Part shown: positions 1 to 64,000 of the stretch, piece after piece
Layout of the letters: each line of letters opens with the position of its first letter
Position numbering within the stretch: position 1 is the stretch's first letter
Assembly (NCBI GenBank): GCA_041666225.1
Contig: JBAYHJ010000003.1
Coordinates: 17,116 to 81,115 of the forward strand
Reading direction: 5' to 3'
Length of the DNA stretch: 64,000 bases
From: Minisyncoccota bacterium
Lineage (GTDB): Bacteria; Patescibacteriota; Minisyncoccia; Phycocordibacterales; UBA9973
Position numbers and translations under genes: made by a program
Notes under the pieces: model-generated
What the model was told of the DNA's origin: nothing
Databases searched by the model: none
The model's input: the letters and a program-made list of their open reading frames with translations, nothing else

Positions 1-7
1 TTAATTT

Positions 8-334
8 ATGTCTGAATTTAGAAATGAAAAAATAGCAAATAATATAAAAGAACTTGCGGCTATATATATAGAACGTGAATCAGGTCCAACCTCGATGATC
101 ACTGTCACTCGAGTTCTTTTATCTCCTGATGGAAAGAGAGCAACTATCATGGTAAGTGTCCTTCCTCGTGAAAAAGAAAAAGCAGCTTATGGTTTTATAA
201 AAAGAAATTTAGGAGACTTGAGAAAACAAGTCACAAAAAGTCTACGAATTAATCCAATCCCTTTTTTAGATGTTGAAATAGATGAAGGAGAAAAGAATCG
301 TCAAAAGATTGACGATTTGTTAATGAACGGGTAG
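8..334 (+). CDS. rbfA: Ribosome-binding factor A
   Basis: 108-aa ORF of RbfA size and conserved pattern (ITVTRVLLSPDGKRATIMVSV). It sits directly upstream of a tRNA cluster. Confidence 0.8.
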   Translation: MSEFRNEKIANNIKELAAIYIERESGPTSMITVTRVLLSPDGKRATIMVSVLPREKEKAAYGFIKRNLGDLRKQVTKSLRINPIPFLDVEIDEGEKNRQKIDDLLMNG

Positions 335-365
335 GATAAGAAAAGTTTGTTAAATTTTTAATATC

Positions 366-445
366 GGCCTAGTAGCCAAGTGGCACGAACGTAGCGAAAT
401 GAAAAAAGCCAGAGATGATCTCTGCCAGACAAGTAAGATAAGTTT
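366..445 (+). pseudogene. Degenerate tRNA-Cys-like remnant (5' acceptor/D-arm only)
   Basis: GGCCTAGTAGCCAAGTGG matches the first 18 nt of the downstream tRNA-Cys with one mismatch, and an AGAGATGATCTCT anticodon-stem-like hairpin follows. There is no T-arm or 3' acceptor. Confidence 0.3.
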
Positions 446-476
446 AAAAGTTATTTCAAGGTTTAGTTTTTAATAA

Positions 477-548
477 GGCCTGGTAGCCAAGTGGTAAGGC
501 AGAGATCTGCAAAATCTCTATACGGCGGTTCAATTCCGCCCCAGGCCT
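477..548 (+). tRNA. tRNA-Cys (GCA)
   Basis: Cloverleaf read directly from the sequence. Acceptor GGCCTGG/CCAGGCC, D-stem GCCA/GGCA, anticodon stem GAGAT/ATCTC with loop CTGCAAA, T-arm GGCGG-TTCAATT-CCGCC. Confidence 0.85.
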
Positions 549-598
549 CAAAAATAAAAAGTAGCAATTTATATATAATTTTGCTAGTATATTTTTAT

Positions 599-680
599 GC
601 CCAGGTGGCGGAATTGGTATACGCGCTAGTCTTAGGAACTAGTGGAGCAATCCTTGGAGGTTCAAGTCCTCTCCTGGGCA
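599..680 (+). tRNA. tRNA-Leu (TAG), long variable arm
   Basis: Acceptor GCCCAGG/CCTGGGC, anticodon stem CTAGT/ACTAG with loop CTTAGGA, long variable arm, T-loop TTCAAGT. Confidence 0.85.
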
Positions 681-704
681 CAAAGAGAGACACCACATAA
701 AAAA

Positions 705-748
705 CTACAATTTAGAGACGGCCGTCTCTAAATTGTAGTTTTTTTTTT
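705..748 (+). terminator. Rho-independent terminator after the tRNA cluster
   Basis: Perfect 17-bp inverted repeat CTACAATTTAGAGACGG/CCGTCTCTAAATTGTAG followed by a T10 tract. Confidence 0.75.
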
Positions 749-774
749 ATTTATTTCCATGTTAAACTACTTTT

Positions 775-1644
775 ATGTCCCACCAAAAAACTGCCGAAAA
801 AACTGTTTATTTTAGTATCCTTAGCAATACTCTACTTGCTGCCATTAAATGGACTGCTGGTTTCTTTGGAAATTCATATGCTTTAATCGCAGATGCAATA
901 GAGTCAACAACAGACATTGTGTCATCTATTTTAGTTTTATTTGGAATAAAATATTCTTCAAAACCAGCCGACAAAAACCATCCATACGGTCACGGAAGAA
1001 TTGAACCACTTGTCACCTTTTTGGTTGTTGGATTTTTAATTACATCGGCGATAATAATTACTATTCATGCAATTGAAAATATACAAACCCCTCACGGATT
1101 ACCAAAATTTTATACCCTTTTTATTTTAGCAGGGATTATCGCATGGAAAGAAATTTCTTATAGGCTAGTTATTAAAAAAAGTAAGGAGACAAAAAGTAGT
1201 TCACTCAAAGCCGATGCTTGGCATCACCGAAGTGACGCCATAACCTCAGTTGCCGCATTTATAGGAATAACTATCGCTCTCATACTAGGTGAAGGATTTG
1301 AGTCAGCCGATGACTGGGCTGCTATATTTGCAGCTCTATTTATTTTATATAATTGTTATTTAATCTTTAGACCCGCACTTGGCGAAATCATGGATGAACA
1401 TACTCATGATGATATAGTTGGTAAAATCAGAGAAATATCAACAACAGTCAAAGGAGTTATAGCCACCGAAAAATGTTTTGTTCGAAAAACTGGAATGCAA
1501 TTTCATATAGACTTACATATTACTGTAGATTCTCAGATTTCTGTAAAAGAAGGACATGCAATATCTCATAGACTTAAAAAAGTCCTAAAAGAAGAAATGG
1601 CAGAATTATCAAATGTTTTGATTCACGTTGAACCAAATAATTAA
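775..1644 (+). CDS. Cation diffusion facilitator (CDF) family metal efflux transporter
   Basis: 289 aa with six TM segments and a C-terminal cytoplasmic domain. Contains CDF-like motifs (IADAIESTTD, HPYGHGRIE). Confidence 0.8.
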   Translation: MSHQKTAEKTVYFSILSNTLLAAIKWTAGFFGNSYALIADAIESTTDIVSSILVLFGIKYSSKPADKNHPYGHGRIEPLVTFLVVGFLITSAIIITIHAIENIQTPHGLPKFYTLFILAGIIAWKEISYRLVIKKSKETKSSSLKADAWHHRSDAITSVAAFIGITIALILGEGFESADDWAAIFAALFILYNCYLIFRPALGEIMDEHTHDDIVGKIREISTTVKGVIATEKCFVRKTGMQFHIDLHITVDSQISVKEGHAISHRLKKVLKEEMAELSNVLIHVEPNN

Positions 1645-1688
1645 ATATAAAGTTGCTTCTTCTTCTAAAATATAGTATACTCTAAAAC

Positions 1689-1922
1689 ATGACGATTATA
1701 GTTAAAGTATTGCCTTATATACAAATTATACTATCTATTATTTTAGTAGTTGCAATTTTACTTCAGCAATCTAGTGCTGGAGTTGGAGGGGCATTAGGAG
1801 GTGGAGACGGGGGTGGACTATATAGTACACGTCGTGGTTTTGAGAAATTTCTTTTTATTTTAACGATAATTATTGGTATTTTTTTTGTTGTATCATCGTT
1901 TGTGGCTATATTCATCAAATAA
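1689..1922 (+). CDS. secG: Preprotein translocase subunit SecG
   Basis: 77 aa with two TM helices flanking a Gly-rich loop (LLQQSSAGVGGALGGGDGGG..RRG), which is typical of SecG. Confidence 0.7.
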   Translation: MTIIVKVLPYIQIILSIILVVAILLQQSSAGVGGALGGGDGGGLYSTRRGFEKFLFILTIIIGIFFVVSSFVAIFIK

Positions 1923-1947
1923 TCGAAGATTAAAATCTCTAATCTAA

Positions 1948-3768
1948 TTGTTTTTATTGTGTGTTTTTATGCATAAATTTATTCTATTCATTAAAGAATT
2001 TCATTTTTACAAGAAAAAAGAACTACTCGAGGCTGCAGCATCTTTCTCTGATAAACTTTTTCTTATCTTTGTAGCAATTTTATCTATTGCTATTATTTTA
2101 GTGACAATTATTGTGGGAAAAGTGAATTCCATGTTTTTAGTCAATGTGCCTATAACAGGTGGAACAGTAACAGAAGGTATCATCGGTGTTCCAACTTTAG
2201 TTAATCCAGTTATTGCAATATCTGATGCTGATAAAGATTTAACTTCACTTGTTTATTCTGGTTTAATGAGAAAAGATTCAGAAGGAAATTTTATCCAAGA
2301 TTTAGCAGAATCATATAATATTTCTCCTGATGGTATTAATTACACTTTTACGATAAGAAAAGATGCAAAATTTCATGACGGAACAAAGATAACTGCAGAT
2401 GATATTATATTTACGATTGAAAAAATAAAAGACCCAACCATTAAAAGTCCTCGCAGAATGGGCTGGGATGGAGTTAATGTGAGTAAAAAAGATGATTACA
2501 CTGTTGTCTTTACACTTGCACAGTCATATATATCATTTTTAGACAACATGACAATTGGTATACTTCCATCAGCCCTATGGAAAGATATAAAACCAAATGA
2601 ATTTAATTTATCTCCTTTAAACACAAAAGCAATAGGATCAGGTCCTTATAAAATAAAATCGGTAACTAAAGATGATAATGGAATATCACAAGAATATAAA
2701 CTTGAGCGTTTCAGTAACTTCATGCTTGGTAAACCAAATATTAAATATTTTAATATAATTTCTTTTGCTAATGAAAAAGATTTAATAAAAGCACTCTTAA
2801 ATCACTCTATTGATCAAGCGGGTGGAATTAGTTCAGAAAATATGAATGAGGTAAAAAAAGAAAAATATAAAGTATATGAAGCTACACTACCTCGAATATT
2901 TGGAATATTTTTTAATAGTAATAATAATAAAATATTTACCGATCAAGCAGTTATACAATCCATAAATAAAGCATTAGATCGACAAGCTGTGGTAAACCAA
3001 GTTTTGGGTGGTTATGGTTCTAATATTTATGGCCCAATACCAGAAAAAATTATTCAAACTGAAAATAAAATTACTTATGATGAATCGACCTTAAACGAAG
3101 CTCGTCAAATATTGGACAAGGCTGGTTGGGTTATCGGAGAAGATGGTATTCGCAAAAAAGGAGGTTCTGTAAGTAAAACAATTACAAAAAAAGTTGGGAA
3201 GAAAACAGTAACTCAAACAATTAAAAGCACTTCCCCTTCTATTCGTTTAAGCTTTTCTCTAACGACAGGTGATACTCCAGAGCTTAAACAAACAACATTA
3301 TTGATAAAAGAACAATTGGCAAAAATTGGAATAGAAGTGGACACAAGTAAGATATATGAGACAGGTCAATTAAATCAAATTATTAGAGCCCGAAATTATG
3401 AAGCACTTTTCTTTGGGCAAATTGTAAATCATGAATCCGATTTATATTCTTTTTGGCATTCATCTCAAAGAACAGATCCTGGTTTAAATATCGCGATGTT
3501 CAACGATAAGAAGGCTGATGCAATTCTTGAATCAATTCAGAAAACACTAAAATTCGAAGAGCGCACAGATAAATATAAAGCTCTTGAAAATGAATTCGAT
3601 AAAAATATACCTGCTATTTTGATTTACTCTCCCAAATATTTATATGTAACATCCCCTAACCTTAACAACATCTTACTTAAGAATATAACGGTGCCCTCAG
3701 ATCGTTTTACTTCAGCTTACAATTGGTATGCTGATACGGACAAAGTCTGGAAAATTTTTACTAAATAA
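1948..3768 (+). CDS. ABC transporter substrate-binding protein, family 5 (peptide/nickel type), membrane-anchored
   Basis: About 600 aa with an N-terminal signal-anchor. The domain layout resembles OppA/DppA-like solute-binding proteins. The true start is probably a few codons downstream. Confidence 0.7.
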   Translation: MFLLCVFMHKFILFIKEFHFYKKKELLEAAASFSDKLFLIFVAILSIAIILVTIIVGKVNSMFLVNVPITGGTVTEGIIGVPTLVNPVIAISDADKDLTSLVYSGLMRKDSEGNFIQDLAESYNISPDGINYTFTIRKDAKFHDGTKITADDIIFTIEKIKDPTIKSPRRMGWDGVNVSKKDDYTVVFTLAQSYISFLDNMTIGILPSALWKDIKPNEFNLSPLNTKAIGSGPYKIKSVTKDDNGISQEYKLERFSNFMLGKPNIKYFNIISFANEKDLIKALLNHSIDQAGGISSENMNEVKKEKYKVYEATLPRIFGIFFNSNNNKIFTDQAVIQSINKALDRQAVVNQVLGGYGSNIYGPIPEKIIQTENKITYDESTLNEARQILDKAGWVIGEDGIRKKGGSVSKTITKKVGKKTVTQTIKSTSPSIRLSFSLTTGDTPELKQTTLLIKEQLAKIGIEVDTSKIYETGQLNQIIRARNYEALFFGQIVNHESDLYSFWHSSQRTDPGLNIAMFNDKKADAILESIQKTLKFEERTDKYKALENEFDKNIPAILIYSPKYLYVTSPNLNNILLKNITVPSDRFTSAYNWYADTDKVWKIFTK

Positions 3769-3780
3769 AATAAATAAAAT

Positions 3781-5763
3781 ATGAATGAAATACCAAAAAA
3801 AATCGTAAACCCTAAATCTAAAAGTGGTCAAAAGTTTAATTACAAAAAACAAGGGAATATCCGTGTCTTGCATAAACCACAGCAACCTATAACCAAAATA
3901 GTAAGTACAACAAAACAAACTTCCTATAGTAGTGATAGACCAAAAGGAACAAATAAAAAAATAAGTCGCGGAAGTTATCAATATAGTAATAATAAAGGTA
4001 ATCGTAGACCTAAGGCAGAAGTCCAAACTATAAACAATAAACCAACTTTTTCCAAAAATAAACCAACACCTATTCCACCGCCAGAGAAGGGAGTTATTCG
4101 AATAATTCCTCTCGGTGGAGTTGAAGAAATTGGGAAAAATATGACTGCTATTGAAATCGGTGATGATATTATTGTCATCGATGCTGGTATGCAATTTAAA
4201 ACTGAAGATACACCTGGAATCGATTACATTATCCCAAACACTACTTATTTAGAAGAAAGAAAGGATAAAGTAAAAGCGATGTTGGTAACCCATGGGCACT
4301 TAGATCATATAGGAGGTATTCCTCTAGTCATGAGTCGTATTGGTAATCCCCCGCTATATTCTAGAAATCTTTCTGTATTAGTAATGAAAAAACGACAAGA
4401 AGAATTTCCTCACTTGCCACCCCTAAACTGCCAAATTGTTGAAAAAAATTCTGTTATTACAGTTGGTAATTTGCGTATCCGTTTCTTTGGAGTAACACAT
4501 ACAATGCCTGACTCTATGGGTATAGTTATTGAAACACCATATGGATCAATCGTAACTCCAGGAGATTATAAATTAGATCAAATTGACGGAGTAGTTAGCG
4601 ATGAAGAAGAAAAAGAATATGCATTTTTTGATAAAGAAAAAGTTCTCTTACTTTTAACAGATTCCACAAATATTGAGAATGAAGGATTCTCTCTTCCAGA
4701 AGTTAGAGTTCATGAGGGACTAGATAAGGTTATAAGACAAGGAACTGGTAGAATTATTATTTCGGCTTTTGCCTCATCTATTACTCGTCTTATGAAAATT
4801 GTTGAAATTGCAGAATCTTTGGGTAAAAAAGTTGTTCTTGATGGAAGGTCACTTAAAACAAATATGGAAGTTTGTGAATTAGCGGGAATCTTCACTCCAA
4901 AAAAGGGTACAATTATTCCAGTTGAAGATGTAGACAAATACCCTCCCAATAAAGTTCTTATCATGATGACAGGTGCTCAAGGAGAAGAATTTGCGGCCCT
5001 TGGTCGTGCTGCAAATAAAACTCATAAAAAATTTCAAATTCGCCCGGGTGATACAATTATTCTTTCTTCTTCTATTGTTCCTGGAAATGAAATAGCTGTA
5101 CAACACCTAAAAGATAATTTATCTCGTCATGGAGTTCGTATTATAAGTTATCGAACAAGTGAAGAATATATTCATGCGACTGGACATGGGAACCAAGAAG
5201 ATATTAAGTGGTTACATAAAAAAACTCATCCTAAATTTTTTATTCCTATACACGGCTGGCATTCAATGCTTGTAAAACACAAAGAAGTAGCTATGTCTAT
5301 CGGTATGTCAGGAGATAATATTATTGTTCCAGACAATGGCTCAATTATTGAAATAGTTGATAATGGAGAAAAGATGATTCTTCGTAAAGAAAAAGCACCA
5401 TCAGGCCCAATGATGGTGGATGGATTCTCTGTTGGAGATGAACAAGATGTTGTGATCAGAGATAGAGTCATGCTTGCTCAGGATGGAATGTTTGTTCTTA
5501 TTGCCACAATTGATTCTACTTCTGGAAAATTAAGAAAATCTCCAGATATAATATCTCGTGGTTTTATTTACCTAAAAGAAAATCAGGAATTACTCCACCA
5601 AGTCAGGTTGATAATTAAGAAAACCGTTGAGGATGAAACAAATGGAATGAACCCAATCAATTTTGATGTTATTAAAACTGCCCTCGGTGACAACATCTCA
5701 AAATTCCTTTTCCAAAAAACAGCCAAGCGACCTATTGTCATCCCAGTATTATTAAGTATTTAA
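3781..5763 (+). CDS. rnj: Ribonuclease J (metallo-beta-lactamase/beta-CASP) with an N-terminal basic low-complexity extension of about 100 aa
   Basis: HGHLDHIGG motif, beta-CASP region and an RNase J C-terminal domain. The N-terminal 100 residues are K/N/P-rich. Confidence 0.9.
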   Translation: MNEIPKKIVNPKSKSGQKFNYKKQGNIRVLHKPQQPITKIVSTTKQTSYSSDRPKGTNKKISRGSYQYSNNKGNRRPKAEVQTINNKPTFSKNKPTPIPPPEKGVIRIIPLGGVEEIGKNMTAIEIGDDIIVIDAGMQFKTEDTPGIDYIIPNTTYLEERKDKVKAMLVTHGHLDHIGGIPLVMSRIGNPPLYSRNLSVLVMKKRQEEFPHLPPLNCQIVEKNSVITVGNLRIRFFGVTHTMPDSMGIVIETPYGSIVTPGDYKLDQIDGVVSDEEEKEYAFFDKEKVLLLLTDSTNIENEGFSLPEVRVHEGLDKVIRQGTGRIIISAFASSITRLMKIVEIAESLGKKVVLDGRSLKTNMEVCELAGIFTPKKGTIIPVEDVDKYPPNKVLIMMTGAQGEEFAALGRAANKTHKKFQIRPGDTIILSSSIVPGNEIAVQHLKDNLSRHGVRIISYRTSEEYIHATGHGNQEDIKWLHKKTHPKFFIPIHGWHSMLVKHKEVAMSIGMSGDNIIVPDNGSIIEIVDNGEKMILRKEKAPSGPMMVDGFSVGDEQDVVIRDRVMLAQDGMFVLIATIDSTSGKLRKSPDIISRGFIYLKENQELLHQVRLIIKKTVEDETNGMNPINFDVIKTALGDNISKFLFQKTAKRPIVIPVLLSI

Positions 5764-5767
5764 AAAT

Positions 5768-6952
5768 ATGAATAAAATTTCTAAAATAAAAAGAATGTAT
5801 GCTTTATCATTTATTTTTGCTTTGCATATTTCTATATCAGCATATATCAGCTCTGTATTTTTAACTAAAATTATAAAAGAAGACTTCGTGGGTATTTTAT
5901 ATACACTAGCTTCTTTATTGACCCTAATTCTTCTAACGAAAAGTTCCAGTATACTAAAAAATTTTGGGAATAGAAGATTGATCATTATGTTTCTAGTGAT
6001 GAATATGTTTTCATTGGTTGGTCTTATAACCTCAAATAATCCTTATATTATAGGTACTTCATTTATCCTATTCACTACAACTAATACCCTTGTTTATTTT
6101 TGTATTGATATATTTATTGAACATTTTGGAAATCCACAAACAATAGGCAAGACTCGTGGATTATATTTAACGATATTGAATATAGCATGGATCATGTCTC
6201 CTCTTATTTCGGTTTTTTTAATTACAAAAGAGGGTGGATATAAAGCTATATTTATACTCGCCTTTTTAATGGTTTCTTTGATGACAGTAGGATTATTTTT
6301 CTCTGTAAGAACTTTCAAGGATAAAACTTACAACAAAACTCCACTTTTAGAAACATTTAAATATTTAAAAACAAATCACCATATGTTTTCTATTGTAGTT
6401 ATAAATTTTCTATTACAATTCTTTTTTGCTTGGATGATTGTTTATACTCCTATTTATCTTTTTAATCATTTAGGTTTTAACTGGAATCAGATTGGCATCA
6501 TCTTCACAATCATGCTTACTCCTTTTGTCATACTTGGATTACCAATTGGAACACTTATAGATAAATATCATACTAGTAAGAGACTTTTATTATATATTGG
6601 ATTTTTTATAATAATTTTTTCAACATTAATTATTTCATTCATTACAACAAAAAGTATAGCAATCTGGGCTATTATTTTATTGATTACACGAGTTGGAGCA
6701 AGCATAATAGAAACAACATCAGAAACATATTTTTTCACTCATATCAAAGAGGAAGATGCTTATCTACTTGGAACATTTAGAGATATGAATCCTGTCGCAT
6801 ACATAATCGCACCATTGATAGCGACTGGAGTATTCTTATTTTTACCTTTTAAATATCTTTTTATTGTATTAAGTGTAATATTAGCTACAGGTTTGTATTT
6901 TACTTCTAAACTAAAACACAATCATGATAATCTACCCAGTACGAATAAATAA
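5768..6952 (+). CDS. MFS-type membrane transporter (hypothetical)
   Basis: 394 aa with about 12 predicted TM helices. Confidence 0.55.
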   Translation: MNKISKIKRMYALSFIFALHISISAYISSVFLTKIIKEDFVGILYTLASLLTLILLTKSSSILKNFGNRRLIIMFLVMNMFSLVGLITSNNPYIIGTSFILFTTTNTLVYFCIDIFIEHFGNPQTIGKTRGLYLTILNIAWIMSPLISVFLITKEGGYKAIFILAFLMVSLMTVGLFFSVRTFKDKTYNKTPLLETFKYLKTNHHMFSIVVINFLLQFFFAWMIVYTPIYLFNHLGFNWNQIGIIFTIMLTPFVILGLPIGTLIDKYHTSKRLLLYIGFFIIIFSTLIISFITTKSIAIWAIILLITRVGASIIETTSETYFFTHIKEEDAYLLGTFRDMNPVAYIIAPLIATGVFLFLPFKYLFIVLSVILATGLYFTSKLKHNHDNLPSTNK

Positions 6953-7631
6953 ATACCTCGCACTTAAAAATTATTCCACTCGTGTTGGTGGAGATGAACT
7001 TATTAAAAAGGGTCTAGTTTTTATCAATGGCAAAAAAGCAGTCCTGGGTGATAAAGTTTATGAAAATGATGAAGTAAAAGTAAATTCTAAAGGAGCAAAA
7101 AAAGAATATGTTTATTATGCATACAATAAAGACATAAATGTTTCTACAAACCCAGACACAACTAGTAAAGATATCTTACAAGTTACCAGATTCCCTGTCC
7201 GCGTATTTCCTGTTGGACGTCTTGATAAAGATTCACATGGATTAATATTGATGACCAATGATGGCCGTGTGACAGACCGATTACTTTCCCCTCGCTATGT
7301 CCACGAGAAAGAATACACAGTAAAAGTTGATAAGCCATTTTCAGATACCTTTATAGAATTAATGCAAAATGGAGTTCACTTCGATGGATTCATCAGTAAA
7401 AAATGTAAAGTTTGGAGGCAACCTAAATCTAAGGATATCTTTCACATAGTGCTCACAGAGGGCAAGAAACGTCAAATAAGACGCATGTGTGAAGCATTAC
7501 ACCACAATGTCATAAATCTTAAAAGAATACGCATTTTAAATATTGAATTAGGTAAAATTCCTCTCGGTGAATGGAGAGAAATCAAAGGAAAAGAATTAGA
7601 TGAACTTTTAAGACAATTAAATCTAATATAA
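6924..7631 (+). CDS. rRNA pseudouridine synthase, RsuA/RluB family
   Basis: S4 domain followed by the GRLDKDSHGLILMTNDG catalytic motif and the EGKKRQIRRM motif. Confidence 0.85.
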   Translation: MIIYPVRINKYLALKNYSTRVGGDELIKKGLVFINGKKAVLGDKVYENDEVKVNSKGAKKEYVYYAYNKDINVSTNPDTTSKDILQVTRFPVRVFPVGRLDKDSHGLILMTNDGRVTDRLLSPRYVHEKEYTVKVDKPFSDTFIELMQNGVHFDGFISKKCKVWRQPKSKDIFHIVLTEGKKRQIRRMCEALHHNVINLKRIRILNIELGKIPLGEWREIKGKELDELLRQLNLI

Positions 7632-7632
7632 A

Positions 7633-7668
7633 TAAAAAATCACCAATAAAATTGGTGATTTTTTATTT
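7633..7668. terminator. Bidirectional terminator between convergent genes
   Basis: AAAAATCACCAAT-AAA-ATTGGTGATTTTTT hairpin with an A-tract upstream and a T-tract downstream. Confidence 0.65.
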
Positions 7669-7676
7669 ATGAATTT

Positions 7677-8864
7677 TTAATCTTCAAATCCTACCTTATG
7701 ACGACTCTCAATTCCAAAAACACCGTCAGGAGTAAGTCCATTTTCTTTTTGCCATTCAATTAATTTTTGTTTTGTCATTGGCCCAAAAGATCCATCTTCT
7801 AGTATTTCCAATATTGCTTGAAGAAGTTTAACGTCATCTCCTTTTATTCCATGCTTTAGTGTTCTTGAAATTCCATAATTTCTCACACCACAATTAGACC
7901 CTGGTTCTGTACAAATCTTTTTATCATCTTTCTTATCATCATCAACTACTGGACAAATCTCCCCTGTCATTGGGCTAAACTTATACCCAGGTAGACATCC
8001 ATCATTTACTAACTCAGTAGAGCAAGGTAGTCCTGTCATTGGACTAAATTTAAATCCAGGTAAACAACCCTTAATCTCTTTTTCAGTTGAATCTAATACT
8101 TTCACACTTAAACTTGTTTCAGCACTTCCTCCATTCGAAGGACATGGGGTTGTAATACACCTAACAGTATTCTCACTTGTTACTCTAAATACAGGAGTAA
8201 ATGTTCCTACCCGTCCATAACTATGGGTAAATGTTGCTGATTGTTGATAATCCTTAATAGGTGGCATTATTGAAGTAGTGGACGTTGAATAAAGAGGTTC
8301 ATCTCCCCAAACTACATAATAGGAAAGATTCCCTCCCGTTGGAGCTGAAGCTTTTACTTCCCATTCCCCTTTTTGATCTACTTTTAATATTTGAGGACCC
8401 TTAACTCCTGAAATAACTGGATTATTTGAGACAGAAGAAGTGGTAGTAAAATAATTATCACTTTCATCTTTAATTCCTGAAGAGGAGGATAATTCAATTA
8501 CATACCTTGATCCTGAAACAACTGAAACCGAATTCGGTCCAGTACTCGCTCCACTCATCTTCTTACTTGTATCCCATAAATAACTGCCTGTATTTTTAAC
8601 GGTATCTATATAAAATTGAGTTTGACACCCAACCATAGGAGCTGAGCCACAACTTATACCATAATATTTTAGGTTTATAGTGATATCAGAATTACTATCA
8701 AAATTATCTGAATCCCATCTTATATTATATTTCTGACCAACTTGAATTGTTTCCCCACCATTTGGAGAAATGACTGTGATTGAAGGTTGAAAAGATTCAG
8801 CTTGAACCTTAAAACCAACAATAATAAAACTAAAAACAAATAGACCTATTAATAACTTTTTCAT
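7677..8864 (-). CDS. Secreted PKD-like domain protein with a C-terminal peptidoglycan-binding domain
   Basis: Signal peptide; a YYVVWGDE..FTHSYGRVGTF PKD-like motif; a duplicated GCLPG(F/Y)KFSPMTG repeat; C-terminal PG_binding_1-like region (GPMTKQKLIEWQKENGLTPDGVFG). Confidence 0.6.
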   Translation of the reverse strand: MKKLLIGLFVFSFIIVGFKVQAESFQPSITVISPNGGETIQVGQKYNIRWDSDNFDSNSDITINLKYYGISCGSAPMVGCQTQFYIDTVKNTGSYLWDTSKKMSGASTGPNSVSVVSGSRYVIELSSSSGIKDESDNYFTTTSSVSNNPVISGVKGPQILKVDQKGEWEVKASAPTGGNLSYYVVWGDEPLYSTSTTSIMPPIKDYQQSATFTHSYGRVGTFTPVFRVTSENTVRCITTPCPSNGGSAETSLSVKVLDSTEKEIKGCLPGFKFSPMTGLPCSTELVNDGCLPGYKFSPMTGEICPVVDDDKKDDKKICTEPGSNCGVRNYGISRTLKHGIKGDDVKLLQAILEILEDGSFGPMTKQKLIEWQKENGLTPDGVFGIESRHKVGFED

Positions 8865-8936
8865 AAAAATTTTATTTGAAAAATTAAAACTAATAATATA
8901 TCGACATTATACACTAAATTAGTGCATAAATAACAA

Positions 8937-8966
8937 AACCCACTACTTATGACGTAGTGGGGATTG
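8937..8966 (-). terminator. Terminator of the rpsF-ssb-rpsR operon
   Basis: CCCACTAC-GTCATAA-GTAGTGGG hairpin followed by a T-tract on the minus strand, directly after the rpsR stop. Confidence 0.6.
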
Positions 8967-8983
8967 AAATCTTACATGGTTAA

Positions 8984-9184
8984 CTATTTTGCGATATATG
9001 GCAACAGTCCCATAAATCTTGCACGCTTGATCGCTTCAGCCAATTTTCTTTGATTCTTAGCTGTCACGTCTGTACGTCTGCGAGACTGAATTCGAGCAGA
9101 AGGAGATAGAAATCTTTTTAGAACTTCTACATCTTTATAGTCAATATGTTTTATATTGTTTGATGAAAAATAATCTTGTTTCAT
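8984..9184 (-). CDS. rpsR: 30S ribosomal protein S18
   Basis: 66 aa with the characteristic S18 sequence [29 protein letters not shown]. Confidence 0.9.
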
Positions 9185-9224
9185 ATTTCTTAATTCTTAA
9201 TTAGTAATCAGTAATTGGTAATTA

Positions 9225-9683
9225 TTAAAACGGAATATCTTCCGCATTTATTTGTTCCTCTGGATATTCAATCGTATCAAGTCCACCTTCGTCTTCTTTT
9301 TGTGATGGTGATCCTTTGATGGTTTGATCAAAACTTCCACCAGTCTTTTGGCCACCACTTGAACCAAATTGAACTCTATCCGCGATAACTTCGGTACGAT
9401 ACTTTTTAGTATTTGTAGCAGCGTCATCCCAACTTCTTGTTTGCATACGACCCTCTACCATTACCTGACTACCTTTTTTCATATACTGAGCAACTGTCTC
9501 AGCCTGACGACCAAAGACAACTACATTGTGATAATCGGCTGCTTCTTGTTTTGCACCATTTTTATCTTTCCAAACACGATTTGTCGCGACTGAAAAACTG
9601 CATACTTTCATTCCAGAGGGGATAGCTTTCAATTCTGGATCTCGTGTTAAATTTCCTATTATAAATACTTTGTTTAAATACAT
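9225..9683 (-). CDS. ssb: Single-stranded DNA-binding protein
   Basis: OB-fold N-terminus (MYLNKVFIIGNLTRDPEL), Gly-rich linker and acidic C-terminal tip ending DIPF. Sits between rpsF and rpsR. Confidence 0.9.
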   Translation of the reverse strand: MYLNKVFIIGNLTRDPELKAIPSGMKVCSFSVATNRVWKDKNGAKQEAADYHNVVVFGRQAETVAQYMKKGSQVMVEGRMQTRSWDDAATNTKKYRTEVIADRVQFGSSGGQKTGGSFDQTIKGSPSQKEDEGGLDTIEYPEEQINAEDIPF

Positions 9684-9796
9684 ATGTGAATATGTAGTAT
9701 GTAGAGTGTAGAAAGTAGAAAGGAAAAACTAATTTGTTTTTAACCCCTACTACTTACTACCTACTACTTCCTACCTAATATTTATTAATAATCCTA

Positions 9797-10297
9797 TTAT
9801 ACCACGAGAGCATCTATTTCCTTGTCTATAACTTCTTCATTAATAGGACCAGTCTCTTCAGTCTTTATAGCTGGGCGACGTCTATTGTTACCATCTTGCT
9901 TGCCATAAGCACGTTTGACTGACATGGTATTCTCACGAACTGTTTTAATCATAAGATATCGAACAAGCTTTTCGTTCTTGTCCAAGATATCTTTTATAAT
10001 TTTAGCAGCTTCGGTCGTACATTCAAACTTTACCCAACCAAAATATCCATAAGAAAACTTTTGTTTCTTGTTATTAATAGAACGAGTCATTTCATAAGCT
10101 AATTCCATTAGTTTAGGATATTCATCAGAGATGAAAACAGCTCCTTTTTCTATAAACATATCTTTAAATATTGTGACTTCTTCACCTAAATTTTCTTCTG
10201 CGATTGTAGGCAACATCAAGTAACCTACTTCGTAAACGCTAAGACGAATTTCTTTTTCTTCGCCTACATTTTCTTCTACTATTTGCTTTTTTGCCAT
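9797..10297 (-). CDS. rpsF: 30S ribosomal protein S6 with an extended C-terminus
   Basis: YEVGYLMLP core and classic rpsF-ssb-rpsR gene order. Confidence 0.8.
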   Translation of the reverse strand: MAKKQIVEENVGEEKEIRLSVYEVGYLMLPTIAEENLGEEVTIFKDMFIEKGAVFISDEYPKLMELAYEMTRSINNKKQKFSYGYFGWVKFECTTEAAKIIKDILDKNEKLVRYLMIKTVRENTMSVKRAYGKQDGNNRRRPAIKTEETGPINEEVIDKEIDALVV

Positions 10298-10416
10298 AAG
10301 ATAATGCGTAAAAACGCGATAAATTGTTAATTTTAATACTATCTCGCTATGGACCAGTGTGTACCGACTTCAGGGTCGGTACAAACGAGATAAGACATAT
10401 ATTAACAAAAAAATCT

Positions 10417-11337
10417 CTAAATGTCAAAAAGTCGCTTTGCATTAGCAATTATAGCTTTTGCAACCTCCTCTTCATTTAAACCCTTGATTTCAGCTATTTT
10501 TTTGACTATCTCTCTCACATACACGGGCTCATTTCGCTTTCCTCTATGGGGCACTGGAGCCACATATGGGCTATCTGTATCAGTAAGTATCATATCTAAA
10601 GGTGTTTCTTTAATAACCCCAGTATAATCACAAATCTCCGGTTTTGGTTTATAAGTAATAGGCCCAGCAAATGAAATATAAATTCCTATTTCCACAAATC
10701 TTTTCATATCTTCTACACTTCCAGCAAAAAAATGCGACACCCCAATTGTTGGAAGTCCGACTTCCAACAATCTAGTTGAATGCTTTTTAATTAATTCATA
10801 AACATCAAAATAGGCATTGTGAGTTTTATCCGTTCCGTTATTTCGAACATGCAACATCAGGGGTAAACCAAGTTCATTGGCAAGTTCTATCTGAGCGATG
10901 AATGCAGTTTTTTGTTTTTCAATACTATCTTCATCTAAGTGGTAGTAATCAAGACCACATTCCCCTATCCCAACTACTTTGCCGAGCTTCGCAAGTTCTC
11001 TGTATTTCTCTTTATCAAATATTTCACCACGAGAAGTGAACTCTTGTCCTTCTTCTCCTAACTCACTAACATCATGATATGAAGCTCCAGTATGAATCGG
11101 ATGAAGTCCAATTGTTGCATAAACTCCTTCTGGATAATCATCGGTCATCTCAACTGCTTTTTTTGAAGTATCATATTGAGTGCCAATATTTATCACCCAA
11201 GTATTATTTTCCAAGGCACGAGAAATAACCGCATCTCTATCTTCTTCAAATGCTTTAAAATTTGTATGCGCATGTATATCTATGTATTTAAGCATAAAGT
11301 AAATATAGCATTTATAGGTAAAAAGAAAACCACCCAA
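10417..11337 (-). CDS. TatD-family metal-dependent deoxyribonuclease/hydrolase
   Basis: 306-aa TIM-barrel hydrolase with an N-terminal IDIHAHTNF His motif and conserved His/Asp/Glu residues. Confidence 0.8.
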   Translation of the reverse strand: MGGFLFTYKCYIYFMLKYIDIHAHTNFKAFEEDRDAVISRALENNTWVINIGTQYDTSKKAVEMTDDYPEGVYATIGLHPIHTGASYHDVSELGEEGQEFTSRGEIFDKEKYRELAKLGKVVGIGECGLDYYHLDEDSIEKQKTAFIAQIELANELGLPLMLHVRNNGTDKTHNAYFDVYELIKKHSTRLLEVGLPTIGVSHFFAGSVEDMKRFVEIGIYISFAGPITYKPKPEICDYTGVIKETPLDMILTDTDSPYVAPVPHRGKRNEPVYVREIVKKIAEIKGLNEEEVAKAIIANAKRLFDI

Positions 11338-11367
11338 AAAGTGGTTAACTTTTTAAGTGGTCAGATT

Positions 11368-11709
11368 TTAATTATCTTGTGTTTCTTCATCTTCTTCTCC
11401 ATTATCAGGCATAAAATATAAAAGTGAGGCTGTAGTAACACCTGATGCAAGCCCTAATACGCTTTCAGCTCCACTAATAGTTTGTAATTCTGGGGGAAGA
11501 ATGAACAATATTATACTTTTTATACCAATTATAATAGCCACACAAGCTGTTGTAATTAATAAAGAAAGATATACTGCTTTCAGATATTCAAGAATTTTTT
11601 TTGTTTTCATTTGTTTTGGATTTAGAATTGTTAAACATAAGATTTTTAAAAACTCCTTTTTAAAAGAATCTTTAAAAATCCTACGTCTACAAAAAATCCC
11701 AAATATCAA
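11368..11709 (-). CDS. Small membrane protein (hypothetical)
   Basis: ORF with two TM helices and an acidic C-terminus. The likely start is the internal MKTKKILEYLK. Confidence 0.3.
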   Translation of the reverse strand: MIFGIFCRRRIFKDSFKKEFLKILCLTILNPKQMKTKKILEYLKAVYLSLLITTACVAIIIGIKSIILFILPPELQTISGAESVLGLASGVTTASLLYFMPDNGEEDEETQDN

Positions 11710-11760
11710 AGAACTATACTATCTATATAGTATAGCATATTTGGAGTAGTATGTCAATAA

Positions 11761-13284
11761 CTAGTCTTTCCTTAAAAATAAAGGGTTTTCTGGTTTTTTG
11801 TTATCGCGGATTAATTGCTTTAGTTTTATATTTGTCTCTGGCATTATAGGATTTAGCATGCGAGCGATAGTGTAGAGTTTCAAAACTAAATCTTTAATCA
11901 TTTCCTTCCCTTTTTCTTCATCTACTTTCACAACTTTGAATGGTTGAGTTTCTTGAATTATTTTATCGAGTTCACTAATTTTTTCCCAAACATAATCAGC
12001 TGCTTTTTTCAAATCAAACTCTTCATAATTTTTGAAGTATTCTTTAAAATCTTCAAACTCAGGAATTTCTGGACACTTATCTAAATACTTTTCAGACAAA
12101 GTTAAAATGCGAGAAGATAAATTCCCCAATCCATTTGCAAGTCCTGAATTGTAAGCATCTTTAAATCGCTCAATCGTAAAGGGACTATCTTCAAAACTTC
12201 CCACTTCACGAAGAAGGAAATATCGAAGCGCATCTGTTCCATATTCAGCAACTACATCTCTAGGGTCTACGACATTACCAAGAGTTTTAGACATTCGTAT
12301 TCCACCCTCACCTGTTATAAAACCATTCACTATTATTTGGTGAGAATTTGGAACATCAGCAGCCATCAGCATCGCTTGCCACATGGCACTTTGAAAACGA
12401 GTATTGTCTTTACCACAATATTGAGTTGGTGTTCCATTCACCCAATATTTTTCAAAATTGGATTCCTCGCCCCCTGCTAAGGGGGAGATGCCGGAGGCAG
12501 AGGGGGTCTGGTTTGGCCACCCCAATGTTGAAATATAATTTACCAAAGCGTCAAACCATACATACATAACTTGGTTCTCATCCCCAGGTACTGCTATCCC
12601 CCATGGCATTTTCTCTTTCAATCGAGAGATTGAAAAATCTTGCAGGCCACTTTTAACAAAGTTTTTAATTTCATTTAAGCGAAATTCTGGAACAACAAAA
12701 TTTGGGTTTTTTTCATATAGTTCAAGTAGTCTATCTCCAAATGCAGAATATTTAAAGAAATAATTTTCTTCATTTATTATTTTAAGAGGAGTACCTGGGT
12801 GGTCAACGCATTCTCCATTTACAAGTTCACTATCAGTCTTTTCACTTTCACAACCAACACAATATTTAGCTTCATAAGTTTTTTTATAAATATATCCATT
12901 GTCAGATACCCTCTTCCAAAATTCTTGAGCCGCTTTTTCGTGATTTTTGTCAGTCGTACGAATATAATGGATATCATCACAAACACCAAACATTTTTAAT
13001 TGCTCTTTGAAAGTTACAAATCCAGCGTCGACAAATTCTTGGGCTGTTTTACCTTGTTCTTTGGCTTTCTCAAATATCTTTAAACCATGTTCATCGGTTC
13101 CAGTATTAAAATACACATCATAACCAATAAGCTTTTTATAACGAGCGATAGTATCAGCACGGACAAATTCAAGGGCATGACCCATGTGAAGTGGTGCATT
13201 TACATAAGGAAGAGTAGTTGTGAGATAAAACGATTTCTTCATATTATTCAGTCTTGGAGAGAATTTTTTTCTTTTCCAAATCAT
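11761..13284 (-). CDS. metG: Methionyl-tRNA synthetase
   Basis: Class I HIGH-type motif (PLHMGHALEF) and KMSKT motif. The likely start is the internal MKKSFYLTTTLPY. Confidence 0.9.
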   Translation of the reverse strand: MIWKRKKFSPRLNNMKKSFYLTTTLPYVNAPLHMGHALEFVRADTIARYKKLIGYDVYFNTGTDEHGLKIFEKAKEQGKTAQEFVDAGFVTFKEQLKMFGVCDDIHYIRTTDKNHEKAAQEFWKRVSDNGYIYKKTYEAKYCVGCESEKTDSELVNGECVDHPGTPLKIINEENYFFKYSAFGDRLLELYEKNPNFVVPEFRLNEIKNFVKSGLQDFSISRLKEKMPWGIAVPGDENQVMYVWFDALVNYISTLGWPNQTPSASGISPLAGGEESNFEKYWVNGTPTQYCGKDNTRFQSAMWQAMLMAADVPNSHQIIVNGFITGEGGIRMSKTLGNVVDPRDVVAEYGTDALRYFLLREVGSFEDSPFTIERFKDAYNSGLANGLGNLSSRILTLSEKYLDKCPEIPEFEDFKEYFKNYEEFDLKKAADYVWEKISELDKIIQETQPFKVVKVDEEKGKEMIKDLVLKLYTIARMLNPIMPETNIKLKQLIRDNKKPENPLFLRKD

Positions 13285-14311
13285 CTAAAAATTCTAATAA
13301 ACAAACAGCTGCAGGTATCGCAAGTATTACCCCTAAAAATCCAGCCAGTTCTGCACCAATAATAATTGAAAGAATAACAACAAGTGGAGATATGCCGATA
13401 ATTTTTTTAATTATCAAAGGATATATCAAATAATTTTCAAATTGATGCAAAACAAAATACAAACCAAATGACAATAACGCCATAGTAACTCCCCCATCAA
13501 GATATCCGAAGAGTGTCACAGGGACCATCGCCAAGAAAATTCCAAAAGGAACAAGTTCACAAAATGCCGTCAAAATAGCGAGCACGAGTGAGTACTTAAC
13601 TCCTAAAATAGTAAGTCCTAGATAAGCAAGAATTCCAATAATAAGCCCAAGCAACATTTGTCCTTGCACCCAACGACCAATCTTGTGTTCTGTACGTTGC
13701 CAAAGGTCAATAATATACTCTTCGCTCTTACTTGGAGTAATAATACGCAAAAAGTTCTCAATACCCTTCTCGGTAATTGAAAGATAAAAAGAAATAATTA
13801 CAATGAAAAAGAAATTCAACAATCCCCCAAAGGCTCCACCAAAGACATCCATAAAACCACCAGAAAAACCATTGATTAGTGTCTGTGTACTTTTTATAAC
13901 TTCACCGATAGATGCATTTTTGGAAATATTTGAAACTACATCTTTCGCTCCAGAAATCGTATCTGGCTGGAATGAATTTAAGATACTGCTGTTGGGAATA
14001 TACTGACTAAGTGATGCTACCAAAGTAGACATTTCTTCTATAAAAACAGGCATAAAAACAGAGAGTAAACTTATTACCACACTAATAGTCAAAACATAGA
14101 TAAGTAATACAGCAAATGTTCTATTTTTAATATATGGTTTAATTTTCTTAACAGCAGATTCCACAAAAGAAGCAATCACAATCGCCACGAGAATAACCAA
14201 GACCAAATTAAATAATTTAATAACAGCAAAAACTAAAGCTCCCATAAGGAGTATTTTTACTAAAGTGTTGGTTGAAATACTTATGTGCATATTTTTAATT
14301 TTATTATCCAT
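13244..14311 (-). CDS. AI-2E family transporter (PerM/UPF0118)
   Basis: 355 aa, about 8 TM segments, conserved AI-2E region (LWQRTEHKIGRWVQGQ). Confidence 0.75.
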   Translation of the reverse strand: MDNKIKNMHISISTNTLVKILLMGALVFAVIKLFNLVLVILVAIVIASFVESAVKKIKPYIKNRTFAVLLIYVLTISVVISLLSVFMPVFIEEMSTLVASLSQYIPNSSILNSFQPDTISGAKDVVSNISKNASIGEVIKSTQTLINGFSGGFMDVFGGAFGGLLNFFFIVIISFYLSITEKGIENFLRIITPSKSEEYIIDLWQRTEHKIGRWVQGQMLLGLIIGILAYLGLTILGVKYSLVLAILTAFCELVPFGIFLAMVPVTLFGYLDGGVTMALLSFGLYFVLHQFENYLIYPLIIKKIIGISPLVVILSIIIGAELAGFLGVILAIPAAVCLLEFLDDLEKKKILSKTE

Positions 14312-14341
14312 ATATCTAATAATAACACATTTGTAAATTAA

Positions 14342-15613
14342 TTAGAATTTGAGTATTTTTTTAAATTCATCTCCATTTTTAAATGGACCAATTATAGCTA
14401 GATTTAAATTTTTTGTTTTAAAGATAATTTTTGCCATTTTTTGAATATCACTTGAAGTTACGCTTTTTATTTCTTTTATTTTTTCTTCAAGAGTTTTTAT
14501 TTCTTTTTTCATCAATTCTTGACCACCATAGAAGTTTGCAATATCATCAGTTGCTTCAAGCGACATTTTCATATTACCAATTATTAGCGACTTTACTTTA
14601 TCCAATTCCCTATCGCCCACTTTCTCTTTCACTAAAAGATTACACTCTTTAATAATTTCTTTTATAACTTCTTCTGTCCGAATATTGTTTACTCCGGCTG
14701 AAATCTGAAATGAGCCATGGTCAAGCGAGGGTTGGTTTGAAGCTCTCACATAATAAGCTACTCCCATCTCTTCGCGAAGCTTAGAGAAAAGTCTTGAACT
14801 CATACCTGCACCCAAAACTCCAGAGAGAAGTGAGAGTGTGGTATTTCTCTTGTCGAATAAATCAAAACTTCTAACTCCTAAAACAAAGTGCGTTTGATCT
14901 GTCTCTTTATACTTCACTAAAACAGTAGGTTCTTTTTGTGTATCTTTAGTTTTTATTTTTTTATTATTTGCTGAAGTTGATGCCTCTTTAAAATAAATAC
15001 CCGCTTCTTTATAGACCTCATCACTTGTAATATTGCCTGATACAACTACTACAGTGTTGCCTGTCACATAATGACTCTTTTTATAATTTACAAAATTATC
15101 ACGAATCATTTTATTTATATTTTCTTTCGTTCCCAGCGTACTCCTTCCTGCTGGTTGATCACCATACAAAACTTCAGTAAATAAATCCTGCACGTGGGAA
15201 GCTGGCATATCTTCATACATATTTATTTCTTCGATTATAACTCCCTTCTCTTTTTGCATTTCAGTTTCAGGAAAAGTCGAATTTAAATATACATCTGTCA
15301 CTATATCAAACATTTGTTTAAAATTTTTGGCATCTCCTTTGGCGTAGTATCCCGTATATTCGCTCCCAGTAAATGCATTATATTGGCACCCGAGAGCATC
15401 AAGCTCATGTGAAATAATCTGCGAATTAGGTCTTTTAATCGTGCCCTTAAAACACATATGCTCTAGGAAATGTGAAATACCATTTATTTCTTTAGGTTCA
15501 TAATCACTCCCTGTACCCACTAAAACCAAGACCGTCACAGTTGGGTTATCTTTCATTGGTATAGTTACAACACGTAATCCATTTTTAAATATTTTCTTTT
15601 TGGCTTTTATCAT
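14342..15613 (-). CDS. M16-family zinc peptidase (insulinase-like)
   Basis: Inverted zinc-binding motif HFLEHMCFKGT (HxxEH). Confidence 0.8.
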   Translation of the reverse strand: MIKAKKKIFKNGLRVVTIPMKDNPTVTVLVLVGTGSDYEPKEINGISHFLEHMCFKGTIKRPNSQIISHELDALGCQYNAFTGSEYTGYYAKGDAKNFKQMFDIVTDVYLNSTFPETEMQKEKGVIIEEINMYEDMPASHVQDLFTEVLYGDQPAGRSTLGTKENINKMIRDNFVNYKKSHYVTGNTVVVVSGNITSDEVYKEAGIYFKEASTSANNKKIKTKDTQKEPTVLVKYKETDQTHFVLGVRSFDLFDKRNTTLSLLSGVLGAGMSSRLFSKLREEMGVAYYVRASNQPSLDHGSFQISAGVNNIRTEEVIKEIIKECNLLVKEKVGDRELDKVKSLIIGNMKMSLEATDDIANFYGGQELMKKEIKTLEEKIKEIKSVTSSDIQKMAKIIFKTKNLNLAIIGPFKNGDEFKKILKF

Positions 15614-15679
15614 AAGGCTATATTACCATATTTACCCACATTAAAAAACTTCCCATAGGTCAGACCTATGGGAAGTTTT

Positions 15680-17083
15680 TTAATTCATTTTATCTTTTAT
15701 ATAATCTATGATTTCATCTTTTTTGACTCGCTCTTGAGTGCCTGTATCACGATCACGAATTGTCACACAATCATCAGTCAAAGTATCAAAATCTATAACG
15801 ATACACCATGGTGTCCCTATCTCATCCTGTCTTCTGTAGCGCTTACCAATGTTACCATTGTCGTCATAAGCGACCCAACCAAACTCCTTTTTTAATTCTC
15901 CAAAAATTGTTCTTGCGTAAGAAATAAGTTCCGGTTTGTTTTTTAGTAGTGGAGAGACACAAACTTTATATGGAGCGATTGATGGTGGAAACTTCAAATA
16001 AACTCTTGAGTTATCACCTTCACCATCTTCTCTATAAGCAGAGCATAACAATGCAAGAATTGCTCTGTCTACACTAATTGTCGGCTCTAAAACATGCGGA
16101 ATAAATTTTTCTCCAGTTTTATCGTCTAACATTTCCATTGATTCCCCGGAAAATTCTTGATGTCTTTTTAAATCGTAATCTCCCCTATGGGCAAGACCTG
16201 TTAATTCTTTAATTCCAAACGGATAAGCAAATTCTAAATCAACAGTTTTTTTACTATAATGAGCTCGAGCTTGCTCAGGGTGTTCAAGTGGTGAAAGTTT
16301 AGTTGAATCAACTCCAATCTTTGAGAGCCACTCTTTTTGTTCTAATAAAAAATTATCAAAAAATGCTTCCCATGGAGAACTTGGATGAATAAAATATTCA
16401 AATTCCATTATTTCAAATTCGCGTAGACGATATATAAAATCTCTTGGAGTTATTTCATTTCTGAAAGCTTTACCTTTTTGTGCAATTCCAAAAGGAACTT
16501 TTGGAGACAAAGATTGTAAAACATTTTTAAAACTAACAAACATACTCTGAGCTTCTTCTGGACGTAGATACGTCTTTACTGCTGTTTCTTCAACTGCCCC
16601 CATTTTTGTCTCAAGCATTAGGTTGAAACGACGAACATCTGAAAGTTGATTACCGTCTGGACTCTTAATTCCGAGTTCTTTTATTTTCTCACCCATTTCT
16701 TCAATTGTAAGTTTTTCAGCATTTACACCAGCATCTTCAAGTAAATGATCTGCTCTATATCTTTTCTTTGTAACTAAATCATCAACTAACGGGTCGATAA
16801 ATTCACTTGTGTGGCCTGAAGCATCCCAAACTTTTGGATGCATTAATATGGGTGTATCTATAAGATAAATATTTTCTCTACTACGAATAAAATAATCAAC
16901 CCAGGAATCTTCTATATTTTTTTTGAGCAATGATCCAAGCGGACCGTAGTCATACGTCCCTGAAAGACCTCCATAAATTTCTGATCCTGGATAGATAAAT
17001 CCACGCCTTTTACAAAGTGATATAATTTTCTCCATTAAATTGTTTTCTTGTTTTTGCATTTGATTCTGATTTAGTAAAATCAC
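15680..17083 (-). CDS. glyQS: Glycyl-tRNA synthetase (alpha2, archaeal/eukaryotic type)
   Basis: N-terminal LCKRRGFIYPGSEIYGGLSGTYDYGPLG is the GlyRS class II signature. Length 467 aa. Confidence 0.88.
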   Translation of the reverse strand: MILLNQNQMQKQENNLMEKIISLCKRRGFIYPGSEIYGGLSGTYDYGPLGSLLKKNIEDSWVDYFIRSRENIYLIDTPILMHPKVWDASGHTSEFIDPLVDDLVTKKRYRADHLLEDAGVNAEKLTIEEMGEKIKELGIKSPDGNQLSDVRRFNLMLETKMGAVEETAVKTYLRPEEAQSMFVSFKNVLQSLSPKVPFGIAQKGKAFRNEITPRDFIYRLREFEIMEFEYFIHPSSPWEAFFDNFLLEQKEWLSKIGVDSTKLSPLEHPEQARAHYSKKTVDLEFAYPFGIKELTGLAHRGDYDLKRHQEFSGESMEMLDDKTGEKFIPHVLEPTISVDRAILALLCSAYREDGEGDNSRVYLKFPPSIAPYKVCVSPLLKNKPELISYARTIFGELKKEFGWVAYDDNGNIGKRYRRQDEIGTPWCIVIDFDTLTDDCVTIRDRDTGTQERVKKDEIIDYIKDKMN

Positions 17084-17147
17084 CTCATTCAGTAGGATGA
17101 CCTACTTGGTACTTGGTAATTCTTAATTATTAATTATTAATTATTAA

Positions 17148-19046
17148 TTATCTTACTACTCTCCCATTACTCGATGGTGCATTTGGATCATTTGTTAACT
17201 GAGTTGTGATAGGGCCACGAGTACTTTTAATTACAGTATTAGAAAATGTATCTGTTCCTGTTAGATAAACTTCTTTCATCAATTGAGGGAGACTTCCAAC
17301 TTGAGTCAACGACGGTTTTAGAGAAATTATAAAAGATGCCTCTCTATTCAAATTTATTCCCGTATTAGGAGACACTGATCCAATGTCCCAGATTACCTCA
17401 TGAGTTACATCATTATAAGTAACTCCTTGTATATCTCCAGTTGCTAAACCTACCCATTTTACATATATCGGCAAAGCCGCATGAGCCTCAGCCCCTGTTA
17501 TATTATTTGCAGAATTTGAAAGAGTCCAAGTAACCTTATACTTTGTTTCAGTATCTGCCTTTGGAGGAATACTTCCAGAATAGTACGAGGCAGATGTTGC
17601 TATTTGAAAATTAGATAATACTTTTACTATTTTTTCAGAAAAATTATTTATCTCATCATAAGTAGCTCCTAAAAGAGGTTCTCTTCCTTTAATACTTACT
17701 TTTATAGAAACCTGAGGATTTTTAATTGTTGATAGGCCAATAAGAGAAGTAGGTTTAAAACTAAATGAAATATTTCCTTTTTCTCCAGGATTTATTTCAG
17801 CTAAACTAGAAACAGAATTTCTGTCCCAAATAATTTGATCATTTGATGAATCATAAAAACCATTACCTGGATTAACAGTACTTTTATCAAAAACATTACC
17901 AGACAAAGTTACAATAATTTGCCCATCCGTTATGCGTGTAGATAAATTATTTGCCCAATTTATTTCTGCGTTGACTGTTCCTCCACCTACAATAGTATAC
18001 TCAGGCTGATCAAGTCCATTGACTAGAATATTTGCTTCTAAGAATGGTTTTACTATTGAAATTTTTTGCAAAATAGAACTATAGATAACATTGACAACAG
18101 ATTGATTCATACCATTTGTAGTTCCTGCATACGCATGGAACACCTGCTCTTCACCATCTTGGCCTATCAAACGTCCTTTTATTTCAACAACTACTGGATT
18201 TGTGGGAGTTAAGGCTGAAAGATCCCAAACAGAATTACCTAAAATGGGTGCGGGAATAGCACTCTCAAACATAAAATTATTTGGATATGTCACTTGGAGA
18301 ATCGAATTACTCTCTGGTAAAGAAGTATTGAGATTTGCTGTAATTTTAAAAGATATTGTTTGATTAGAAGTAACACTATTGGGAGATTCTAAATTTAAAG
18401 ATAGAGGAGCTAAACTTATTGTTACTGGATAAAATTTATCTTTAGTAAAAATAGCATTTGACCCTTCGGGATGATATTCCAAACTAACTTTAATATTTCT
18501 AATAGATTTTTCTTCTCCATATAGTTTAACTTTTACAGTCCTTATCACAACCTCGCCTGATTTGATAGTCCCAATCGAATCACGAGGAATACGTACAACG
18601 TCAGCAGTATTATCTCCTGCTCCTTTAGGATATTCAACAATGAGATTCACAAATTCAAGACTGGCATTATTTTTATTAGAAACTTCAATCTGAAGAGAAA
18701 GCTCATCTCCCCCTTTTGTAAAAGCATTACCAATAACTTGTATATCTATCTTATCACTAGAAACAGAGGAATCATTGTTATAAAATTTATAAAAAGCAAA
18801 ACCTAAAGCTGCAATAAAAAAAATAACGGAAACGAGAAAAAATTTTTTAAATATAGATACTGGTGGCTTTTTAAATTTATTATTCATACCTTCGTCTTTT
18901 TTTATTTGACTATCTTGCCAATCTAGAGATACATTATGATTCACTTGGTGCAGAATTCCCTCTCTTTGATGTCCTATAGATTTATTGTTTGGATCATAGA
19001 GGTGTATTTTTACATCTTCAATTTTATTTTTATCTTCTTCTTGCAT
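17148..19046 (-). CDS. Large membrane-anchored surface protein (hypothetical)
   Basis: 632 aa with one N-terminal TM segment and a long extracytoplasmic beta-rich region. Confidence 0.5.
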   Translation of the reverse strand: MQEEDKNKIEDVKIHLYDPNNKSIGHQREGILHQVNHNVSLDWQDSQIKKDEGMNNKFKKPPVSIFKKFFLVSVIFFIAALGFAFYKFYNNDSSVSSDKIDIQVIGNAFTKGGDELSLQIEVSNKNNASLEFVNLIVEYPKGAGDNTADVVRIPRDSIGTIKSGEVVIRTVKVKLYGEEKSIRNIKVSLEYHPEGSNAIFTKDKFYPVTISLAPLSLNLESPNSVTSNQTISFKITANLNTSLPESNSILQVTYPNNFMFESAIPAPILGNSVWDLSALTPTNPVVVEIKGRLIGQDGEEQVFHAYAGTTNGMNQSVVNVIYSSILQKISIVKPFLEANILVNGLDQPEYTIVGGGTVNAEINWANNLSTRITDGQIIVTLSGNVFDKSTVNPGNGFYDSSNDQIIWDRNSVSSLAEINPGEKGNISFSFKPTSLIGLSTIKNPQVSIKVSIKGREPLLGATYDEINNFSEKIVKVLSNFQIATSASYYSGSIPPKADTETKYKVTWTLSNSANNITGAEAHAALPIYVKWVGLATGDIQGVTYNDVTHEVIWDIGSVSPNTGINLNREASFIISLKPSLTQVGSLPQLMKEVYLTGTDTFSNTVIKSTRGPITTQLTNDPNAPSSNGRVVR

Positions 19047-19071
19047 ATTAATCTATTATATCATAAATATT

Positions 19072-19656
19072 TTATAATTGACTCTCGTTCAAAGCTTTAT
19101 TTATATGGGCAATTATTGACTGACGCTCCTTAAGAAGAGCTTCCGTTTTACTATGATCGAATGAAGATTCTAAATATTTTGCTAACATATCAGAGTCACC
19201 AATATAACCAAGGCTATTCATAATACGAAGAACTAAATGAAGCTCAAGTGCTTCACGAGATTTAGTTTCAATATCATCAGTATCTAATATATATAGTGCT
19301 TGTATAAAATCGTCAAAAATCTCTTCACTTGGACCTTCCCCATTACAAAGTCGCTCAAGCAAACTACTAACTCGAGTTATAAGTAGAAGTGATTGAGAAG
19401 AACTTCGAGCAAGTGGAAATGAAGTTATATGTTTAGCAGAAGTCACACGCCACAATTCTTTACCACGAACAAGATCTACATTTACATAAGAAAAATCCTG
19501 CAAAGTGAAACGGAGCTTTGATTTGTGTAAACGAACCCCCTGTGCAGCCGCATGAACCAAACCCATCTCGCGGGTATAAATCGTGAGCATTTTATTCGCT
19601 TCACCTCGATTACGAGATGAAAGTATAAATCCATGAGTGTGATAAATATGATGCAT
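19072..19656 (-). CDS. recO: DNA repair protein RecO (short form lacking the C-terminal Zn module)
   Basis: N-terminal OB-fold pattern (HGFILSSRNRGEANKMLTIYTREMGLVHAAAQGVRLHKSKL) and a helical domain. Confidence 0.6.
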   Translation of the reverse strand: MHHIYHTHGFILSSRNRGEANKMLTIYTREMGLVHAAAQGVRLHKSKLRFTLQDFSYVNVDLVRGKELWRVTSAKHITSFPLARSSSQSLLLITRVSSLLERLCNGEGPSEEIFDDFIQALYILDTDDIETKSREALELHLVLRIMNSLGYIGDSDMLAKYLESSFDHSKTEALLKERQSIIAHINKALNESQL

Positions 19657-19678
19657 TGCTATAATTACTAATTAACAA

Positions 19679-20272
19679 TTACTGATTACTAATTATAATT
19701 TCTTTTAATATTTTCAAAAGTTCAGGAAACTCATACATGACTGGTTCAGCTAAAATATAGAAATGCCCTCCTTTTTCTGTTGTTATAAATTCACAATCAA
19801 GGGCTTTAGATATTTCTTCAGCTTGCCAAAACGGAACAGCTGGATCATCTTTACTATGTAAGACTACAAACTTTTCAGCTTTATTCTTTACTTTATCTAA
19901 ATCAATCTTAGGAGCCACGAAAGAATCAATTGCTCTATAAACACTTTGTTCATTTTCTGGTTCCAATGAACTTATTAAACCAGACACTAAAACAACATAG
20001 GGAATTTTCTTATTTTCATGAATAGATTCTAGATACTTTAATATTGCCGTTGCCCCTAAAGAGTGCCCCACCAAAAATATCTCCTCTTCCGGCGCATTAT
20101 CAACTGCGTGAGAAATTTCTTCTACCCATTTTGAAACAACTGGTTTTTTTGAATCAGGCATAGGCAAGACACAAGCATAAGTTTTATCTTTTGCTAATTC
20201 TTTCATTATCCAAGGTAACCACCCAGCATTAGGTATACCACCAAATCCATGTACGATAAATACTTTTTTCAT
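19679..20272 (-). CDS. Alpha/beta-hydrolase fold esterase (YdeN/RBBP9-like)
   Basis: 197 aa with GHSLGA nucleophile elbow and HGFGG N-terminal motif. Confidence 0.7.
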   Translation of the reverse strand: MKKVFIVHGFGGIPNAGWLPWIMKELAKDKTYACVLPMPDSKKPVVSKWVEEISHAVDNAPEEEIFLVGHSLGATAILKYLESIHENKKIPYVVLVSGLISSLEPENEQSVYRAIDSFVAPKIDLDKVKNKAEKFVVLHSKDDPAVPFWQAEEISKALDCEFITTEKGGHFYILAEPVMYEFPELLKILKEIIISNQ

Positions 20273-20276
20273 TCTT

Positions 20277-23200
20277 CTATTTTACCAAATTTACGATAAA
20301 TACCAAGCTATCAATTTTTATTTCTTGACCATTGTTTTCTTTAATTTTTATTTCTCTCACGTTAACTGTTTTTAAAAATTCATCCTTAAATTGATTTATC
20401 AATTCCTGACCTTCAACACTTGTTTCAATAACCAATGTGATAATATCATTTGGATTTAATCCATTCTTTTTTCTTATATCTTGTATGGCACGAACAAGCT
20501 CACGATAATTCCCTTCTTGTTTGAGTTCTTCGGTTAAATTTAGATCGAGTTCTACTTTCTTTTCATCACCCTTATCATACTTCAAATTTTTAACATTAAG
20601 TTCGTCTTTAATTATTTCTTCGTATTCAGTTGGTAATTCGTAATTCGTAATTATTAATTCTCTTAGTGGTTGCCTAACTGGAATTCCAGATTTTTGACGA
20701 GCTTGCAAGCCAAGAGAAACAATCTCTCTTGCTTTTTTCATTTCATCAATAACTTTTGTATTAATATTATCTATTGTAATATCTAAAAAGAAATCAGTCA
20801 GATGAACACTTATTGGATCAGATGAAAATCTAATTTTCTTCCAAATTTCTTCCGCAATAAAAGGCATAAAAGGTGCAAAAAGTTGAACCGTTACTTTTAA
20901 AACAAAATATAAAGTATGCTTTGCGTCTTCATTGCCATCTTTTAATCGATCACGGGAACGGCGTAAATACCAGGTTGAAAGGTCTTCAATAAATACCTCA
21001 AAAGGTTTCGTTGCTTGTGCCAAATCATATGCCTCCATACCATTTTTGACCTCAAGAACAAACTGTGATGTCCGAGCAATTATCCATTGATCGAGAACAT
21101 TTTTTGAAACTTCATATGATTGATCTTCAGTGTTTTGATTTCTATATAATTCATAGAAAGAGACAACATTATCAAACCTATTAATTATTTTACTAGATAC
21201 TTCTTGGACGAGTTTTTCAGAGAAATTTACATCTTCCCCCTTCATCAAAGTACTAGCCATCAGATAGAACCTGAGAGCGTCAACTCCGTACTTATCAAAT
21301 AAAAGCCAAGGATCTGGGAAATTATTTTTAGACTTGGACATCTTGCTTCCATCTTCTGCAAGGACTGTCCCTGTAGTTACAACATTTTCAAATGGAGCCT
21401 TCCCAAACAATATAGTAGAAATAGTGTGAGTATAGTAGAACCAAGTTCTCGTCTGGGCAATATATTCTGCTACAAATCCTGCTGGAAAATTATCTTTCTG
21501 CCAATCTGGATTCTCAAATGGATAGTGATCCTGTGCAAAAGGCATTGATCCTGACTCAAACCAACAATCTATAACTTCTGGAATTCTTTTGTATTCTTCA
21601 CCCTTTTCATCAATAAGTACTATTGAGTCAATATATGGGCGGTGCAAATCAAGCTCATAATCTTTATTATGAGGAAGAACTACAAAGTTTAATTCTCTTA
21701 TCTCGGCATTCTTCAAGTATGGAGGAAAATTTTCATCAGTAGGAAGTGTCTCGTAAGAGAAGCCTTGTACTACATGGCAAAGTGCACTAGTCTCCCCTGC
21801 ATGACCTATAAGGAGAATATTCTTACCGGAATATTGGCTATCTATTTCATAAATCATTTTCCCTACTCGATTAATAACTTGCGAATAACTCTCTCCGTTT
21901 GGCATCGCTTCAAATGGATGCTCCTTGTACTGATTACAATAAAATTCTTCGAAAGCTTCTCGCGACTTTCCTTCGTAATCCGAACTTACATCCCATTCTT
22001 TCTCAAGGTCGTTATAGATAATTTTATCCAGTGGATAGCCAATCTGCTCACAAAGAATTTTCGTAGTTTCTTTGGTTCTCTCTAAAGGAGATGCTATAAC
22101 TACGTCAACTTTCTCTTTGAAATTTTTTGCACTTTCTGTCACTTGCTCTACCCCAACTTTCGTAAGTTTACAATTATTGGATTCTTCATCTTCCATCACA
22201 ATCTCACTAACGTTGCATTCTGCTTGCCCATGACGCATGACCCAATACTTATTCCCTGACTTTTTAACTTTTGACTTTAAATCTTCAAGAGAATTCACTA
22301 CCATTATCTTACCACTTTCTGATTTCCAAATAGGAAGCGGGCTCGCCCAATAACGATTGCGGGAGATAGTCCAATCAGGAGCACTCTCCATAGTATTCTT
22401 GAAACGTCCCTCTTTTAAATGTTCAGGAATCCAATTCATATCTTCACCTTTTTTCAGTAGACTATCTTTAACTTTTTGTATATTTATAAACCAAGATGGT
22501 AGTGCATAATACAGAAGAGGTGTCTCACAACGATAACAGTGCGGATATGAGTGAATGATTTTCTCTTTTGCAAAGAGAGCTCCAGTGTGTGCCAGATATT
22601 TAATAATTAGAACATCTGTAGACTGCGGATCTTCCTTTGGTTTCACTTTTACATTTGGAAAGTCAGTTACCTCTTTTGAAAAATCTCCGTTGGGCTCCAC
22701 ATGACGAATAAATGGGATATCGTGCTCTTTTGCCAAGCCCATATCATCTTCACCAAAAGCTGGCGCTTCATGAGCAATCCCTGTCCCCTTATCTACTGTC
22801 ACAAAATCTGCATGCCAAACTTTCCAAATATTAGGATTTTTAGCTACTTCTTCATTTTTATAATATGGGAATACTGGCTCATAAGAAAGACCTACTAAAT
22901 CTTCCCCTTTTACTTCTTTTATTATTTCTCCATTATCAAATTTACTCTGTAAATTTTCATACAAATCTTTCGCTACTACATATACCTCTTCGCCTTTTTC
23001 TGTAATATTTTTTACTAAAATATAAAGCAATTCTTTATTTATAGCTATTGCAGTATCCCCTGGTAATGTCCAAGGAGTTGTAGTCCAAGCAAGTAAATAT
23101 GTATCTTTATATTTTTCATCTAAAATTTTAAATTTAACATATACAGAAATATCAGTAATATCCTTATAACTATTATCCATAGCAATTTCAGAATTTGCTA

Positions 23201-23762
23201 TTGGGGTCTCACAGCGTGGACAATAAGCAAGAACTCTTACTCCTTCGTAAAGTAATTCTTTTTTATTCATCTCACCCAATGCCCACCAGACACTTTCTAT
23301 GAAAGTGTTGTCCATAGTTTTATAAGAATTATCAAAATCCACCCAGCGACCCATACGATCTACTGTTTTCTTCCATTCATTTACATATGTTAGAACTTTA
23401 CTACGAGCATGCTCGGTAAATTTATCAATACCTAGAGCCTCAATAGCCTTCTTTCCAGAAATACCCAAATCTTTCTCTACAATATTCTCAATTGGCAATC
23501 CATGGCAATCCCAACCCCAACGACGAGGAACATTGTACCCACTCATAGTTTTGTATCTACCTATCACATCCTTTACTGTACTTCCAAGTATATGCCCATA
23601 ATGAGGAAGTCCTGATGCAAAAGGTGGCCCATCATAAAATACATACTTTCCCTTCGGTGCATCTTTCTCCAAACTCTTCTCGAAAATTTTATTTTCTTTC
23701 CAGAATTTTAAAACTTCTTCTTCTCGAAGCGCACTATTTGTTTTTTGATTTTTGTCCTCCAT
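20277..23762 (-). CDS. ileS: Isoleucyl-tRNA synthetase (type 2) carrying an inserted histidine-phosphatase (PGM-family) domain
   Basis: PPFASGLPHYGHIL motif, GWDCHGLP, WTISRNRYWASPLPIW and KMSKS. The W-to-KMSKS distance is about 330 aa against about 130 typical. The inserted residues (about 504-700) carry RHG, SPLERTKETT and GHAGE motifs. Confidence 0.9.
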   Translation of the reverse strand: MEDKNQKTNSALREEEVLKFWKENKIFEKSLEKDAPKGKYVFYDGPPFASGLPHYGHILGSTVKDVIGRYKTMSGYNVPRRWGWDCHGLPIENIVEKDLGISGKKAIEALGIDKFTEHARSKVLTYVNEWKKTVDRMGRWVDFDNSYKTMDNTFIESVWWALGEMNKKELLYEGVRVLAYCPRCETPIANSEIAMDNSYKDITDISVYVKFKILDEKYKDTYLLAWTTTPWTLPGDTAIAINKELLYILVKNITEKGEEVYVVAKDLYENLQSKFDNGEIIKEVKGEDLVGLSYEPVFPYYKNEEVAKNPNIWKVWHADFVTVDKGTGIAHEAPAFGEDDMGLAKEHDIPFIRHVEPNGDFSKEVTDFPNVKVKPKEDPQSTDVLIIKYLAHTGALFAKEKIIHSYPHCYRCETPLLYYALPSWFINIQKVKDSLLKKGEDMNWIPEHLKEGRFKNTMESAPDWTISRNRYWASPLPIWKSESGKIMVVNSLEDLKSKVKKSGNKYWVMRHGQAECNVSEIVMEDEESNNCKLTKVGVEQVTESAKNFKEKVDVVIASPLERTKETTKILCEQIGYPLDKIIYNDLEKEWDVSSDYEGKSREAFEEFYCNQYKEHPFEAMPNGESYSQVINRVGKMIYEIDSQYSGKNILLIGHAGETSALCHVVQGFSYETLPTDENFPPYLKNAEIRELNFVVLPHNKDYELDLHRPYIDSIVLIDEKGEEYKRIPEVIDCWFESGSMPFAQDHYPFENPDWQKDNFPAGFVAEYIAQTRTWFYYTHTISTILFGKAPFENVVTTGTVLAEDGSKMSKSKNNFPDPWLLFDKYGVDALRFYLMASTLMKGEDVNFSEKLVQEVSSKIINRFDNVVSFYELYRNQNTEDQSYEVSKNVLDQWIIARTSQFVLEVKNGMEAYDLAQATKPFEVFIEDLSTWYLRRSRDRLKDGNEDAKHTLYFVLKVTVQLFAPFMPFIAEEIWKKIRFSSDPISVHLTDFFLDITIDNINTKVIDEMKKAREIVSLGLQARQKSGIPVRQPLRELIITNYELPTEYEEIIKDELNVKNLKYDKGDEKKVELDLNLTEELKQEGNYRELVRAIQDIRKKNGLNPNDIITLVIETSVEGQELINQFKDEFLKTVNVREIKIKENNGQEIKIDSLVFIVNLVK

Positions 23763-23771
23763 AATTTTACT

Positions 23772-23862
23772 AAACGAAACAAATTATTTTATGAAAAAAT
23801 GTCTGGCTCCTTGTCCTCCCTCATCCGAGGACTTTTTTCAGAATATAATTTGTGTAGCTTTT
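23772..23862 (-). repeat. Hairpin leader/MITE-like element, copy A (immediately 5' of ileS)
   Basis: About 90 nt with nested inverted repeats (ACAAATTAT / ATAATTTGT; AAAAAATGTC / GACTTTTTT; GTCCTC / GAGGAC). It is highly similar to 44203-44315. Confidence 0.6.
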
Positions 23863-23885
23863 TTGTTTAATTTATAAATAAAAAA

Positions 23886-23937
23886 CTCGTCCCCGTACAA
23901 CAATTATAATAATTGCTATACAAGGACGAGTTTCTCT
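23886..23937 (-). terminator. Long-loop hairpin terminator downstream of the Cys-rich gene (minus strand)
   Basis: CTCGTCC...GGACGAG 7-bp stem flanked by an A6 tract and a T-tract. Confidence 0.4.
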
Positions 23938-24093
23938 CGTGGTACCACCTTGATTACTTCTCATTTAATAGGGTTCTACTCATTTATATGGTCCCGCCAA
24001 TAGCGTGATAAACTTTCTTCCCAATGCTCTAGGGTGATAACCCTTTCACTGCATATATATTAAGAATACTATAAAATCACAAAATTGCAAGAT

Positions 24094-25647
24094 TCAACAC
24101 ACTTCCTGCTGATAACATTTTTCACAATATATAATTTCTGATCGGTCTGGGGCATAACTCGTCTCAAATTCGTTAGTACAACCTTCTTTCATACAGGATC
24201 TGTACCAGAGCTTCATAGGATTAAGTTTTTTTGTTCTTGATATATGCCTACAATGAAAACATCTTCTAGGAATTGGAATATTCATCTTCTTATAAAAAGT
24301 TAGTTCACTAGCTACAATCTTATAATTTCTTCCACATTCTATGCAACCAAGTATTTCATCTAATATACTATCACCAATTTCATTTATAGAATCTGGAATA
24401 TTTTTATAAAATAGAGTTTCTTTATCTGATGTTTTCTGAATATTATCCTGCCACCCATATCCTTTTTCTATTGCTTCTTCTTTATTTAAAGGATAATTAT
24501 TTATCGCAATTGTTTCATTGTATCCAAAAGGTGAAATTTCTGAAGGAAAAAATTCACCATATTTATATATAACTCCATTTTTATCAACATATGGCATATC
24601 ATTCATGTGTTCTATAATTTTTGGTAATAATTCTTCATATTCTTTTTTTGTATATTGTTTATTTAAAATAGAATAACTATCATTACGGAGAGCATCACAC
24701 CCAAAAATATGTTTACAATTATGACAATGTTGAGTATATCTTATATCCTGACTCTTCACAGAAAATAAACCAAAAAAGTTTAATTGGGAATGATCTACAA
24801 CTTCCCCTTCATAACACTCAGAAAGTTCTCCTGACATCGTTAAATCATAAGAATCTTTCTGGATACCACCAAAATCAGAATATTTACAATTTTCACATTT
24901 CTTTAATACAAAAGATTTTTTAGTGTTTTTAGAATAAGAAATAATATCCCCTGAGCAATCTAATGTCTGTTTAAACCAAGCAAAACGACGAGGGTAATTT
25001 AAAATAAATTCACTATACTCATTTTTAGTTTTCTCTACACTAGAAAATGTATCTAGTTTATACTTTCCTAAAATCTTTTCATATTCTTCTTTTGTATACT
25101 GTTCATTTTTAAAACAATATTTTTTGTTTCGTAGACCACAACACATAAAACAATTGGAGCAATCCTTACAATCATATAAGAATTGTGAATCTATACACGC
25201 TCTACTAAATTCTGAATATTTAAGTCTATATCCATGAGTACAGTTGATGCATTCATATACAAACTCAGTTTCTGCAAAATTTAATAAACAATCTACAATT
25301 TCTTTTCCAGCATTAATAAAATAACCATACATGACATTCTCAATATGCCACCCAGAAAAAACCATATAGCAATTTTTTGAAAACCAAACATCATGAGTAT
25401 ATTCGCAATTCATGCTAGCAATACCATCATCATTTACGAGAGCCATGTGTGGAATTCTTTTCATTAAATCTTGGAATTGAATAAAGAACGGTTTACTAAA
25501 ATCATAATCAACCCCATATTTTTGGATCCCATTTATCACTCCACCAGCACTTATTACAATAAATAGTAATACCAGATTCAAATGAATATAAAGAAATAAC
25601 AGATTTATCACACAAATCGCACTTTCTTGTATAAAGAGACATAACAT
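24094..25647 (-). CDS. Cysteine-rich repeat protein with a C-terminal CxxC zinc ribbon (probably continuous with 25508-25792 after a frameshift)
   Basis: Many CxxC pairs; an internal repeat C.NC..F.C..LRN..Y..N.QYTK.EYE..L.K occurs twice; C-terminal CIECGRNYKIVASELTFYKKMNIPIPRRCFHCRH. The in-frame N-terminal 60 aa look non-genuine, so the start is probably at M62 (near 25464) or the ORF is fused to the upstream one. Confidence 0.5.
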   Translation of the reverse strand: MLCLFIQESAICVINLLFLYIHLNLVLLFIVISAGGVINGIQKYGVDYDFSKPFFIQFQDLMKRIPHMALVNDDGIASMNCEYTHDVWFSKNCYMVFSGWHIENVMYGYFINAGKEIVDCLLNFAETEFVYECINCTHGYRLKYSEFSRACIDSQFLYDCKDCSNCFMCCGLRNKKYCFKNEQYTKEEYEKILGKYKLDTFSSVEKTKNEYSEFILNYPRRFAWFKQTLDCSGDIISYSKNTKKSFVLKKCENCKYSDFGGIQKDSYDLTMSGELSECYEGEVVDHSQLNFFGLFSVKSQDIRYTQHCHNCKHIFGCDALRNDSYSILNKQYTKKEYEELLPKIIEHMNDMPYVDKNGVIYKYGEFFPSEISPFGYNETIAINNYPLNKEEAIEKGYGWQDNIQKTSDKETLFYKNIPDSINEIGDSILDEILGCIECGRNYKIVASELTFYKKMNIPIPRRCFHCRHISRTKKLNPMKLWYRSCMKEGCTNEFETSYAPDRSEIIYCEKCYQQEVC

Positions 25648-25792
25648 TTCTCCATGTATGTCTTCTTTGACGTCTACATTCCGGACAAAAAGTAGGAGGT
25701 GGAACTTTCATTTTTTCATAAAAACCAAAATCATCAGATTCAATTATGAAGTCTTTTTTACAGTTCTGACAATTTTTTGTTTGTGATTTCAT
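25508..25792 (-). CDS. Zinc-ribbon protein (likely the N-terminal part of the frameshifted Cys-rich protein)
   Basis: CQNC-x24-CPEC ribbon with the FYEKMKVPPPTF motif mirrored at the C-terminus of the downstream ORF. It overlaps the downstream ORF in another frame at an A5/G4 homopolymer. Confidence 0.5.
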   Translation of the reverse strand: MKSQTKNCQNCKKDFIIESDDFGFYEKMKVPPPTFCPECRRQRRHTWRNVMSLYTRKCDLCDKSVISLYSFESGITIYCNKCWWSDKWDPKIWG

Positions 25793-25797
25793 AAAAA

Positions 25798-26316
25798 TTA
25801 AAACATTCTACTTATTTTTTCTGCAATGTCTTCTGAACTTTCTAAGTCTGTTCTAAAAGCTATAGCCTTAAGATTTTTTTCTTTATTAAAAATTTCATAA
25901 AGTTCCTTGAATCTATCAACTGATAAATTTGATATTTTTCTATCTTCCTTTGGCACTTTTAAAGCACTCTCTACTCTTTCATTAAATCTTTTTAATAAAA
26001 CTTCAAAATCTGCCTCTAAATTAATTTCAACAACCTCATAGTTCTCTTGCTTGGCTAAATCAATTAACTTTTGTCTAAATTCTCTCGTAAGAGATGAATC
26101 TGAAATAATATTATATTTCATACTAAAAGTTTCTTTAGCCACAGCCAGTACAATTTTCTGCACATCTTTATAATACTTATCTGATTTATATTTAGAAAAA
26201 GACCATTTTAAATAATCATAGGATAAATGGAATAAATTCTCATTATTTTTCATTAATATTTTAATAACAGAACTTTTTCCTGAGCAAGAACTCCCATTTA
26301 AAATTATTATTTTCAT
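25798..26316 (-). CDS. P-loop kinase (AAA_33 / chloramphenicol-phosphotransferase-like family)
   Basis: Walker A motif GSSCSGKSS at the N-terminus; 172 aa. Confidence 0.55.
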   Translation of the reverse strand: MKIIILNGSSCSGKSSVIKILMKNNENLFHLSYDYLKWSFSKYKSDKYYKDVQKIVLAVAKETFSMKYNIISDSSLTREFRQKLIDLAKQENYEVVEINLEADFEVLLKRFNERVESALKVPKEDRKISNLSVDRFKELYEIFNKEKNLKAIAFRTDLESSEDIAEKISRMF

Positions 26317-26325
26317 ATTATTTTT

Positions 26326-26577
26326 TTATTTATTTTTAATCCAATATCTTTTCACAACAGGAATTGATTGTGTAGAAATAATAAACCCAAGTACTGGTAT
26401 TAAAGCACTTAAATATGATTTTGAAAATCCCATACTAAATAAAACAAAAAAGGCAATAATATAAGTAATAATACTTATAGATAAAATTCGAACAAAACTC
26501 GTCTCCCAAGCTTTATCGAGCTCTACTCTTTTATTCCTTTCTTCTATCTTATTTAATCTTTCTTCTATTGTTTCCAT
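26326..26577 (-). CDS. Small membrane protein (hypothetical)
   Basis: 83 aa with two TM helices, co-oriented within the argS-downstream gene string. Confidence 0.35.
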   Translation of the reverse strand: METIEERLNKIEERNKRVELDKAWETSFVRILSISIITYIIAFFVLFSMGFSKSYLSALIPVLGFIISTQSIPVVKRYWIKNK

Positions 26578-26615
26578 AATTCTTAATTCGTAATTATTAA
26601 TTCTTAATTACTTTC

Positions 26616-28355
26616 CTACATCCTATCTGGTACCTCTATACCCAATAGCCAGAGACCGTTCTTCATAGTTTGTACAAATGCTTTTATAAGATTCAAATGA
26701 TAAGCCATATATTTGTTTTCATCCACAAGTATCTGAGTATTGCCATAGAAAGTATTAAAGCTACTTGCAAGTTCAGTGAGATAAGTTGCAATATGATGAG
26801 GCTCAAGCAAACTGTATGAACGCTCAACTACTTCAGGAAATTGATAAAGTAATTTTTCTAAATCTATAATATTTTCTGGAATCTCCCCATTGTCCAAGCC
26901 TTGCCTGGACATCTGAGATTTTGCAAGAATAGAATTTGCTCGAACAGCAGTGTATTGTAGATAAGGACCAGAGTCACCATCAAAAGAAATTGATTTCTCG
27001 AAATCATAAACAATATCACTACCAAGTGATGAGCGAAGAATAGAATATTTAAGTGCTGCTACTCCAACAATTTGAGATATTCTCTTTTTCTCTTCATTTG
27101 AAAGTTCTCGGTCTTTTACTTTCTCAAAAACAATATCCATTGAGTCTCGCAAAAGTGACTCACCCGTTATAACATTACCTTTTCGAGAAGACATTTTACC
27201 TGTGGACAGTCTCATCATCCCATGGGTAATATGCTTCATTCTACTTTCTAGATCTGGATGCATTAGGGAAATCGCTTTCTGAACAACTTTCATATATTCA
27301 GCTTGCTCTATTGCTGTCGTGACAATAGAAATATCAGGATTTTCTTTTTCAAACTTGGTAGTTGTTAGACCTATTTCTTTCGTTTCATAAGTAGGCAAGC
27401 CCTGAGAATTTATAAAAACACGAGTGTGAAGTTTCTTATCATAGTTCTCACCATGGAAAATAATTGCTCTATCTGATTCTTCAAATATTTTCCCAACATT
27501 CTCTCTTACAATTTTCTCTCCAATTGGAGCCATGACACTTTCGAAGAAGTAATAATCAAATTTTGTTCCTAAAAGTTTATATATTTCTTCAAATGCTTCA
27601 AGTGTAGCTTTTCTTCCCCAATCATAATATTCTTTTATTTTTTCATCACATTCACCACTTTTATTTATATAATTATAAATTTGTTTATTAATACTTTCTA
27701 TCTCTTTTTTTGCCTCATCATTTATCTCATATTCATTATTACCTTGTGCATAACTATCACCAATAGCTAATGAAAGAGCCAAATAAGATAATCCATTATC
27801 AGTAGTAGGATATCCTAATTTAATCAAATGATATATAGCCTTTGCAACATGAGGACCTACATCCCCTTGATAATTTGCTCGAATAGTTTTTGCCCCAGAG
27901 AATTCTACAATTCTAGAAACTGACTCACCTATGGCGTTAGCCATTAAGTGACCGATATGGAAAGGCTTGAAAGGATTCGGATCCGTGTACTCCACCATAA
28001 CTTTTTTCCCTTCAAGTATTTTATTCTTTCCCCACTTGTCTCCTTTATCTAAAATTTCACTTACACTCTCTGTGAAAAATTCTCGTGACAAATAAAAATT
28101 AATAAATCCAGCTCCTGCAGTCTCTATCTTTTCAATATCACCGAAGCCTTGCTTCGGTAAACCTTTTAATTCTAAGGCCATTTTTTCTGCTAATTCACGA
28201 GGGTTTGTTTTTTGTTGTTTTGCACAAACCATTGCCACATTTGTAGAATAATCTCCATTTTTAAAATCTTCAGGATGTTCAACGGAAAAAGAAACATCTT
28301 CTATTCCAAGATTTTTTAAAGCTTCATTTATTAATTTTTCTATTTGTTCTTTCAT
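26616..28355 (-). CDS. argS: Arginyl-tRNA synthetase
   Basis: N-terminal ArgRS add-on domain, HIGHLMANAIGESVSRI motif and a DALR-type anticodon-binding C-terminus. Confidence 0.9.
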   Translation of the reverse strand: MKEQIEKLINEALKNLGIEDVSFSVEHPEDFKNGDYSTNVAMVCAKQQKTNPRELAEKMALELKGLPKQGFGDIEKIETAGAGFINFYLSREFFTESVSEILDKGDKWGKNKILEGKKVMVEYTDPNPFKPFHIGHLMANAIGESVSRIVEFSGAKTIRANYQGDVGPHVAKAIYHLIKLGYPTTDNGLSYLALSLAIGDSYAQGNNEYEINDEAKKEIESINKQIYNYINKSGECDEKIKEYYDWGRKATLEAFEEIYKLLGTKFDYYFFESVMAPIGEKIVRENVGKIFEESDRAIIFHGENYDKKLHTRVFINSQGLPTYETKEIGLTTTKFEKENPDISIVTTAIEQAEYMKVVQKAISLMHPDLESRMKHITHGMMRLSTGKMSSRKGNVITGESLLRDSMDIVFEKVKDRELSNEEKKRISQIVGVAALKYSILRSSLGSDIVYDFEKSISFDGDSGPYLQYTAVRANSILAKSQMSRQGLDNGEIPENIIDLEKLLYQFPEVVERSYSLLEPHHIATYLTELASSFNTFYGNTQILVDENKYMAYHLNLIKAFVQTMKNGLWLLGIEVPDRM

Positions 28356-28777
28356 TATTTTCTTCCAGTCGAGCCAAAACCTCCCATTCCACGAGATGAA
28401 TCACTAAGAGTATCAGTTTCCTCAATTTCTGCAATCACAACTGGAACTATCACTAATTGAGAAACTTTATCACCCTCTTCTACAGTATATGGTTCACTTC
28501 CCAAATTTACAAGGTGGGTATTGTATTCCCCTCTGTACCCTGCATCAAATACTCCACCCATATGAATAAGTCCTGCTTTTGAAATACTTGATTTGTCCAT
28601 TATAATTCCTGCATTCCCTTCTGGAAATTCCATAGCAAAACCATGGAAAAATCTATAATGTTCCATTGGTTTTATAGTTACAGTTTCCATAGCATACATA
28701 TCCATACCAACATCTCCAGGGTGAGCGTAGTTTGGTAATTTTGCATTCTCCTTTAATTTTTTAATCTTTATTTTCAT
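28355..28777 (-). CDS. dut: dUTP diphosphatase
   Basis: dUTPase motifs: GDVGMDM, IHMGGVFDAGYRGE, RGMGGFGSTG. Confidence 0.85.
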   Translation of the reverse strand: MKIKIKKLKENAKLPNYAHPGDVGMDMYAMETVTIKPMEHYRFFHGFAMEFPEGNAGIIMDKSSISKAGLIHMGGVFDAGYRGEYNTHLVNLGSEPYTVEEGDKVSQLVIVPVVIAEIEETDTLSDSSRGMGGFGSTGRK

Positions 28778-29252
28778 TGTATTTAAATAATTTTATAAGT
28801 TCTTTAAAATTTTTAAAAAATATTTCTGGTTTTTCTTCAAGTAATTCTTCTAATTCATTTTTTGAAAACCATTTTATATCTTCAACTTCTTCATCTTGTT
28901 TTACAAAGTTATAATCATGATCAACAACAGCAGTGTATAATTTAGCAAAACAACTATAGACACGGGCCTTATTAACAGCATTAAAATTTATATTAACTAA
29001 TCCTATTTCTTCCTCAGCTTCTTTTATGATATTTGATTCATAAGTCTCTCCTTCTTCTACCGTTCCTCCAACCGCCGGACCCCACAATCCTGGGTCATGT
29101 TTTTTACTAAAAGCTCTTTGGGCTAAAAGAATATTACCATCCTTGTCTGTTACCCAGAGCCCTGTTGCACGAACTATATCTTGAGAATCCCTATTTCCCC
29201 TATCTTTGTATCCTATTATTTCATCTTTGTCATTTACAATTGGAATTCTCAT
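28761..29252 (-). CDS. NUDIX hydrolase
   Basis: Nudix box GGTVEEGETYESNIIKEAEEEIGL. Confidence 0.8.
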   Translation of the reverse strand: MRIPIVNDKDEIIGYKDRGNRDSQDIVRATGLWVTDKDGNILLAQRAFSKKHDPGLWGPAVGGTVEEGETYESNIIKEAEEEIGLVNINFNAVNKARVYSCFAKLYTAVVDHDYNFVKQDEEVEDIKWFSKNELEELLEEKPEIFFKNFKELIKLFKYNENKD

Positions 29253-29950
29253 TTTAATATTTTTTTAACCTCTTTATAAACCATATCATGCACATCTTCG
29301 CGTGATAAAATTTTTCCTTTTTGAGAACATTCAATTTTAATAAAATTAGGATTTTCTTTTACCAAATTAAGAGCACTTTTTCTTGAATTAACTAAAAATT
29401 CCATATCATTTTCATAAACATCTTTTTTCTTTTTCAAATACTCTCTTTTCATCTTACTACTATCCCTTTCTTTTAAAAGATCTAGGACAATTTTAATTGG
29501 TAAACTCAAATACAAAGTAATGTCTGGTTTTGGAATACCAAAAACTTCATATTCCATTTGGTTTAACCATTTCATAAAATCTGCTCTTTTCTTGGCACTT
29601 TTAATTTTTCCACCTTGGTGAATTTGATTTGCCGATACATAACGATTTGCAATAACCACGTATCCCTTTGAAAGCCATTCTTTCATCTCAACACTAGACT
29701 CCCATCTATCTGCAGCAAAAAGTACTGAAGTAATTTTTGGGTGAACACCTAGAAAATTATAATATTGCTCAGAAAGACAGTGCCCAATAAATTTTCCAAA
29801 GAAATTTTTATAATACTCAGGAAAATCAACAACTTTTACTTTGTGACCATCTTTTTTCAAATGCTCAGTTAAGTAAGCCACTTGAGTCGCCTTCCCACTT
29901 CCATCTGTCCCATCTATAACAATCAACTTCCCTTTATATTTTTGTTTCAT
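29249..29950 (-). CDS. tmk: Thymidylate (dTMP) kinase
   Basis: P-loop IVIDGTDGSGKATQ and the DRW/LID region. 233 aa, with a C-terminal extension. Confidence 0.85.
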   Translation of the reverse strand: MKQKYKGKLIVIDGTDGSGKATQVAYLTEHLKKDGHKVKVVDFPEYYKNFFGKFIGHCLSEQYYNFLGVHPKITSVLFAADRWESSVEMKEWLSKGYVVIANRYVSANQIHQGGKIKSAKKRADFMKWLNQMEYEVFGIPKPDITLYLSLPIKIVLDLLKERDSSKMKREYLKKKKDVYENDMEFLVNSRKSALNLVKENPNFIKIECSQKGKILSREDVHDMVYKEVKKILK

Positions 29951-29984
29951 ATTATCTTAAATTATATCATCAAATTATAAAACG

Positions 29985-30032
29985 ATGAAATCTATACAAA
30001 CTCTGCCATGGCAGAGTTTGTATAGATTTCAT
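29985..30032. promoter_or_regulatory. 48-bp perfect palindrome in the divergent tmk / wHTH-gene promoter region (core TCTGCCATGGCAGA)
   Basis: 24+24 bp perfect inverted repeat, ATGAAATCTATACAAACTCTGCCA|TGGCAGAGTTTGTATAGATTTCAT. Confidence 0.6.
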
Positions 30033-30054
30033 TTTTAATATATAATATATTCAT

Positions 30055-30531
30055 ATGTCTATAGTAAGTGAAATATTAGAAGAATTATGGAATAAAGAAC
30101 TTAATTATAAGGGAGTTAGAGTAAATATATTCGGTATTCCTCGTTTAAAAAGATATAAAAAGGAAAGTATTTATATAACCATTAGTAGATTAAAGAAAAA
30201 GGGCATTGTAGAAAAAGAATTATCTGGTATAGTACTTTCCAAATACGGGAAGGAGTATGTTAAGAAAAAGATTGATTCATTAAAACAATTTGATAGGCCT
30301 GAGAATTTATCTAAAGAAAAAAATCTTCTATTGATGTTTGATATACCAACACATAGAAAACCAGAGCGAGAATGGCTCAGGTGGCACCTAAAAAAATTCG
30401 GTTATATTATGATTCAAAAAAGTGCTTGGGTTGGCCCATCTCCTCTCCCCAAAGAATTCAAGGATTATATAAAAGAAATTAAATTGGAAAAATGTATTAA
30501 AACTTTTAAGCTCGAAAAATCTTACAAATAA
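30055..30531 (+). CDS. Putative winged-helix DNA-binding protein with a C-terminal Cas2-like/PaaX-like segment (hypothetical regulator)
   Basis: N-terminus has a wHTH-like ISRLKKKGIV segment. C-terminus has LLLMFDIPTHRKPEREWLRWHLKKFGYIMIQKSAWVG, resembling the Cas2 beta-alpha-beta pattern. The family assignment is uncertain. Confidence 0.35.
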   Translation: MSIVSEILEELWNKELNYKGVRVNIFGIPRLKRYKKESIYITISRLKKKGIVEKELSGIVLSKYGKEYVKKKIDSLKQFDRPENLSKEKNLLLMFDIPTHRKPEREWLRWHLKKFGYIMIQKSAWVGPSPLPKEFKDYIKEIKLEKCIKTFKLEKSYK

Positions 30532-30552
30532 CTAAAATGCTACCATTTCTGC

Positions 30553-30594
30553 CATGGCAGAAATGGTAGCATTTTAGTTTTATTATTAACTTTA
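30553..30594. terminator. 42-bp perfect palindrome between convergent genes (bidirectional terminator sharing the TCTGCCATGGCAGA core)
   Basis: AAAATGCTACCATTTCTGCCA|TGGCAGAAATGGTAGCATTTT. Confidence 0.6.
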
Positions 30595-30595
30595 T

Positions 30596-31024
30596 TTATT
30601 TTTTGTCAGAATAATTTTTGAAAATGTTTTTTAATATATCTAAAACTTCTTCTTTGTTTGAATAATGAGAAACTTTACAATTTGAATTACCGGCAATCAT
30701 AGCAGAAACTTTCTTGTCTTCTTTCTTATTATATAAACAAAAAATATTTTTATTTAATTTTTCTGCATAAGCAATTTCATAACCAACTCCAAGAGAAGGA
30801 ACTGAGACATCTGCAATAATAATATCAGATTCCATTATATAGGAAATATCTCGATTATATATTTCCTTATCTGTCATATTAGGACTTCCATAACTAGTAA
30901 GTGATTTATCGGCTACAAATTCACTAATCACTTCTCCGTATTTAACTAACTCCTTCACAATAAAATCATACCATTCAGCATGTTCTCTTCCTCCTCTTAT
31001 TGATCCAGAAAAATATATTTTCAT
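30596..31024 (-). CDS. 2'-deoxynucleoside 5'-phosphate N-hydrolase (DNPH1/Rcl family)
   Basis: YFSGSIRGGREH, YGEVISEFVAD, SDIIIADVSVPSLGVGYEIA and KVSAMIAG align closely with the DNPH1 motifs YFCGSIRGGRED / PSLGVGYELG / VLSAMIRG. Confidence 0.8.
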   Translation of the reverse strand: MKIYFSGSIRGGREHAEWYDFIVKELVKYGEVISEFVADKSLTSYGSPNMTDKEIYNRDISYIMESDIIIADVSVPSLGVGYEIAYAEKLNKNIFCLYNKKEDKKVSAMIAGNSNCKVSHYSNKEEVLDILKNIFKNYSDKK

Positions 31025-31590
31025 AAATTATTTTTTAAATTATAAGCTAATATATCATAACCATGCTCGGTATGATCCTCTCTTGCTACACCCCATAACT
31101 CCAATATATCACTTAATTCATTTTGAATTTTTTCTGTTTCATCTGCAGTGCCAAATTTTTCTAGTTCTATGTATGAACCAAGTCCAACAACATTATCAAG
31201 GCAAATTTCAATTTCACCCAATTTGTAAGTTTCCCTATCTTTTTCTGTTATACAAAATTCATAAAATCCCAAAGTTAAAATAATTGATTCTAAATTAGTA
31301 ATATCTTCTTCTTTTATTTCAATTTCGTACTCTTTGCAATCTGATTCACATTTCACTGGTTGTTTAAGAGTAAAAATAACTTTTTTATTTTTTTCTGATT
31401 CCTGTTTTCTAATTCTCAAATAGTTAATACCAAGTAAATTTATCCCCTCTTCTATTTTTCTAATATGATTCGGCCAAAAAACAATATCTCTTTGGTGTTT
31501 TTCACCTAAAAATTCTGCCCTAGAATTTTTAATATATTCTAAAACTTTTTCTCTATCTCTCAATTTTGCTTTTACTTCTATTTCATTCAT
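31021..31590 (-). CDS. CYTH-domain protein (triphosphate tunnel metalloenzyme / class IV adenylyl cyclase-like)
   Basis: N-terminal MNEIEVKAKL (the EIEVK signature) and about 189 aa. Confidence 0.65.
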   Translation of the reverse strand: MNEIEVKAKLRDREKVLEYIKNSRAEFLGEKHQRDIVFWPNHIRKIEEGINLLGINYLRIRKQESEKNKKVIFTLKQPVKCESDCKEYEIEIKEEDITNLESIILTLGFYEFCITEKDRETYKLGEIEICLDNVVGLGSYIELEKFGTADETEKIQNELSDILELWGVAREDHTEHGYDILAYNLKNNL

Positions 31591-31593
31591 ATT

Positions 31594-32790
31594 TTATTTA
31601 CCTCTTAAAATTCTATCCATCTTAGTGGCAATTTTTATCATATCATTCTCTTTTCTTCCTCTTGTTGTTTCAGCACAAGTACCTAGTCGAACTCCTGATG
31701 GATCCATAACACTTCGTGTGTCCCCTGGAATAGTATTCATATTCACAATAATTCCTGATTTTTCTAATTTGATACTTGCCTCTTTACCACTGATACCCTT
31801 CCCGTCCATCCACGTGTCCATCAATATTAAATGTGAATCCGTTCCACCTGAGATAATATGCCAGCCGAGTTTTTGTAATTCTTTAGCTAGGACTTTAGCA
31901 TTTTTAATAACTTGTTTTGCATATTTTTTAAACTCAGGCTTTGCTGCCTCAGCAAGTGCTACAGCGACGCCTGCAATATTGTTTTCGTGTGGTCCACCAA
32001 AAAGTCCTGGAGTCACCATCTTGTCTAATTTTTTATCAAAACCTCTTTCGTCTTTTTTAACAAATAGAATTGCCTGGCGTGGACCACGAAGAGACTTATG
32101 AGTTGTTGTCATCACAGAGTCAGCATATGGAAATGGTGATGGATAAGCACCACCTGCAATAAGTCCCGCAAAGTGTGAAATATCTACATGTAGAATCGCT
32201 CCCCGCCTACCATCGGGGTAAACCACTGCATCTGCAATTTCTCTGAACTTTTTAAAATCAACAACTCTAGGATAAGCAGTAAAACCACAAACAATAATAT
32301 CGGGCTTTTCAGCTATTGCTAATTTTTTCAAAGCATCATAATCTATAACTTCGGTTTTAGAATCAAGCTCAAATTGTAATGGCTTCCAAAGTTTCCCCGT
32401 CATTGAAAGTGGATGACCATGAGTTAAATGCCCTCCTGAAGTTAATTTCATTCCCATTATTTTTCCACCAATAGGAACTAGCGCAGAGTATAAAGCAAAG
32501 TTGGCAGGACTTCCTGATAGAAGTTGAACATTTACATGCCAATCTTCTTTTTTTAATTTAAAAAGTTTGAGAGCACGTTCCATGCAAAGAACTTCAACTT
32601 TGTCTATAATTTCATTACCACCATAATATCTACGTCCTGGGTAACCTTCAGCGTATTTATTTGTCAGTTTTGAACCAACTGCCCTAAGAACATCGTCAGA
32701 TACATAGTTCTCTGAAGCAATTAAGTTTATAACACTTTTTTGTCTTTTTTCTTCTGCCTTTATAAGTTTTTCTATTTGTTTATCTTTCAT
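31594..32790 (-). CDS. glyA: Serine hydroxymethyltransferase
   Basis: LIASENYVS and the PLP-lysine region TTTHKSLRGPR. Confidence 0.9.
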   Translation of the reverse strand: MKDKQIEKLIKAEEKRQKSVINLIASENYVSDDVLRAVGSKLTNKYAEGYPGRRYYGGNEIIDKVEVLCMERALKLFKLKKEDWHVNVQLLSGSPANFALYSALVPIGGKIMGMKLTSGGHLTHGHPLSMTGKLWKPLQFELDSKTEVIDYDALKKLAIAEKPDIIVCGFTAYPRVVDFKKFREIADAVVYPDGRRGAILHVDISHFAGLIAGGAYPSPFPYADSVMTTTHKSLRGPRQAILFVKKDERGFDKKLDKMVTPGLFGGPHENNIAGVAVALAEAAKPEFKKYAKQVIKNAKVLAKELQKLGWHIISGGTDSHLILMDTWMDGKGISGKEASIKLEKSGIIVNMNTIPGDTRSVMDPSGVRLGTCAETTRGRKENDMIKIATKMDRILRGK

Positions 32791-32891
32791 ATTATTGGTG
32801 GTTTAGATTGGTAATAAATTGATTTTATCACAAATTAAGGAAACTAAAAAATCCGGCTTGAACCGGATTTTTAAAGAGATTAATTTGACTA

Positions 32892-33293
32892 TTATAGTAG
32901 TTTTTTTATTTTTTCGACAAGTAAGTCAATATATTCTTCTATTTGATTTAAATCGTTAACTTGAACAATTTCAGTTTTCATACCATTACAAATTAATGGA
33001 ACTAAATGATTTTCATTTGTTAAAATAATTATTTGTTTTTTTATTCCATATGCGTATCCCAATTCAGCCCCCCAATTAGGAGATTCATTTAGGGCAATGG
33101 CCAATATTAATGATGATTCTTCAATCCCTCTTATATCTTGGCTAAATAATATTTCATCTTTTTCTTCTTGATTGGTATCGCGATGTGGAAGATAGCAAGT
33201 TATTCCACTTTTTTCAAGAGCTTCACCTATTTTAGGATTAAATTCAACATTCCACTGATTAGTGAAAGTTGAAGTTAGATATATATTTTTCAT
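32892..33293 (-). CDS. Nucleoside 2-deoxyribosyltransferase-like protein
   Basis: 133 aa with NDT-family pattern (SSLILAIALNESPNWGAELGYAYGIKKQIIIL). Confidence 0.55.
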   Translation of the reverse strand: MKNIYLTSTFTNQWNVEFNPKIGEALEKSGITCYLPHRDTNQEEKDEILFSQDIRGIEESSLILAIALNESPNWGAELGYAYGIKKQIIILTNENHLVPLICNGMKTEIVQVNDLNQIEEYIDLLVEKIKKLL

Positions 33294-33311
33294 ATAATTT
33301 AAAATTGCTTT

Positions 33312-33851
33312 TTATTTATCAAACTGATGACCTAAAATATTTTTAGGGTTTCTTGGATTAAACAATATTTCACTATCATCAACAAGATAAACTTTTTTTA
33401 TTCCGATTCCCAACATCTTATCCCAACAGGGCTTACAACACCACCAGTGTCCCCATAGATATAATTCTGGATTATTAATATCTTTAATATTTCTTTTTTG
33501 AATATCTAAAACTGCTCTAGATTCTGCATGACTTTCATTTGTTGCACACCCAGGACAAGCCCAATATTTTTCACCAGTAGGAATATGAAGTAAATGTCTT
33601 ATACAATATTTTTTATGTAATTTTATCATCCAAGAAGATGATAAAGGATTTTTATTAGACTTTTCAGATATTATTTTACCATCACAAACAATAACTGCAC
33701 CAGTTGGTTGCTGTTGGTCATTTGATTTTTTTGCCTCTTCTTTTGCTTTACTCATTAAGTTATTACTTAGAGGTACAGATTCAATAAAACAACCCTCTGG
33801 TAAATAGGGATATTTTACACTTTCTTTTACATTATTTTGTGATGTTTCCAT
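33312..33851 (-). CDS. Deoxycytidylate (dCMP) deaminase-family zinc deaminase
   Basis: HAE zinc-ligand motif and PGCATNESHAESRAV...CCKPC (the H(A/C)E...PCxxC signature). Confidence 0.7.
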   Translation of the reverse strand: METSQNNVKESVKYPYLPEGCFIESVPLSNNLMSKAKEEAKKSNDQQQPTGAVIVCDGKIISEKSNKNPLSSSWMIKLHKKYCIRHLLHIPTGEKYWACPGCATNESHAESRAVLDIQKRNIKDINNPELYLWGHWWCCKPCWDKMLGIGIKKVYLVDDSEILFNPRNPKNILGHQFDK

Positions 33852-33880
33852 AATTTAAATTATACTATATAATTATTAGC

Positions 33881-34729
33881 ATGACTACTTTTGATACAAT
33901 CTATAAAAATTTAATAAAAAAAATAATAGAAGAAGGTATTGAAGAATTAAATGAACGCACAGGTCATAAGATAAAAATAATACCTGGACTTACTTTCCAA
34001 ATTGATATAGAGAAAGAAGGGTTTCCAATATTAACTCTTCGTAAGAATCCGATTAAATCACCCATTGCTGAGCAGGTATGGTTTATAACTGGAGATAAAG
34101 ATACAGAATTTTTAAGAAAATATACAAAAATGTGGGATGAATTTATTGAAGAAGATGGGACTATAACTTCTGCTTATGGATATAGATGGAGACATCATTT
34201 TGGCAGAGACCAATTAGACCAACTAATTAAACACCTAACAGAAGAGCCTCATTCAAGACAAGGAGTAGTTATAACATGGGACCCTTCTGATGATGGTCTA
34301 TATGGTAAAGGATTAAAAGCAACATACAAAAAGAATGCGCCATGCCCTTTCGCTTTTACGGTAAACATAGTGGGTGGGAGACTTCATCTTCATAATATAA
34401 TTCGATCAAACGATATGATGCTTGGTTGTACATTTGATACATTTGGATTTAGCCTACTTATGTGTGCTCTCGCTCAAAAATTGGGAGTAAGGCCAGGAAT
34501 TTATACTCATACTATTTCCAACGCACATATATATGACAATCATTACGAAGGAGCACTTGAATTGATTAAAAGAGAAAATAATCATCCAAATATTTTTCCA
34601 GTATTTCCAGAAAATATTTACGACAGAGCCTTTAATAAAGATGAAACACTGGTTGGTGAAATTTATGAATCTTTTGCCCCATATTACCATCCAGATGAAC
34701 CAATAAAAGGTTTAGACATAATAAAATAA
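33881..34729 (+). CDS. Thymidylate synthase (ThyA) family enzyme with atypical specificity residues (PCP instead of PCH; Asp at the E. coli Asn177 position)
   Basis: Gap-free alignment to E. coli ThyA across the catalytic Cys region: NAPCPFAFTVNIVGGRLHLHNIIRSNDMMLGCTFDTFGFSLL vs [41 protein letters not shown]. The N177 equivalent is D, and H147 is P. Confidence 0.75.
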   Translation: MTTFDTIYKNLIKKIIEEGIEELNERTGHKIKIIPGLTFQIDIEKEGFPILTLRKNPIKSPIAEQVWFITGDKDTEFLRKYTKMWDEFIEEDGTITSAYGYRWRHHFGRDQLDQLIKHLTEEPHSRQGVVITWDPSDDGLYGKGLKATYKKNAPCPFAFTVNIVGGRLHLHNIIRSNDMMLGCTFDTFGFSLLMCALAQKLGVRPGIYTHTISNAHIYDNHYEGALELIKRENNHPNIFPVFPENIYDRAFNKDETLVGEIYESFAPYYHPDEPIKGLDIIK

Positions 34730-34730
34730 T

Positions 34731-35231
34731 ATGATTTTATCTATAATTTCAGCCATAGGAAAAAACAATGAAATCGGTAAAAGTAATGCTTTGTTATGGG
34801 ATTTGCCCGCTGATATGAAGCATTTTAGAGAAACAACAAGTGGCCATGCTGTCATTATGGGTCAGAAAACTTTTGAATCCATAGGACGTCCCCTTCCAAA
34901 CCGTCGTAATATAATACTTACTAAAGATGAAAATTTTAAACAAGAAGGGATAGAAATTGTTTACTCAATTCCAGAACTTATGGAATTACTAGACAAAAAA
35001 ACAAGCAAAGACGAAGAAGGATTTATAATCGGAGGAGGTCAGATATATCGATTGTTTATGGATGTTGCGGACCGACTATATATCACTCACGTCGAGGAAT
35101 CATTCCCTGATGCAGATACATTCTTCCCAGAGATTGATACAACTAAATGGGAAAAAACAAAAAATGAATTTTATCCCGCTAATGAATTAAATAAATATAA
35201 TCTTGAGTTTGCAACATATACTAAAAAATAA
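34731..35231 (+). CDS. folA: Dihydrofolate reductase
   Basis: MILSIISAIGKNNEIGKSNALLWDLPADMKHF...VIMGQKTFESIGRPLPNRRNIILT is the canonical DHFR pattern. Confidence 0.85.
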   Translation: MILSIISAIGKNNEIGKSNALLWDLPADMKHFRETTSGHAVIMGQKTFESIGRPLPNRRNIILTKDENFKQEGIEIVYSIPELMELLDKKTSKDEEGFIIGGGQIYRLFMDVADRLYITHVEESFPDADTFFPEIDTTKWEKTKNEFYPANELNKYNLEFATYTKK

Positions 35232-35232
35232 A

Positions 35233-35262
35233 ACCCTCATATGAGGGTTTTATTTTTTATGG
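35233..35262. terminator. Terminator after folA
   Basis: AACCCTCATATGAGGGTT hairpin followed by TTTATTTTTT. Confidence 0.7.
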
Positions 35263-35586
35263 ATCTACTTCTGTTCTTTCTCTAATAAAAATATTTTTAC
35301 CATCTGGTGACTTTGTTTTTATATATTTACGATGTTTATTAATTTCTATTTTACGGACTAACTCATTCTCTAAGTCATAACCAAGAATCTCACACATACC
35401 TAAAAGGAAAATAGCGACATCTGCAAATTCTTCAGCAACACCATTTTGATTTTTATTAAATTTAGAAAAAGCTTCAGATAACTCTTCATGCGCCCGACAA
35501 AATTCAATAGCAACATCAGTAGTATTGAAGCCTTTTCCCAACTTATTACGCATCACTTCTTTTTGTAATTCTTTCAAATCTACCAT
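35257..35586 (-). CDS. MazG-like all-alpha NTP pyrophosphohydrolase (DCTPP1-like)
   Basis: 109 aa with EELSEA...EEFADVAIFLLGMCEILGYDLE (MazG EExxE/D motifs). Confidence 0.65.
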   Translation of the reverse strand: MVDLKELQKEVMRNKLGKGFNTTDVAIEFCRAHEELSEAFSKFNKNQNGVAEEFADVAIFLLGMCEILGYDLENELVRKIEINKHRKYIKTKSPDGKNIFIRERTEVDP

Positions 35587-35626
35587 AGTTTTATAATAAT
35601 ACTTTTAATTAAAATTAACAAATATT

Positions 35627-36286
35627 TTATCTAAGTACAAAAAAGCCTAAAATCATCCCCACAAAGTTTAAAATTGTGTGAGATGCAGATATTAAAAATA
35701 AATTTTGATATTTATAATACATCCAAGCAAAACCAATACCTGCAACAAAAGTTACGGGGAGGACAAAAGCTGAATTAAGATAGATGACATGCATTAAAGC
35801 AAAGAGACTTGCATTCAAGCCAATAATAAATATTGGGTTCTTAAAAACTCGACGGAGCATATTCATTAAAACTCCACGAAAAATAACTTCCTGAAGAACA
35901 CTAAGAGGTATAAATAAAAGCAAAAACTTTTCATTTTTCCACCAATTTAAAAATGGTTTACCAATTTCAAATTCTTCAACTATAAAAAGAAAAATAACTC
36001 CACAAATAGTAAAAATTAGATAAGGTAAAAAATCTTTCGTCCATTTTTTTTTGATTCCAAAATCTTCATGATTCCATTTCTCATAGCGAGCAATACCGTA
36101 AATCAAAACTGCTACAGTTAGTAGCATTAAGATACGAAAATCATTTCCTATAACTTTATAATAAAGAAGTAATATGGGAATCAAAAACAAATATAATATC
36201 TGCAACCAAACAAGCTCTCTTTCTTTTTTTATATCACTTATACTTTCCATTTTGCTATTATAACAATAAGTGAGAAGCATGAGCAA
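35627..36286 (-). CDS. CPBP-family intramembrane metalloprotease (CAAX protease/Abi)
   Basis: LQEVIFRGVLMN (EExxxR motif) and the HV motif within a polytopic membrane protein. Confidence 0.65.
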   Translation of the reverse strand: MLMLLTYCYNSKMESISDIKKERELVWLQILYLFLIPILLLYYKVIGNDFRILMLLTVAVLIYGIARYEKWNHEDFGIKKKWTKDFLPYLIFTICGVIFLFIVEEFEIGKPFLNWWKNEKFLLLFIPLSVLQEVIFRGVLMNMLRRVFKNPIFIIGLNASLFALMHVIYLNSAFVLPVTFVAGIGFAWMYYKYQNLFLISASHTILNFVGMILGFFVLR

Positions 36287-36314
36287 ATAAATCGCGATAT
36301 ACTATAAAAATATA

Positions 36315-37541
36315 TTATTCATACCTGAGTGCTTCTATTGGATTTAGATTCGCAGCACGGTGAGCAGGATAGTATCCAAATATAATTCCAATTAAAGCCG
36401 AAACTCCAAAAGCAAGTAGTACAGATGAAATAGACACTTGCGCTTGAAGAATACCAAAATAAGAAACTCCAAAAGAGATAGCCCAACCAAGAGCAACTCC
36501 AACAATTCCACCTATTAAGGTAAGCATCGTAGCCTCAATAAGAAACTGAATATTAATATCTTTTTTCTTGGCCCCAATTGCTTTACGAAGACCAATCTCA
36601 CGCGTACGCTCGGTAACAGTTGTAAGCATCATATTCATAATACCTATCCCCCCTACAAGCAAGGATATCCCCGCCACTGCAGCTAAAAGTGAAGTAAAAG
36701 TACCTGTCACACTCGAAGCAGTTTCTATGATATCAGCTTGGTTTAAAGTATTGAAATCAATTTTTGTCTCGTCAGTAATTCCATGGAGTTCCGTTAATAA
36801 TGCCGTTACATCTGTTTGAACTTGTGTTGAGGCTTCTGAACTAACTGCCGAAATATCAATCTGACTTAGATATTTATTACCTGATAAATAACGTTGTGCA
36901 GTTGTATAAGGAATATAGATAGTATCATCACTATTAGAAAAACCCGACCCGCCTTTTGATTTAGCCACACCAATAATTTTATATTCTGACCCAGAGATAC
37001 GAATTTTCTCTCCTGTCACATCAGTCGTTCCTTCTCCAAATAAATCATCGCGAGTAGTTGAGCCTAGTACTGCAACCTTAGAACTACTAGAAACATTCTG
37101 ATCTGAAATAAAATCACCTTCATCCATTGAAACATTTCTAACTGTAGAATATGATGGCTCTGTCCCCATAATACTTGTATTTATATTTGCTCCTGTTGCC
37201 ACTACTTGTTTACGAGTAGAAACCTCCCGAACCACAGCTTCTACATTTTCAACTTCTTTAGATATTGCTTCAGCGTCTTCTAGAGTCAAGCTTTGAGCTC
37301 CACCACGAGAAGCAGTCGGACCTCCTCCAAAAGAACGCTGAGCTCCAGGCATCACCATTATAAGATTAGCTCCTATTGATTCAATCGAAGAAGACACAGA
37401 ATTTTGAGCTCCTTGACCAATTGCGGTCATAGCAATAACTGAAGCAATGCCGATAATAATACCAAGCATAGTAAGACCCGTACGGGCTTTATTTGCCCTA
37501 AGTGCCGAAGATGTTTCTTGTAATATATCTCTTGTTTTCAT
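36315..37541 (-). CDS. ABC transporter permease, FtsX/MacB-like
   Basis: N-terminal TM segment, large periplasmic domain, then three C-terminal TM segments. Confidence 0.8.
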   Translation of the reverse strand: MKTRDILQETSSALRANKARTGLTMLGIIIGIASVIAMTAIGQGAQNSVSSSIESIGANLIMVMPGAQRSFGGGPTASRGGAQSLTLEDAEAISKEVENVEAVVREVSTRKQVVATGANINTSIMGTEPSYSTVRNVSMDEGDFISDQNVSSSSKVAVLGSTTRDDLFGEGTTDVTGEKIRISGSEYKIIGVAKSKGGSGFSNSDDTIYIPYTTAQRYLSGNKYLSQIDISAVSSEASTQVQTDVTALLTELHGITDETKIDFNTLNQADIIETASSVTGTFTSLLAAVAGISLLVGGIGIMNMMLTTVTERTREIGLRKAIGAKKKDINIQFLIEATMLTLIGGIVGVALGWAISFGVSYFGILQAQVSISSVLLAFGVSALIGIIFGYYPAHRAANLNPIEALRYE

Positions 37542-37543
37542 AA

Positions 37544-38248
37544 TTAATTTTTAATTACTTTTTTAGTATGTAAATTGTTATCACTGACTATTAATCCATC
37601 ACGAATAGTTATTATCCTATCTGCATGTTGAGCCACATCTGGTTCGTGAGTAATTAAAATGATAGTTCTACCTTGTTCTTTATTTAGTCTCTGAAATGTA
37701 CCAAGAACAATTTCTCCTGTTTTGGTATCCAAATTCCCGGTTGGTTCATCGGCTAAAATAATAGTTGGATTGTTCACAAGAGCACGAGCGATAGCGACAC
37801 GTTGAATTTGTCCACCAGAAAGTTGATTGGATAAATGTAAAAAATGTGATTCATCTAATCCTGCCTGAAGAAGGGCTTCCTTTGCCCTATGCTCTCTTTC
37901 AATAATTGGTATACCATCATATACAAGCGGCAACATAACATTTCTTAATACTGTAGTTCTAGGTAACAAATTAAATGACTGAAAAACAAAACCTATTTTA
38001 TCCCGACGAATATCAGCAAGCTCATCATCAGACAAAGTAGATACATCTTTTCCATCTAAAAAATATTTTCCATCAGATGGGTTATCTAATGCTCCGAGTA
38101 TATGCATAAGCGTTGATTTACCTGACCCAGATGGTCCCATAATTGCTACGAACTCACCATCTTTTATGGTAAAGCTAACACCCTTAAGAGCTTGAAATGG
38201 TTCTGCTCCGCCATCATATATTTTTGTTATATCATGTATTTCTATCAT
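37544..38248 (-). CDS. ABC transporter ATP-binding protein (MacB/LolD-like)
   Basis: Walker A GPSGSGKST, signature LSGGQIQR, Walker B ILADEPT. Confidence 0.85.
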   Translation of the reverse strand: MIEIHDITKIYDGGAEPFQALKGVSFTIKDGEFVAIMGPSGSGKSTLMHILGALDNPSDGKYFLDGKDVSTLSDDELADIRRDKIGFVFQSFNLLPRTTVLRNVMLPLVYDGIPIIEREHRAKEALLQAGLDESHFLHLSNQLSGGQIQRVAIARALVNNPTIILADEPTGNLDTKTGEIVLGTFQRLNKEQGRTIILITHEPDVAQHADRIITIRDGLIVSDNNLHTKKVIKN

Positions 38249-38249
38249 A

Positions 38250-39875
38250 TTAATTTCTGGGCGGAGTTCCTCCTCCGGCTCCCATACCCCTAGTTGCCCC
38301 CACAGAATTTAGTATACTTGGAGTACTAGTGGTGGAAGAAGTTTTTGAACTAGTTGTCGTTTTTAATACAATTTGATCACCTTCGTTAAGCCCTGAAATT
38401 ATTTCTGTTTTTAAATCATCTGATAAACCAATAGTAACTTCTTTTCTTACTGGGGGGACAGCAGATGTTATTCCATTTATATTGCCCATACTAGGAAGTG
38501 GAACTTCAAACACCTCTACATATACTTTTTTGTTTTTAGTTTTAATAGCACTACTTGTGACAGTAAGAATATCTTTTTTTTCTTGCGTAATTATTTCAGT
38601 ATTGGCACTCATGCCTGGTTTTATTCTGTCATCATCAGAATCGAAGGCGATTTTAACATTATAGGTCACAACTCCCGATGAAACAGTTCCAACTGGGTCT
38701 ATTTCTGCAACTACACCTGAGACCGATAAACCTTCAATTGCATCAAAAGTAATTGTTACCTTTTGTTCTAATTTAATTGAAGTGACATCGACTTCATTAA
38801 ATGGAATTGTGACAATTTTTTGTTTTGTAATCAATGTTCCCACACTTGAACCAGAAGACTCGCCAACCTTGGCTGTCAGTGTAGCGATTACTCCATCAAA
38901 CGATGCATAGATAAAACAATCATTATACGCGTACTGCTTAGATTGTAATGATAATTCTGCTGAACGAATATCTAATTCATCAGAACCTGCAACTGTATCT
39001 TTTAAAGACTGCTCGCCTTCTTTAATACCATTTATTGATGATAGTAAATTATTTACATAATTATTTGCACTACTTATCCAAGAAGTTATATTTGTCCTAT
39101 TTGAAGCTGTATCCGAATTATTTTCATACTCCAAGTCTTCAACAACATAATTAAAAGCTGTCTCTGTATTTTTTACCGCGTTAGCAATAATTTTTGATGA
39201 TTCGTAAGATTTTTTTATTAATTCATTGATTTCATCTTGAGAACTTGATCTAGTTAAAGATTTATACAATTTTGAAATATCATCAATACTTTTTTTAGCA
39301 TCATAATAACTACTCTCAGCCAAATTTACTTTTGTTTTTCCACTCGAACTTAGACTCGAGATATTTTTATAACCAAGATAACCATCACTACTATAAAGAC
39401 CTTTTAAATCACTAATAATCAAAGTCATATCTGTGACAAAAGAAGAAACACTATTCCATCCATTGTCATATGATTCATCTAAGCTATTTTCTTTTTGCAA
39501 TAAAGTGAGAGCATCAGGATCTTTTGTTAATTTCGCTAAACTAATTTGAGCATTTTCAAGCGCTATTTTTGCATCACGAGAATCAACACTAGCTATAAGC
39601 TTTCCTTTTTTTACTATATCACCGACTTTTACTCCCACGTAAGTTATGTCGCCTGTTGTTTTTGGTTTTATATCTATCGTATTTGAAGCCTCAACTTGAC
39701 CAGTCCCAGACACAGTAGTTATAATATCTCCCTTTTTTACATTTTCAGTAATGTATCTTGTTTCTCCACTAGCGCTATTTTTAAAGATAAAATAAGCACT
39801 AACAGCAATAATGACGATGGCAACGATAGTTATGATCTTGTGAGACAAGATGTATGTTTTTATTTTATTTATCAT
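38250..39875 (-). CDS. HlyD/MacA-family periplasmic adaptor (membrane fusion protein)
   Basis: N-terminal TM anchor, coiled-coil/lipoyl-like architecture, C-terminal Ser/Thr-rich tail. Upstream of the ABC ATPase and permease in the same operon. Confidence 0.7.
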   Translation of the reverse strand: MINKIKTYILSHKIITIVAIVIIAVSAYFIFKNSASGETRYITENVKKGDIITTVSGTGQVEASNTIDIKPKTTGDITYVGVKVGDIVKKGKLIASVDSRDAKIALENAQISLAKLTKDPDALTLLQKENSLDESYDNGWNSVSSFVTDMTLIISDLKGLYSSDGYLGYKNISSLSSSGKTKVNLAESSYYDAKKSIDDISKLYKSLTRSSSQDEINELIKKSYESSKIIANAVKNTETAFNYVVEDLEYENNSDTASNRTNITSWISSANNYVNNLLSSINGIKEGEQSLKDTVAGSDELDIRSAELSLQSKQYAYNDCFIYASFDGVIATLTAKVGESSGSSVGTLITKQKIVTIPFNEVDVTSIKLEQKVTITFDAIEGLSVSGVVAEIDPVGTVSSGVVTYNVKIAFDSDDDRIKPGMSANTEIITQEKKDILTVTSSAIKTKNKKVYVEVFEVPLPSMGNINGITSAVPPVRKEVTIGLSDDLKTEIISGLNEGDQIVLKTTTSSKTSSTTSTPSILNSVGATRGMGAGGGTPPRN

Positions 39876-39878
39876 AAA

Positions 39879-40394
39879 TTAATTAGTTTTATTATTGAGA
39901 AAATCTTCGGGTGGAGCAGGAATAAATCTGATTAATTTGGCTTCGATCTGACCAGAAGAATTCGGGCTCCCAATCACAATTATATATTCATCGATTTTTA
40001 AATCCTCTTTAGTAACAATGTCTCGCATTTTACGAATTTCTGTCTTGTCATCTATTACGATTACTTTCTCAGTCTGATCCTTCCCGTCAAAAACGACAAT
40101 GGTAGGTAGTTCTACTTTAATAATCTTTCCTACGGCTCCGTGTGCATTTGGCATATTCCCAAAATCTCCAAATTCTTGCTCCATCATACGAAAAGATTTA
40201 TGAGGTGAGCCGAAATTTTTTTCATAATTATTTCCCCAGTCACGGCCAAATGATACTTTTCTGAAACCAGCAATCATGCCCGCTTGAAATATAAAAAATG
40301 CAATAACTAAAAACCCAAGAGTATATGTAATAATCTTGAAAGTTTTAGAATTTAAAAAGTTTTTTATTTTATTTTTTATTTCATTTGTATTCAT
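39879..40394 (-). CDS. Membrane-anchored hypothetical protein
   Basis: 171 aa with one N-terminal TM segment, in the operon between the anti-sigma candidate and the adaptor. Confidence 0.4.
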   Translation of the reverse strand: MNTNEIKNKIKNFLNSKTFKIITYTLGFLVIAFFIFQAGMIAGFRKVSFGRDWGNNYEKNFGSPHKSFRMMEQEFGDFGNMPNAHGAVGKIIKVELPTIVVFDGKDQTEKVIVIDDKTEIRKMRDIVTKEDLKIDEYIIVIGSPNSSGQIEAKLIRFIPAPPEDFLNNKTN

Positions 40395-40399
40395 ATTTT

Positions 40400-40852
40400 T
40401 TAAGCTATTGATAATTTATTTTTAAATTGATAAGAGGCTCGTCTTATTGAAATAAATAAAACGAATAATAAGAAAAAAGAAAGAGCTAGACTTGCCACTG
40501 GTAGTGAATCTGCAAGTGAAAGTGTATACTCTTTCCAATATGTCGCGATAACACCACTATCTGAAAATGCCAGAGAGAAATAATCAAAAAATCCTAATCT
40601 TATTAATTCTCCAATCAGACTCTTGATAGAAAAAACACTCCCAGATAGTGACAATACGCTTAAGCTCAAATAACCAAATTTTTTCCGTTTGGTTATTTGA
40701 GCTTTCTTTACTTCAATAGCAGTCCAAACATCACCCGAAAGTCGACTCTCTGGATGATATGCTGCTTGTTTGAATAATTTTTGTAAATTCTGTTCCACAT
40801 TTATATATACGAACAACTTCCCCTTTTGGTGCAAAAAATAAGGTTCGAACAT
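40400..40852 (-). CDS. Putative anti-sigma factor (membrane protein downstream of an ECF sigma)
   Basis: 150-aa TM protein immediately after the ECF sigma gene. Assigned by position only. Confidence 0.3.
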   Translation of the reverse strand: MFEPYFLHQKGKLFVYINVEQNLQKLFKQAAYHPESRLSGDVWTAIEVKKAQITKRKKFGYLSLSVLSLSGSVFSIKSLIGELIRLGFFDYFSLAFSDSGVIATYWKEYTLSLADSLPVASLALSFFLLFVLFISIRRASYQFKNKLSIA

Positions 40853-40869
40853 TATAAAAAAGTGAGATA

Positions 40870-41418
40870 TTATTTGAGCATTTCTCTTAATATAGTTAAT
40901 GCTCTGTGGTGGTGACTTTTTACTGTATTTAAGGGTTTACCAAGAAGTTCCCCTATTTCTTTAAAAGTCATATCTTCTTGATAATAAAGAACAAGGACTT
41001 CTTTATAATTGGTAGGAATTTCGTCTAAAAGTTTATTTAAAAATTCTTTGTCTTCTAATTTAATTAGAGCTTCATCAGGTAGGACTACATCATCCTCTAT
41101 ATTATCGGCAAAACTTTCTTCTTCTTTATCTAAGGCTGAAAAGTTTATCATTTTTTTCTTTCTCAAATAATCAGTGACGGTATTGCGAGCTATTGTAAAA
41201 ATCCAAGTTTTAAAACTCGCTTTGTTGTAATCGAATTTTTTAATATTTTTCCAGACTTTTATAAAAACATCTTGGACAATATCATTGGCATAATCAACAC
41301 CAACAAAACGTGCAGAAAAATTAAAAATTGATGGTGTATATTTATATACCAACTCTTTAAAAACCTCTTCATTACCAAGTAGGTATTCCTTTATTTTTAA
41401 TTCATCACTATTCTCCAT
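40870..41418 (-). CDS. ECF-type RNA polymerase sigma factor
   Basis: Region 2 (DIVQDVFIKVWKNIKKFD...FKTWIFTIARNTVTDYLRKK) and region 4 HTH. Confidence 0.8.
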   Translation of the reverse strand: MENSDELKIKEYLLGNEEVFKELVYKYTPSIFNFSARFVGVDYANDIVQDVFIKVWKNIKKFDYNKASFKTWIFTIARNTVTDYLRKKKMINFSALDKEEESFADNIEDDVVLPDEALIKLEDKEFLNKLLDEIPTNYKEVLVLYYQEDMTFKEIGELLGKPLNTVKSHHHRALTILREMLK

Positions 41419-41504
41419 TAATACAATATACTCCTAAATCACTAATCGCGAAATTAATTATTTTACATATTTTGTGTGCTATCGCTTACAGATTATGTAA
41501 AAGT

Positions 41505-42125
41505 TTAGGTTTTTTTGTTGTAATCTGGGTGACTTTCTGGAATAGAAAAAATATAATTTGCATATCGAGACATTGCAAATAATACACTAGAAAGTCTATT
41601 CATATAAGAAATTGTATGGGGATTAATATTTCTAACTCCTTCTTCAGAAACTGCAATAATTCGACGCTCCCCTTTGCGGGCAAGAGTACGGGCAAAATCT
41701 AAACCTGAACTTATTAAACTTCCTCCTGAGATAGTAAAAGAAGTAATCGGTGGTAAAACTTTTCCTATTTCATTTATTATTTTTTCAATTTTAAGTAATT
41801 CTTTTTTTGGAACAAACATTTTTGATCCACCAAGTTCTGCTTGAATAACAAAAAGATTTTGCTGAATTTCCTCTATAAGACTGCTATATGAAAATTTCCT
41901 TGAGCCAACTTTTAAAATTACTTTATCAATATCGGCGTATACTTTTATAATTCCTAAATATGCATTTAATTCATCAATAGAACCCAGTGCTTCAATAAGG
42001 GCAGCGCTTTTAGAAATTCTAGTTTGCTTACAATCAAAAAGAGTAGTTGTACCATTGTCTCCAAAACCTGTATATAAGATATTTTTATCTTTTTTAAGAT
42101 GATTTTGTATCTTCTTCATAAACAA
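41505..42125 (-). CDS. ATP:cob(I)alamin adenosyltransferase, PduO/MMAB type
   Basis: YTGFGDNGTTTL...ALGSIDELNAYLG N-terminal signature. Confidence 0.75.
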   Translation of the reverse strand: MFMKKIQNHLKKDKNILYTGFGDNGTTTLFDCKQTRISKSAALIEALGSIDELNAYLGIIKVYADIDKVILKVGSRKFSYSSLIEEIQQNLFVIQAELGGSKMFVPKKELLKIEKIINEIGKVLPPITSFTISGGSLISSGLDFARTLARKGERRIIAVSEEGVRNINPHTISYMNRLSSVLFAMSRYANYIFSIPESHPDYNKKT

Positions 42126-42163
42126 AGTATATCATGGTTTAAATCGAAACAAAAAGTGAAGCA

Positions 42164-42192
42164 TTGACGAAATTTATTAAAGTAGTATTATA
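42164..42192 (+). promoter_or_regulatory. Putative sigma-70 promoter for the 42240 ORF
   Basis: TTGACG, 17-nt spacer, ATTATA. Confidence 0.3.
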
Positions 42193-42239
42193 TTCATTAA
42201 TCTAATTCATTTAATTTTTGAACCTTTAAAACCAGTTCT

Positions 42240-42602
42240 ATGTCTACAAAATCTGCGTTTTTGTTTATTTCAAACCAACAATTTCAGAACAGAAATGATT
42301 GGGAAGCCCACAAAAAAAATGTAACCGGTAAGTTTAAAGACAGGGCGGTACATGCTCACCACCACAAGATGGATTCAGCAAAAAATTTCGCTGAAATCTC
42401 ACAGTATGAAGAGATAATAGTTGTATTTGATGAATGCCCTCATGCCACAATAAAAACCAGAAAAACCAAAATCGAAAGAAGTGCACCTGGAAAAACGATT
42501 TTATTTTATTCAAAAAATTCCGACAGCAATCATGCCGTGAAAGGAGTAACCCAAATAAATGGGATTCACGAACTACTCCCTGTGCCTGGACAAATGCAAT
42601 AG
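42240..42602 (+). CDS. Hypothetical protein
   Basis: 120-aa ORF with a plausible upstream promoter. The overlapping minus-strand ORF looks less convincing. Confidence 0.4.
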   Translation: MSTKSAFLFISNQQFQNRNDWEAHKKNVTGKFKDRAVHAHHHKMDSAKNFAEISQYEEIIVVFDECPHATIKTRKTKIERSAPGKTILFYSKNSDSNHAVKGVTQINGIHELLPVPGQMQ

Positions 42603-42624
42603 AACAGTAGAACAAAATTACAAA

Positions 42625-42660
42625 AAGGAGCTGTGTTAAAACAGCTCCTTTTCTATTTAT
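42625..42660. terminator. Bidirectional terminator
   Basis: AAAAAGGAGCTGTGTTAAAACAGCTCCTTTTCT. Confidence 0.65.
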
Positions 42661-43792
42661 AATAACTCCCCACGGCTTCGTTTACATTTTTATACCCATC
42701 TTTTTTTAAAAGTTCTGCAAGCTCTTTATTTATCTTCCCTATCACACTTGGACCTTCATATATCATCCCTGTAATCAGCTGTATAAGAGTGGCACCCCTT
42801 TTTATTTTTTCATAAGCATCATCTCCATTAAAAACTCCTCCGCAACCAATGACGATAAATCTATGCCCATATTTTTTATAAACTTCACTGATCAAATTAT
42901 TTGTAATTTTCTCTGTTGGCTTACCACTAAAGTTTCCTCGTCCTGCATTTTCGATTTCTTCTTTATTGAATGCTGGATTCTTTCTATCTTTAACTAAATT
43001 TGAAAAAATAAAACCTGAAACGTATTCATATTTTGTCGCAACCTCACAAAGAGCTAAAGTATCATCGACACTTTTTTCTAAATACATTTTTATAAACAAA
43101 GGTCTGTTTATCTGAAGTTTTTCTAATTTAGAAAGTAGAAAGTTTAAACCATTTGGAGTATCAAATTTTTCAGGTAAATTTTCAGTATTAATTAAATTTG
43201 GGCAACTTATATTTAATTCAAAATAAGTGAAATAATCTTCCTTCAAAACTCTTTGAAATGAAACAATAATATCCCCTGCCATCTCTTCAATGTCTTTGTA
43301 ATTCTTATTTGTTGAACCAATACTAATTCCAAGTGGAATTTTATTCCCGCCTTTTCGGCGGATCGCCGATGAGGCAACTTTTTTAACTTTTTCTAAAACT
43401 TTATTTATTCCTTCACTCTTAAAACCCTTGTTCACAAGTAGTGATTTTGATTTCGGAAGTCTACCAAGCATCGGTCTTTGATTACCTACATAGGGTAAAT
43501 TTGTAACTGTCCCGATCGTGTGAAAACCGAAACCAACCGAAGGCAATATATCAATCAAATCCGCATCATAATCAAAACCAGCAGCGAGACCTATTGGATT
43601 TTCAAAATAAATTTCTGAAAAATTTTGTGATAGTGATTTATTTTTATAAGAAAATATTTTTGAGGTTAAAATTTTTGTAAATGAAAATCTACCAAGAAAA
43701 TTTCCTGTTTTAAGAAAAAAAGTATGAACATCGTCCGCGGGAAAAAGAAAAAGCGTTGGCTTGATAATTTTTCTATATATTAATCCGATCAT
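42653..43792 (-). CDS. pyrD: Dihydroorotate dehydrogenase (class 2-like)
   Basis: GLAAGFDYDADLIDILPSVGFGFHTIGTVT and VNKGFKSEGINKV motifs. Confidence 0.75.
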   Translation of the reverse strand: MIGLIYRKIIKPTLFLFPADDVHTFFLKTGNFLGRFSFTKILTSKIFSYKNKSLSQNFSEIYFENPIGLAAGFDYDADLIDILPSVGFGFHTIGTVTNLPYVGNQRPMLGRLPKSKSLLVNKGFKSEGINKVLEKVKKVASSAIRRKGGNKIPLGISIGSTNKNYKDIEEMAGDIIVSFQRVLKEDYFTYFELNISCPNLINTENLPEKFDTPNGLNFLLSKLEKLQINRPLFIKMYLEKSVDDTLALCEVATKYEYVSGFIFSNLVKDRKNPAFNKEEIENAGRGNFSGKPTEKITNNLISEVYKKYGHRFIVIGCGGVFNGDDAYEKIKRGATLIQLITGMIYEGPSVIGKINKELAELLKKDGYKNVNEAVGSYYK

Positions 43793-43796
43793 TTTA

Positions 43797-44192
43797 TTAT
43801 TCTGTTGTTACTCCATCGAAATCTTCGCCGTTACTCTCGGCTTCATTTTTTGTAGAACGGACAATACCATCTTTGTGATGAGCAGGAGAATAAATTGTAT
43901 AAAGTTTGAGACCTTCAAAACCAGCAATAACATTGTGCCTTGAACCTGACGGAACAATAACAGCATCACCATCTTTTACATTGTATTCTGTTTCGTTGAT
44001 TATGACCTTACCAGTTCCTTTTTCGAAACGAAAAAATTGATCATTTTCTTCGTGAGTTTCCATGCCAATTTCTTCATTTGGGTCTAGACTCATAAGTACA
44101 AGCTGGCAATGAGAACTTGTATACAAAACCTTGCGAAAATTTTCATTTTCGGTTGTTAATTTTTCTATATTATCTTTGTAACCTTTTTTCAT
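43797..44192 (-). CDS. Cupin-domain protein
   Basis: 131 aa with cupin motifs (ETHEENDQFFRFEKGTGKV...DGDAVIVPSGSRHN). Confidence 0.7.
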   Translation of the reverse strand: MKKGYKDNIEKLTTENENFRKVLYTSSHCQLVLMSLDPNEEIGMETHEENDQFFRFEKGTGKVIINETEYNVKDGDAVIVPSGSRHNVIAGFEGLKLYTIYSPAHHKDGIVRSTKNEAESNGEDFDGVTTE

Positions 44193-44202
44193 ATATTTTT
44201 AA

Positions 44203-44315
44203 GGCGAAACAAATTATTTTACGAAAAAATGTCTGATTTAGAAGAATCACCTACTGGGTGGCTCCTCGTCCTCTTCCACTCAGACTTTTTTGTTATTATA
44301 ATTTGTGTAGCTTTC
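44203..44315 (-). repeat. Hairpin leader/MITE-like element, copy B (immediately 5' of the cupin gene)
   Basis: Shares CGAAACAAATTATTTTA.GAAAAAATGTCTG...GCTCCT.GTCCTC...GACTTTTTT...ATAATTTGTGTAGCTTT with 23772-23862, plus about 20 extra nt in the loop. Confidence 0.6.
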
Positions 44316-44337
44316 ATTAATTAATAATATTTCATTA

Positions 44338-45657
44338 TTATAACACTTTTAAATAAGAATCAATTATTTTATTAAATTCTTTCTCTGTGACATACCCCCC
44401 ATCAATAATCGTATCTTTTAATGTTTTTTTATTTTTAAGAGAATTATCCACAAGACTAGAAACTATATCATAACCTAAAATAGGAACAAATAGTGTCGCA
44501 TATGCTGTTGAATTTTCAAGATGATTTAAGCATTTTTCTTTATTTGCAGATAAACCGGATATGCATAATTTATCAAATAAATACAATGATTCAGTAATAA
44601 TCTTTGCTGATTCCAATAATTTATCTGCAATCACAGGGAACATCACTCCTAGCTCCATCTGAGCACCTTCTGAAGCTTTTTCAATAACTAAATTATTCCC
44701 AGACACCAAATAATACAATTGATTGATCGCCTCAGGGATAACTGGATTTATTTTGCCAGGCATTATAGATGAGCCCTTTTGCAATTCTGGTAAAACTATT
44801 TCCCCAATGCCCCCACTCGGACCCGAAGACATAAAACGGAGATCATTTGCAATTTTTGATAGCTCAACACAGAGAGAAACAAATAATTGAGAAATCATTA
44901 AAAAATCCGTTTGACTACTAGTGCTTGCCATTAGATTGTTGGTTTTTACAAAATGCTCTCCTGTAATTTTGTTGAGTTCAAGATAAACCTGCTTGATATA
45001 AGTAGGGCTTGCATTCATTGAATTCCCTATCGCTGTTCCTCCTAAATTTAAATTTAAACATAATTTTGAAATTCTTTTTATTTCATTTTGATATTTTTTT
45101 AAGTTATCAGTATATGCTTCAAATTCTCTACCTAGTGTAGTAGGGATTGCATCTTGTAGATGCGTCCTCCCGAGTTTTAAAATTTTTTTGAATTCTTTTG
45201 ATTTTAATCCTGTTGATTTAATTAACACATTGAGAGTTAGATCTAATTCTTTTATAAATACCAATGTTGAAATTTTTAATGCGGAAGGATTCACATCATT
45301 TGTTGATTGACTGCAATTCACATCGTCATTGGCATGAACTATGATTTTATTTTTTAAAATCTCTGTTGCTCGACTTGCTATTACTTCATTGATATTCATA
45401 TTAATAGCAGTTCCTGCTCCTCCTTGAAAAAAGGAAACTGTAAATTGATCTTTATGTTTATGACTTAGTATTTCATCACAGACAAAAATTATTGCGTCCT
45501 TTTTTGTTTTGTTTAAATTACCAGACTTAAAATTAGCTATTGCTGCTGCTTTTTTAATCTTAATAATTGAAAAAATTAGTTCCTCTTTTACGGGATGTGT
45601 CGAAAAAGGGAAATTTTTCAAGGCTTTTTTGGTCTCATTGCCATAGTATGTTTTCAT
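44338..45657 (-). CDS. Aspartate ammonia-lyase / class II fumarate hydratase family enzyme
   Basis: GSSIMPGKINPV signature loop; 439 aa. Confidence 0.8.
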   Translation of the reverse strand: MKTYYGNETKKALKNFPFSTHPVKEELIFSIIKIKKAAAIANFKSGNLNKTKKDAIIFVCDEILSHKHKDQFTVSFFQGGAGTAINMNINEVIASRATEILKNKIIVHANDDVNCSQSTNDVNPSALKISTLVFIKELDLTLNVLIKSTGLKSKEFKKILKLGRTHLQDAIPTTLGREFEAYTDNLKKYQNEIKRISKLCLNLNLGGTAIGNSMNASPTYIKQVYLELNKITGEHFVKTNNLMASTSSQTDFLMISQLFVSLCVELSKIANDLRFMSSGPSGGIGEIVLPELQKGSSIMPGKINPVIPEAINQLYYLVSGNNLVIEKASEGAQMELGVMFPVIADKLLESAKIITESLYLFDKLCISGLSANKEKCLNHLENSTAYATLFVPILGYDIVSSLVDNSLKNKKTLKDTIIDGGYVTEKEFNKIIDSYLKVL

Positions 45658-45718
45658 AAAATATTTATATGGATTAAGTATATAAACCTAATTTTATCAC
45701 AAAATAACCTAAAAATCT

Positions 45719-46321
45719 CTATTGAAGTTTGTTTAAAATAGTTTTTCGACTAAAAGATACAATTAGTAGTATTAAAATCAAACCACCAATTAAAGCGATC
45801 TTGCCTATTGTGGTGTTTATCGATTCCCAACTATCTGCAAAAAAATAACCAATAAGAGAATAAAAGGAAACCTGAGAAATACTTCCGAGAACTTCATGTT
45901 TAAGATATTTTCTATAAGGTGTTTTGCTTATCCCAGATAAAAGATTTACTGACAACGTCGAAAGAACCTCAAAACGGCTAGCAAAAATCAAAAAACCAGG
46001 ATGTTTATTAAATCTCTCTTCGATATTTTTGAAACCTTTTGAATTTAGTATGCGACGAAAGCCAAAACGATAAAGAACTTCCCTGCCATAAATTCTAGCA
46101 ACCCAATACCCCAAATTATCTCCTAAAATATTTGCAATAATAGAAATTATTATTATCCAAAAAAGATTTAAATACCCAACACTTGCAAAACCAGAAGCAA
46201 TCATTAAAATATTCCCTGATGGAATTGGAATAATAAAAGCTGCAACAAAAGATATAATAAAAATCGTTAGATATTTATAGAGAACTAAATACGGTATTAT
46301 GTTTTGGACGATAAAATCCAT
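45719..46321 (-). CDS. DedA/VTT-domain membrane protein
   Basis: About 200 aa, polytopic, DedA-like (GDNLGYWVARIYGREVLYRFG). Confidence 0.7.
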   Translation of the reverse strand: MDFIVQNIIPYLVLYKYLTIFIISFVAAFIIPIPSGNILMIASGFASVGYLNLFWIIIISIIANILGDNLGYWVARIYGREVLYRFGFRRILNSKGFKNIEERFNKHPGFLIFASRFEVLSTLSVNLLSGISKTPYRKYLKHEVLGSISQVSFYSLIGYFFADSWESINTTIGKIALIGGLILILLIVSFSRKTILNKLQ

Positions 46322-46436
46322 ACTTAAAATATACCATAATAATCTTTAAAAATCGTACTACTTGTAAAAACCTATAAAAAGGTTAATATACAGACTAATT
46401 CACATTAGTTCCATAAAAATCAGAAAGGAGAAAAAA

Positions 46437-46955
46437 ATGAATAAAATAGTAGCATTATTACTGAATTCATTCCTTATTCTTTTTGGAATCAATACAGCAG
46501 TACATATTTTTGAATATTTTCTTGTATTCAAAGATAGTAATCAAATGGAGAGTACTTTTTATTTTTTTTATATTAACATTATATTTAGATATTTATTAAT
46601 CTATTGGTATGACCACAGTAAAATTGATAAATTCAAAATAGAATGGTTAAAGAAAAATTTGAGTCAAATTTTTCTTGAGCAAAATAGTTTTATAAGTAAA
46701 GTTCACAAGTTAAACAAAATCAGGAACTTTATTAATAAAGTAAAATGGTTAAAATGGCTAGGAGATTTAATCTTTTTTATTGGTCTTTGTATAATTGAAC
46801 CATTGTTCGCAATACTTTTTCTACGAAAAGGAAGCTATGAATATAATGACATTCCAGACCTCCAAACATTATCATTATTTTTATTAGCTAACTTGTTTTC
46901 GGGATATACGGTTTTTTACACGTATAAAGCAATATTTATTTTGAATATTTTCTAA
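46437..46955 (+). CDS. Hypothetical membrane protein
   Basis: 172-aa ORF, Phe/Ile-rich with about 4 TM segments, followed by a terminator-like hairpin at about 46957-46995. Confidence 0.4.
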   Translation: MNKIVALLLNSFLILFGINTAVHIFEYFLVFKDSNQMESTFYFFYINIIFRYLLIYWYDHSKIDKFKIEWLKKNLSQIFLEQNSFISKVHKLNKIRNFINKVKWLKWLGDLIFFIGLCIIEPLFAILFLRKGSYEYNDIPDLQTLSLFLLANLFSGYTVFYTYKAIFILNIF

Positions 46956-47002
46956 AAAGCCGGTCACACTCATAATGTGAACCGGTTTTTATTTTTATAA
47001 TA

Positions 47003-47398
47003 TTATTTATTTGTATGATGCATCCCCATTCCTCTTCCATGTCCCTCTCCATTTTGTGGTCTTTGTCCATCGCTAGTCCTTAGATTTAATTCTTTTCGAA
47101 TTGCATTTGCTTCTTTGATTTTCCCTTCATGTGCGAGTTTCCAAGCTTTCACAAATTTGGGAAAATTATCTTTATTAATAACTTCAGCAACTCTTCGATT
47201 GCCAACTTTCTCTTCAATAAGATCTTTCCACCCCTCATAATCACTATTGGTCATAACTTCAGTGATTTGGGCCTCAAAATCTGGAGTATAATTTGGTCCA
47301 TTTTTTGAAAAATCACCTTGGTAAGCAAGGGCTGTACCCGAAACACCTAATCCTAAAACTAGTGCCATCAAACCACTCATCATTAATTTATTTCTCAT
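47003..47398 (-). CDS. Secreted hypothetical protein
   Basis: Signal peptide and a His/Gly-rich C-terminus. Last gene of a sigma/anti-sigma operon. Confidence 0.4.
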   Translation of the reverse strand: MRNKLMMSGLMALVLGLGVSGTALAYQGDFSKNGPNYTPDFEAQITEVMTNSDYEGWKDLIEEKVGNRRVAEVINKDNFPKFVKAWKLAHEGKIKEANAIRKELNLRTSDGQRPQNGEGHGRGMGMHHTNK

Positions 47399-47509
47399 AT
47401 TTTTTATTTATCAGATTATACTCATAATATAACATGATATTTTGATTAAATTTTATAATTATAGATAACCGTCGTCACCTACATCATTAATACGCAAGGA
47501 GTTTGAGAT

Positions 47510-48217
47510 TTATCTCATTATATTATTTTTATTTCCTATCCATGGACGAACTTGTTCTACAGTAAAAATATTATTTTCATCTATATCTCCAATAATTTTA
47601 ATTGTTTCTCCAATTTTTATTTGAGCTCTGCCTCCAACAAAAGCACTATCAATATCTATAATCCAAATAATACCATTTGAATCAATAATTTGGATTAAAT
47701 TTTCCTTGATTCCGATAATTTTTCCAGAAAGTAAACCATTCTCTGGATGAGACCAGAACTCATCTTTATCAAATATAAACCCCCTATACATAGGAACATG
47801 GTCCCTTAATGATTCTTCAATTATTTTTCCAGTACCGATTATGTTAAGTGTTGATCCTGCGACGATAGTTATTACTATATATACACATACGATTGTAATA
47901 GTCCGGTGTCTATATCCTAAAAATGTTTTCCTGTAATAATAATCTCCCAAAATAGTGAAGACCGCTAAAAAGACAAACCAAAAATATGGTATGGTTTTAA
48001 CAATAAAATTTAGACCAAATTTTTGATATAGATACCAGTCATTATTAAATAAAAGTGAAATTATCACAGAAAAAGAAACAGCTCCTACAACAATAGAAAA
48101 TCCAACGAGAGACCAAAAAATAACCCTCTTTAAACTAAAGATGTTTTTAGAAATTGGCTTTATGCCACTTTCTTTAATTCTTTGTAATGCTATTTGGCTT
48201 ATATCTTTATTTTCCAT
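47510..48217 (-). CDS. Putative anti-sigma factor (membrane)
   Basis: Overlaps the ECF sigma stop by 11 nt. About 4 TM segments. Confidence 0.4.
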   Translation of the reverse strand: MENKDISQIALQRIKESGIKPISKNIFSLKRVIFWSLVGFSIVVGAVSFSVIISLLFNNDWYLYQKFGLNFIVKTIPYFWFVFLAVFTILGDYYYRKTFLGYRHRTITIVCVYIVITIVAGSTLNIIGTGKIIEESLRDHVPMYRGFIFDKDEFWSHPENGLLSGKIIGIKENLIQIIDSNGIIWIIDIDSAFVGGRAQIKIGETIKIIGDIDENNIFTVEQVRPWIGNKNNIMR

Positions 48218-48779
48218 TTAATTTCTCATACTCTTCCTTAAAGAGTTTCTTACCTCTTAATATTAAATTTCCCACAGTACTTATTGGTTTTTTTAAAATA
48301 TCTGAAATTTCTACATAATCTTTTTCATCCAAAAAACGTAAAACTAAAACCTCACGATATTTCTTATCTAATTTTGAAAGAGCTTCATCTATCTTTTCTT
48401 TATCAAAAGAATTATCAATTTCTTTCTCTATATTAAAAGCATCTTCAAATCTATCGATATCTTCTTTTTCAAAAGGAATTGTAGGCCGAACTACTTTTTT
48501 TCGTATTTCACTTACGGTCTGATTGTGTGTAATACGATATATCCAAGAAGAAAATTTTAAATCCTTGTCAAACTCATTTAAATTATAATAGACCTTAACA
48601 AAAACATCTTGCAAAATATCCCCAGCATCTTCCCGACTAAGTTTAGAAATTCTCATGATGTAATACAGCAACTTACTTTCATATCTTCTAATCAAACACA
48701 AAAAATGATCTGGATTGTCGAGTGACAATTCGACCAGTTCATTATCTGTTTTGTTGATGCAATATTCATGGTTTACCAT
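48207..48779 (-). CDS. ECF-type RNA polymerase sigma factor
   Basis: Sigma-70 region 2 (ILQDVFVKVYYNLNEFD..FSSWIYRITHNQT) and region 4. Confidence 0.8.
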   Translation of the reverse strand: MVNHEYCINKTDNELVELSLDNPDHFLCLIRRYESKLLYYIMRISKLSREDAGDILQDVFVKVYYNLNEFDKDLKFSSWIYRITHNQTVSEIRKKVVRPTIPFEKEDIDRFEDAFNIEKEIDNSFDKEKIDEALSKLDKKYREVLVLRFLDEKDYVEISDILKKPISTVGNLILRGKKLFKEEYEKLNGK

Positions 48780-48872
48780 TATCTATATATTATACGCACA
48801 ATTAAGTATTTTTGTCGCATTAAAACAAAATAGGCTGATAAATGCTTATTTATCAGCCTATTTCAAGATGTA

Positions 48873-49610
48873 TTATTTTACTTCTTCTTTTACAATTGTC
48901 TCTATGGAAGTTTCTTTTGGTAAATCTTTCACAACTTCAAATGGAGCAGGGCTTGCTGGTATTTGTGATTTAAATTTTACAAATTCACGATACATCATAA
49001 TCATAATCATAAACCCGACTGGATAAGTAATTATTGATCCTACAAAAAATGCAATAATTCCCAACAACATAAATAGCCCTATTAAAAAACTCTTCCAAAA
49101 TAATTTCCAACCAAAACCTTTCGTCATTCCCCAAGCTTCTTTTATACTTGCTCTCCCCCCTTGATTTTTTTCAACAGAAATATATGATGAAAAAACTAGA
49201 CGTCCTAAAACATAAAACCCTGGAATTACAAATAAAATAAATCCAGCCAAAACGCACAAAGCAAGGAGAATACTAGTTTTTATAAAATTCCAAAATTGAA
49301 CTAAAGTTGGAAGTGCTTCTTTTGAAAAAAGATTGTGTTCTTTTTTATCTAAAATACTAAAAATCAAACGTATCCATACATAGGAAAGAAAAAAAGAAAC
49401 CACAAGGACCAAAAATCCTAAGACTGGATTATCTTTCTGCCCCACAAATTGAATTGCAAAAGTTGCCAAAGTTATTATTAATAAAGTACTAAAATGCTCT
49501 TTATATAAAACCCATGCTTCTTTTATTTTTTCTCCGATTTTAAATGTAAATTCCATAAAAATTTTAATTAATATTAAAGTCTCTATATTATAGCATGTTG
49601 TATCAATCAA
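48873..49610 (-). CDS. Polytopic membrane protein (hypothetical)
   Basis: 245 aa with about 6 TM segments. Confidence 0.45.
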   Translation of the reverse strand: MIDTTCYNIETLILIKIFMEFTFKIGEKIKEAWVLYKEHFSTLLIITLATFAIQFVGQKDNPVLGFLVLVVSFFLSYVWIRLIFSILDKKEHNLFSKEALPTLVQFWNFIKTSILLALCVLAGFILFVIPGFYVLGRLVFSSYISVEKNQGGRASIKEAWGMTKGFGWKLFWKSFLIGLFMLLGIIAFFVGSIITYPVGFMIMIMMYREFVKFKSQIPASPAPFEVVKDLPKETSIETIVKEEVK

Positions 49611-49920
49611 AACACCAAGACTTGCTAGACTTATAATTTAGTAGTATAATATAATAGAACCTTAAAATATATATATTATGGACAGAATAAAAAAAATATT
49701 ATTCCATTCTATAATAATTACAATTATTATTTGTTATAGTTGTAATGAATTCGGCTTTGTTTTTCTTCCTATATGGGCAATAGCCCTAATTACATTTTAT
49801 GTAAGCCTTATCGTTTTTATTTTTATCGCAAGCTTACAAAAAGAAGAATCCGGTTTATAAAAATTTGTTTTTAATAATCTAAAAAAGCCGCGTGATAAAC
49901 GTGGCTTTTCAATTGATAGT

Positions 49921-50277
49921 TTATTTTGTATCATAGTAAAACTTCTCACTTACAATTTTACCATTCTCCCATCTCTGAACTGCAACTTGTGATCGTGCTG
50001 AGCGTCCCCAGTCTTTGTGAGTAATATCCATAAATGATTCAACTGTTGAATAATTATCTCCTGTCGCTATTCCTAATGTCTTTCCACTATGGAATTCTAC
50101 GATTCCTTCAACAAAGGCTTTTTCATATTCTCTATTTGCATCTTTACCGACACGAATCTCACCTTCGTTTTCTTGCATGGTAACATTGTCAGCATAATAC
50201 TTTTCAAATGCTTCTAATATTTTCCCTTCGTTTACCATCTTCACTAAATCTTCTATTTTATCTTTTATATTGTTCAT
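49921..50277 (-). CDS. SnoaL-like / NTF2-fold protein (hypothetical)
   Basis: 118 aa with a pattern consistent with the SnoaL_2 fold. Confidence 0.4.
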   Translation of the reverse strand: MNNIKDKIEDLVKMVNEGKILEAFEKYYADNVTMQENEGEIRVGKDANREYEKAFVEGIVEFHSGKTLGIATGDNYSTVESFMDITHKDWGRSARSQVAVQRWENGKIVSEKFYYDTK

Positions 50278-50280
50278 AAT

Positions 50281-50556
50281 TTATTTTTCGTTTAATTTAA
50301 TAATTTTTCCTTCAATTAATGCGACTGTTACTTTTTTATAAGCCAATACCAAAATTCTCTGAAAAGTACTTTGAGAAATACCCATTTCTTTTGCTGCACC
50401 TCTCTGGCATAAATTCTCAATATTCTTCAACCTGAGAGCTTCCGCTTCTTCAGCATCAATATAAATAATTTTTTCAGTTCTACAACAGCCTTCTGGTTTA
50501 AACTCACTATACTTAGGTTGAAAACTAATTTTTTTATCACATTTTGGTCTGACCAT
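50281..50556 (-). CDS. DUF134/UPF0251 family predicted DNA-binding protein
   Basis: MVRPKCDKKISFQPKYSEFKPEG...ALRLKNIENLCQRGAAKEMGISQSTFQRIL, a sigma region-4-like HTH. Confidence 0.7.
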   Translation of the reverse strand: MVRPKCDKKISFQPKYSEFKPEGCCRTEKIIYIDAEEAEALRLKNIENLCQRGAAKEMGISQSTFQRILVLAYKKVTVALIEGKIIKLNEK

Positions 50557-50567
50557 ATAATTTATTT

Positions 50568-50627
50568 GAATTCGTAATTCGTAATTCGTAATTCGTAATT
50601 CGTAATTCGTAATTCGTAATTCGTAAT
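50568..50627. repeat. Tandem heptanucleotide repeat (AATTCGT)x8 in the DUF134 gene promoter/5' region
   Basis: Eight perfect head-to-tail copies read directly, 12 nt upstream of the DUF134 start. Confidence 0.9.
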
Positions 50628-50709
50628 TCGTAATTTTCTTTTTTCCTTGCTTTTAAACTCGACCTAGTATATTATGAATATATACCCATAACTAATAAAA
50701 GTCAAATTT

Positions 50710-51348
50710 ATGAATGAACAAATAATAAAGGCCTTAAATTGGCGCTATGCCACAAAAATATTCGACCCAACTAAGATAATATCTGAGGATAATTTACATA
50801 CAATTTTAGAATCGGCTCGCTTATCCCCTTCATCTAATGGTATTGAGATGTGGAAATTTATTGTTGTGACAAATAAAGAGATTCGTGAAAAATTACGTGC
50901 CGTAAGTTTTGATCAACCCAAAGTGACCGATGCTTCTCATATTATTATCATTACATATAGAACTGATTCAGAAGAAAATTTAGCTAAAGAAAGAATAGAA
51001 CGTACAGCTAAGATTCAAAATGATGGCTCAAGTAAATTGACCAGCTTAAAAACGATGCTTGAAAATACTGTCGCTCAAAAAATAAAAGATGGAACACTAG
51101 AAACTTGGATTCAAGCTCAATCATATATTCCACTTGGAATCATGATTGAAACCGCAGCCCTCTTAGGAATTGACGGCGGACCAATGGAAGGATTCGAACC
51201 AGACAAAGTTGATGAAATATTGGGACTTGCAGAAAAAAAACTAAAATCAATCACTATGTTCGCTATCGGATACAGAGGTGACGACCCTGCTAGTCTCCGT
51301 CTAAAAGTCCGCCGAAATTTTGATGACGTTGTGGAAATAATAAAATAA
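50710..51348 (+). CDS. Nitroreductase-family NAD(P)H flavin oxidoreductase
   Basis: ALNWRYATKIFDP...LESARLSPSSNGIEMWKFIVV. Confidence 0.8.
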   Translation: MNEQIIKALNWRYATKIFDPTKIISEDNLHTILESARLSPSSNGIEMWKFIVVTNKEIREKLRAVSFDQPKVTDASHIIIITYRTDSEENLAKERIERTAKIQNDGSSKLTSLKTMLENTVAQKIKDGTLETWIQAQSYIPLGIMIETAALLGIDGGPMEGFEPDKVDEILGLAEKKLKSITMFAIGYRGDDPASLRLKVRRNFDDVVEIIK

Positions 51349-51413
51349 AACCTTTTTTATTTAATTACATATTTAAGCGATAGCGTAAATATGTAGTGAG
51401 CTGAAAAATATTT

Positions 51414-52886
51414 TTATTTATCTAAATCAAGAATTTCATCAATACGAATTTGTTCGACAAATTCGGGGGTGTGAGAGACGAGAATCATGGCTCCTTGGTA
51501 TTCAGACAGGGCTTTGGCAATTATAGGTAAATGACGGAAATTTATATGGTTTGTAGGTTCATCGAGAATCAGTAACCCTGGGCGAGTAAGGACAAGCTGA
51601 GCAAAGGCTACAAGCCCCTTCTGGCCCTCAGATAAGCTTCCAATCTTTGTATGGACCATATCACCAGTTATAAGGAAACCTGCAACTGTCGAGCGTATAG
51701 CCTCTTCGTTGACCCTTCCAGAGACTTTTCTCGTAGTTTCAGCTAAAGATTCATAGACAGTGTCATTAAAATTAAGAGTTGAGAAATCTTGACGATAATA
51801 TCCAATTCTAACATCAGGATGAATTGTTATTCCTTCAGCATCACGCTTGGCAATTAACTCTAACAGTGTACTCTTCCCTATGCCATTTGGACCAGATAAA
51901 AGTAAGTGTTTATTTTTGCGAAGTTTAATTCCGGCTTTTATTTTTTTGATTTTCTGATTTTTAAATATTGAAACTGAAGAGAAATTTACAATGTCACCAA
52001 TAATATTTTCTTGAACAGGAATAGTAAATGGCCGAATAGTTTTATCTTCTTTACGAACATCAACTTTTTCTTCTTCAAGTTCTTCTGCCAAATCGCGCAT
52101 GCGTTTAGCCACGGCACGAAGATTTCCCCCTTTCATAGCAAAAGCATTAGCTTGCTCTTTCTTTGCTAAAATTTCTTTTGATAAAAGTGCATTCTTACGA
52201 TTCTCTCTCTCCATTCGAGCTGTGATTTGGTCGCGTACATCAGTATAGTTACCAACATATTGTTCAATCTTTAAAGTATACACATCAAGGTAAAGCACGG
52301 CATCGGTAAATTTATTTAAAAATTCTGCATCATGGGAAATAACGATGACTGTCTTTTTATACTTAACTAGAAAATCAGTCAAATGAGCAATTCCGGCTTT
52401 GTCTAAATTATTTGTTGGTTCATCCAAAAGTAAAATATCTGGCTCTTGAATCAAAGCTGAAGCAAGAAGAAGTCGTGCTTGTTGCCCGCCAGAGAATGAT
52501 GAAATAATTCTTTCGTGAACTTTTTCATGCCCTTTTAGATTTACGATCTCAAGCACATCATCAATCCGTGGATCAATATCATAAATTTTTTGTGAAAAAC
52601 ATTTTTCAAAAAATTCTCGCACAGTTAAGGAAAGTTCATCTCGAGGAATAACTTGGCGAGATAGTGCAATTGTTGTTCTCTGCGCTTTATTAATAATTCC
52701 ATCTTCTGGCTCTCTTTCTCCTGTAATTAAGGAAAAGATAGTACTCTTACCAGCACCATTTTGACCCATAATAGTAACCTTCATTCCACGACGAATAGAA
52801 AAATCTACCCCATCTAGTATCGGTTTATTGTGACCATATTCAAAGGAAACCTTTTCAAAACGTATTACTACTTCTCCGTGAGCCAT
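51414..52886 (-). CDS. ABC-F family ATPase (tandem ABC domains, no TMD)
   Basis: Two Walker A motifs (GQNGAGKST; GPNGIGKST), two signature motifs (SGGQQAR; SEGQKGL) and a linker. Confidence 0.85.
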   Translation of the reverse strand: MAHGEVVIRFEKVSFEYGHNKPILDGVDFSIRRGMKVTIMGQNGAGKSTIFSLITGEREPEDGIINKAQRTTIALSRQVIPRDELSLTVREFFEKCFSQKIYDIDPRIDDVLEIVNLKGHEKVHERIISSFSGGQQARLLLASALIQEPDILLLDEPTNNLDKAGIAHLTDFLVKYKKTVIVISHDAEFLNKFTDAVLYLDVYTLKIEQYVGNYTDVRDQITARMERENRKNALLSKEILAKKEQANAFAMKGGNLRAVAKRMRDLAEELEEEKVDVRKEDKTIRPFTIPVQENIIGDIVNFSSVSIFKNQKIKKIKAGIKLRKNKHLLLSGPNGIGKSTLLELIAKRDAEGITIHPDVRIGYYRQDFSTLNFNDTVYESLAETTRKVSGRVNEEAIRSTVAGFLITGDMVHTKIGSLSEGQKGLVAFAQLVLTRPGLLILDEPTNHINFRHLPIIAKALSEYQGAMILVSHTPEFVEQIRIDEILDLDK

Positions 52887-52988
52887 ATAGGTTATTACTT
52901 TACATCATTTTTGCTTAAATTGAAAGGCTTTTTGTATTTCTAGTTATTTATGCATATGCGTAAATAAATAGAAAATTAGAAACATAAT

Positions 52989-53408
52989 TTAATTAAGAGT
53001 AAATTTATTATTTTTAAGTTCCTTTCTAATCTCTTTAAAATCAGGGATAGTCTTTGCAACTAGGTTCCAAAAGTCACTAGAGTGATTAAATTCTTTTAAA
53101 TGACAAAGTTCGTGAACAATAATATAGTCGGCTGTTTTGGATGGAAGTAAAGCTATTTTGTAATTAAAATTTAAATTTCCCGCTTTAGAACAACTCCCCC
53201 ATCTTGTCTTTTGATTTTTAATAAAAATTCTATTCCATTTATAATTATAAAATTTATTAAAATATTCAATTCTATTTACCACAATTTCTAAAGCTTTTCC
53301 TTTGTTTTTTAAATAGTTTTGAGAATTTTTTTTCTTTCTTTTTGGGACACGAGTTCTAAAACGAATAAAATATTTAATTTTTTTATTTAGCTTTATAAAT
53401 TGTTGCAT
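52989..53408 (-). CDS. YgjP-like (DUF45/M48-related) zinc-dependent hydrolase
   Basis: IIVHELCHLKEFNHSSDFWNLV (HExxH...NHS..FW). Confidence 0.6.
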   Translation of the reverse strand: MQQFIKLNKKIKYFIRFRTRVPKRKKKNSQNYLKNKGKALEIVVNRIEYFNKFYNYKWNRIFIKNQKTRWGSCSKAGNLNFNYKIALLPSKTADYIIVHELCHLKEFNHSSDFWNLVAKTIPDFKEIRKELKNNKFTLN

Positions 53409-53688
53409 TATTTTTTATTAAATTAAGTTTATCTGTTCTGTTAAGTTTTTTTATTTCATTTTCTCGAGCTCTAGCTTCTTTGTAAGTCTCAATTTCTTCG
53501 TGATATCTCAAAGTCACGGGTCGACGGATTTTTGTATAATGAGCACCACTCTTTAGATTATTATGTTTATATAATCTTTTTTCTAAATCATTTGTCGAAC
53601 CAGTATATAGGCTTTTATCTGCACATTCTAAAATATAGACGAAATACATAATGAAAGTATAGCATTTCTTAACATACACAGAAAACAA
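53383..53688 (-). CDS. GIY-YIG nuclease-domain protein (UPF0213-like)
   Basis: YFVYILECADKSLYTGSTNDLEKRLYKHN...ENEIKK. The likely start is an internal Met. Confidence 0.7.
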   Translation of the reverse strand: MFSVYVKKCYTFIMYFVYILECADKSLYTGSTNDLEKRLYKHNNLKSGAHYTKIRRPVTLRYHEEIETYKEARARENEIKKLNRTDKLNLIKNNATIYKAK

Positions 53689-53690
53689 AA

Positions 53691-53720
53691 GCCCTCAGTT
53701 GAGGGCTTTTGTTAAAAATT
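53691..53720 (-). terminator. Terminator after the Zn-ribbon/KAPV-tail gene
   Basis: AAAGCCCTCA-GT-TGAGGGCTTTTGTT. Confidence 0.65.
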
Positions 53721-53723
53721 AAA

Positions 53724-54275
53724 TTATTTCTTCTTTTTTGCTACTACTTTTTTTACAGGAGCTTTCACTGTTACAGCTTTTTTTGCAACAGCTTTTACAA
53801 CTGGAGCTTTTTTGATTTCAACTTTCTTTACTTCGGCAACCTTAACTACAGGTTTTGATTCTGTTTTAGGTGTAATTAATTTTTCTATTGCACTTGTAAG
53901 ACGATCAAGTTTTGTACTTATTTCACTTAATTGTTTTGAAACACCGTCATTTGATGGCATTGTTGCAGGTTTAGTAAATGATGGAGCTTGCCTATCACTA
54001 AAATCTCTTTTATGTCCATTATCTCTAAATTCACGTCGTGGGGCACGATCGCCGTCATCACGCTTATTACTAAAACAATCTGAACAGTAAACAGGTTTAT
54101 CACCTGATGGACGGAAAGGAACTTCACAACTCTTGTGACATTCATCACAAGTTGCTTTGTGCATTGAAACTTCTCTTCTGTCTCCTCCACGATTGCCACC
54201 AAAACTTGGTCTGCCACCACCATTACCACCCCTAAAACCACCTCCTCTATTACCTCCTCCTTGAAAATTTCCCAT
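53724..54275 (-). CDS. RGG-box / CxxC-x17-CxxC zinc-ribbon protein with a histone-H1-like Lys/Ala/Val/Pro-rich tail
   Basis: N-terminal GNRGGGFRGGNGGGR; CDECHKSCEVPFRPSGDKPVYCSDCF; C-terminal KAPVVKAVAKKAVTVKAPVKKVVAKKKK. Confidence 0.55.
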   Translation of the reverse strand: MGNFQGGGNRGGGFRGGNGGGRPSFGGNRGGDRREVSMHKATCDECHKSCEVPFRPSGDKPVYCSDCFSNKRDDGDRAPRREFRDNGHKRDFSDRQAPSFTKPATMPSNDGVSKQLSEISTKLDRLTSAIEKLITPKTESKPVVKVAEVKKVEIKKAPVVKAVAKKAVTVKAPVKKVVAKKKK

Positions 54276-54416
54276 AAATTATATTATTGTTACCTCTCTA
54301 ATCCTAGACAAGTTGTTATTATTATATTTGAATACTAGCCTTTTTATCCTTAAAAAGCAAGAAAAAATAAAATCTCCTCAGATTTCTCTGGGGAGATTTT
54401 ATTTTAAGAGCTTACG

Positions 54417-54533
54417 CAGCAACTTCTTCAGATACTTCTTCTTCTGTTGGAGTTTCAACAGGAGCTTCAACTACTGTTTCTTCAACTGGAGTTTCTACAG
54501 TTTCTTCAACTGTTTTTATTTCTTCATCCATAT
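54417..54533 (-). CDS. Possible small acidic repeat peptide (38 aa: MDEEIKTVEETVETPVEETVVEAPVETPTEEEVSEEVAA)
   Basis: ATG..TAA ORF translated by hand. A TAGTATAAT -10-like box lies about 15 nt upstream, with no clear Shine-Dalgarno. The plus-strand 97-aa ORF covering this region is Phe-rich antisense junk. Confidence 0.2.
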
Positions 54534-54626
54534 TTTTAAAAAATTAGATTATACTAAAACGACCCTCGGAGTATACTACACATATTCTATTTATACTAAC
54601 TTTTAAAAATAAAGATTGCTAATCAA

Positions 54627-55631
54627 TTAATCATCTTCATCTTCGTGTTCAAATCTTGATTTTACTTCTTTGAAGATATCATCTTCTTTCATGGAACTTT
54701 CAGAGTTAAGTAGCTCAATATATGCTCCAGCTGAATCACCTTCTAATTCCTTTTTTTCTGCTTCATCTAAAAAGTTTTTTGCTTCATTAAATATTTGATC
54801 CACGTCATCATTATTTATATCTTCTATCTCAGAAATACTAATTGAAGTTGTCGTATTTTTATTGGCTTTTGAATTAATCTTGGCCTTAACAATATCTTTC
54901 TTTTTATTATATTTATCAGAAATATCATCTTCTTCATCATCATCTTCTTCTTCATTTTTTATACTGATTTTTACTTTATCTGCATTTGATCTAGCTGTTT
55001 TAGAAATCTGATTGTCTATGGTATCAAAATCTAATTCATTGTCTTCGGCCATTATAATATTTAAAACACGAGCATGAGCATTCATTTCTGCTTTAAAATT
55101 AATAGCAATTTCATCGGCCTCAGTTGATAAATTTTCTTTAGTCACTTTTTCAAGTTCTTTATTTAAAGAAATACTGTGTTTTTCTAAAAGATTATTTAAT
55201 TTTTTTTCTTTTGAATCATCTAATTTTCCAGAAGAGGCCAACATTTCAGCTTCAACTAAACGCTCTGTAGCTAGGTTGCTTTGATATTTGGCTTTAGATT
55301 TTGACGAAAAAGTGAAAGCTCCACGAATAGGTTCTACGACACTAACTTTGATGGGATAGAGGACGTCTTCCGGTAAGCTTTTTTCTGAAGCGAGAACGAC
55401 TCCACTACTTGTAAGAATAATAACTAAAGGAACAACGACATAATAAACCAACTGACTTTTGTGTATTTTCAACATAAAAGAATAACCAAACCAAGGGCTT
55501 TGAACTCTTTGTTGTGGGATATTAGAATTTAAAATACGATCAAAAATCTGCTTTTTTTCATCAGTAGTCATCATTATCTTTTTAATTTCTTTTATTCCAT
55601 TGTTTAAATTTTTATGTTCCATATTATTCAT
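54627..55631 (-). CDS. Putative anti-sigma factor (single TM, acidic coiled-coil-rich extracytoplasmic domain)
   Basis: Overlaps the upstream ECF sigma by 8 nt. One TM segment near residues 60-80. Assigned by position. Confidence 0.4.
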   Translation of the reverse strand: MNNMEHKNLNNGIKEIKKIMMTTDEKKQIFDRILNSNIPQQRVQSPWFGYSFMLKIHKSQLVYYVVVPLVIILTSSGVVLASEKSLPEDVLYPIKVSVVEPIRGAFTFSSKSKAKYQSNLATERLVEAEMLASSGKLDDSKEKKLNNLLEKHSISLNKELEKVTKENLSTEADEIAINFKAEMNAHARVLNIIMAEDNELDFDTIDNQISKTARSNADKVKISIKNEEEDDDEEDDISDKYNKKKDIVKAKINSKANKNTTTSISISEIEDINNDDVDQIFNEAKNFLDEAEKKELEGDSAGAYIELLNSESSMKEDDIFKEVKSRFEHEDEDD

Positions 55632-56169
55632 TTTGATTTATATCATCATTATATCCTGCTTTTTTCTTTAACTCCAATAACCCTCTATTTATCCTAACTG
55701 ATGCAGCATTGGCTGATATTCCTAAGATCTCACCTATTTCTACCGGGGATAAATCTTCTACATAACGAAGATAAACTGGTTGTCTGTAACTTGGAGTTAA
55801 TTCACTAATTTTCTCTAAAAGATATCTCCCCTCTGCTTTAGTTTCAAGTAAAGAGGTGGACATTTCATCTGAAGGATCATACCCCATCTCTCCTTCGTTA
55901 AAAATAGCATCATTCATCTTAAAAAAAGGGATACTCTTCTTTTTTCGATACCAATCAATAATCAGATTACGAGTTATTGTAAAGAGAAAAGCTCTCGTAT
56001 TAAGAATTTCTTTTCCACTTAATAGATTTTGCCATAATCGCAAAAATGTCTCTTCGGTAATATCCATAGCCTGCTCACGATCGGATACTCGAATAAGGCA
56101 AAACCGAAAGATTGCATCTGCTTCATTTTCATATATCTTTTCAAATGTATTTTTAATATCTGCCTTCAT
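55624..56169 (-). CDS. ECF-type RNA polymerase sigma factor
   Basis: Region 2 (AIFRFCLIRVSDREQAMDITEETFLRLW...FLFTITRNLIIDWYRKKK) and region 4 (LSPVEIGEILGISANAASVRINRG). Confidence 0.8.
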   Translation of the reverse strand: MKADIKNTFEKIYENEADAIFRFCLIRVSDREQAMDITEETFLRLWQNLLSGKEILNTRAFLFTITRNLIIDWYRKKKSIPFFKMNDAIFNEGEMGYDPSDEMSTSLLETKAEGRYLLEKISELTPSYRQPVYLRYVEDLSPVEIGEILGISANAASVRINRGLLELKKKAGYNDDINQNE

Positions 56170-56238
56170 ATAGTACGACGTATAAACTACCTATTTCTTA
56201 CATCTCTTATTTATTTACAATACAATAATAAATCAACA

Positions 56239-56302
56239 ATGTCCACGTAAGAAAAGGATAACTTGGTACGTCTACTCTAATGTTTGGTCGTGTGTTTAAT
56301 AT
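56239..56302 (+). promoter_or_regulatory. Conserved ECF-like promoter/leader element (ATGTCCACGTAAGAAA-N14-CGTCTA...TCGTGTGTTTAAT), copy 1
   Basis: Matches 59765-59825 with identical spacing. CGTC-type -10 motifs are typical of ECF sigma promoters. Confidence 0.45.
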
Positions 56303-56351
56303 TTCCTAATAATAAACACATATTATTAACATAATAAAAAAAATTATTAAA

Positions 56352-57812
56352 ATGAAAAAATATAAATCATTAGTCGTTAGTTCACTTATTGCCGCTGTCA
56401 TAATATCTATTCCCTTTGCAAGTTTTGCAGAAAGTAAAGATAATGACAAAAGCAATGAAAACAAAGTCCGTGTCGAAAGCAAGGTACATTTAGAAGACAA
56501 TAATAATTTCAAATTTAATAAAGAAAATTCTAATTCAATTTGGAATAGGTTTAGACAATTCTTTAATCAAGATATCGATGCTAATATTATTGCTAATATT
56601 GCACCTATAATAAATGGAATAACCGCTCCAACAGTTCTAAAATCTGGCGAAATGGGAACTTGGGTAGTCAAAGCATCAGATGAAAAAAATGGAACTTTAA
56701 GTTATGCAGTTAATTGGGGAGATGAGAGTAATATATTCTCAAAATCCATGGCCAAATTATCACAACCAATATTTGTTCAAGATTCAACATTCACACACAC
56801 TTACACAAAAACTGGTAAATATACTATTGTTTTTACAGTAAATAATAGTGAAGGATTAGAAACAACTTCAACTGTAACTGTTTATGTAACAGGAGAACAA
56901 ACATTAAATGCTCCAGTTATGAGTAACCTTGAAGTAAAATCAATCAAACAACATAAAGCTACAATAAATTGGACTACAGATGTTAAAGCTAATAGTGTAG
57001 TTTATTTTAGTAAAATATCTCCTGTAGATACATCTGTAAATTCAAATGTGTCACGTAAGGCTCTAGTTCTAAATCATAAGATTGAGTTAAAAAAGCTAGA
57101 AGCGAATACTAAGTATTATGTAGTTGTTAAATCAACAAATAAAGCAGGTACAACTACATCTAGTGAAACATCCTTTACAACACCACCAATAACAACTGAC
57201 ACATCTGCCCCTGTTATCACAGGATTAACAGGATCTAACTCAATTAAGGTTGGAGAAACTGAAACAGTAACTGTAAATGCTTATGATCCTAAAAATGGAA
57301 CTTTAAGTTATTCTGCAGATTGGGGTGACACAAATCTAATCACAAAAAATGCAATTTCAGTATCAGAAAAACCAATATTTGTTCAGAGTGCAACATTTAG
57401 TCACGTATATAGTTCACCAGGAACATACACAGCAACCTTTACTGTAGAAAATAGTGATGGTAAAAAAGATTCTTCATCAATGAAAATCTTAGTTACACTT
57501 TTATCTGTCGATATTACTAATCCATTGATAAGTGAAGTAAGAACATTAACAGGATCTACAACAAGTACAATCTCATGGACTACAAATGAACCCTCAACAT
57601 CAGAAGTTTTCTATTCTACAAATACACCTGTTGATGTAAATTCAAGTTTAACCCCATCGATTATTAGTAAATTATTAGTTACCAAGCATTCACTTAATAT
57701 GTCTGGATTATCACCAAGCACAATCTATCACTTTGTAATAAAGTCTGCTGATGAATCATCCAACACAACAATATCTAGTGAGTCTTCGTTTATAACTAAT
57801 TTCGGACTGTAA
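56352..57812 (+). CDS. Secreted PKD-like / FN3-like repeat protein
   Basis: Signal peptide; two copies of a LSY(A/S)xxWGD...F(T/S)H(T/V)Y...G.YT..FTV.N..G PKD-like module, each followed by an FN3-like module. Confidence 0.6.
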   Translation: MKKYKSLVVSSLIAAVIISIPFASFAESKDNDKSNENKVRVESKVHLEDNNNFKFNKENSNSIWNRFRQFFNQDIDANIIANIAPIINGITAPTVLKSGEMGTWVVKASDEKNGTLSYAVNWGDESNIFSKSMAKLSQPIFVQDSTFTHTYTKTGKYTIVFTVNNSEGLETTSTVTVYVTGEQTLNAPVMSNLEVKSIKQHKATINWTTDVKANSVVYFSKISPVDTSVNSNVSRKALVLNHKIELKKLEANTKYYVVVKSTNKAGTTTSSETSFTTPPITTDTSAPVITGLTGSNSIKVGETETVTVNAYDPKNGTLSYSADWGDTNLITKNAISVSEKPIFVQSATFSHVYSSPGTYTATFTVENSDGKKDSSSMKILVTLLSVDITNPLISEVRTLTGSTTSTISWTTNEPSTSEVFYSTNTPVDVNSSLTPSIISKLLVTKHSLNMSGLSPSTIYHFVIKSADESSNTTISSESSFITNFGL

Positions 57813-57865
57813 AAATTATCAACAAAAACTAAACTAAATAACAGGCCAAATAAAACCACCTCGAG

Positions 57866-57900
57866 CTCATACAAGCTCTAGGTGGTTTTATTTTATAATA
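57866..57900 (+). terminator. Terminator after the PKD gene
   Basis: AAAACCACCTCGAGCTCATACAAGCTCTAGGTGGTTTTATTTT. Confidence 0.65.
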
Positions 57901-57925
57901 TTTATGTTATTATTTTAATAGCATT

Positions 57926-59038
57926 ATGAAAATCGCTTACTTTTTAGGCACATTGAAAAATGAAGATGGTGTAACTAGAGTACTTTCAGAATTGATTAAA
58001 GAAGGACAGAAAAATGAAATTGAATCCATAATAATTACTGGTTGGGCTGAAAATGAATCTTCTTTTCCAATCCCAATAATACAAATACCATCGTTTATTT
58101 TTCCTCTTTATAAAGAATATCGTATTCCATTACCTGGAATGCATGGTTTTGAAAAACAATTAGATAAATTTCATCCAGACATTATCCATATTCATAGCCC
58201 AGACACAAGTGCTTGGGCAGCATTAAAATATGAAAAAAAGAATAAAATTCCAATAGTCGCTACTTTTCATACTGATTTTTGTAGTTATCTTCCATATTAT
58301 CATTTGTCTTTTTTACGTCCATTAGTTTGGTTCATACTTAAAAAAATATATACACAGATGAGTTTCGTTACTACACCATCAGAAGTTGTGAGTAATATGC
58401 TTATTCAGCATAAGATAAAAAATGTCTATACTGTTCCTTGGGGAGTAGAATTAGAAAAATTTAATACTTCTTTTTATTCTTTAGAATGGCGAAATAAAAT
58501 TCTTAAAAGAGAAAAACAAAATATTATTCTATATGTGGGTAGATTAACTTGGGAAAAAGACTTAAGGACACTAGTCAATGTATTTAAATTACTCAAGAAC
58601 AATAAAGACAACTTCAAAATGGTTATCGTTGGTGATGGTCCAGCTCGTCGCAAATTAGAAACTCTTATGCCAGAAGCATTGTTTGTAGGACATCTTGAGG
58701 GGCTAGAACTCTCAAAAGTTTATGCATCTTGTGACATTTTTCTCTTTCCTTCATATACTGAAACATTTGGAAATGTAACAATAGAAGCAATGGCTTCAGG
58801 GCTTGTAATTGTTGCTGCTAATGCAGGAGGGTCAAAATCTATAATTTTAGATAATGAAAATGGATTTCTTGCTGAACCTAAGAATACTGATGATTTTTAT
58901 AATAAAATTTGTTTACTTTTAGAAAATAAACAATTGCAAGAGAAAATTAAAAACAATAATCTAGACTTTGTAAAAACCCACACATGGGAAAAAGTTTTTG
59001 ATAATCTTTTGCAAAAATATTTAAAAATACTTTCTTAA
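57926..59038 (+). CDS. Glycosyltransferase family 4 (GT-B, group 1)
   Basis: C-terminal EGLELSKVYASCDIFLFPSYTETFGNVTIEAMASGLVIVA (the E-x7-E region). Confidence 0.8.
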   Translation: MKIAYFLGTLKNEDGVTRVLSELIKEGQKNEIESIIITGWAENESSFPIPIIQIPSFIFPLYKEYRIPLPGMHGFEKQLDKFHPDIIHIHSPDTSAWAALKYEKKNKIPIVATFHTDFCSYLPYYHLSFLRPLVWFILKKIYTQMSFVTTPSEVVSNMLIQHKIKNVYTVPWGVELEKFNTSFYSLEWRNKILKREKQNIILYVGRLTWEKDLRTLVNVFKLLKNNKDNFKMVIVGDGPARRKLETLMPEALFVGHLEGLELSKVYASCDIFLFPSYTETFGNVTIEAMASGLVIVAANAGGSKSIILDNENGFLAEPKNTDDFYNKICLLLENKQLQEKIKNNNLDFVKTHTWEKVFDNLLQKYLKILS

Positions 59039-59048
59039 AAAGAAGGTA

Positions 59049-59654
59049 TTAATCGATAGGATTATTTTTTACAAAATTAAAAGCTATTTTTTGATAGGTA
59101 AAATAAACAACAAAAATTAATAAAATTATTCCTCCTAAAATATATGAGCCATTTTGAATGGTAGTCGTTAAATACATATATGTTTTTATAGAGTAGAAAC
59201 CTAAGAGTGAGAAAAAAATTGCCTTTGGAACAGTGATTAAAAGAGACATTCCTATAAATTTTCGTAATGGAACATGAGCCACTCCCATTGCAATAAGTCC
59301 TGGAATGGGAAGAATTGGGGAGAGTTTTACTACTATCATGGTTTTTCTAAAATGCCTATGCACCATCTTTTCAATTTTTTCAATTCTTTCTTTTGTAACA
59401 CCAATATAATGCCCATAACGTTCTATTATTAAAATCCTACTTCTATACCCTATCAAATAATAAACAATGTCAGCAGTTAAATCTCCAATAATTGCAATTA
59501 ATATAATTATGAAGATATTATAATAGCCCAATCCGGCAGCCACTCCTGCTGCAACAGTAACAAGTGTTCCTTCAATTACCGCTGTAACAAAGAAAAGAAA
59601 GTAGCCATGAGCAATAATCCACGGAACAAGAGAAGCTAAATTTAAATCTGGCAT
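59049..59654 (-). CDS. DedA/VTT-family membrane protein
   Basis: 201 aa, polytopic, DedA-like. Confidence 0.55.
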   Translation of the reverse strand: MPDLNLASLVPWIIAHGYFLFFVTAVIEGTLVTVAAGVAAGLGYYNIFIIILIAIIGDLTADIVYYLIGYRSRILIIERYGHYIGVTKERIEKIEKMVHRHFRKTMIVVKLSPILPIPGLIAMGVAHVPLRKFIGMSLLITVPKAIFFSLLGFYSIKTYMYLTTTIQNGSYILGGIILLIFVVYFTYQKIAFNFVKNNPID

Positions 59655-59764
59655 ATTTTATTTTAACACATTCTAATAAAAGTTATACGGGAAAAATTAA
59701 ATAATAAAGCTTTTTATAAAATGTAACAAAAATTTCTTAAACAAAAGACAATATAAATAAAGAA

Positions 59765-59825
59765 ATGTCTACGTAAGAAAGTGTATACATGATACGTCTA
59801 ATTAAATGTAAGTCGTGTATTTAAT
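59765..59825 (+). promoter_or_regulatory. Conserved ECF-like promoter/leader element, copy 2 (ATGTCTACGTAAGAAA-N14-CGTCTA...TCGTGTATTTAAT)
   Basis: Same motif and spacing as 56239-56302, about 58 nt upstream of the 59883 ATG. Confidence 0.45.
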
Positions 59826-59882
59826 TTATATATCAATACACGACATATATTATATTATTAGTTAATAAATTATTAAAAATAC

Positions 59883-60698
59883 ATGAAAAAAATATTAATA
59901 TCGATGGGTTTAATGTCTCTTATGTTTACAATAGCTATTGTGGGGTTTGGAAGTAATGCCACACAAGCTGCATATACAGCATCTGATGTGTCAGCACACA
60001 ATACACAATCAGATTGTTGGATGATTATTAATGGCAACGTCTACAATTTAACTACTTTTGTAAATACACATTCAGGTGGTAGTGCTGTCATAATCGGACA
60101 ATGTGGAAAGGATGGAACAGCTACCTTTAACAGTGGACCACATAGGTCAAGTACACTCAATGCAATTAGTTCTCTAAAGCTTGGACCTCTAACCACGACA
60201 CCTACTCCCACACCAACCCCAGATACACCATTGATACTCACTAGTGTAGTTATAACACCGACTTCACCCGTAGTAAAAATAAATGGAACACTACAAATTG
60301 TAGTAACTCCAAAAGATCAGAATGGGGCACCTGTCAATGGAGTAGTCACAACTTATGCTTCCAGTAACCATAATGCTGCAATCATAAATAATGCGACTGG
60401 TCTAGTAAAAGGAGTTGCTCTTGGTACAACAACAATAACTACAACCTCAATCAAGGACGGTAAAACTATTACAAGTAGTATTATTGTAACCATATCTGAT
60501 ACAATAGTGCCTACTCCAATTCCTACCCCAACACCTACGCCAACACCCAAATATGATGATAGTAATGATGACGATGAGAGTGAGTATGAAGATTATGAAG
60601 ACGATGATGAAGATGAGGATTTTTATGAACAATCCTATAAGAATCATGAAAATGAAAATAGAGACTATAATAAAAACTACGAAGATGATGATGAATAA
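59883..60698 (+). CDS. Secreted protein: cytochrome b5-like heme-binding domain + TP linker + Big_2 Ig-like domain + polyacidic C-terminal tail
   Basis: Signal peptide. AHNTQSDCWMIINGNVYNLTTFVNTHSGGSAVI...GKDGTATFNSGPH matches the cyt-b5 pattern (HPGG/GHS analogues present). TPTPTP linkers, a Big_2-like beta domain and a D/E/Y-rich tail. Confidence 0.55.
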   Translation: MKKILISMGLMSLMFTIAIVGFGSNATQAAYTASDVSAHNTQSDCWMIINGNVYNLTTFVNTHSGGSAVIIGQCGKDGTATFNSGPHRSSTLNAISSLKLGPLTTTPTPTPTPDTPLILTSVVITPTSPVVKINGTLQIVVTPKDQNGAPVNGVVTTYASSNHNAAIINNATGLVKGVALGTTTITTTSIKDGKTITSSIIVTISDTIVPTPIPTPTPTPTPKYDDSNDDDESEYEDYEDDDEDEDFYEQSYKNHENENRDYNKNYEDDDE

Positions 60699-60712
60699 AA
60701 TATAAACATCAA

Positions 60713-60757
60713 ATAAAAAACCCGCCACAACCTTACAGGTTGTGGCGGGTTTTTTAT
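60713..60757 (+). terminator. Strong rho-independent terminator
   Basis: AAAAAACCCGCCACAACC-TTACA-GGTTGTGGCGGGTTTTTT, a 13-bp GC-rich stem plus T-tract. Confidence 0.85.
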
Positions 60758-60812
60758 ATTTTAATCTTTAATTCTTTTTCTTCACTACCACTTAGATAAC
60801 ATGCATCTCTGA

Positions 60813-60837
60813 AGTAGCAAGGACGGTCCTTGCTACT
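60813..60837. repeat. 25-bp palindrome AGTAGCAAGGAC-G-GTCCTTGCTACT (copy 1 of 3)
   Basis: Perfect 12-bp arms with a 1-nt centre. Related copies lie at 61392-61415 and 62762-62786. Confidence 0.8.
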
Positions 60838-60922
60838 ACTTGCTACTAAGTAATGCATACATACTAAAAATATTGAACCCATAGAAAATTATTTGAAAAA
60901 TAAGGTATAATAAGAAAATTAT

Positions 60923-61312
60923 ATGATGACAGTAAAGACAAAAATAGATAAAAGCAGTATCCATGGAATTGGTTTATTTGCTGATGAATTTATTCCAAAA
61001 GGAACAAAAATTTGGGAATTTACACCTGGATTTGATTTAAAATTTACACCCGAACAAATAAAAGAATTACCAAAAGCAGTGCAAGAATATTTAGGAATAT
61101 ATGCTTGGCTTAGTAAGAAAAGTGGTATGTATTGTTTTTCTTCAGATAACGGAAAATATTTTAATCATTCAAAGAATAACAATGTTCAATCCTATTATCT
61201 TGAAGGACATCATGAAGTCATAACTTATGCCTTACGTGATATTAAGAAGGGAAAGGAATTACTGGATGATTACAATTCTTTTGAAGAAGGTTTTAAGGAA
61301 TATAAATTATAA
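60923..61312 (+). CDS. SET-domain protein (putative protein-lysine methyltransferase)
   Basis: HGIGLFADEFIPKGTKIWEF (GxG), YFNHSKNNNV (NHSxxN motif), KELLDDY (ELxxDY). Confidence 0.55.
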   Translation: MMTVKTKIDKSSIHGIGLFADEFIPKGTKIWEFTPGFDLKFTPEQIKELPKAVQEYLGIYAWLSKKSGMYCFSSDNGKYFNHSKNNNVQSYYLEGHHEVITYALRDIKKGKELLDDYNSFEEGFKEYKL

Positions 61313-61391
61313 TATATTTTAATGAGTACCGAAAAATATTTAATAAAACAAAAAATGTTTATCAAGAAACTAGATATTGAACTAAGTTTTA

Positions 61392-61415
61392 AGTAGCAAG
61401 ACGGTCATTGCTACT
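61392..61415. repeat. Degenerate copy of the AGTAGCAAGGAC palindrome (copy 2)
   Basis: AGTAGCAAGACGGTCATTGCTACT; the 8-bp outer arms are retained. Confidence 0.6.
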
Positions 61416-61427
61416 ACTTTTATTTTA

Positions 61428-61772
61428 TTAAAAATTAAACTTATTAATTAATACTCCAATTTGCTCAGCTAGATCACGAGTCAAATCATCTTGAGAAGCT
61501 GCCGTATAGATATCTTCTAATGATTCAATGGCATACTCTTTATATTTTTCTGTTTTTGAATAAAGTAAAGCTATTTTAATTTCAGTTAAGAGGTTTATCC
61601 TATTTGATAATTCAGGATTGTCTCTCGCTTCTTTATCAGCATCATCATGACAATGATCAACATATTCTAATAAGAGCGCCTTTGTTTCTGGATCCTCAAT
61701 TCCTTTGGTATTTAGAGCATCTATAACTTGTTGTTCTGTAACTCCTTCTGGTGACTTAAATGATTCAATCAT
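61428..61772 (-). CDS. Hypothetical acidic protein
   Basis: 114-aa ORF with no recognisable motifs. Confidence 0.35.
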   Translation of the reverse strand: MIESFKSPEGVTEQQVIDALNTKGIEDPETKALLLEYVDHCHDDADKEARDNPELSNRINLLTEIKIALLYSKTEKYKEYAIESLEDIYTAASQDDLTRDLAEQIGVLINKFNF

Positions 61773-61849
61773 GGTCTTAATTATATCAGTTTTTAGAATA
61801 AAAATAAAAAAATGTTTTAAATTGATAAGATTTTAGTTAAAAGTAAATT

Positions 61850-62617
61850 TTATATTCTATCATCGTCAAAAAATTCATAATAAGACAAAACACCTATTGC
61901 TCCCATGATAAACCAAAAGAAAAATTCTTCAAAAGGGAAAGTATACCCGAAAAGATTTACCCAACCCAAAAAGTTAGTACCAGGGAACGTCCATTGATTA
62001 AGTTGTAATCCTGTAATTTCGAATAGAGTGGCAAGCAAGAAAAAGTAAGAAGCAACTTTGATGTATTTAGATAAAAGTCTTGGAAAGAAAGACAAAAAAG
62101 TAACTGTTGGTAAAACAAAGAAAATAGTTCCGAGCCAGAAATAAGCATAAGGAATGATTAGTAGATTGGGTTTAGTAAGTAAAACAGTAAAGAAAATCAG
62201 TAATAAAACAACTAGCGGCCAGATTAGATATTTCATTTTCTTGTCTATTAATTCATGTTTTCCTTTATCAAGAAAATGTTCATAAAAAATAACAATACTA
62301 TAAATAAGAAAGAATCCCCAGATTAAGTCCTCGACAGGTACAAGCCCAAATAAACGAAATGGAAAAACGGTTAAAGGAACAAACCAAGAATGATCTAATA
62401 TGGCAATATAATCTGCAAAAAACCCAAGTGGAATTGCAAGAATCAAAGAAAAGATAAGAGTTTTCTTTATTTGTGATGGTGTTCTAATAGATAACCATAA
62501 TGATGGTAATCCAAAAAATAATAAAATAGAAGTTAAAAAATTTACTTTAAAAATTAAAGATAATACAACAGATAATAACGGAAATAGTATAAGTAAGAAA
62601 ATATCCAATTTTTTCAT
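61850..62617 (-). CDS. Polytopic membrane protein (hypothetical; lycopene-cyclase-domain-like topology possible)
   Basis: 255 aa with about 7 TM segments. Confidence 0.45.
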   Translation of the reverse strand: MKKLDIFLLILFPLLSVVLSLIFKVNFLTSILLFFGLPSLWLSIRTPSQIKKTLIFSLILAIPLGFFADYIAILDHSWFVPLTVFPFRLFGLVPVEDLIWGFFLIYSIVIFYEHFLDKGKHELIDKKMKYLIWPLVVLLLIFFTVLLTKPNLLIIPYAYFWLGTIFFVLPTVTFLSFFPRLLSKYIKVASYFFLLATLFEITGLQLNQWTFPGTNFLGWVNLFGYTFPFEEFFFWFIMGAIGVLSYYEFFDDDRI

Positions 62618-62761
62618 TTTATAACGAAAATTTATTATTTATAACATGCTTTTATATAGTAATTTATTTATAACACTGTTAATTATATCACTTAAGTTAA
62701 TTTAGGCTAATACAACTCAAGTGTTTTATATTTATAAATTTTGGTAGTAGAAAGGACAGGT

Positions 62762-62786
62762 AGTAGCAAGGACAGTCCTTGCTACT
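62762..62786. repeat. 25-bp palindrome AGTAGCAAGGAC-A-GTCCTTGCTACT (copy 3), with an adjacent partial copy
   Basis: Perfect 12-bp arms. A GGTAGTAGAAAGGACAG partial repeat lies directly upstream (62744-62760). Confidence 0.8.
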
Positions 62787-62922
62787 ATTGAAATTGAAAA
62801 TTTATATTCTTCAAGTTGTTTATTATATTCTTGTTTTATTGATTCCTCAATTCTACTTTTTATCCAAAGAGATAAAAGCCATTGAATAAGACCTAGACCA
62901 AGAATTATAAAAATTGTATTCA

Positions 62923-63453
62923 TTATTTAATTATACCATTTTTAAGATTTCTATACCCAATTACTGCAAATGGTAAAGATATTATCTGTAATATAGATAT
63001 ATAATAAGTTCCTAAAATATATCCATAATATATAAGGACTAGATGACCTAAAATATACAGAATCCAACCTATTGGTTTTCTGAGAACTAAAAATACAGCA
63101 CCAATGGAAAATAATATAACCATTAAATTTTCTAAAATCCAATTTGGAGACCTTAGATTTAAAAAGAATACAATAATTATTCCTATCAAAGTAAGAAAGC
63201 TCATTAAAATAGTTATTTTGTTTTGAAGTTTATTATTTTTCTTCCATGCAAACATTCCAAAAATAAAAATTATTCCACTTGTTATCTCAAGAATAGAATA
63301 CGAAAATGATCCTTTGTGTAAGGTAACAATAGTAAAAGCAATTGATCCCAGAAAACCCAATATCCAACCAACTCTTTTATTTAGACTTAAAAATATCTTC
63401 TGTGAGAAGTATAAGATTGAACCTATAATTTCTATTACAACAAAAATATTCAT
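62923..63453 (-). CDS. Polytopic membrane protein (hypothetical)
   Basis: 176 aa with about 6 TM segments. Confidence 0.45.
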   Translation of the reverse strand: MNIFVVIEIIGSILYFSQKIFLSLNKRVGWILGFLGSIAFTIVTLHKGSFSYSILEITSGIIFIFGMFAWKKNNKLQNKITILMSFLTLIGIIIVFFLNLRSPNWILENLMVILFSIGAVFLVLRKPIGWILYILGHLVLIYYGYILGTYYISILQIISLPFAVIGYRNLKNGIIK

Positions 63454-63499
63454 AATTTAATTGCATGTAGATAGGGTCTTAACCCTTATCTGTGTAATT

Positions 63500-63570
63500 A
63501 TATATCTTATTTTCAAAGCTACGGGACTAGGACTCGAACCTAGATACACAGTTCCAGAAACTGTGGTCCT
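63500..63570 (-). tRNA. tRNA-Gln (CTG)
   Basis: Minus-strand cloverleaf. Acceptor TACGGGA/TCCCGTA, D-arm GTCT-AATGGTA-GGAC, anticodon stem ACAGT/ACTGT with loop TTCTGGA, T-arm CTAGG-TTCGAGT-CCTAG. Confidence 0.8.
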
Positions 63571-63678
63571 ACCATTAGACGATCCCGTAATATCAACCTC
63601 AACTTCAATATATTACCATAAAATGCTAAAAAATACAGATTTGAAAACAATGGATTTTTAAGGTACAATAACCCTTAT

Positions 63679-64000
63679 ATGAATGAAGATAAAAATCAAG
63701 GAGTAGATATTGAGGAGGTAAAATTACAAATGATTCGGGATGAATTTCATGATGGTATTGATAGTGTTGATAAAATTAACCCATCAGTTACATTCTATGG
63801 TTCAACTCGCATAGAAGAGAATAATCCTAATTATGAAAAAGTTAGGAAGTTATCTTTCAGAATAGCCAAAGAGCTAGGTTACGCTGTTTTATCTGGTGGA
63901 GGTCCAGGAATCATGGAAGCTGCTAATAGAGGTGCTTTTGAGGCTGGTGGGAGGTCTATAGGGCTGACTATCAAGCTTCCAAATGAACAGATAAACAACC
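63679..64000 (+). CDS. LOG-family protein (cytokinin riboside 5'-monophosphate phosphoribohydrolase / Rossmann-fold nucleotide-binding protein), 5' partial that runs off the window
   Basis: TFYGSTRIEENNPNYEKVRKLSFRIAKELGYAVLSGGGPGIMEAANRGAFEAGGRSIGL (GGGxGxM motif). Confidence 0.65.
   Translation, partial: MNEDKNQGVDIEEVKLQMIRDEFHDGIDSVDKINPSVTFYGSTRIEENNPNYEKVRKLSFRIAKELGYAVLSGGGPGIMEAANRGAFEAGGRSIGLTIKLPNEQINN

Follow-up and report, generated by a model that had tools for sequence, protein, structure and literature searches.

An isoleucyl-tRNA synthetase of a Patescibacteria bacterium with a nested histidine-phosphatase domain that relatives encode directly upstream of ileS

Introduction

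Accessory domains account for much of the non-charging function of aminoacyl-tRNA synthetases (aaRS), for example in editing and signalling. What, then, is a histidine-phosphatase domain doing in the middle of an isoleucyl-tRNA synthetase (IleRS)? The question is raised by a gene in the window, the whole 64,000-nucleotide stretch of DNA analysed here. To our knowledge, branch-1 histidine phosphatases that act on small molecules are free-standing or fused end to end, and none is linked to an aaRS. We found no description of a phosphatase within an aaRS in the full-text literature that was searched; likewise, an earlier reading of the sequence alone (the sequence-only reading) had been aware of no such case. 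In public databases the proteins with the insert bear no label beyond 'class I tRNA ligase family protein' or 'isoleucyl-tRNA synthetase'. Histidine phosphatases are absent from a recent survey of domain insertions, in which aaRS do appear as hosts.

Results

The host synthetase

We named the subdomains of the synthetase by alignment to 6LDK and 1ILE, with additional help from published descriptions (PMC7191050, PMC7955072), and located its motifs by direct translation:

20277..23762, minus strand: ileS, a 1161-residue type-2 (eukaryote-like) IleRS with an embedded phosphatase (open reading frame, TIGR00392, Pfam, model match)
22254..23762, minus strand: IleRS residues 1-503, comprising the first Rossmann half, CP core, CP1 editing domain, CP2, CP2-3 linker and CP3 beta-hairpin
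23592-23603, minus strand: HYGH motif, residues 54-57
23061-23084, minus strand: TTTPWTLP, CP1 editing domain
22743-22787, minus strand: GTGIAHEAPAFGEDD, CP1 editing domain
22347-22373, minus strand: WTISRNRYW, CP2-3 linker
20277..21650, minus strand: IleRS residues 705-1161 and stop, comprising the remaining CP3, second Rossmann half, anticodon-binding domain and DUF5915 C-terminal domain
21627-21650, minus strand: DLHRPYID, CP3 after the insert
21330-21344, minus strand: KMSKS motif, residues 807-811

The length of 1161 residues and the canonical HYGH, GWDCHGLP, WTISRNRYW and KMSKS motifs, all reported by the sequence-only reading, were confirmed at the expected positions. In profile searches the protein scored 857.9 bits against the TIGR00392 IleRS equivalog (cut-off 621.4), with the match split into two stretches by the insert, and Pfam returned tRNA-synt_1, Anticodon_1 and DUF5915 (PF19302). 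Among 76 homologues, H54, G56, H57, K807, M808, K810 and S811 were invariant and S809 was at least 90% conserved. Alignment also revealed the CP1 editing motifs, the threonine-rich WTTTPWTLPG and GTGIAHEAPAFGEDD of the GTG.AH.AP..G..D type, with their key residues invariant; the choice of editing-critical residues rests on established knowledge of the E. coli and T. thermophilus enzymes. Judged by these residues, the synthetic and editing motifs are intact.

Foldseek matched the structural model to IleRS2 (8c8w) with an E-value of 5e-76, and overall TM scores against IleRS structures were 0.78-0.86. E-values ranged from 1e-64 to 5e-76 for IleRS2 and yeast IleRS, versus about 1e-46 for type 1. 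By this ranking, and by a DUF5915-type C-terminal domain instead of the bacterial Zn-binding domain, the enzyme is of type 2, the eukaryote-like and mupirocin-insensitive type. It is the same enzyme as Priestia megaterium IleRS2 (8C8U-8C9D), Thermus thermophilus IleRS (1ILE) and the yeast and Candida IleRS (7D5C, 8WND, 6LDK), and it shares with type-2 IleRS the HIGH, KMSKS and CP1 editing motifs and the anticodon-binding and DUF5915 domains; its CP2-3 linker motif WTISRNRYW corresponds to WNVSRNRYWG in yeast. For this member of the Patescibacteria (CPR), the enzyme is the housekeeping IleRS. However, where solved or described IleRS pass from the CP3 hairpin to the CP3 helices by a short loop, the window IleRS has a 189-residue second enzyme and a 12-residue linker.

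The inserted domain

The inserted segment and its predicted catalytic residues are:

21687..22253, minus strand: branch-1 histidine phosphatase domain, residues 504-692 (PF00300)
22227..22235, minus strand: RHG, with R510, H511 (predicted phospho-accepting nucleophile) and G512; R and H in 120/120 best homologues, G in 119/120
22077..22091, minus strand: SPLER, with S558 and R562 (phosphate-binding arginine); both in 120/120 close homologues and 146/146 diverse domains
21996..21998, minus strand: E589, predicted general acid/base; 120/120, and among 146 diverse domains E in 139, D in 6 and V in 1
21801..21806, minus strand: G653-H654, the second catalytic histidine; H in 120/120
21651..21686, minus strand: conserved 12-residue linker FVVLPHNKDYEL (residues 693-704) by which the chain returns to CP3

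The insert, running from 'NKYWVMRHG' to 'IRELN', is equivalent to a free-standing protein over its whole length and takes the place of a short CP3 loop of about five unaligned residues in solved IleRS structures. It had been placed at 21663-22253, which corresponds to residues 504-700; this holds for the start, whereas the phosphatase proper ends at residue 692 (21687) and is followed by the linker. The excess of about 200 residues noticed at that time is real, its size being closer to 230 when measured against insert-less relatives of 926-931 residues. The suggested search with PF00300 (His_Phos_1) gave a clear match, with 87.0 bits (E 1.7e-24) for the whole protein and 92.1 bits (E 4.8e-26) for the excised segment (cut-off 21.7), and direct translation placed the RHG, SPLER and second-histidine motifs where they had been reported. 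The segment has the alpha/beta fold of the histidine phosphatase superfamily and is modelled as a complete, confidently folded domain with the full catalytic set.

R510, H511, S558, R562, E589, R632 and H654 were invariant in all of the 120 best homologues. Mean identity to the query residue among these homologues was about 41% in the insert, versus 78% and 67% in the two IleRS parts, and the IleRS core evolved at about half the rate of the insert. Across 146 diverse domains the R-H-R-E-H set was complete in 131; most of the other 15 were truncated, six had E replaced by D and two carried another substitution. Since the catalytic residues are invariant although the insert as a whole is only about 41% conserved, the best reading is that it is likely an active phosphatase, and to the extent that residues can tell, the earlier expectation of activity is supported. 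The insert could also have become a non-catalytic module that binds a phosphorylated metabolite and serves as an allosteric sensor, spacer or docking surface on IleRS; its fast-evolving surface fits this, as does human IARS1, where CP3 serves as a protein-docking surface. But hundreds of sequences, and all of the extra copies that were checked, keep the full catalytic set unchanged: the nucleophilic histidine, the two arginines, the glutamate that serves as acid/base and the second histidine. This points to turnover rather than binding alone and renders such a module very unlikely.

All fold and profile neighbours of the insert are small-molecule phosphatases (phosphoserine phosphatase, PhoE, CobC and glucosyl-3-phosphoglycerate phosphatase). 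Identity to PSP1 (4IJ5), PhoE (1H2E), glucosyl-3-phosphoglycerate phosphatase (6S2Q), CobC (6E4B, 6NRU) and the riboflavin-pathway HFP (9MMH) is 19-23%, and the archaeal dPGM profile scores 46-50 versus 225. The insert stayed below every curated subfamily cut-off tried in profile searches, including that of its top NCBIfam model, NF005567 (64-67 bits, cut-off 326). We therefore rejected dPGM (NF038349, 45.7-50.1 versus 225; PRK01295, 28.5-33.3 versus 316; TIGR01258, 21.7 versus 81.7), the CobC alpha-ribazole-5'-phosphate phosphatase (TIGR03162, 57.6-62.7 versus 162.9; PRK15004, 51.9-56.7 versus 250) and the metal-independent phosphoserine phosphatase PspA/PSP1 (PspA profile, 32-36 versus 350). 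SixA phosphohistidine phosphatase was rejected as well, as the insert lies outside its equivalog cut-off and lacks the short (~155 residues), cap-less form. The initial label 'phosphoglycerate-mutase family' thus holds at the level of the superfamily, whereas the dPGM models are far below cut-off.

Genuineness of the insertion

The 120 best homologues (62-100% identity) come from many separate assemblies (NCBI, JGI, ENA and Logan), and every one of them has the architecture, with a segment of 216-232 residues in the same place; the alignment with related IleRS proposed by the sequence-only reading found the insert in all of these. The same organisation is seen in at least 191 different full-length proteins, again from independent assemblies, and misassembly, named at the outset as the alternative, fails on this evidence. 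One relative, P0226, contains an in-frame domain of a REP-associated tyrosine transposase within its IleRS, showing that the IleRS genes of this group do suffer insertions, and an artefact or selfish element could in principle also take the form of a chimeric reading frame, an intein or a transposon-borne insertion. However, the composition of the insert was no different from that of the rest of the gene, direct or inverted repeats flanking it did not exceed chance size, and Pfam matched no intein/Hint or transposase domain in the window's IleRS protein. Its junctions are also unlike those of an intein: the insert begins with N-K-Y, and the 'HN' at the C-junction precedes K and is Y/F/H-N in relatives. 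For practical purposes, the artefact reading is refuted.

The junctions are conserved in their own right. F693, P697, H698, N699, Y702 and L704 of the return linker are at least 90% conserved, and 'LP(Y/F/H)N...ELD(L/F)HRP' recurs at the C-junction of 33 inserted loci. The linker was modelled at a pLDDT of 88-89, within a whole-chain pTM of only 0.65.

Free-standing and inserted forms

Two neighbouring genes served as landmarks for the comparison of loci:

26616..28355, minus strand: argS (ArgRS, 579 residues), conserved upstream neighbour (Pfam; synteny in L001-L084)
19072..19656, minus strand: recO, conserved downstream synteny marker (RecO_N), found downstream of ileS in most related loci

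Where relatives have an IleRS without the insert (926-931 residues), a phosphatase gene lies directly upstream of ileS and after argS. The insert is the orthologue of this free-standing phosphatase of about 189 residues, the two forms being up to 65% identical, and the domain capture proposed earlier becomes specific: the captured gene is the one otherwise found immediately upstream of ileS. Among the 84 loci that hold the nearest relatives of the phosphatase, 39 had it as a gene of its own, immediately before an ileS of the same orientation, and 44 had it inside ileS, with a single exception, so that linkage to ileS was seen in 83/84. Spacing between the free-standing gene and ileS was -36 to +68 nt in 30 of the 39 loci, and in most of them argS ended 0-11 nt upstream of the phosphatase gene. 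Since relatives encode the phosphatase directly in front of ileS, the synthetase and the phosphatase look like a pair of enzymes that has gone undescribed, and the pairing spans a large part of the Patescibacteria.

In 79 of 80 loci from GTDB species, which are the closest relatives of one phosphatase clade and no unbiased sample, the phosphatase was either the upstream gene or an insert and never both; no locus among those compared had the two forms together. On bootstrapped IleRS trees, built by neighbour-joining only, 4-8 state changes were needed, versus about 22 with shuffled states. The free-standing and inserted states are thus mutually exclusive and have been interchanged several times. 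The 140 phosphatase domains compared by neighbour-joining formed a star-like tree, which gave no polarity for insertion against excision. A read-through fusion of the phosphatase to the N-terminus of IleRS was seen in none of the 39 loci or of 389 proteins, despite genes only a few bases apart.

Some IleRS contain two to four phosphatase copies, at five distinct sites. One lineage has insertion sites C and D without A, on six contigs of up to 1.06 Mb. Every checked copy of these multi-copy variants keeps the R-H-R-E-H set. In the neighbour-joining domain tree, the three copies of P0157 that were analysed group with one another (intragenic duplication), and P0235 and P0244 have related copies at site B. 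The IleRS of P0226 has a GNAT domain as well as a phosphatase, with matches to Acetyltransf_10, _1, _7 and _4. RimL and MccE belong to another Pfam GNAT family, Acetyltransf_3, which was absent from the Pfam matches of the P0226 domain; given this difference in family, an analogy with MccE/RimL-type self-immunity, the detoxification of aminoacyl-nucleotides, was set aside.

The neighbourhood is rich in hydrolases and kinases of nucleotide metabolism (tmk, dut, NUDIX, HAD, HD). A search for defence systems with PADLOC returned nothing for the insert and only marginal matches for the free-standing protein and the neighbouring P-loop kinase, whose gene is not conserved beside ileS in relatives. 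A first comparison contrasted a basic free-standing form (pI 9.8, +17) with an acidic inserted form (pI 5.5, -6). On the GTDB set, the respective charges were +15.5 and +11 (p = 0.02) and followed lineage, not form; with the difference nearly gone, the idea that charge is needed solely for recruitment was dropped. The domain is often basic (+10 to +27 net per ~190 residues, versus +1 to +4 per 100 residues for IleRS and ArgRS of the same loci), and in the clade of the window the insert is acidic (pI 5.5, net about -6).

Comparison with known systems

The mycobacterial protein RnhC (Rv2228c, MSMEG_4305), an RNase HI with a CobC-like acid phosphatase, is the source of the insert's top NCBIfam match (NF005567) and likewise joins a histidine phosphatase to a nucleic-acid enzyme; of such fusions it is the best documented. 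That fusion is end to end, has a highly variable linker and is restricted to Actinomycetales, and its two activities were found to be functionally separable in vivo (PMC7466739; 10.1101/2022.11.09.515703). In contrast, the phosphatase of the window is nested in the catalytic body of its host, has conserved junctions, alternates with an adjacent gene and is amplified in some lineages. The INS editing domain of ProRS is nested in the catalytic domain of an aaRS, and its free-standing homologues, YbaK and ProXp-ala, typically occur in species without the insert (PMC3973320). The two systems share this architectural logic, but the analogy is one of organisation and not of family membership: INS and YbaK are aminoacyl-tRNA deacylases of another fold and chemistry, and no deacylase or editing activity is implied for the histidine phosphatase. 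An IleRS with an extra enzymatic domain is already a curated category, NF040702 ('isoleucine--tRNA ligase, N-acetyltransferase domain-containing'). The window protein does not belong to it, with 333.1 bits versus 1999 and no acetyltransferase match in Pfam.

Discussion

With belief and doubt about evenly balanced, we favour the explanation that the branch-1 histidine phosphatase of about 190 residues, spliced whole into the CP3 surface loop, is active and dedicated to IleRS. By established histidine-phosphatase chemistry, H511 would attack a phosphomonoester and form a phospho-histidine intermediate while R510, R562 and H654 hold the phosphate; E589 would protonate the leaving group, and water would then free the phosphate. 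The phosphatase would be a partner of IleRS, acting in trans from the upstream gene and in cis as an insert, and would remove phosphate from a ligand connected with aminoacylation. A nucleotide-like small molecule would be the most likely substrate, the tRNA-Ile acceptor end a less likely one.

Coupling to IleRS is suggested by the upstream or inserted position in 83/84 loci, never both, and by the 4-8 switches. It is also suggested by the two to four copies at five sites, the lack of read-through fusions and the conserved junctions modelled with high confidence. An adjacency-or-insert pattern with switching and amplification is expected of two proteins that work together. Against a partnership, the substrates of all the closest structural relatives are ordinary small metabolites with no connection to translation, and experiments found the domains of mycobacterial RnhC/MSMEG_4305 to be functionally independent (PMC7466739; 10.1101/2022.11.09.515703). 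Operon adjacency, moreover, can be conserved without a functional link, the variable, solvent-exposed CP3 may simply be a permissive insertion site, and a need for a phosphatase in IleRS only stands without explanation.

An independent metabolic phosphatase, acting on a sugar phosphate, a phospho-amino acid or a salvage nucleotide, may instead have been an operon neighbour of ileS that became fixed in a permissive loop, with co-expression as the outcome in a genome of reduced size, or by drift. We consider this possible, if on the unlikely side. It agrees with the small-metabolite phosphatases among the fold and profile neighbours, the experimental behaviour of the RNase HI-CobC fusion, the variable and exposed CP3, the tmk, dut, NUDIX, HAD and HD genes nearby and the roughly twofold evolutionary rate of the insert relative to the IleRS core. 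But it requires 4-8 switches in an essential gene, and two to four copies at five sites, to have arisen without selective benefit, and the trivial read-through fusion to be never seen while the difficult internal insertion recurs. Strict exclusivity of the two forms, linkage of the clade to ileS in 83/84 loci and junctions conserved where the mycobacterial linker is highly variable also stand against it.

Alternatively, the phosphate could be removed from a macromolecule, at an editing-like third site with cis and trans versions that unblocks the 3' end of tRNA-Ile by taking off a phosphate or reverses an inhibitory phosphorylation of IleRS. Toxins exist that pyrophosphorylate tRNA 3' ends or phosphorylate aaRS, and HipA-type kinases target other aaRS. 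Under this alternative, a 3'-end block would come from toxin-mediated phosphorylation or pyrophosphorylation or from nuclease damage. We know of no histidine phosphatase that acts on RNA ends, and such an activity would be without known precedent in the family. The relation of inserted to free-standing form, however, mirrors that of bacterial ProRS INS to YbaK/ProXp-ala (PMC3973320), the catalytic cleft is surrounded by four of the five insertion sites (in CP2, CP3 or the second Rossmann half), and the insertion point comes after the CP2-3 linker that lines the A76 pocket (PMC7955072). A 1:1 stoichiometry and a fixed docking geometry would matter for a macromolecular, not a diffusible, substrate, and the domain is unusually basic in many lineages. 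Yet the insert of the window's clade is acidic, no contact between CP3 and tRNA has been reported in the yeast IleRS-tRNA complex, and generic damage to tRNA ends would leave the IleRS-only association unexplained; on balance we judge a site of this kind improbable. A wider formulation, speculative and rather unlikely, would see a third catalytic site of an aaRS, a repair or immunity module interchangeable between cis (CP3) and trans (upstream gene) as editing domains are. Its targets would be the tRNA-Ile acceptor end, IleRS itself or a phosphorylated active-site ligand, and the two to four copies would be the outcome of an arms race against a toxin or inhibitor.

The literature searched describes no bacterial housekeeping synthetase whose catalytic body encloses a second, unrelated hydrolytic enzyme, and in hosts with minimal genomes every retained domain is informative. 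If the target of the phosphatase is tied to aminoacylation, as in the explanation that we favour, the insert would represent a new quality-control, repair or immunity step in translation. If it is unrelated to aminoacylation, the locus would be a clean natural case of a neighbouring gene that became a nested domain of an essential enzyme, and left it again, which would be useful for understanding and engineering domain insertion.

A histidine phosphatase nested in a type-2 isoleucyl-tRNA synthetase

The only ileS copy within the window encodes an IleRS in which the sequence-only reading had noticed an embedded phosphatase. Direct translation located every motif it had quoted, and its interval, 21663-22253, corresponds to residues 504-700.

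20277-23762, minus strand: ileS ORF, 1161 residues
Residues 54-57: HYGH
GWDCHGLP, also present in this IleRS
Residues 464-472: WTISRNRYW
Residues 510-512: RHG, within the insert
Residues 558-562: SPLER, within the insert
Residues 653-654: GH, within the insert
Residues 807-811: KMSKS

The host is a type-2, eukaryote-like enzyme. It scored 858 bits against the NCBIfam IleRS equivalog (cut-off 621), with the insert dividing the match in two. A full-length AF2 model (mean pLDDT 80) matched Priestia megaterium IleRS2 with E 5e-76 and yeast IleRS with a TM of up to 0.86, versus E about 1e-46 for type-1 IleRS. The DUF5915 C-terminal domain is present, as are the synthetic-site and CP1 editing motifs, whose key residues are invariant in 76 homologues. 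Insert and remaining gene do not differ in base composition. Three tRNA genes were found in the window (477-549 and 599-681, plus strand; 63518-63589, minus strand; Cys-GCA, Leu-TAG and Gln-CTG), none of them for tRNA-Ile.

Pfam His_Phos_1 (PF00300) matched residues 507-674 with E 1.7e-24 (87 bits, cut-off 21.7) and the excised segment alone with 92 bits. The insert blocks reached pLDDT 86-95 in the full-length model, and the insert modelled alone a pTM of 0.82. In a structural ranking, small-molecule phosphatases came out ahead of the superfamily's protein phosphatases (SixA 14.8, tau55 14.5, PGAM5 13.4, Sts-2 13.0); ranking by sequence, with a profile of free-standing relatives, agreed (PhoE 1.4e-22, PSP1 2.4e-21, CobC 4e-20). 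None of the curated NCBIfam phosphatase families reached its cut-off. The earlier label 'phosphoglycerate-mutase-family' is thus right as to the histidine phosphatase superfamily, of which the insert is a member without a curated family, and wrong as to phosphoglycerate mutase.

In a collection of 5.8 billion proteins, the best 120 homologues were 62-100% identical; their many independent source assemblies, from NCBI, JGI, ENA and Logan, were named Paceibacterota, Nomurabacteria, Parcubacteria or Patescibacteria; NCBI taxonomy now places 'Candidatus Paceibacterota' within the phylum Minisyncoccota, which covers CPR/Patescibacteria. All 120 contained both PF00133 and PF00300, with 216-232 residues between PIW and DLHR. 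The insert is therefore lineage-wide, and the nested arrangement is not an assembly artefact. Mean identity to the query residue was 41% in the insert, compared with 78% in the N-terminal and 67% in the C-terminal IleRS part, while R510, H511, S558, R562, E589, R632 and H654 were invariant across the 120. Such conservation, restricted to the catalytic residues while the scaffold evolves fast, speaks for an active enzyme, as had been proposed, and the phosphatase would act through the standard phospho-histidine mechanism. To a non-catalytic role and an artefact, taken jointly, we leave only the small remainder of our probability.

Insertion in the CP3 subdomain

In alignments to solved structures, the insertion point is bracketed by residues 482/488 in T. 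thermophilus IleRS, 496/501 in the C. albicans enzyme and 467/479 in P. megaterium IleRS2. It falls within CP3 (473-534 in C. albicans, PMC7191050; 459-526 in S. cerevisiae, PMC7955072), the most structurally variable part of the catalytic body, whose topology differs among the C. albicans, T. thermophilus and S. aureus enzymes (PMC7191050). CP3 is preceded by the CP2-3 linker, which lines the tRNA A76/reveromycin pocket (PMC7955072). In human IARS1, CP3 is an exposed docking surface for LARS1; a CP3 contact with tRNA is not reported for the yeast IleRS-tRNA complex. The CP3 segment comprises 39-48 residues without the insert and 221-265 with it. Junctions are clean and stereotyped, with a conserved return linker, 'LP(Y/F/H)N..ELD(L/F)HRP', and no DNA repeats were found flanking the insert.

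A free-standing orthologue beside ileS

Searching 1.84 billion cluster representatives with the insert alone gave 311 matches below 1e-10. The best 150 of these comprised 75 full IleRS fusions, 35 fragments of such fusions and 40 phosphatase-only sequences, about a dozen of the latter being complete proteins of ~190 residues. One such free-standing phosphatase, P0225, has >300 relatives in Patescibacteria. The P0225 and P0284 genes both follow argS at a distance of 3 bp and precede, by 1-8 bp, an ileS that lacks the insert (926-931 aa), with recO on the downstream side. An identical argS-ileS-recO backbone is found in the window.

26616-28355: argS
19072-19656: recO

The insert aligned with P0225 and P0284 from end to end: 'GNKYWVMRHG' corresponds to 'MKLNNKYYILRHG', and the closing 'AEIRELN' to their C-terminal 'GELRELN'. 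A whole gene's worth of protein is hence nested in CP3. Free and inserted domains can reach 60-65% identity, with IleRS cores similarly related; the two are orthologues.

We then scanned GTDB with the free-standing alignment (one genome per species), kept the 80 closest loci and annotated these and four P0225/P0284-type loci with purpose-built HMMs. In 39 of the 84 loci the phosphatase has its own gene, upstream of an ileS in the same orientation (HMM envelopes within -36 to +68 nt of each other in 30 of them); in 44 it is enclosed by ileS, flanked by the N- and C-terminal IleRS parts. The exception, L045, has ileS nearby on the opposite strand. No locus among the 84 had both forms. Staskawicz-, Portnoy-, Nealson-, Nomura-, Wildermuth-, Campbell- and Terrybacteria were represented, among others. 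Bootstrapped neighbour-joining trees of the IleRS core required 4-8 state changes (mode 6), versus about 22 with shuffled tip states; the switches reflect either in-situ conversion or recombination between alleles. Two loci from different genomes carry ileS duplications: L061 has two tandem ileS (5106-8612 and 8661-11567), each with a phosphatase insert, and L060 has ileS fragments (42-3380, minus strand) on the opposite strand beside the intact gene. Conversions between upstream and inserted forms could start from duplications of this kind.

In many lineages (loci L005-L084) the phosphatase, free or inserted, is markedly basic: its net charge is +10 to +27 per ~190 residues and peaks at +35 in free and +27 in inserted forms, compared with +1 to +4 per 100 residues for IleRS and ArgRS at those loci. 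The clade to which the window belongs has an acidic insert (net about -6).

Extra copies and other insertion sites

Some IleRS contain two to four His_Phos_1 domains, and five insertion sites were found (query numbering).

About 430/439: CP2
503/700: CP3, the site used in the window
715/724: CP3
744/755: second Rossmann half
874/886: start of the anticodon-binding domain

P0223, an IleRS form present on six contigs of up to 1.06 Mb, has 744/755 and 874/886 occupied and 503/700 empty. Every near-complete copy checked kept the R-H-R-E-H set. Read-through from the upstream phosphatase gene into ileS, the simplest fusion conceivable, was absent from all 39 loci and all 389 proteins.

Two further IleRS proteins have unusual architectures. 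P0157, a fragment (1161 aa, ENA, 3.9 kb contig), contains His_Phos_1 four times: a single stretch in CP2 and a tandem of three at CP3. Three near-complete copies were analysed; they retain the catalytic residues and group with one another in the domain tree, suggesting intragenic duplication. The remaining stretch is truncated (about 75 residues). P0226 (1066 aa, 11.3 kb JGI metagenome contig) carries an in-frame REP-associated tyrosine transposase domain in the editing-domain region (residues about 326-472; NF047646, 81.3 bits versus 80), with host residues about 265-301 duplicated on either side. In this protein the CP3 site is occupied by a histidine phosphatase and 744/755 by a GNAT acetyltransferase, after which the ORF ends.

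Neighbouring genes

Upstream of argS lies a conserved tmk-dut(-NUDIX) nucleotide-metabolism block. Other neighbours in the window are as follows.

25798-26316, minus strand: 172-aa P-loop kinase-like ORF, between argS and the Cys-rich ORF
24094-25647, minus strand: 517-aa Cys-rich ORF (30 Cys, 9 CxxC), between argS and ileS
19679-20272, minus strand: Ser_hydrolase, in the slot between ileS and recO
17148-19046, minus strand: 632-aa ORF, between recO and a class II aaRS (15680-17083)

The Cys-rich ORF, without a Pfam match, stands where other lineages have their free-standing phosphatase gene; two relatives from the clade of the window carry homologues in that slot (L085 6869-8605, E 5e-124; L086 7212-8960, E 5e-72). 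The kinase-like ORF matched Zeta_toxin, AAA_33 and KTI12 (E about 1e-10). A kinase beside an IleRS with a phosphatase invited a functional link, but this ORF was absent from all 87 related loci examined, and its PADLOC matches were only marginal. The slot between fused ileS and recO holds variable small genes, mostly hydrolases (NUDIX, HAD and Ser_hydrolase at L085 12650-14305; HD and PNPOx_N at L087 12496-13579). The 632-aa ORF had no Pfam match; relatives encode a 610-643-aa product at the same position, with a faint CLIPPER match in three of four, and by position and size it appears to be part of a conserved synteny block.

Discussion

Several evolutionary observations suggest that the phosphatase and IleRS cooperate and are not just neighbours: this phosphatase clade is linked almost exclusively to ileS, free and inserted forms complement each other in distribution, nesting within an essential enzyme has recurred, junctions are conserved, copy number has risen in some lineages, and the easy end-to-end fusion is absent. 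The case against coupling is substantial. The close structural relatives all act on ordinary metabolites, CP3 may simply be a permissive loop, and it is hard to explain why IleRS alone would need a phosphatase. Moreover, the domains of mycobacterial RNase HI-CobC, the best-studied precedent, are functionally separable (PMC7466739; 10.1101/2022.11.09.515703). Weighing both, we give even chances to the reading that the phosphatase is a dedicated partner of IleRS and acts on an aminoacylation-related ligand; if so, that ligand seems most likely to be a nucleotide-like small molecule. An unrelated metabolic phosphatase is a possible but less probable explanation. Macromolecular repair, of the tRNA-Ile 3' end or of phospho-IleRS, would give the cis/trans organisation a parallel in the editing modules ProRS INS and YbaK (PMC3973320), yet we consider it improbable.

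Both component families were already known, and the fused proteins are in public databases under generic names. In the searched literature we found no description of a histidine phosphatase within IleRS or beside it; as a category, IleRS with an additional enzymatic domain is already represented by the NCBIfam-curated IleRS with a GNAT domain. What our analysis adds is an intact, lineage-wide IleRS enclosing a complete histidine phosphatase whose catalytic residues are all present, together with the orthology of this phosphatase to an adjacent-gene form, the mutual exclusivity of the two, repeated switching between them and amplification in some lineages. The system is an aminoacyl-tRNA synthetase with an accessory domain of unusual evolutionary behaviour, and the functional question that this IleRS-nested phosphatase poses is directly testable.

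Follow-up and report, generated by a model that had tools for sequence, protein, structure and literature searches.

A probably recent frameshift in a member of an undescribed Patescibacteria family of predicted twin-solenoid zinc proteins

The closest counterparts of the gene described in this work are hypothetical proteins from an unnamed family of Paceibacteria and Nomurabacteria (A3D42_01240, A2W67_03535, WC662_04125), which are collinear with it over their full length and have the same two-zinc modules and twin solenoids. The copy under study differs from them in being interrupted at codon 92 and in its solitary location, whereas many of its relatives occur in tandem arrays. Among the described systems, the treble-clef zinc fingers of the zf_Tbcl and zf_Tbcl_2 families (PF13451, PF23477) have in common with these proteins the pattern CxxC-x24-CxxC with FYxK...P.P..C..CR, although a zf_Tbcl-like domain makes up only about 8% of the family protein. 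For the central part of the modelled protein, the sole PDB folds found by Foldseek are left-handed beta-helix enzymes (LpxD, GlmU, LpxA and gamma-carbonic anhydrase), the likeness lying in the short strands of the AF2 model, which recur regularly every 6 residues. The antifreeze protein of Tenebrio molitor (TmAFP, 1EZG), which is small, secreted and disulfide-bonded, is built of 12-residue coils, and the family likewise shows small Cys/Ser/Asn residues at every third position of such coils. Lastly, +1 frameshift genes of the prfB type resemble the gene in that a +1 shift joins two frames, but the gene has no conserved shift site, and the place of the shift bears neither a rare codon nor an in-frame stop.

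The locus lies in a 64-kb stretch of DNA, the whole of which is called the window in the following, and comprises these features:

26326..26577 (-), small membrane ORF of 83 aa
25798..26316 (-), P-loop kinase of 172 aa, Zeta_toxin/AAA_33/PNK-like, adjoining the split gene
25508..25792 (-), upstream ORF of 94 aa: ancestral residues 1-91 plus IWG out of frame
25676..25771 (-), zinc site 1, predicted treble clef CxxC-x24-CxxC with Cys 8/11/36/39
25547..25621 (-), predicted zinc site 2, second ribbon of the N-terminal module with Cys 58/61/79/82
25516..25523 (-), lesion site: CCA AAA A/TAT GGG in the window versus CCA AAA A(G/A)T TAT GGG in relatives
24094..25518 (-), downstream frame: ancestral residues 92-565 plus the stop codon
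25099..25422 (-), predicted beta-solenoid M1, ~aa 124-231, about nine 12-residue repeats
24997..25098 (-), two predicted inter-solenoid helices (QYTKEEYEKIL...), where conservation within the family is lowest
24655..24996 (-), predicted beta-solenoid M2, ~aa 266-379, homologous to M1
24370..24654 (-), helix and mixed alpha/beta connector of the AF2 model, ~aa 380-474
24097..24369 (-), predicted two-zinc module of the C terminus with Cys 483/486/511/514 and Cys 533/538/556/559, a homologue of the N-terminal one

Two ORFs overlap out of frame at exactly the positions described in the original prediction. The upstream one, closed by a TGA at 25508-25510, carries the entire N-terminal two-zinc module and is a separate hypothetical protein at NCBI (MFA6514900.1), while the downstream one, which as a mechanical ORF reaches back to 25647 (24094-25647, minus strand), has been given a GTG start and 481 aa in the NCBI version (MFA6514899.1). 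Removal of one A from the A5 run of the coding strand (25519-25523; a G4 run occupies 25512-25515) does fuse them as anticipated, joining ...SDKWDPK to YGVDYDFSKPFF... in a protein of 565 aa. The family profile (hmmsearch) is shared out accordingly, with positions 2-91 matched by the upstream ORF and positions 90-558 of 559 by the downstream frame. The proposal of one frameshift-split gene holds as well, since the relatives are single ORFs: the suggested look for a continuous frame in orthologues yielded 170 intact full-length copies in 85 related loci, a frameshift being needed in none of them. On sequence comparison, the ORFs 25508-25792 and 24094-25647 thus represent one gene, broken in the window copy at 25516-25523 and whole in those 170 relatives. 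The frameshift is in itself a matter of annotation only, in that two hypothetical proteins of NCBI correspond to one broken gene.

Searches with the fused protein recovered relatives from Patescibacteria alone, at least about 8,000 of them, as single ORFs of about 565-585 aa. It covers 99-100% of nearly all the matches listed (E = 0 for the best), and the best 120 of the at least about 8,000 share 63-83% identity with it and are nearly all single proteins of 564-615 aa. A family profile matched 4,365 clusters at 50% identity, 1,842 of them at E<=1e-30, and nearly all of the best 150 of these 4,365 clusters align end-to-end. The window protein itself is collinear from end to end with the ~566-aa members, an intact form that, as far as the sequences indicate, is conserved throughout Paceibacteria-type Patescibacteria. 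Conservation is strong, with 60-80% identity among the sampled orthologues, all of them from Patescibacteria, and the family, as sampled, is limited to the host-dependent, small-genome members of this group. Clustered at 50% identity it still forms more than 4,000 groups, which places it among the larger undescribed families. Copies can stand in tandem, as many as eight in one array, in which case they fill most of a 13.7-kb stretch, in organisms known for their small genomes. Family matches were absent from Pfam, NCBIfam and PDB, sequence searches of PDB gave nothing significant, and literature searches found no published description, all of which bears out the original impression that no characterised family was involved; the HMM search advised at that time gave no Pfam match above threshold and brought up a large family of uncharacterised relatives instead. 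An origin in a defence system or a phage was considered and rejected, as the family has no PADLOC or PHROG match.

The intact protein is predicted to be capped at both ends by a two-zinc module, made of a treble clef and a ribbon, with twin rod-like beta-solenoids in between. The AF2 model obtained from a diverse alignment (pLDDT 92.2, pTM 0.91) displays both the zinc modules and the two solenoids, answering the call for a structure prediction; a model built from 50 close relatives had a poor centre (pLDDT 66), which the diverse alignment mended. Ribbons of the type CxxC-x24-CxxC were indeed found in both end modules (Cys 8/11/36/39 and 483/486/511/514), and these modules are homologous to each other, with 32% identity over 78 aa, an E of 7e-8 in tblastn and a probability of 99% in hhalign (E 4.5e-18). 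The internal repeat is also real, M1 and M2 aligning with an hhalign probability of 98.7% (E 3.5e-16). The symmetry claimed for the protein is real but not perfect, the order of domains in the fused protein being Zn-M1-M2-linker-Zn, and the count of more than 40 Cys has to be corrected to 36. All 16 predicted zinc-ligand Cys of the family are retained in the window copy. The four Cys of site 1 are invariant or near-invariant among relatives; those of site 2 are invariant within the orthologue group, lie outside the >=90%-conserved columns of the diverse alignment A2 and are absent from several paralogues. The zf_Tbcl model PF13451 scores 22.5 bits at site 1 (E 1.1e-4), under its gathering threshold of 24 bits, and appears at E<=0.1 in 26 of 50 relatives (best E 1.3e-4; 19.6 bits for P0002). 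Foldseek returned viral proteins with a "putative zinc-ribbon domain" (probability 1.0, rmsd 0.5 A over 40 residues), and the last finger of the C-terminal module has a weak, non-significant likeness to LIM/CRP (E 0.14).

The two predicted solenoids have a clear register of their own. Autocorrelation of the profile has its peaks at lags of 12 and 24, over a finer period of 3, and the rows of 12 residues stack as [KE]-[ND]-[CS]-x-[YF], the repeat consensus in M1 being x3-[KE]-[ND]-[CS]-x-[YF]-x4 and its end CxxCxxCxxC-GLRN. This 12/3-residue register overturned the 18-residue coil, akin to that of a left-handed beta-helix, which the Foldseek matches had suggested, the hexapeptide coil having 18 residues (3 x 6). 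Foldseek gave no significant superposition on such helices (best E 4e-3, with a TM of about 0.1 and an rmsd of 11-22 A), and the Hexapep models of Pfam matched neither the fused protein nor 50 relatives, even at E 0.1-1. The antifreeze protein 1EZG shows a weak profile match to residues 156-214 (E 1.4, not significant) and is absent among the 50 Foldseek matches listed. It is secreted and disulfide-bonded, in contrast to the family protein, which has predicted zinc modules and, in its intact form, no signal peptide. A role of the solenoids as DNA mimics was discarded too, with domain pI values of 5.0 and 8.0 that are not strongly acidic.

At the junction, the DNA of relatives reads CCA AAA AGT TAT GGG or CCC AAA AAT TA[CT] GG, while the letters of the window are CCAAAAATATGGGG, where an intact form would have CCAAAAA(GT/AT)TATGGGG. 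The corresponding DPK[S/N/D]Y is ungapped in all 50 aligned relatives and has one residue more than the fusion of the window ORFs, so that the gene has suffered a net 2-nt deletion (equivalently, a +1 shift). The frameshift of the original prediction is upheld, but not its size of 1 nt within a homopolymer.

This lesion is probably a genuine, very recent and non-programmed mutation of the sampled population, which would have left the gene either split or as a newly made pseudogene. Codon 92 (A(G/A)T, for Ser or Asn) would have lost two bases, and translation would stop three codons after the lesion, once the N-terminal zinc module is complete, leaving the other 474 codons in a different frame and without a convincing start signal. 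The event is regarded as recent because conserved columns have almost all been kept and because the close relatives P0124 (L005) and P0123 have an intact junction, free of the disabling lesion. In numbers, the fused protein retains 105 of 106 invariant columns, with S156G as the sole exception, and departs from 8 of 148 near-invariant ones, which is covered by the range of the intact members. The lack of decay beyond the lesion is equally compatible with an artefact, a tolerated split or a very recent pseudogene.

An error of sequencing or assembly, by which base-calling or consensus building would have introduced an indel into a real gene of 566 intact codons, seems unlikely. The low complexity of the site (A5/T/G4) and the perfect conservation of the remainder of the gene would suit it, and a metagenome-assembled orthologue (L061) is frameshifted in a T9 run, the type of lesion expected of a homopolymer error; in the window, however, two nucleotides are missing relative to all relatives, which is no +/-1 homopolymer change, and the longer A6 and A7 runs of the same gene are intact. 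The identical frameshift is also present in an ENA contig (L001) set apart from the window by a single SNP over 7,554 bp; its name (k141_...) suggests a short-read MEGAHIT assembly. The two assemblies sharing the lesion may come from one read set and might then share an error. Elsewhere in the window, 88.5% of which is covered by ORFs of >=100 aa, there is no sign of indel errors, and 779 homopolymer runs sit inside intact ORFs, which again speaks against an error.

A programmed event, either +1 ribosomal frameshifting or transcriptional slippage on CCA-AAA-A leading to a full-length protein, is extremely improbable. Mechanically, tRNA-Lys could slip by +1 on A-AAA-A, from AAA to AAA, and this would yield exactly ...DPK-YGVDYDF..., yet such a product would be without the residue that all 50 aligned relatives have, and the shift site occurs here in none of the 170 intact homologues or the 50 aligned orthologues. 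The A-site codon ATA is common (28 per 1000 in the window), so it is not a hungry codon, the in-frame stop comes three codons downstream of the shift site, and A5 is just one among 17 runs of five or more A in the gene. Runs of five A are too short for efficient transcriptional slippage. A stimulatory element was looked for in the sequence around the putative shift site, and none was seen.

The break falls exactly at a domain boundary, with the N-terminal module whole and neither part decayed, and NCBI annotates two proteins here; the split might therefore be tolerated, with a 94-aa zinc module and a rest of 470-480 aa both made and working, or with a dispensable N-terminal module. We consider this quite improbable. 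There is no convincing start or ribosome-binding site before the downstream part, where GGTGGA abuts the GTG with zero spacing, and a start from the ATG at 25647 would put 43 junk residues in front of it; nor is the two-gene arrangement fixed in any lineage among the 85 loci. Broken copies elsewhere in the family (about 7 of 177 internal copies, ~4%, every one at a different site) comprise a TAG at codon 38 (L006), a TAG near 340 (L079), an N-terminal deletion with a TAA near 407 (L063), a frameshift near 230 (L033), a T9 frameshift near 100 (L061) and a remnant copy only (L019). In three of them lesions are confined to the first ~100 codons (L006, L061 and the N-terminal deletion of L063), which would favour a tolerated split, but lesions near 230, 340 and 407 exist too, and sampling is biased towards N-terminal lesions since mid-gene breaks lower the rank of a hit; for these same reasons a specific tolerance of N-terminal lesions was not established. 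Recoding of stop codons in relatives, as for selenocysteine, was likewise dismissed, the in-frame TAG, TAA and TAG standing in place of Glu, Ser and a residue other than Cys. The apparent truncation of P0101 is a start-codon miscall. Among the three options first envisaged, a recent mutation leaving a pseudogene or split gene thus fits best, programmed frameshifting is not supported, and a homopolymer sequencing error is weakened.

As to function, we propose with low confidence that the family protein is a cytoplasmic scaffold or adaptor, which would be held to a common partner by its conserved zinc modules and would bind variable ligands through the more variable faces of its solenoids (Tyr/Phe and Lys/Glu ladders). 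Soluble VirD4/TrwB-like ATPases, interleaved with tandem arrays of the family in 25 of the 85 related loci, would be the likely partners. Genes for ATPases of the VirD4/TrwB/HerA type number 41 in those 25 loci, all on the strand of the family, with 29 direct ATPase-family adjacencies at gaps mostly under 100 nt; these counts come from other genomes, and the loci share ancestry and are not independent. Within the 64-kb window there is neither a VirD4-like ATPase nor a paralogue of the family, the window copy being solitary. In Patescibacteria, 5,713 VirD4-like homologues have been counted, only 148 of them near virB4 (PMC12102498). The twin-solenoid zinc proteins might be the missing partners of these "orphan" ATPases, as clients or adaptors, with the ATPases loading, translocating or remodelling a diversified set of paralogous rods, a tentative idea that we hold to be rather doubtful. 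If true, it would reveal a new, Patescibacteria-specific ATPase-driven system, embedded in dnaK-dnaJ and scpAB-mraY-ftsW-murG neighbourhoods, of which the window would hold a freshly broken member. The repeated linkage offers a testable lead on a matter that recent literature has brought up, the role of the many coupling-protein homologues of Patescibacteria away from type IV secretion systems.

An association with the kinase and the small membrane protein, implicit in the original prediction, was not sustained by the comparison of 85 related loci: the small membrane ORF accompanies the family gene at the window locus only, a kinase homologue lies beside it in none of the 85, and a functional link between kinase and split gene was discarded on this account. 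The identity assigned to the kinase, a P-loop protein of the CPT/AAA_33 kind, was right according to its domain matches (Zeta_toxin and AAA_33 at ~1e-10, CPT at 4e-5).

The Cys-rich protein of the window is encoded by two overlapping ORFs in different frames, an arrangement that was originally noticed from the bare sequence and that both the ORF list and the coding-strand junction (...TGG GAT CCA AAA ATA TGG GGT TGA) confirmed. The following features are involved:

25508-25792, minus strand: upstream ORF, 94 aa (ORF list)
24094-25647, minus strand: downstream ORF, 517 aa (ORF list)
25519-25523, coding (minus) strand: A5 run
25512-25515, coding (minus) strand: G4 run

Removal of one A yields a protein of 565 aa, reading ...SDKWDPK-YGVDYDFSKPFF... 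across the junction, although the NCBI annotation of this MAG keeps the halves as two hypothetical proteins (MFA6514900.1 and MFA6514899.1). The proposal that these two ORFs are one gene split by a frameshift is right. The fused protein matches at least about 8,000 relatives, of which the best 120 are nearly all single proteins of 564-615 aa with 63-83% identity, from sources named Candidatus Paceibacterota, Nomurabacteria or 'Patescibacteria group'. Moreover, a search for a single continuous ORF in orthologues, with the family profile against the six-frame ORFs of 85 related loci, recovered 170 intact full-length copies. Among 1.84 billion cluster representatives, the same profile retrieved 4,365 clusters at E<=1e-3 and 1,842 at E<=1e-30, with end-to-end matches in nearly all of the best 150. 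This is an undescribed and large family with an unusual architecture.

At the junction, the motif DPK[S/D/N]Y runs without a gap in all 50 aligned relatives. The DNA reads GAT CCA AAA AGT TAT GGG GTT GAT in one related locus (L018) and CCC AAA AAT TAC GGG in another (L005), against GAT CCA AAA A TAT GGG GTT GAT in the window. Since the DNA and protein of the relatives carry a full codon there, the window lacks two bases of one codon, and deleting a single base restores the frame with a protein one residue short of its relatives. This two-base loss makes a homopolymer sequencing error, one of the explanations first entertained, unlikely, as do the 779 homopolymer runs of the window that sit in intact ORFs (ORFs of at least 100 aa cover 88.5% of it) and the presence of the same lesion in a second assembly. 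The latter, a 65-kb ENA contig, differs from the window by 1 SNP over 7,554 bp, and the offset between both sequences indicates that the window derives from another contig. That sole difference, A/G at position 21954 inside ileS, makes them distinct consensus sequences, and we regard an error common to both assemblies as improbable. Programmed frameshifting, through which the cell would still produce the full-length protein, had also been considered. For practical purposes it is excluded, because no relative has a shift site at the junction (50 aligned relatives, 170 intact copies), the ATA codon is common in the window (28 per 1000), and the A5 run is just one of 17 runs of five or more A within the gene, some of them longer.

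The lesion is probably recent, judging from sequence conservation: the fused protein breaks 1 of 106 invariant columns (0-4 in intact members) and 8 of 148 near-invariant ones (1-13 in intact members), and the reading frame of its cluster-mates P0124 and P0123 continues unbroken through the junction. The event is an ordinary one: in a gene family with birth-and-death turnover, one copy was recently broken or split. About 7 of the 177 internal copies are interrupted, every one at a different site, as in these related loci:

L006 (protein P0005, 82% identical): TAG at codon 38
L061: frameshift around codon 100, within a T9 run
L033: frameshift near codon 230
L079: TAG near codon 340
L063: deletion at the N-terminus, and TAA near codon 407
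L019, 5664-5964: remnant in which the N-terminal zinc finger is followed directly by the C-terminal zinc module; the entire centre is deleted and the frame changed

P0005 is among the closest relatives listed; its in-frame TAG (4962-4964) falls within the first of the zinc fingers (CP*CRR). Directly upstream of it is an intact paralogue (3096-4793). The nonsense codons in these copies, none of which is at a Cys position, cannot be homopolymer errors. Broken copies are a feature of the family. Two further candidates were rejected: protein P0101 as a truncated copy, which is only a start-codon miscall, and 7436-7449 of L038, a run of N (scaffold gap) in a paralogue.

The order of domains in the fused protein is zinc module, M1, M2, connector and zinc module. 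The original description of similar ends around a repeated middle was borne out, as the terminal modules are homologous (32% identity over 78 aa, E 7e-8; 99% probability in hhalign) and so are the central regions M1 and M2 (98.7%, E 3.5e-16, hhalign). The Cys residues, first put at more than 40, number 36, of which 16 form four CxxC...CxxC sites and the others hold the same place from one 12-residue repeat of the solenoids to the next. The centre shows a 12-residue periodicity with a 3-residue sub-period, and both central domains stack as about nine rows of x3-[KE]-[ND]-[CS]-x-[YF]-x4; we describe them as two beta-solenoids because periodicity and stacking give this register, and an earlier 18-residue coil was withdrawn. 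Across paralogues, conservation is somewhat higher in the terminal modules than in the solenoids (column identity averages 0.52-0.61 versus 0.44-0.46).

As anticipated, no characterised family was recognised. The sole Pfam match of the fused protein, zf_Tbcl, is sub-threshold (22.5 bits for a cut-off of 24) and appears in 26 of 50 relatives at E<=0.1; NCBIfam, PADLOC and PHROGs gave no match to the family, and sequence searches of the PDB nothing significant (LIM/CRP, E 0.14; TmAFP, E 1.4). AlphaFold2 modelled the centre poorly from 50 close relatives, and from 114 diverse members (pLDDT 92.2, pTM 0.91) predicted a zinc-ribbon module at each end, two extended series of short strands, and linking helices. 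Foldseek found no significant match to this model in the PDB, all the top weak ones being left-handed beta-helix enzymes (best E 4e-3, TM about 0.1), and among viral models it matched the zinc ribbon only (probability 1.0).

The gene stands next to a predicted kinase, whose identity domain matches upheld:

25798-26316: P-loop kinase, Zeta_toxin/AAA_33/PNK-like

This adjacency is incidental: in none of the 85 related loci does anything corresponding to the kinase or to the 83-aa membrane ORF lie beside the family. The window's ileS/argS/dut/tmk synteny recurs in L009 and L079. The isoleucyl-tRNA synthetase of the window (1161 aa, 20277-23762, minus strand) has an internal histidine-phosphatase domain (His_Phos_1, PF00300, 87 bits, aa 507-674), and ileS of L009 has a comparable length (stop-to-stop ORF of 1192 aa, 7904-11479).

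The window holds a single family copy; many relatives carry tandem arrays, which reach 8 copies in 13.7 kb (L017, L082, L085). These arrays interrupt strings of genes that are otherwise housekeeping: they stand between scpA-scpB and mraY-ftsW-murG in about 25-28 loci and between dnaK and dnaJ in others, as exemplified here:

L061, L056, L066, L043: dnaK, array/ATPase, dnaJ
L002: scpA-scpB, array, then mraY-ftsW-murG
L048, L051: scpA-scpB, array, then ATPase-dnaJ

Of further interest is a suggestive link of the family to orphan coupling-protein-like ATPases. Genes for soluble VirD4/TrwB/HerA-type ATPases flank or interleave the arrays in 25 of the 85 loci (among them L008, L010, L057, L071 and L061), which are related by ancestry. 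All 41 ATPase genes (PF10412, PF12696, PF01935, PF02534) lie on the strand of the family, with 29 direct adjacencies at gaps mostly below 100 nt. They encode a short form of about 500 aa or a long one of 700-920 aa with a zf_Tbcl_2 finger, as at 1921-3411 and 10035-12428 of L010, where the long-form example has a low-complexity tail. A 2025 survey counted 5,713 VirD4-like homologues in 2,918 Patescibacteria genomes, 148 of them near virB4, and left their role open (PMC12102498). This gene linkage is a lead towards a possible function. There is no VirD4-like ATPase within the window. A treble-clef finger that matches zf_Tbcl_2 strongly (PF23477, 60.9 bits) is present in a 183-aa protein of the window (53727-54275, minus strand); it is the finger type of the long ATPases that adjoin arrays elsewhere.

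Follow-up and report, generated by a model that had tools for sequence, protein, structure and literature searches.

Does a small bacterial chromosome encode an ordinary thymidylate cycle, or a pathway in which a cytosine nucleotide is methylated at C5 before thymidine nucleotides are formed? The question is raised by a locus in a 64,000-nucleotide stretch of a Minisyncoccota genome (hereafter, the window), in which a ThyA homologue has Asp at the position of Asn177 of E. coli ThyA and is surrounded by other genes of nucleotide metabolism. The original prediction treated the region as one 7-kb island that could make or edit a C5-modified pyrimidine nucleotide or serve as a salvage hub.

The conserved core and the variable island

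All twelve genes originally called between 28355 and 35586 are upheld by their open reading frames and family matches (table 1). The island, however, is not the conserved unit. The suggested comparison of synteny across relatives was carried out with the 80 best of 272 matching GTDB species genomes, all of them Patescibacteria, and a four-gene core (deaminase, ThyA(Asp), folA, and MazG-like) recurs while the rest of the island varies. In this core, the dCMP-deaminase-family gene is divergent from ThyA(Asp)-folA and a small MazG-like pyrophosphatase gene is convergent; glyA and tmk are nearby. The deaminase gene adjoins the ThyA homologue in divergent orientation in 74 of the 80 best loci, folA is directly downstream in 72, and the MazG-like gene is within 2.5 kb in 56. 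Because the core recurs in 72–74 of these 80 species genomes, its clustering is not due to chance. Association with glyA is looser: 26 of the 80 best loci have it no more than 2.5 kb from the ThyA homologue, and 31 have it anywhere in the locus.

Table 1. Positions in the window of genes and terminator-like hairpins of the island.
Feature	Position	Strand	Supporting match
dut, dUTP diphosphatase	28355..28777	-	dUTPase 1.7e-27; TIGR00576 120 bits, above cut-off
NUDIX hydrolase	28761..29252	-	NUDIX 8e-19
tmk, dTMP kinase	29249..29950	-	Thymidylate_kin 2e-20
Regulator, 158 aa, PaaX_M/Cas2-like domain	30055..30531	+	PaaX_M 9e-13
DNPH1/Rcl homologue, 2'-deoxynucleoside 5'-phosphate N-hydrolase	30596..31024	-	Full-length sequence match
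CYTH-domain protein (class IV adenylate cyclase / triphosphatase family)	31021..31590	-	CYTH 4.8e-17
glyA, serine hydroxymethyltransferase	31594..32790	-	SHMT 1e-145
Terminator-like hairpin	32847..32872	-	After NDT-fold gene
NDT-fold protein (nucleoside 2-deoxyribosyltransferase superfamily)	32892..33293	-	Nuc_deoxyrib_tr 9e-10, Nuc_deoxyri_tr2 2e-8
dCMP_cyt_deam_1 protein (deaminase)	33312..33851	-	Pfam 2.6e-11
ThyA homologue, Asp177 type	33881..34729	+	Pfam Thymidylat_synt 7.5e-55
folA, dihydrofolate reductase	34731..35231	+	DHFR_1 1.6e-58
17-bp-stem hairpin	35222..35259	.	Terminator-like match between convergent folA and MazG-like genes
MazG-like NTP pyrophosphatase, 109 aa, all-alpha	35257..35586	-	Pfam MazG-like 24.9 bits, just below the cut-off of 27 bits

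In this ultra-small (CPR) bacterium the module is chromosomal and lineage-wide. In relatives, it is located between rpsL-rpsG-fusA and rplK-nusG-secE, and the window also holds aminoacyl-tRNA synthetase genes, recO, and a sigma factor gene. Eight island proteins, including the four of the core, were scanned against anti-phage defence families and had no match other than weak hits (Cas2-like for the regulator and PDC-S07 for the Nudix protein). No canonical ThyA or ThyX is present in the window or in ∼1.2 Mb of related flanks.

The genes outside the core vary in their association with it. DNPH1, dut, tmk, and argS are near the module in only ∼15–20 of the 80 best loci, with dut in 18, tmk in 15, and the NUDIX gene in 3. 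The CYTH gene, which overlaps the start of the DNPH1 gene by 4 nt and whose product scores 83.9 bits against TIGR00318 (cut-off 57.95), is unmatched in all 80 and is outside the conserved module. The NDT-fold gene, 18 nt downstream of the deaminase gene in the same orientation, has weak PDB matches and likewise no match at any of the 80 best loci; a different NDT-fold ORF directly follows the deaminase gene in at least 17 of them. The DNPH1/Rcl homologue is as clear as originally claimed: it aligns over its full length with rat Rcl (E = 7e-25) and human DNPH1 (1e-23), including the GSIRGG, Asp, GVGYE, and SAMI motifs. It is nevertheless accessory and variable from genome to genome, with homologues of 51–68% identity near the module in 4 of the 80 best loci. 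The dut, Nudix, DNPH1, and NDT-fold proteins may serve in pool cleaning or salvage as accessories with variable linkage to the core. A salvage hub is plausible for the peripheral DNPH1, NDT, and Nudix genes but leaves the conserved core unexplained.

The regulator gene is bracketed by perfect 48–50-nt palindromes (29985-30032 and 30530-30579), as had been noted. Their common core, CTGCCATGGCAG, occurs in the window only at these two sites (0 expected by chance). The gene is present in only 4 of the 80 best loci, lies outside the conserved module, and is probably an inserted cassette or a terminator-bounded gene. On the other side of the island, the 17-bp-stem hairpin is likely a bidirectional terminator. 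The operons that had been proposed are kept with one change: the hairpin after the NDT-fold gene may part deaminase-NDT from glyA-CYTH-DNPH1, although in an AT-rich genome such matches are suggestive only. The tmk gene is first in the overlapping run tmk-nudix-dut-argS.

Active site of the ThyA homologue

The alignment of RSNDMMLGCTFD with RSCDVFLGLPFN of E. coli bears out the assignment of the ThyA homologue to the Asp177 type. Alignment to solved TS structures places Asp at Asn177 and Pro at His147. Residues R26, E64, N152, C155, and P156 correspond to E. coli R21, E58, L143, C146, and H147; R175/S176, D178, D186, and H216/Y218 correspond to R166/S167, D169, N177, and H207/Y209. Among the 120 closest homologues, D177 is found in all and P147 in 118, and the catalytic residues are all intact. 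In E. coli numbering, the signature is N143/P147/D169/D177, which is shared with the homologues of phages Xp12, Mallos, and PA_LZ02 and differs from that of canonical ThyA (L/H/D/N) and of the T4 hydroxymethylase (D/T/D/D). Positions 147 and 177 are differentially conserved between contigs with modified cytosine and unmodified contigs (PMC8670742), and N177D/N229D mutants, as cited in PMC8670742 and PMC13326640, switch TS to dCMP. The reported product of the Xp12 enzyme is 5mdCMP (preprint 10.1101/2024.12.05.627091).

Other comparisons point in the same direction. Bit scores are 184–194 against Xp12-type enzymes, 109 against E. coli ThyA, and 40 against T4 gp42; the closest phage matches are of the Xp12/PaMx74 type and relatives, at 36–40% identity. 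The C-terminus, PDEPIKGLDIIK, is similar to the TS tail PHPGIKAPVAI, and the best PDB matches of the AlphaFold model (pLDDT 90.5) are full-length methyl-transferring TS. A neighbour-joining tree, star-like and unresolved, does not: in it the CPR proteins fall on a separate branch and are not nested among the Xp12-type enzymes. Fusions among Asp-type representatives include one of a deaminase with ThyA(D) and one of PRA-PH(MazG-like) with ThyA(D). We predict the ThyA homologue to be a dCMP C5-methyltransferase (5-methyl-dCMP synthase). Current annotation sources label it "thymidylate synthase."

A proposed methylate-then-deaminate route and its alternatives

From the observed gene content, active-site signature, synteny, and family relationships, we infer substrates, an order of steps, and a physiological role. 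The core may be a chromosomal, housekeeping version of the Xp12/PaMx74-type phage module that makes 5-methyl-dC nucleotides and derives dT from them, a reading to which we assign a probability of about 0.55. Since the enzyme set for methylation followed by deamination is kept on a CPR chromosome, thymidine nucleotides probably come from 5-methylcytosine nucleotides and not from dUMP. The MazG-like pyrophosphatase would convert dCTP to dCMP and might also return 5-methyl-dCTP to the monophosphate. The ThyA homologue would bind dCMP rather than dUMP via Asp186 (E. coli Asn177), and transfer and reduce the one-carbon unit of 5,10-methylene-THF to yield 5-methyl-dCMP and dihydrofolate. FolA would recycle this dihydrofolate from reductive methylation, and SHMT, the glyA product, would reload THF to regenerate 5,10-methylene-THF. 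The deaminase would then turn a 5-methyl-dC nucleotide into the corresponding dT nucleotide; in the simplest case 5-methyl-dCMP would become dTMP, which Tmk would phosphorylate. Methylation would thus precede deamination rather than follow it, with no dUMP intermediate.

The partner proteins are compatible with these roles. The folA gene starts 2 nt past the stop codon of the ThyA homologue, a coupling that speaks for methyl transfer because DHFR is required only where dihydrofolate forms. The deaminase has catalytic motifs H108-A-E110 and C139-x-x-C142 and a second conserved His/Cys cluster with C99-P-G-C102; among PDB entries, its AlphaFold model (pLDDT 82.7) best matches the dCMP deaminases of T4, human, and a cyanophage. 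The MazG-like protein has motifs E34-E-x-x-E38 and E52-E-x-x-D56 and matches PHROG 3301 "pyrophosphatase" (5e-12) and the pyrophosphatase PDB 4qgp (7e-4). It had been called DCTPP1-like, but its sequence supports only the all-alpha MazG superfamily, and no DCTPP1 chain is among the matches listed in the search of solved-structure sequences. We predict that it acts as a pyrophosphatase on dCTP or 5-methyl-dCTP, supplying or returning the monophosphate. Besides the separate branch of the CPR proteins and the differences between their partners and those of phages (below), two points count against the scheme. The dUMP produced by dut has no obvious consumer, and mSCD-B5, the only phage deaminase with a detailed characterisation, uses 5mdCTP but not 5mdCMP (10.1101/2024.12.05.627091); deamination here may take place at either level.

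In an ordinary thymidylate cycle, the deaminase would instead convert dCMP to dUMP, which the ThyA homologue would methylate despite Asp177, and the neighbourhood would be a normal thyA-folA-glyA-tmk-dut cluster, as annotated. The catalytic residues, TS-like C-terminus, and folA coupling fit any methyl-transferring TS, the island includes dut and tmk, the best structural matches of the deaminase are to ordinary dCMP deaminases, and the ThyA homologue passes NCBIfam TIGR03284 (thymidylate synthase; 117.1 vs. cut-off 108.35). It is, however, far under the cut-offs of four other NCBIfam ThyA equivalogs (e.g., 147.6 vs. 327), and the two positions that mark cytosine-modifying homologues are altered family-wide. 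The natural Asp-type enzymes characterised in the work cited here (T4 gp42, Xp12, MilA, BcmA, and 5-hydroxy-dCMP synthases) all use cytosine nucleotides (PMC5175136, 10.1101/2024.12.05.627091, PMC13326640). Of the modified contigs in metaviromes, 70% have a deaminase no more than 3 kb from a TS homologue, against 6% of the unmodified ones (preprint 10.1101/2024.12.05.627091). We consider an ordinary cycle unlikely. We regard as very improbable that the enzyme makes 5-hydroxymethyl-dCMP or uses CMP, with the deaminase and the DNPH1 and NDT-fold glycosidases processing hydroxymethyl pyrimidines, as in MilA/MilB, BcmA/BcmB, and DNPH1-hmdUMP. Asp177 is common to the T4 hydroxymethylase, MilA, and BcmA, and both glycosidase types are in the island, with an NDT-fold gene recurring behind the deaminase gene. 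Yet position 143, Asp/Glu in hydroxymethylases, is Asn as in Xp12, and D169, replaced by Asn in 5-hydroxy-dCMP synthases, is kept (PMC13326640). Ser176 and Arg126 are of the deoxyribose type, where MilA and BcmA have Ala and Lys, and neither the T4 dCMP hydroxymethylase nor MilA is among the top 50 structural matches of the model. The T4 enzyme is without the TS-type tail and releases THF (PMC5175136), so that the translationally coupled downstream DHFR would be superfluous for a hydroxymethylase. The C5-modified pyrimidine pathway of the original prediction is thus retained in the form of an Xp12-type dCMP C5-methylase signature with phage-like partners, without its hydroxymethyl flavour.

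The module could also make 5-methyl-dCTP for DNA, with 5-methylcytosine replacing part or all of cytosine as in Xp12 and PaMx74, and the deaminase drawing dT from the pool. The signature and four-activity set are those of phages with full replacement, dCTP depletion would need a dCTP pyrophosphatase, and the triphosphate-acting phage deaminase implies a 5mdCTP pool (10.1101/2024.12.05.627091). Two viral contigs in IMG/VR have ThyA homologues of the CPR clade (58–63% identity), one with a deaminase gene and the other with a MazG-like gene. Conversely, we found no cellular organism described in the literature as having its cytosine replaced wholesale by 5mC, base content is not readable from sequence, and the conserved core has no dedicated kinase for modified dNMPs. 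The island Tmk, which scores 81.8 bits against TIGR00041 (cut-off 83.25), has LFxxxRWE and xRY motifs on direct reading, which we take to be the usual ones from comparison with human TMPK. In the in vivo assay of the preprint, T4 dNMP kinase was co-expressed with the TS homologues so that non-canonical pyrimidines would enter the dNTP pool (10.1101/2024.12.05.627091). Such modification of DNA seems quite improbable.

Comparison with phage modules

Xp12-type and PaMx74-type phages, which have 5mC DNA, encode around their TS homologue the same partner activities as found here; in Mallos, PA_LZ02, and Xp12 itself, the four (pyrophosphatase, TS homologue, deaminase, and DHFR) are encoded next to one another. 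The partners themselves differ. BLASTP found no match of the CPR deaminase and pyrophosphatase to their phage counterparts; profile comparison found none for the pyrophosphatase and only a remote match (92% probability) between the CPR and Xp12-type deaminases. As judged from these searches, neither CPR protein has its orthologue in the phage module, so the parallel is one of function sets and not of descent of a whole module. Several metavirome deaminases near TS homologues favour 5mC, a preference that is polyphyletic (preprint 10.1101/2024.12.05.627091). We found no report in the literature of a methylate-then-deaminate thymidylate route in cells; one to dT has already been proposed for phages. 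If the route suggested here is correct, thymidylate synthesis via 5-methyl-dCMP, so far proposed for phages, would also occur in bacteria.

Gene content and conservation of the locus

All twelve genes of the original prediction are real and lie where it placed them, as judged from open reading frames and from Pfam and NCBIfam matches. They encode Dut, a NUDIX hydrolase, Tmk, a small PaaX_M/Cas2-like protein, a DNPH1/Rcl homologue, a CYTH protein, GlyA, an NDT-fold protein, a dCMP_cyt_deam_1 protein (hereafter the deaminase), a ThyA homologue, FolA, and a small MazG-like protein. The surrounding DNA is chromosomal and AT-rich, with about 31% G+C. Gene spacing and matches to hairpin patterns suggest five transcription units: tmk-nudix-dut-argS, with overlapping reading frames; glyA-CYTH-DNPH1; deaminase-NDT, with a hairpin at its end; thyA-folA, with a gap of 1 nt; and the MazG-like gene, which converges on folA across a shared hairpin. 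The operons tmk-nudix-dut-argS and thyA-folA appear to have been proposed correctly, but a single deaminase-NDT-glyA-CYTH-DNPH1 unit would be divided by the putative hairpin between NDT and glyA. A promoter scan gave 46 matches against 44 expected, which is chance level in such AT-rich DNA, and we therefore make no claims about promoters.

Positions of features in the window and in related loci (the latter in the coordinates of each locus)
Feature	Sequence	Position	Strand	Remark
Class I aminoacyl-tRNA synthetase gene	window	20277-23762	-	1161 aa; tRNA-synt_1 and Anticodon_1; IleRS-like
ORF beside P-loop kinase-like gene	window	24094-25647	-	517 aa; no Pfam match
P-loop kinase-like gene	window	25798-26316	-	just past argS; 172 aa; Zeta_toxin, AAA_33 and KTI12 matches
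Island, dut to MazG-like gene	window	28355-35586		twelve genes
Palindrome	window	29985-30032		perfect, zero-loop, 24-nt arms
Palindrome	window	30530-30579		perfect, zero-loop, 25-nt arms
DNPH1 homologue	window	30596-31024
CYTH stop/DNPH1-homologue start	window	31021-31024		4-nt overlap
Hairpin	window	32847-32872		end of deaminase-NDT unit
NDT-fold gene	window	32892-33293		very divergent
Deaminase gene	window	33312-33851	-	core
ThyA homologue	window	33881-34729	+	core
folA	window	34731-35231	+	core
MazG-like gene	window	35257-35586	-	core
NDT-fold ORF after deaminase	L043	9054-9539
NDT-fold ORF after deaminase	L020	9008-9445
NDT-fold ORF after deaminase	L048	9054-9485

Conservation across Patescibacteria is confined to part of the island. 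When one genome from each GTDB species was scanned with an alignment of close homologues, 272 genomes proved to encode relatives of the ThyA homologue, and the best 80 are all Patescibacteria. We searched these best 80 of the 272 loci with all 14 island proteins using tblastn. The deaminase gene is adjacent to and divergent from the gene of the ThyA homologue in 74 of 80 loci, folA is directly downstream in 72, and the MazG-like gene and glyA lie within 2.5 kb in 56 and 26, respectively. Genes for Dut (18/80), ArgS (17/80), and Tmk (15/80) occur anywhere in the locus, those for the regulator and Nudix protein in four and three loci, and those for the CYTH protein and the window's NDT-like protein in none. 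DNPH1 homologues, with 51–68% identity, are near the module in four loci. The compact island of about 7 kb was predicted to be a functional unit, a reading that the synteny comparison does not uphold: only deaminase, ThyA, FolA, and MazG-like genes are conserved, glyA less so. In two relatives examined closely, this four-gene core is flanked by rpsL-rpsG-fusA and rplK-nusG-secE. Its recurrence across the 80 loci and its ribosomal-protein flanks imply that the unit under selection is the four-gene core. The core behaves as a housekeeping locus, and the 7-kb island in the window is a lineage-specific accretion around it.

Other explanations of the locus were considered and set aside. A prophage or mobile island is rejected because the module is flanked by ribosomal-protein genes in relatives and, in the window, by genes for aminoacyl-tRNA synthetases, RecO, and a sigma factor. 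Anti-phage defence, for example of the dCTP deaminase kind, is rejected because core proteins have no PADLOC match and NF041025 scores only 21 bits. Neither a second ThyA nor a ThyX is found in the window or the 80 loci (~1.2 Mb of flanks, a small part of each genome and so weak evidence of absence) when queried with E. coli ThyA and a sequence we take to be that of M. tuberculosis ThyX.

Genes around the core have features of their own. The protein called a clear DNPH1/Rcl homologue is indeed one, with full-length similarity to rat Rcl (E = 7e-25) and an aligned GSIRGG loop, Asp, GVGYE, and SAMI, which presumably have catalytic and phosphate-binding roles. The overlap of its start with the CYTH stop suggests that a triphosphatase-family CYTH protein and a dNMP N-hydrolase are translationally coupled. 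The palindromes predicted to flank a regulator are also confirmed: the two that bracket the 158-aa PaaX_M/Cas2-like gene have in common the core CTGCCATGGCAG, for which the window has no third site. The arrangement resembles a cassette that was inserted, or else a gene with a bidirectional terminator at each end. In at least 17 of the 80 loci, the deaminase gene is directly followed by an NDT-fold ORF of ~140–165 aa. These ORFs differ from the window's NDT-like gene, which occupies the same position but is very divergent, and share 30–36% identity with the DNPH1 homologue of the window. Farther away, the IleRS-like synthetase has a histidine phosphatase domain (His_Phos_1, 1.7e-24) inserted at residues 507–674.

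Features of the core proteins

The ThyA homologue has the fold of a thymidylate synthase (TS) but not all of its residues (numbered here as in E. coli unless noted). The catalytic Cys146, together with Glu58, Arg21/126/166, Ser167, Asp169, His207, and Tyr209, is present, as is a TS-like C-terminal tail, PDEPIKGLDIIK. The canonical markers Asn177, which recognizes O4/N3 of uracil, and His147 are absent, and the window protein has Asp186 and Pro156 (own numbering) instead. Alignment to solved thymidylate synthases bears out the earlier description of an Asp177-type homologue, with Asp in place of E. coli Asn177. Among NCBIfam equivalogs, TIGR03284 is passed (117.1 vs. a cut-off of 108.35), and NF002497 (147.6 vs. 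327) and the others fail. An AlphaFold model (pLDDT of 90.5) best matches full-length methyl-transferring TS structures in the PDB (TM of ~0.8).

The protein is one member of a large family. When 1.84 billion representative proteins were scanned, 118 of 136 full-length representatives among the best hits had Asp177. Members of this family have Phe for Trp83, Gln or His for Arg127, and His or Asn for Asp205, usually have Pro for His147, and keep all catalytic residues. The 120 closest homologues have Asp177 and Asp169 without exception, and 118 have Pro147. NCBI labels a 100% identical protein as Candidatus Paceibacterota and close relatives as Nomurabacteria, Paceibacteria, or Patescibacteria. 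A neighbor-joining tree of 144 sequences is star-like; the Patescibacteria (CPR) clade forms a separate branch whose place within the Asp-type family is not resolved.

The closest phage matches are Xp12/PaMx74-type phages and their relatives (36–40% identity). Xp12-type enzymes give bit scores of 184–194, compared with 109 for E. coli ThyA and 40 for gp42 of phage T4, for which we used what we take to be its sequence, with C148, D179, and E60 at their published positions. At positions 143/147/169/177, the window protein has N/P/D/D, identical to homologues of phages Xp12, Mallos, and PA_LZ02 and unlike both canonical ThyA (L/H/D/N) and T4 gp42 (D/T/D/D). An insertion ahead of the catalytic Cys, DPxxDGxGxxGxxKNxPCP, is common to CPR and phage homologues. 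Ser167 (own Ser176) and Arg126 are of the deoxyribose type, unlike those in MilA and BcmA. A metavirome association study found positions 147 and 177 to be differentially conserved between contigs with modified and unmodified cytosine (PMC8670742). At position 143, a bulky hydrophobic residue is associated with methyl products and Asp or Glu with hydroxymethyl products, and D169N marks 5-hydroxy-dCMP synthases (2026 paper, PMC13326640). 5-Methyl-dCMP is the reported product of the Xp12 enzyme and of five of seven metagenomic Asp-type homologues assayed (preprint 10.1101/2024.12.05.627091). The residues, tail, phage similarity, and predicted model of the window protein fit a reductive methylase acting on a deoxyribonucleotide.

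The deaminase is encoded 29 bp away, in divergent orientation, and has intact zinc/catalytic motifs (H108-A-E110 and C139-K-P-C142). Its family, found in our search only among Patescibacteria-type homologues, has a second invariant His/Cys cluster beside the catalytic HAE/CxxC (HKKYCIR...YWxCPGCA; alignment A3), possibly a structural zinc site. The protein is far from ComEB (18.8 bits vs. a cut-off of 219). Its model best matches dCMP deaminases of T4, human, S-TIM5, and S. mutans, those of T4 and human most closely, with modest TM values of ~0.45. It evolves much faster than the adjacent ThyA homologue (50% vs. 91% identity at locus L008). The MazG-like protein has the metal-binding helix pattern ExxE...ExxD (E34-E-x-x-E38 and E52-E-x-x-D56) and matches PHROG 3301 (5e-12), with a Pfam score of 24.9 bits that falls under the 27-bit cut-off. 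The former label "MazG/DCTPP1-like" loses its second part because there is no DCTPP1 chain among the matches listed.

A putative route to thymidylate by methylation of cytosine nucleotides

The four activities of the core are those of certain phage loci. In Mallos, PA_LZ02 (PaMx74-type), and Xp12, the gene for the ThyA homologue lies between that for a nucleotide pyrophosphohydrolase and that for a deaminase-family protein, followed by one for DHFR. BLASTP finds no match of the CPR deaminase or pyrophosphatase to phage proteins; hhalign gives a probability of 92% for the deaminases and nothing for the pyrophosphatases. Orthology of these two proteins with those of phages is rejected, and thus the resemblance is one of functional composition and ThyA homology. 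Deaminase and TS genes are adjacent in 70% of modified versus 6% of unmodified contigs, and many deaminases beside TS homologues prefer 5mC, a polyphyletic trait with no known sequence marker (10.1101/2024.12.05.627091). Authors of the same preprint propose that deaminases make dT nucleotides from a 5-methyl-dC pool without need of a dUMP-dependent synthase. Asp177-type representatives include natural fusions of ThyA to a dCMP deaminase, a PRA-PH (MazG-like) domain, and an HNH endonuclease (P0137, P0198, and P0143). The deaminase-ThyA fusion is on a phage-like contig (locus L090), where neighboring genes encode ribonucleotide reductase and a member of the dCTP deaminase/dUTPase family.

We suggest that methylation followed by deamination is the best-supported account of the core, with all substrates assigned by inference. 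The pyrophosphatase would supply dCMP from dCTP, and the Asp-type ThyA homologue would convert it to 5-methyl-dCMP with production of dihydrofolate, from which FolA and SHMT would close the folate cycle. The deaminase would then convert a 5-methyl-dC nucleotide to a dT nucleotide, which Tmk would take onward. Whether the deaminase would act on the mono- or the triphosphate is uncertain, given that mSCD-B5, a characterized phage deaminase, uses only the triphosphate (10.1101/2024.12.05.627091). We prefer the monophosphate because deaminase-ThyA fusions exist and tmk is ordinary-looking, two weak arguments. The dUMP from Dut has no assigned consumer in this model; a DNPH1-type hydrolase is one candidate.

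Rival accounts differ in what the ThyA homologue makes and where its product goes. The Asp/Pro signature is fixed, which makes it unlikely that the cycle is an ordinary one through dUMP, run by a ThyA with an unusual residue. More radically, many Paceibacteria (Nomurabacteria and relatives) could make 5-methyl-dCTP and replicate with it, such that 5mC replaces much or all of chromosomal cytosine and the deaminase draws dT from the same pool. So far only phages, Xp12 among them, are known to be in this state, and we consider it quite improbable for these bacteria. The original prediction brought up hydroxymethyl-pyrimidine chemistry involving the DNPH1 and NDT proteins. Asn152 (own numbering) at position 143, which is not acidic, the TS-like C-terminus, and the coupling to DHFR all argue against it. 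Related enzyme classes are also rejected on diagnostic features: a 5-hydroxy-dCMP synthase because D169N is absent, Asp178 (own numbering) being kept; a CMP-specific hydroxymethylase of the MilA/BcmA type because Ser176 (own numbering) and Arg126 are present rather than Ala and Lys; and a T4-type dCMP hydroxymethylase because position 143 is not acidic and a TS-like C-terminal segment is present.

The chemistry and the phage module are already described in work on Xp12 (cited in 10.1101/2024.12.05.627091). A limited search of literature on dCMP methylase or 5-methyl-dCMP and on CPR thymidylate found no report of the pathway in cellular organisms, which we do not take to mean that it is unpublished, and in papers on CPR these genes figure as ordinary thyA and folA. 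The core is therefore best viewed as the housekeeping counterpart, chromosomal and lineage-wide, of a DNA-modification module of phages. If methylation does precede deamination, a large bacterial lineage makes thymidylate from cytosine nucleotides and bypasses dUMP, a route so far discussed only for phages. Hundreds of genes annotated as "thymidylate synthase" or "dCMP deaminase" would have to be renamed by function, with changes to metabolic reconstructions of CPR and to views on their dependence on hosts for nucleotides and folate. Methylation sequencing, for which 5mC-selective deaminases are of interest, would gain a cellular source of them in this lineage. This raises the question of whether 5mC is introduced at the nucleotide level in any cellular genome.

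Two IMG/VR viral contigs, L091 and L092, encode CPR-clade ThyA homologues (58–63% identity). Both have dut, L092 also has a CPR-type deaminase gene, and L091 has a MazG-like gene; folA has no match on either. These contigs may represent phages of Patescibacteria that carry the module, and their ThyA homologues hint that phages and these bacteria exchange nucleotide-modification modules.

Comparison with known systems

The canonical thymidylate cycle (ThyA, EC 2.1.1.45; FolA; GlyA; a ComEB/DCTD-type deaminase; Dut; and Tmk) resembles the system described here in the fold, catalytic Cys, and folate-dependent chemistry of its synthase, the TS-like C-terminus, thyA-folA coupling, and overall gene set. 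It differs from it in residues (here with Asp for Asn177, Pro for His147, Phe for Trp83, Gln or His for Arg127, Asn for Asp205, and Asn for Leu143) and, by inference, in the order of methylation and deamination, which would be reversed here.

Likewise, the T4 system (gp42 with the gp56 dCTPase, Cd deaminase, and Frd) has Asp at the equivalent of position 177, a dCMP substrate, as inferred here, and a dCTP pyrophosphatase feeding the ThyA homologue. But gp42 has Asp143 and Thr147, yields a hydroxymethyl product, and does not need DHFR. Its presumed sequence is 24% identical to the window protein over 152 residues (40 bits). The T4 enzyme also lacks the TS C-terminal segment (PMC5175136).

MilA/MilB and BcmA/BcmB, pairs of a CMP hydroxymethylase and an NDT-fold N-glycosidase from antibiotic pathways, also place an Asp-type ThyA homologue close to NDT-fold genes. 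Unlike in those systems, here the ribose-preference residues (Ala for Ser167 and Lys for Arg126') and antibiotic-pathway genes are absent, DHFR is coupled, and an NDT-fold neighbor is present in a minority of related genomes. DNPH1/Rcl, a 2'-deoxynucleoside 5'-phosphate N-hydrolase annotated as 5-hydroxymethyl-dUMP N-hydrolase in recent PDB entries, is similar over its full length to the window homologue, with conserved motifs. The window homologue differs in being bacterial, translationally coupled to a CYTH protein, and linked to the ThyA module in few genomes.

The Xp12/PaMx74-type module likewise clusters a pyrophosphohydrolase, a ThyA-homologue dCMP methylase, a dCMP-deaminase-family enzyme, and DHFR. 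Its ThyA homologues share the N143/P147/D169/D177 signature and the insertion before the catalytic Cys, and score about twice as high as E. coli ThyA. Unlike those of phages, the CPR genes are chromosomal, lie among genes for ribosomal proteins and aminoacyl-tRNA synthetases, and are kept across many species of Patescibacteria. Gene order also differs, with the CPR deaminase gene divergent and the pyrophosphatase gene convergent. The CPR deaminase is remotely related to that of phages, and the pyrophosphatases, 250–265 aa in phages versus 109 aa in CPR, have no detectable similarity. Finally, glyA and tmk are often linked to the module in CPR, whose ThyA homologues form a separate branch.
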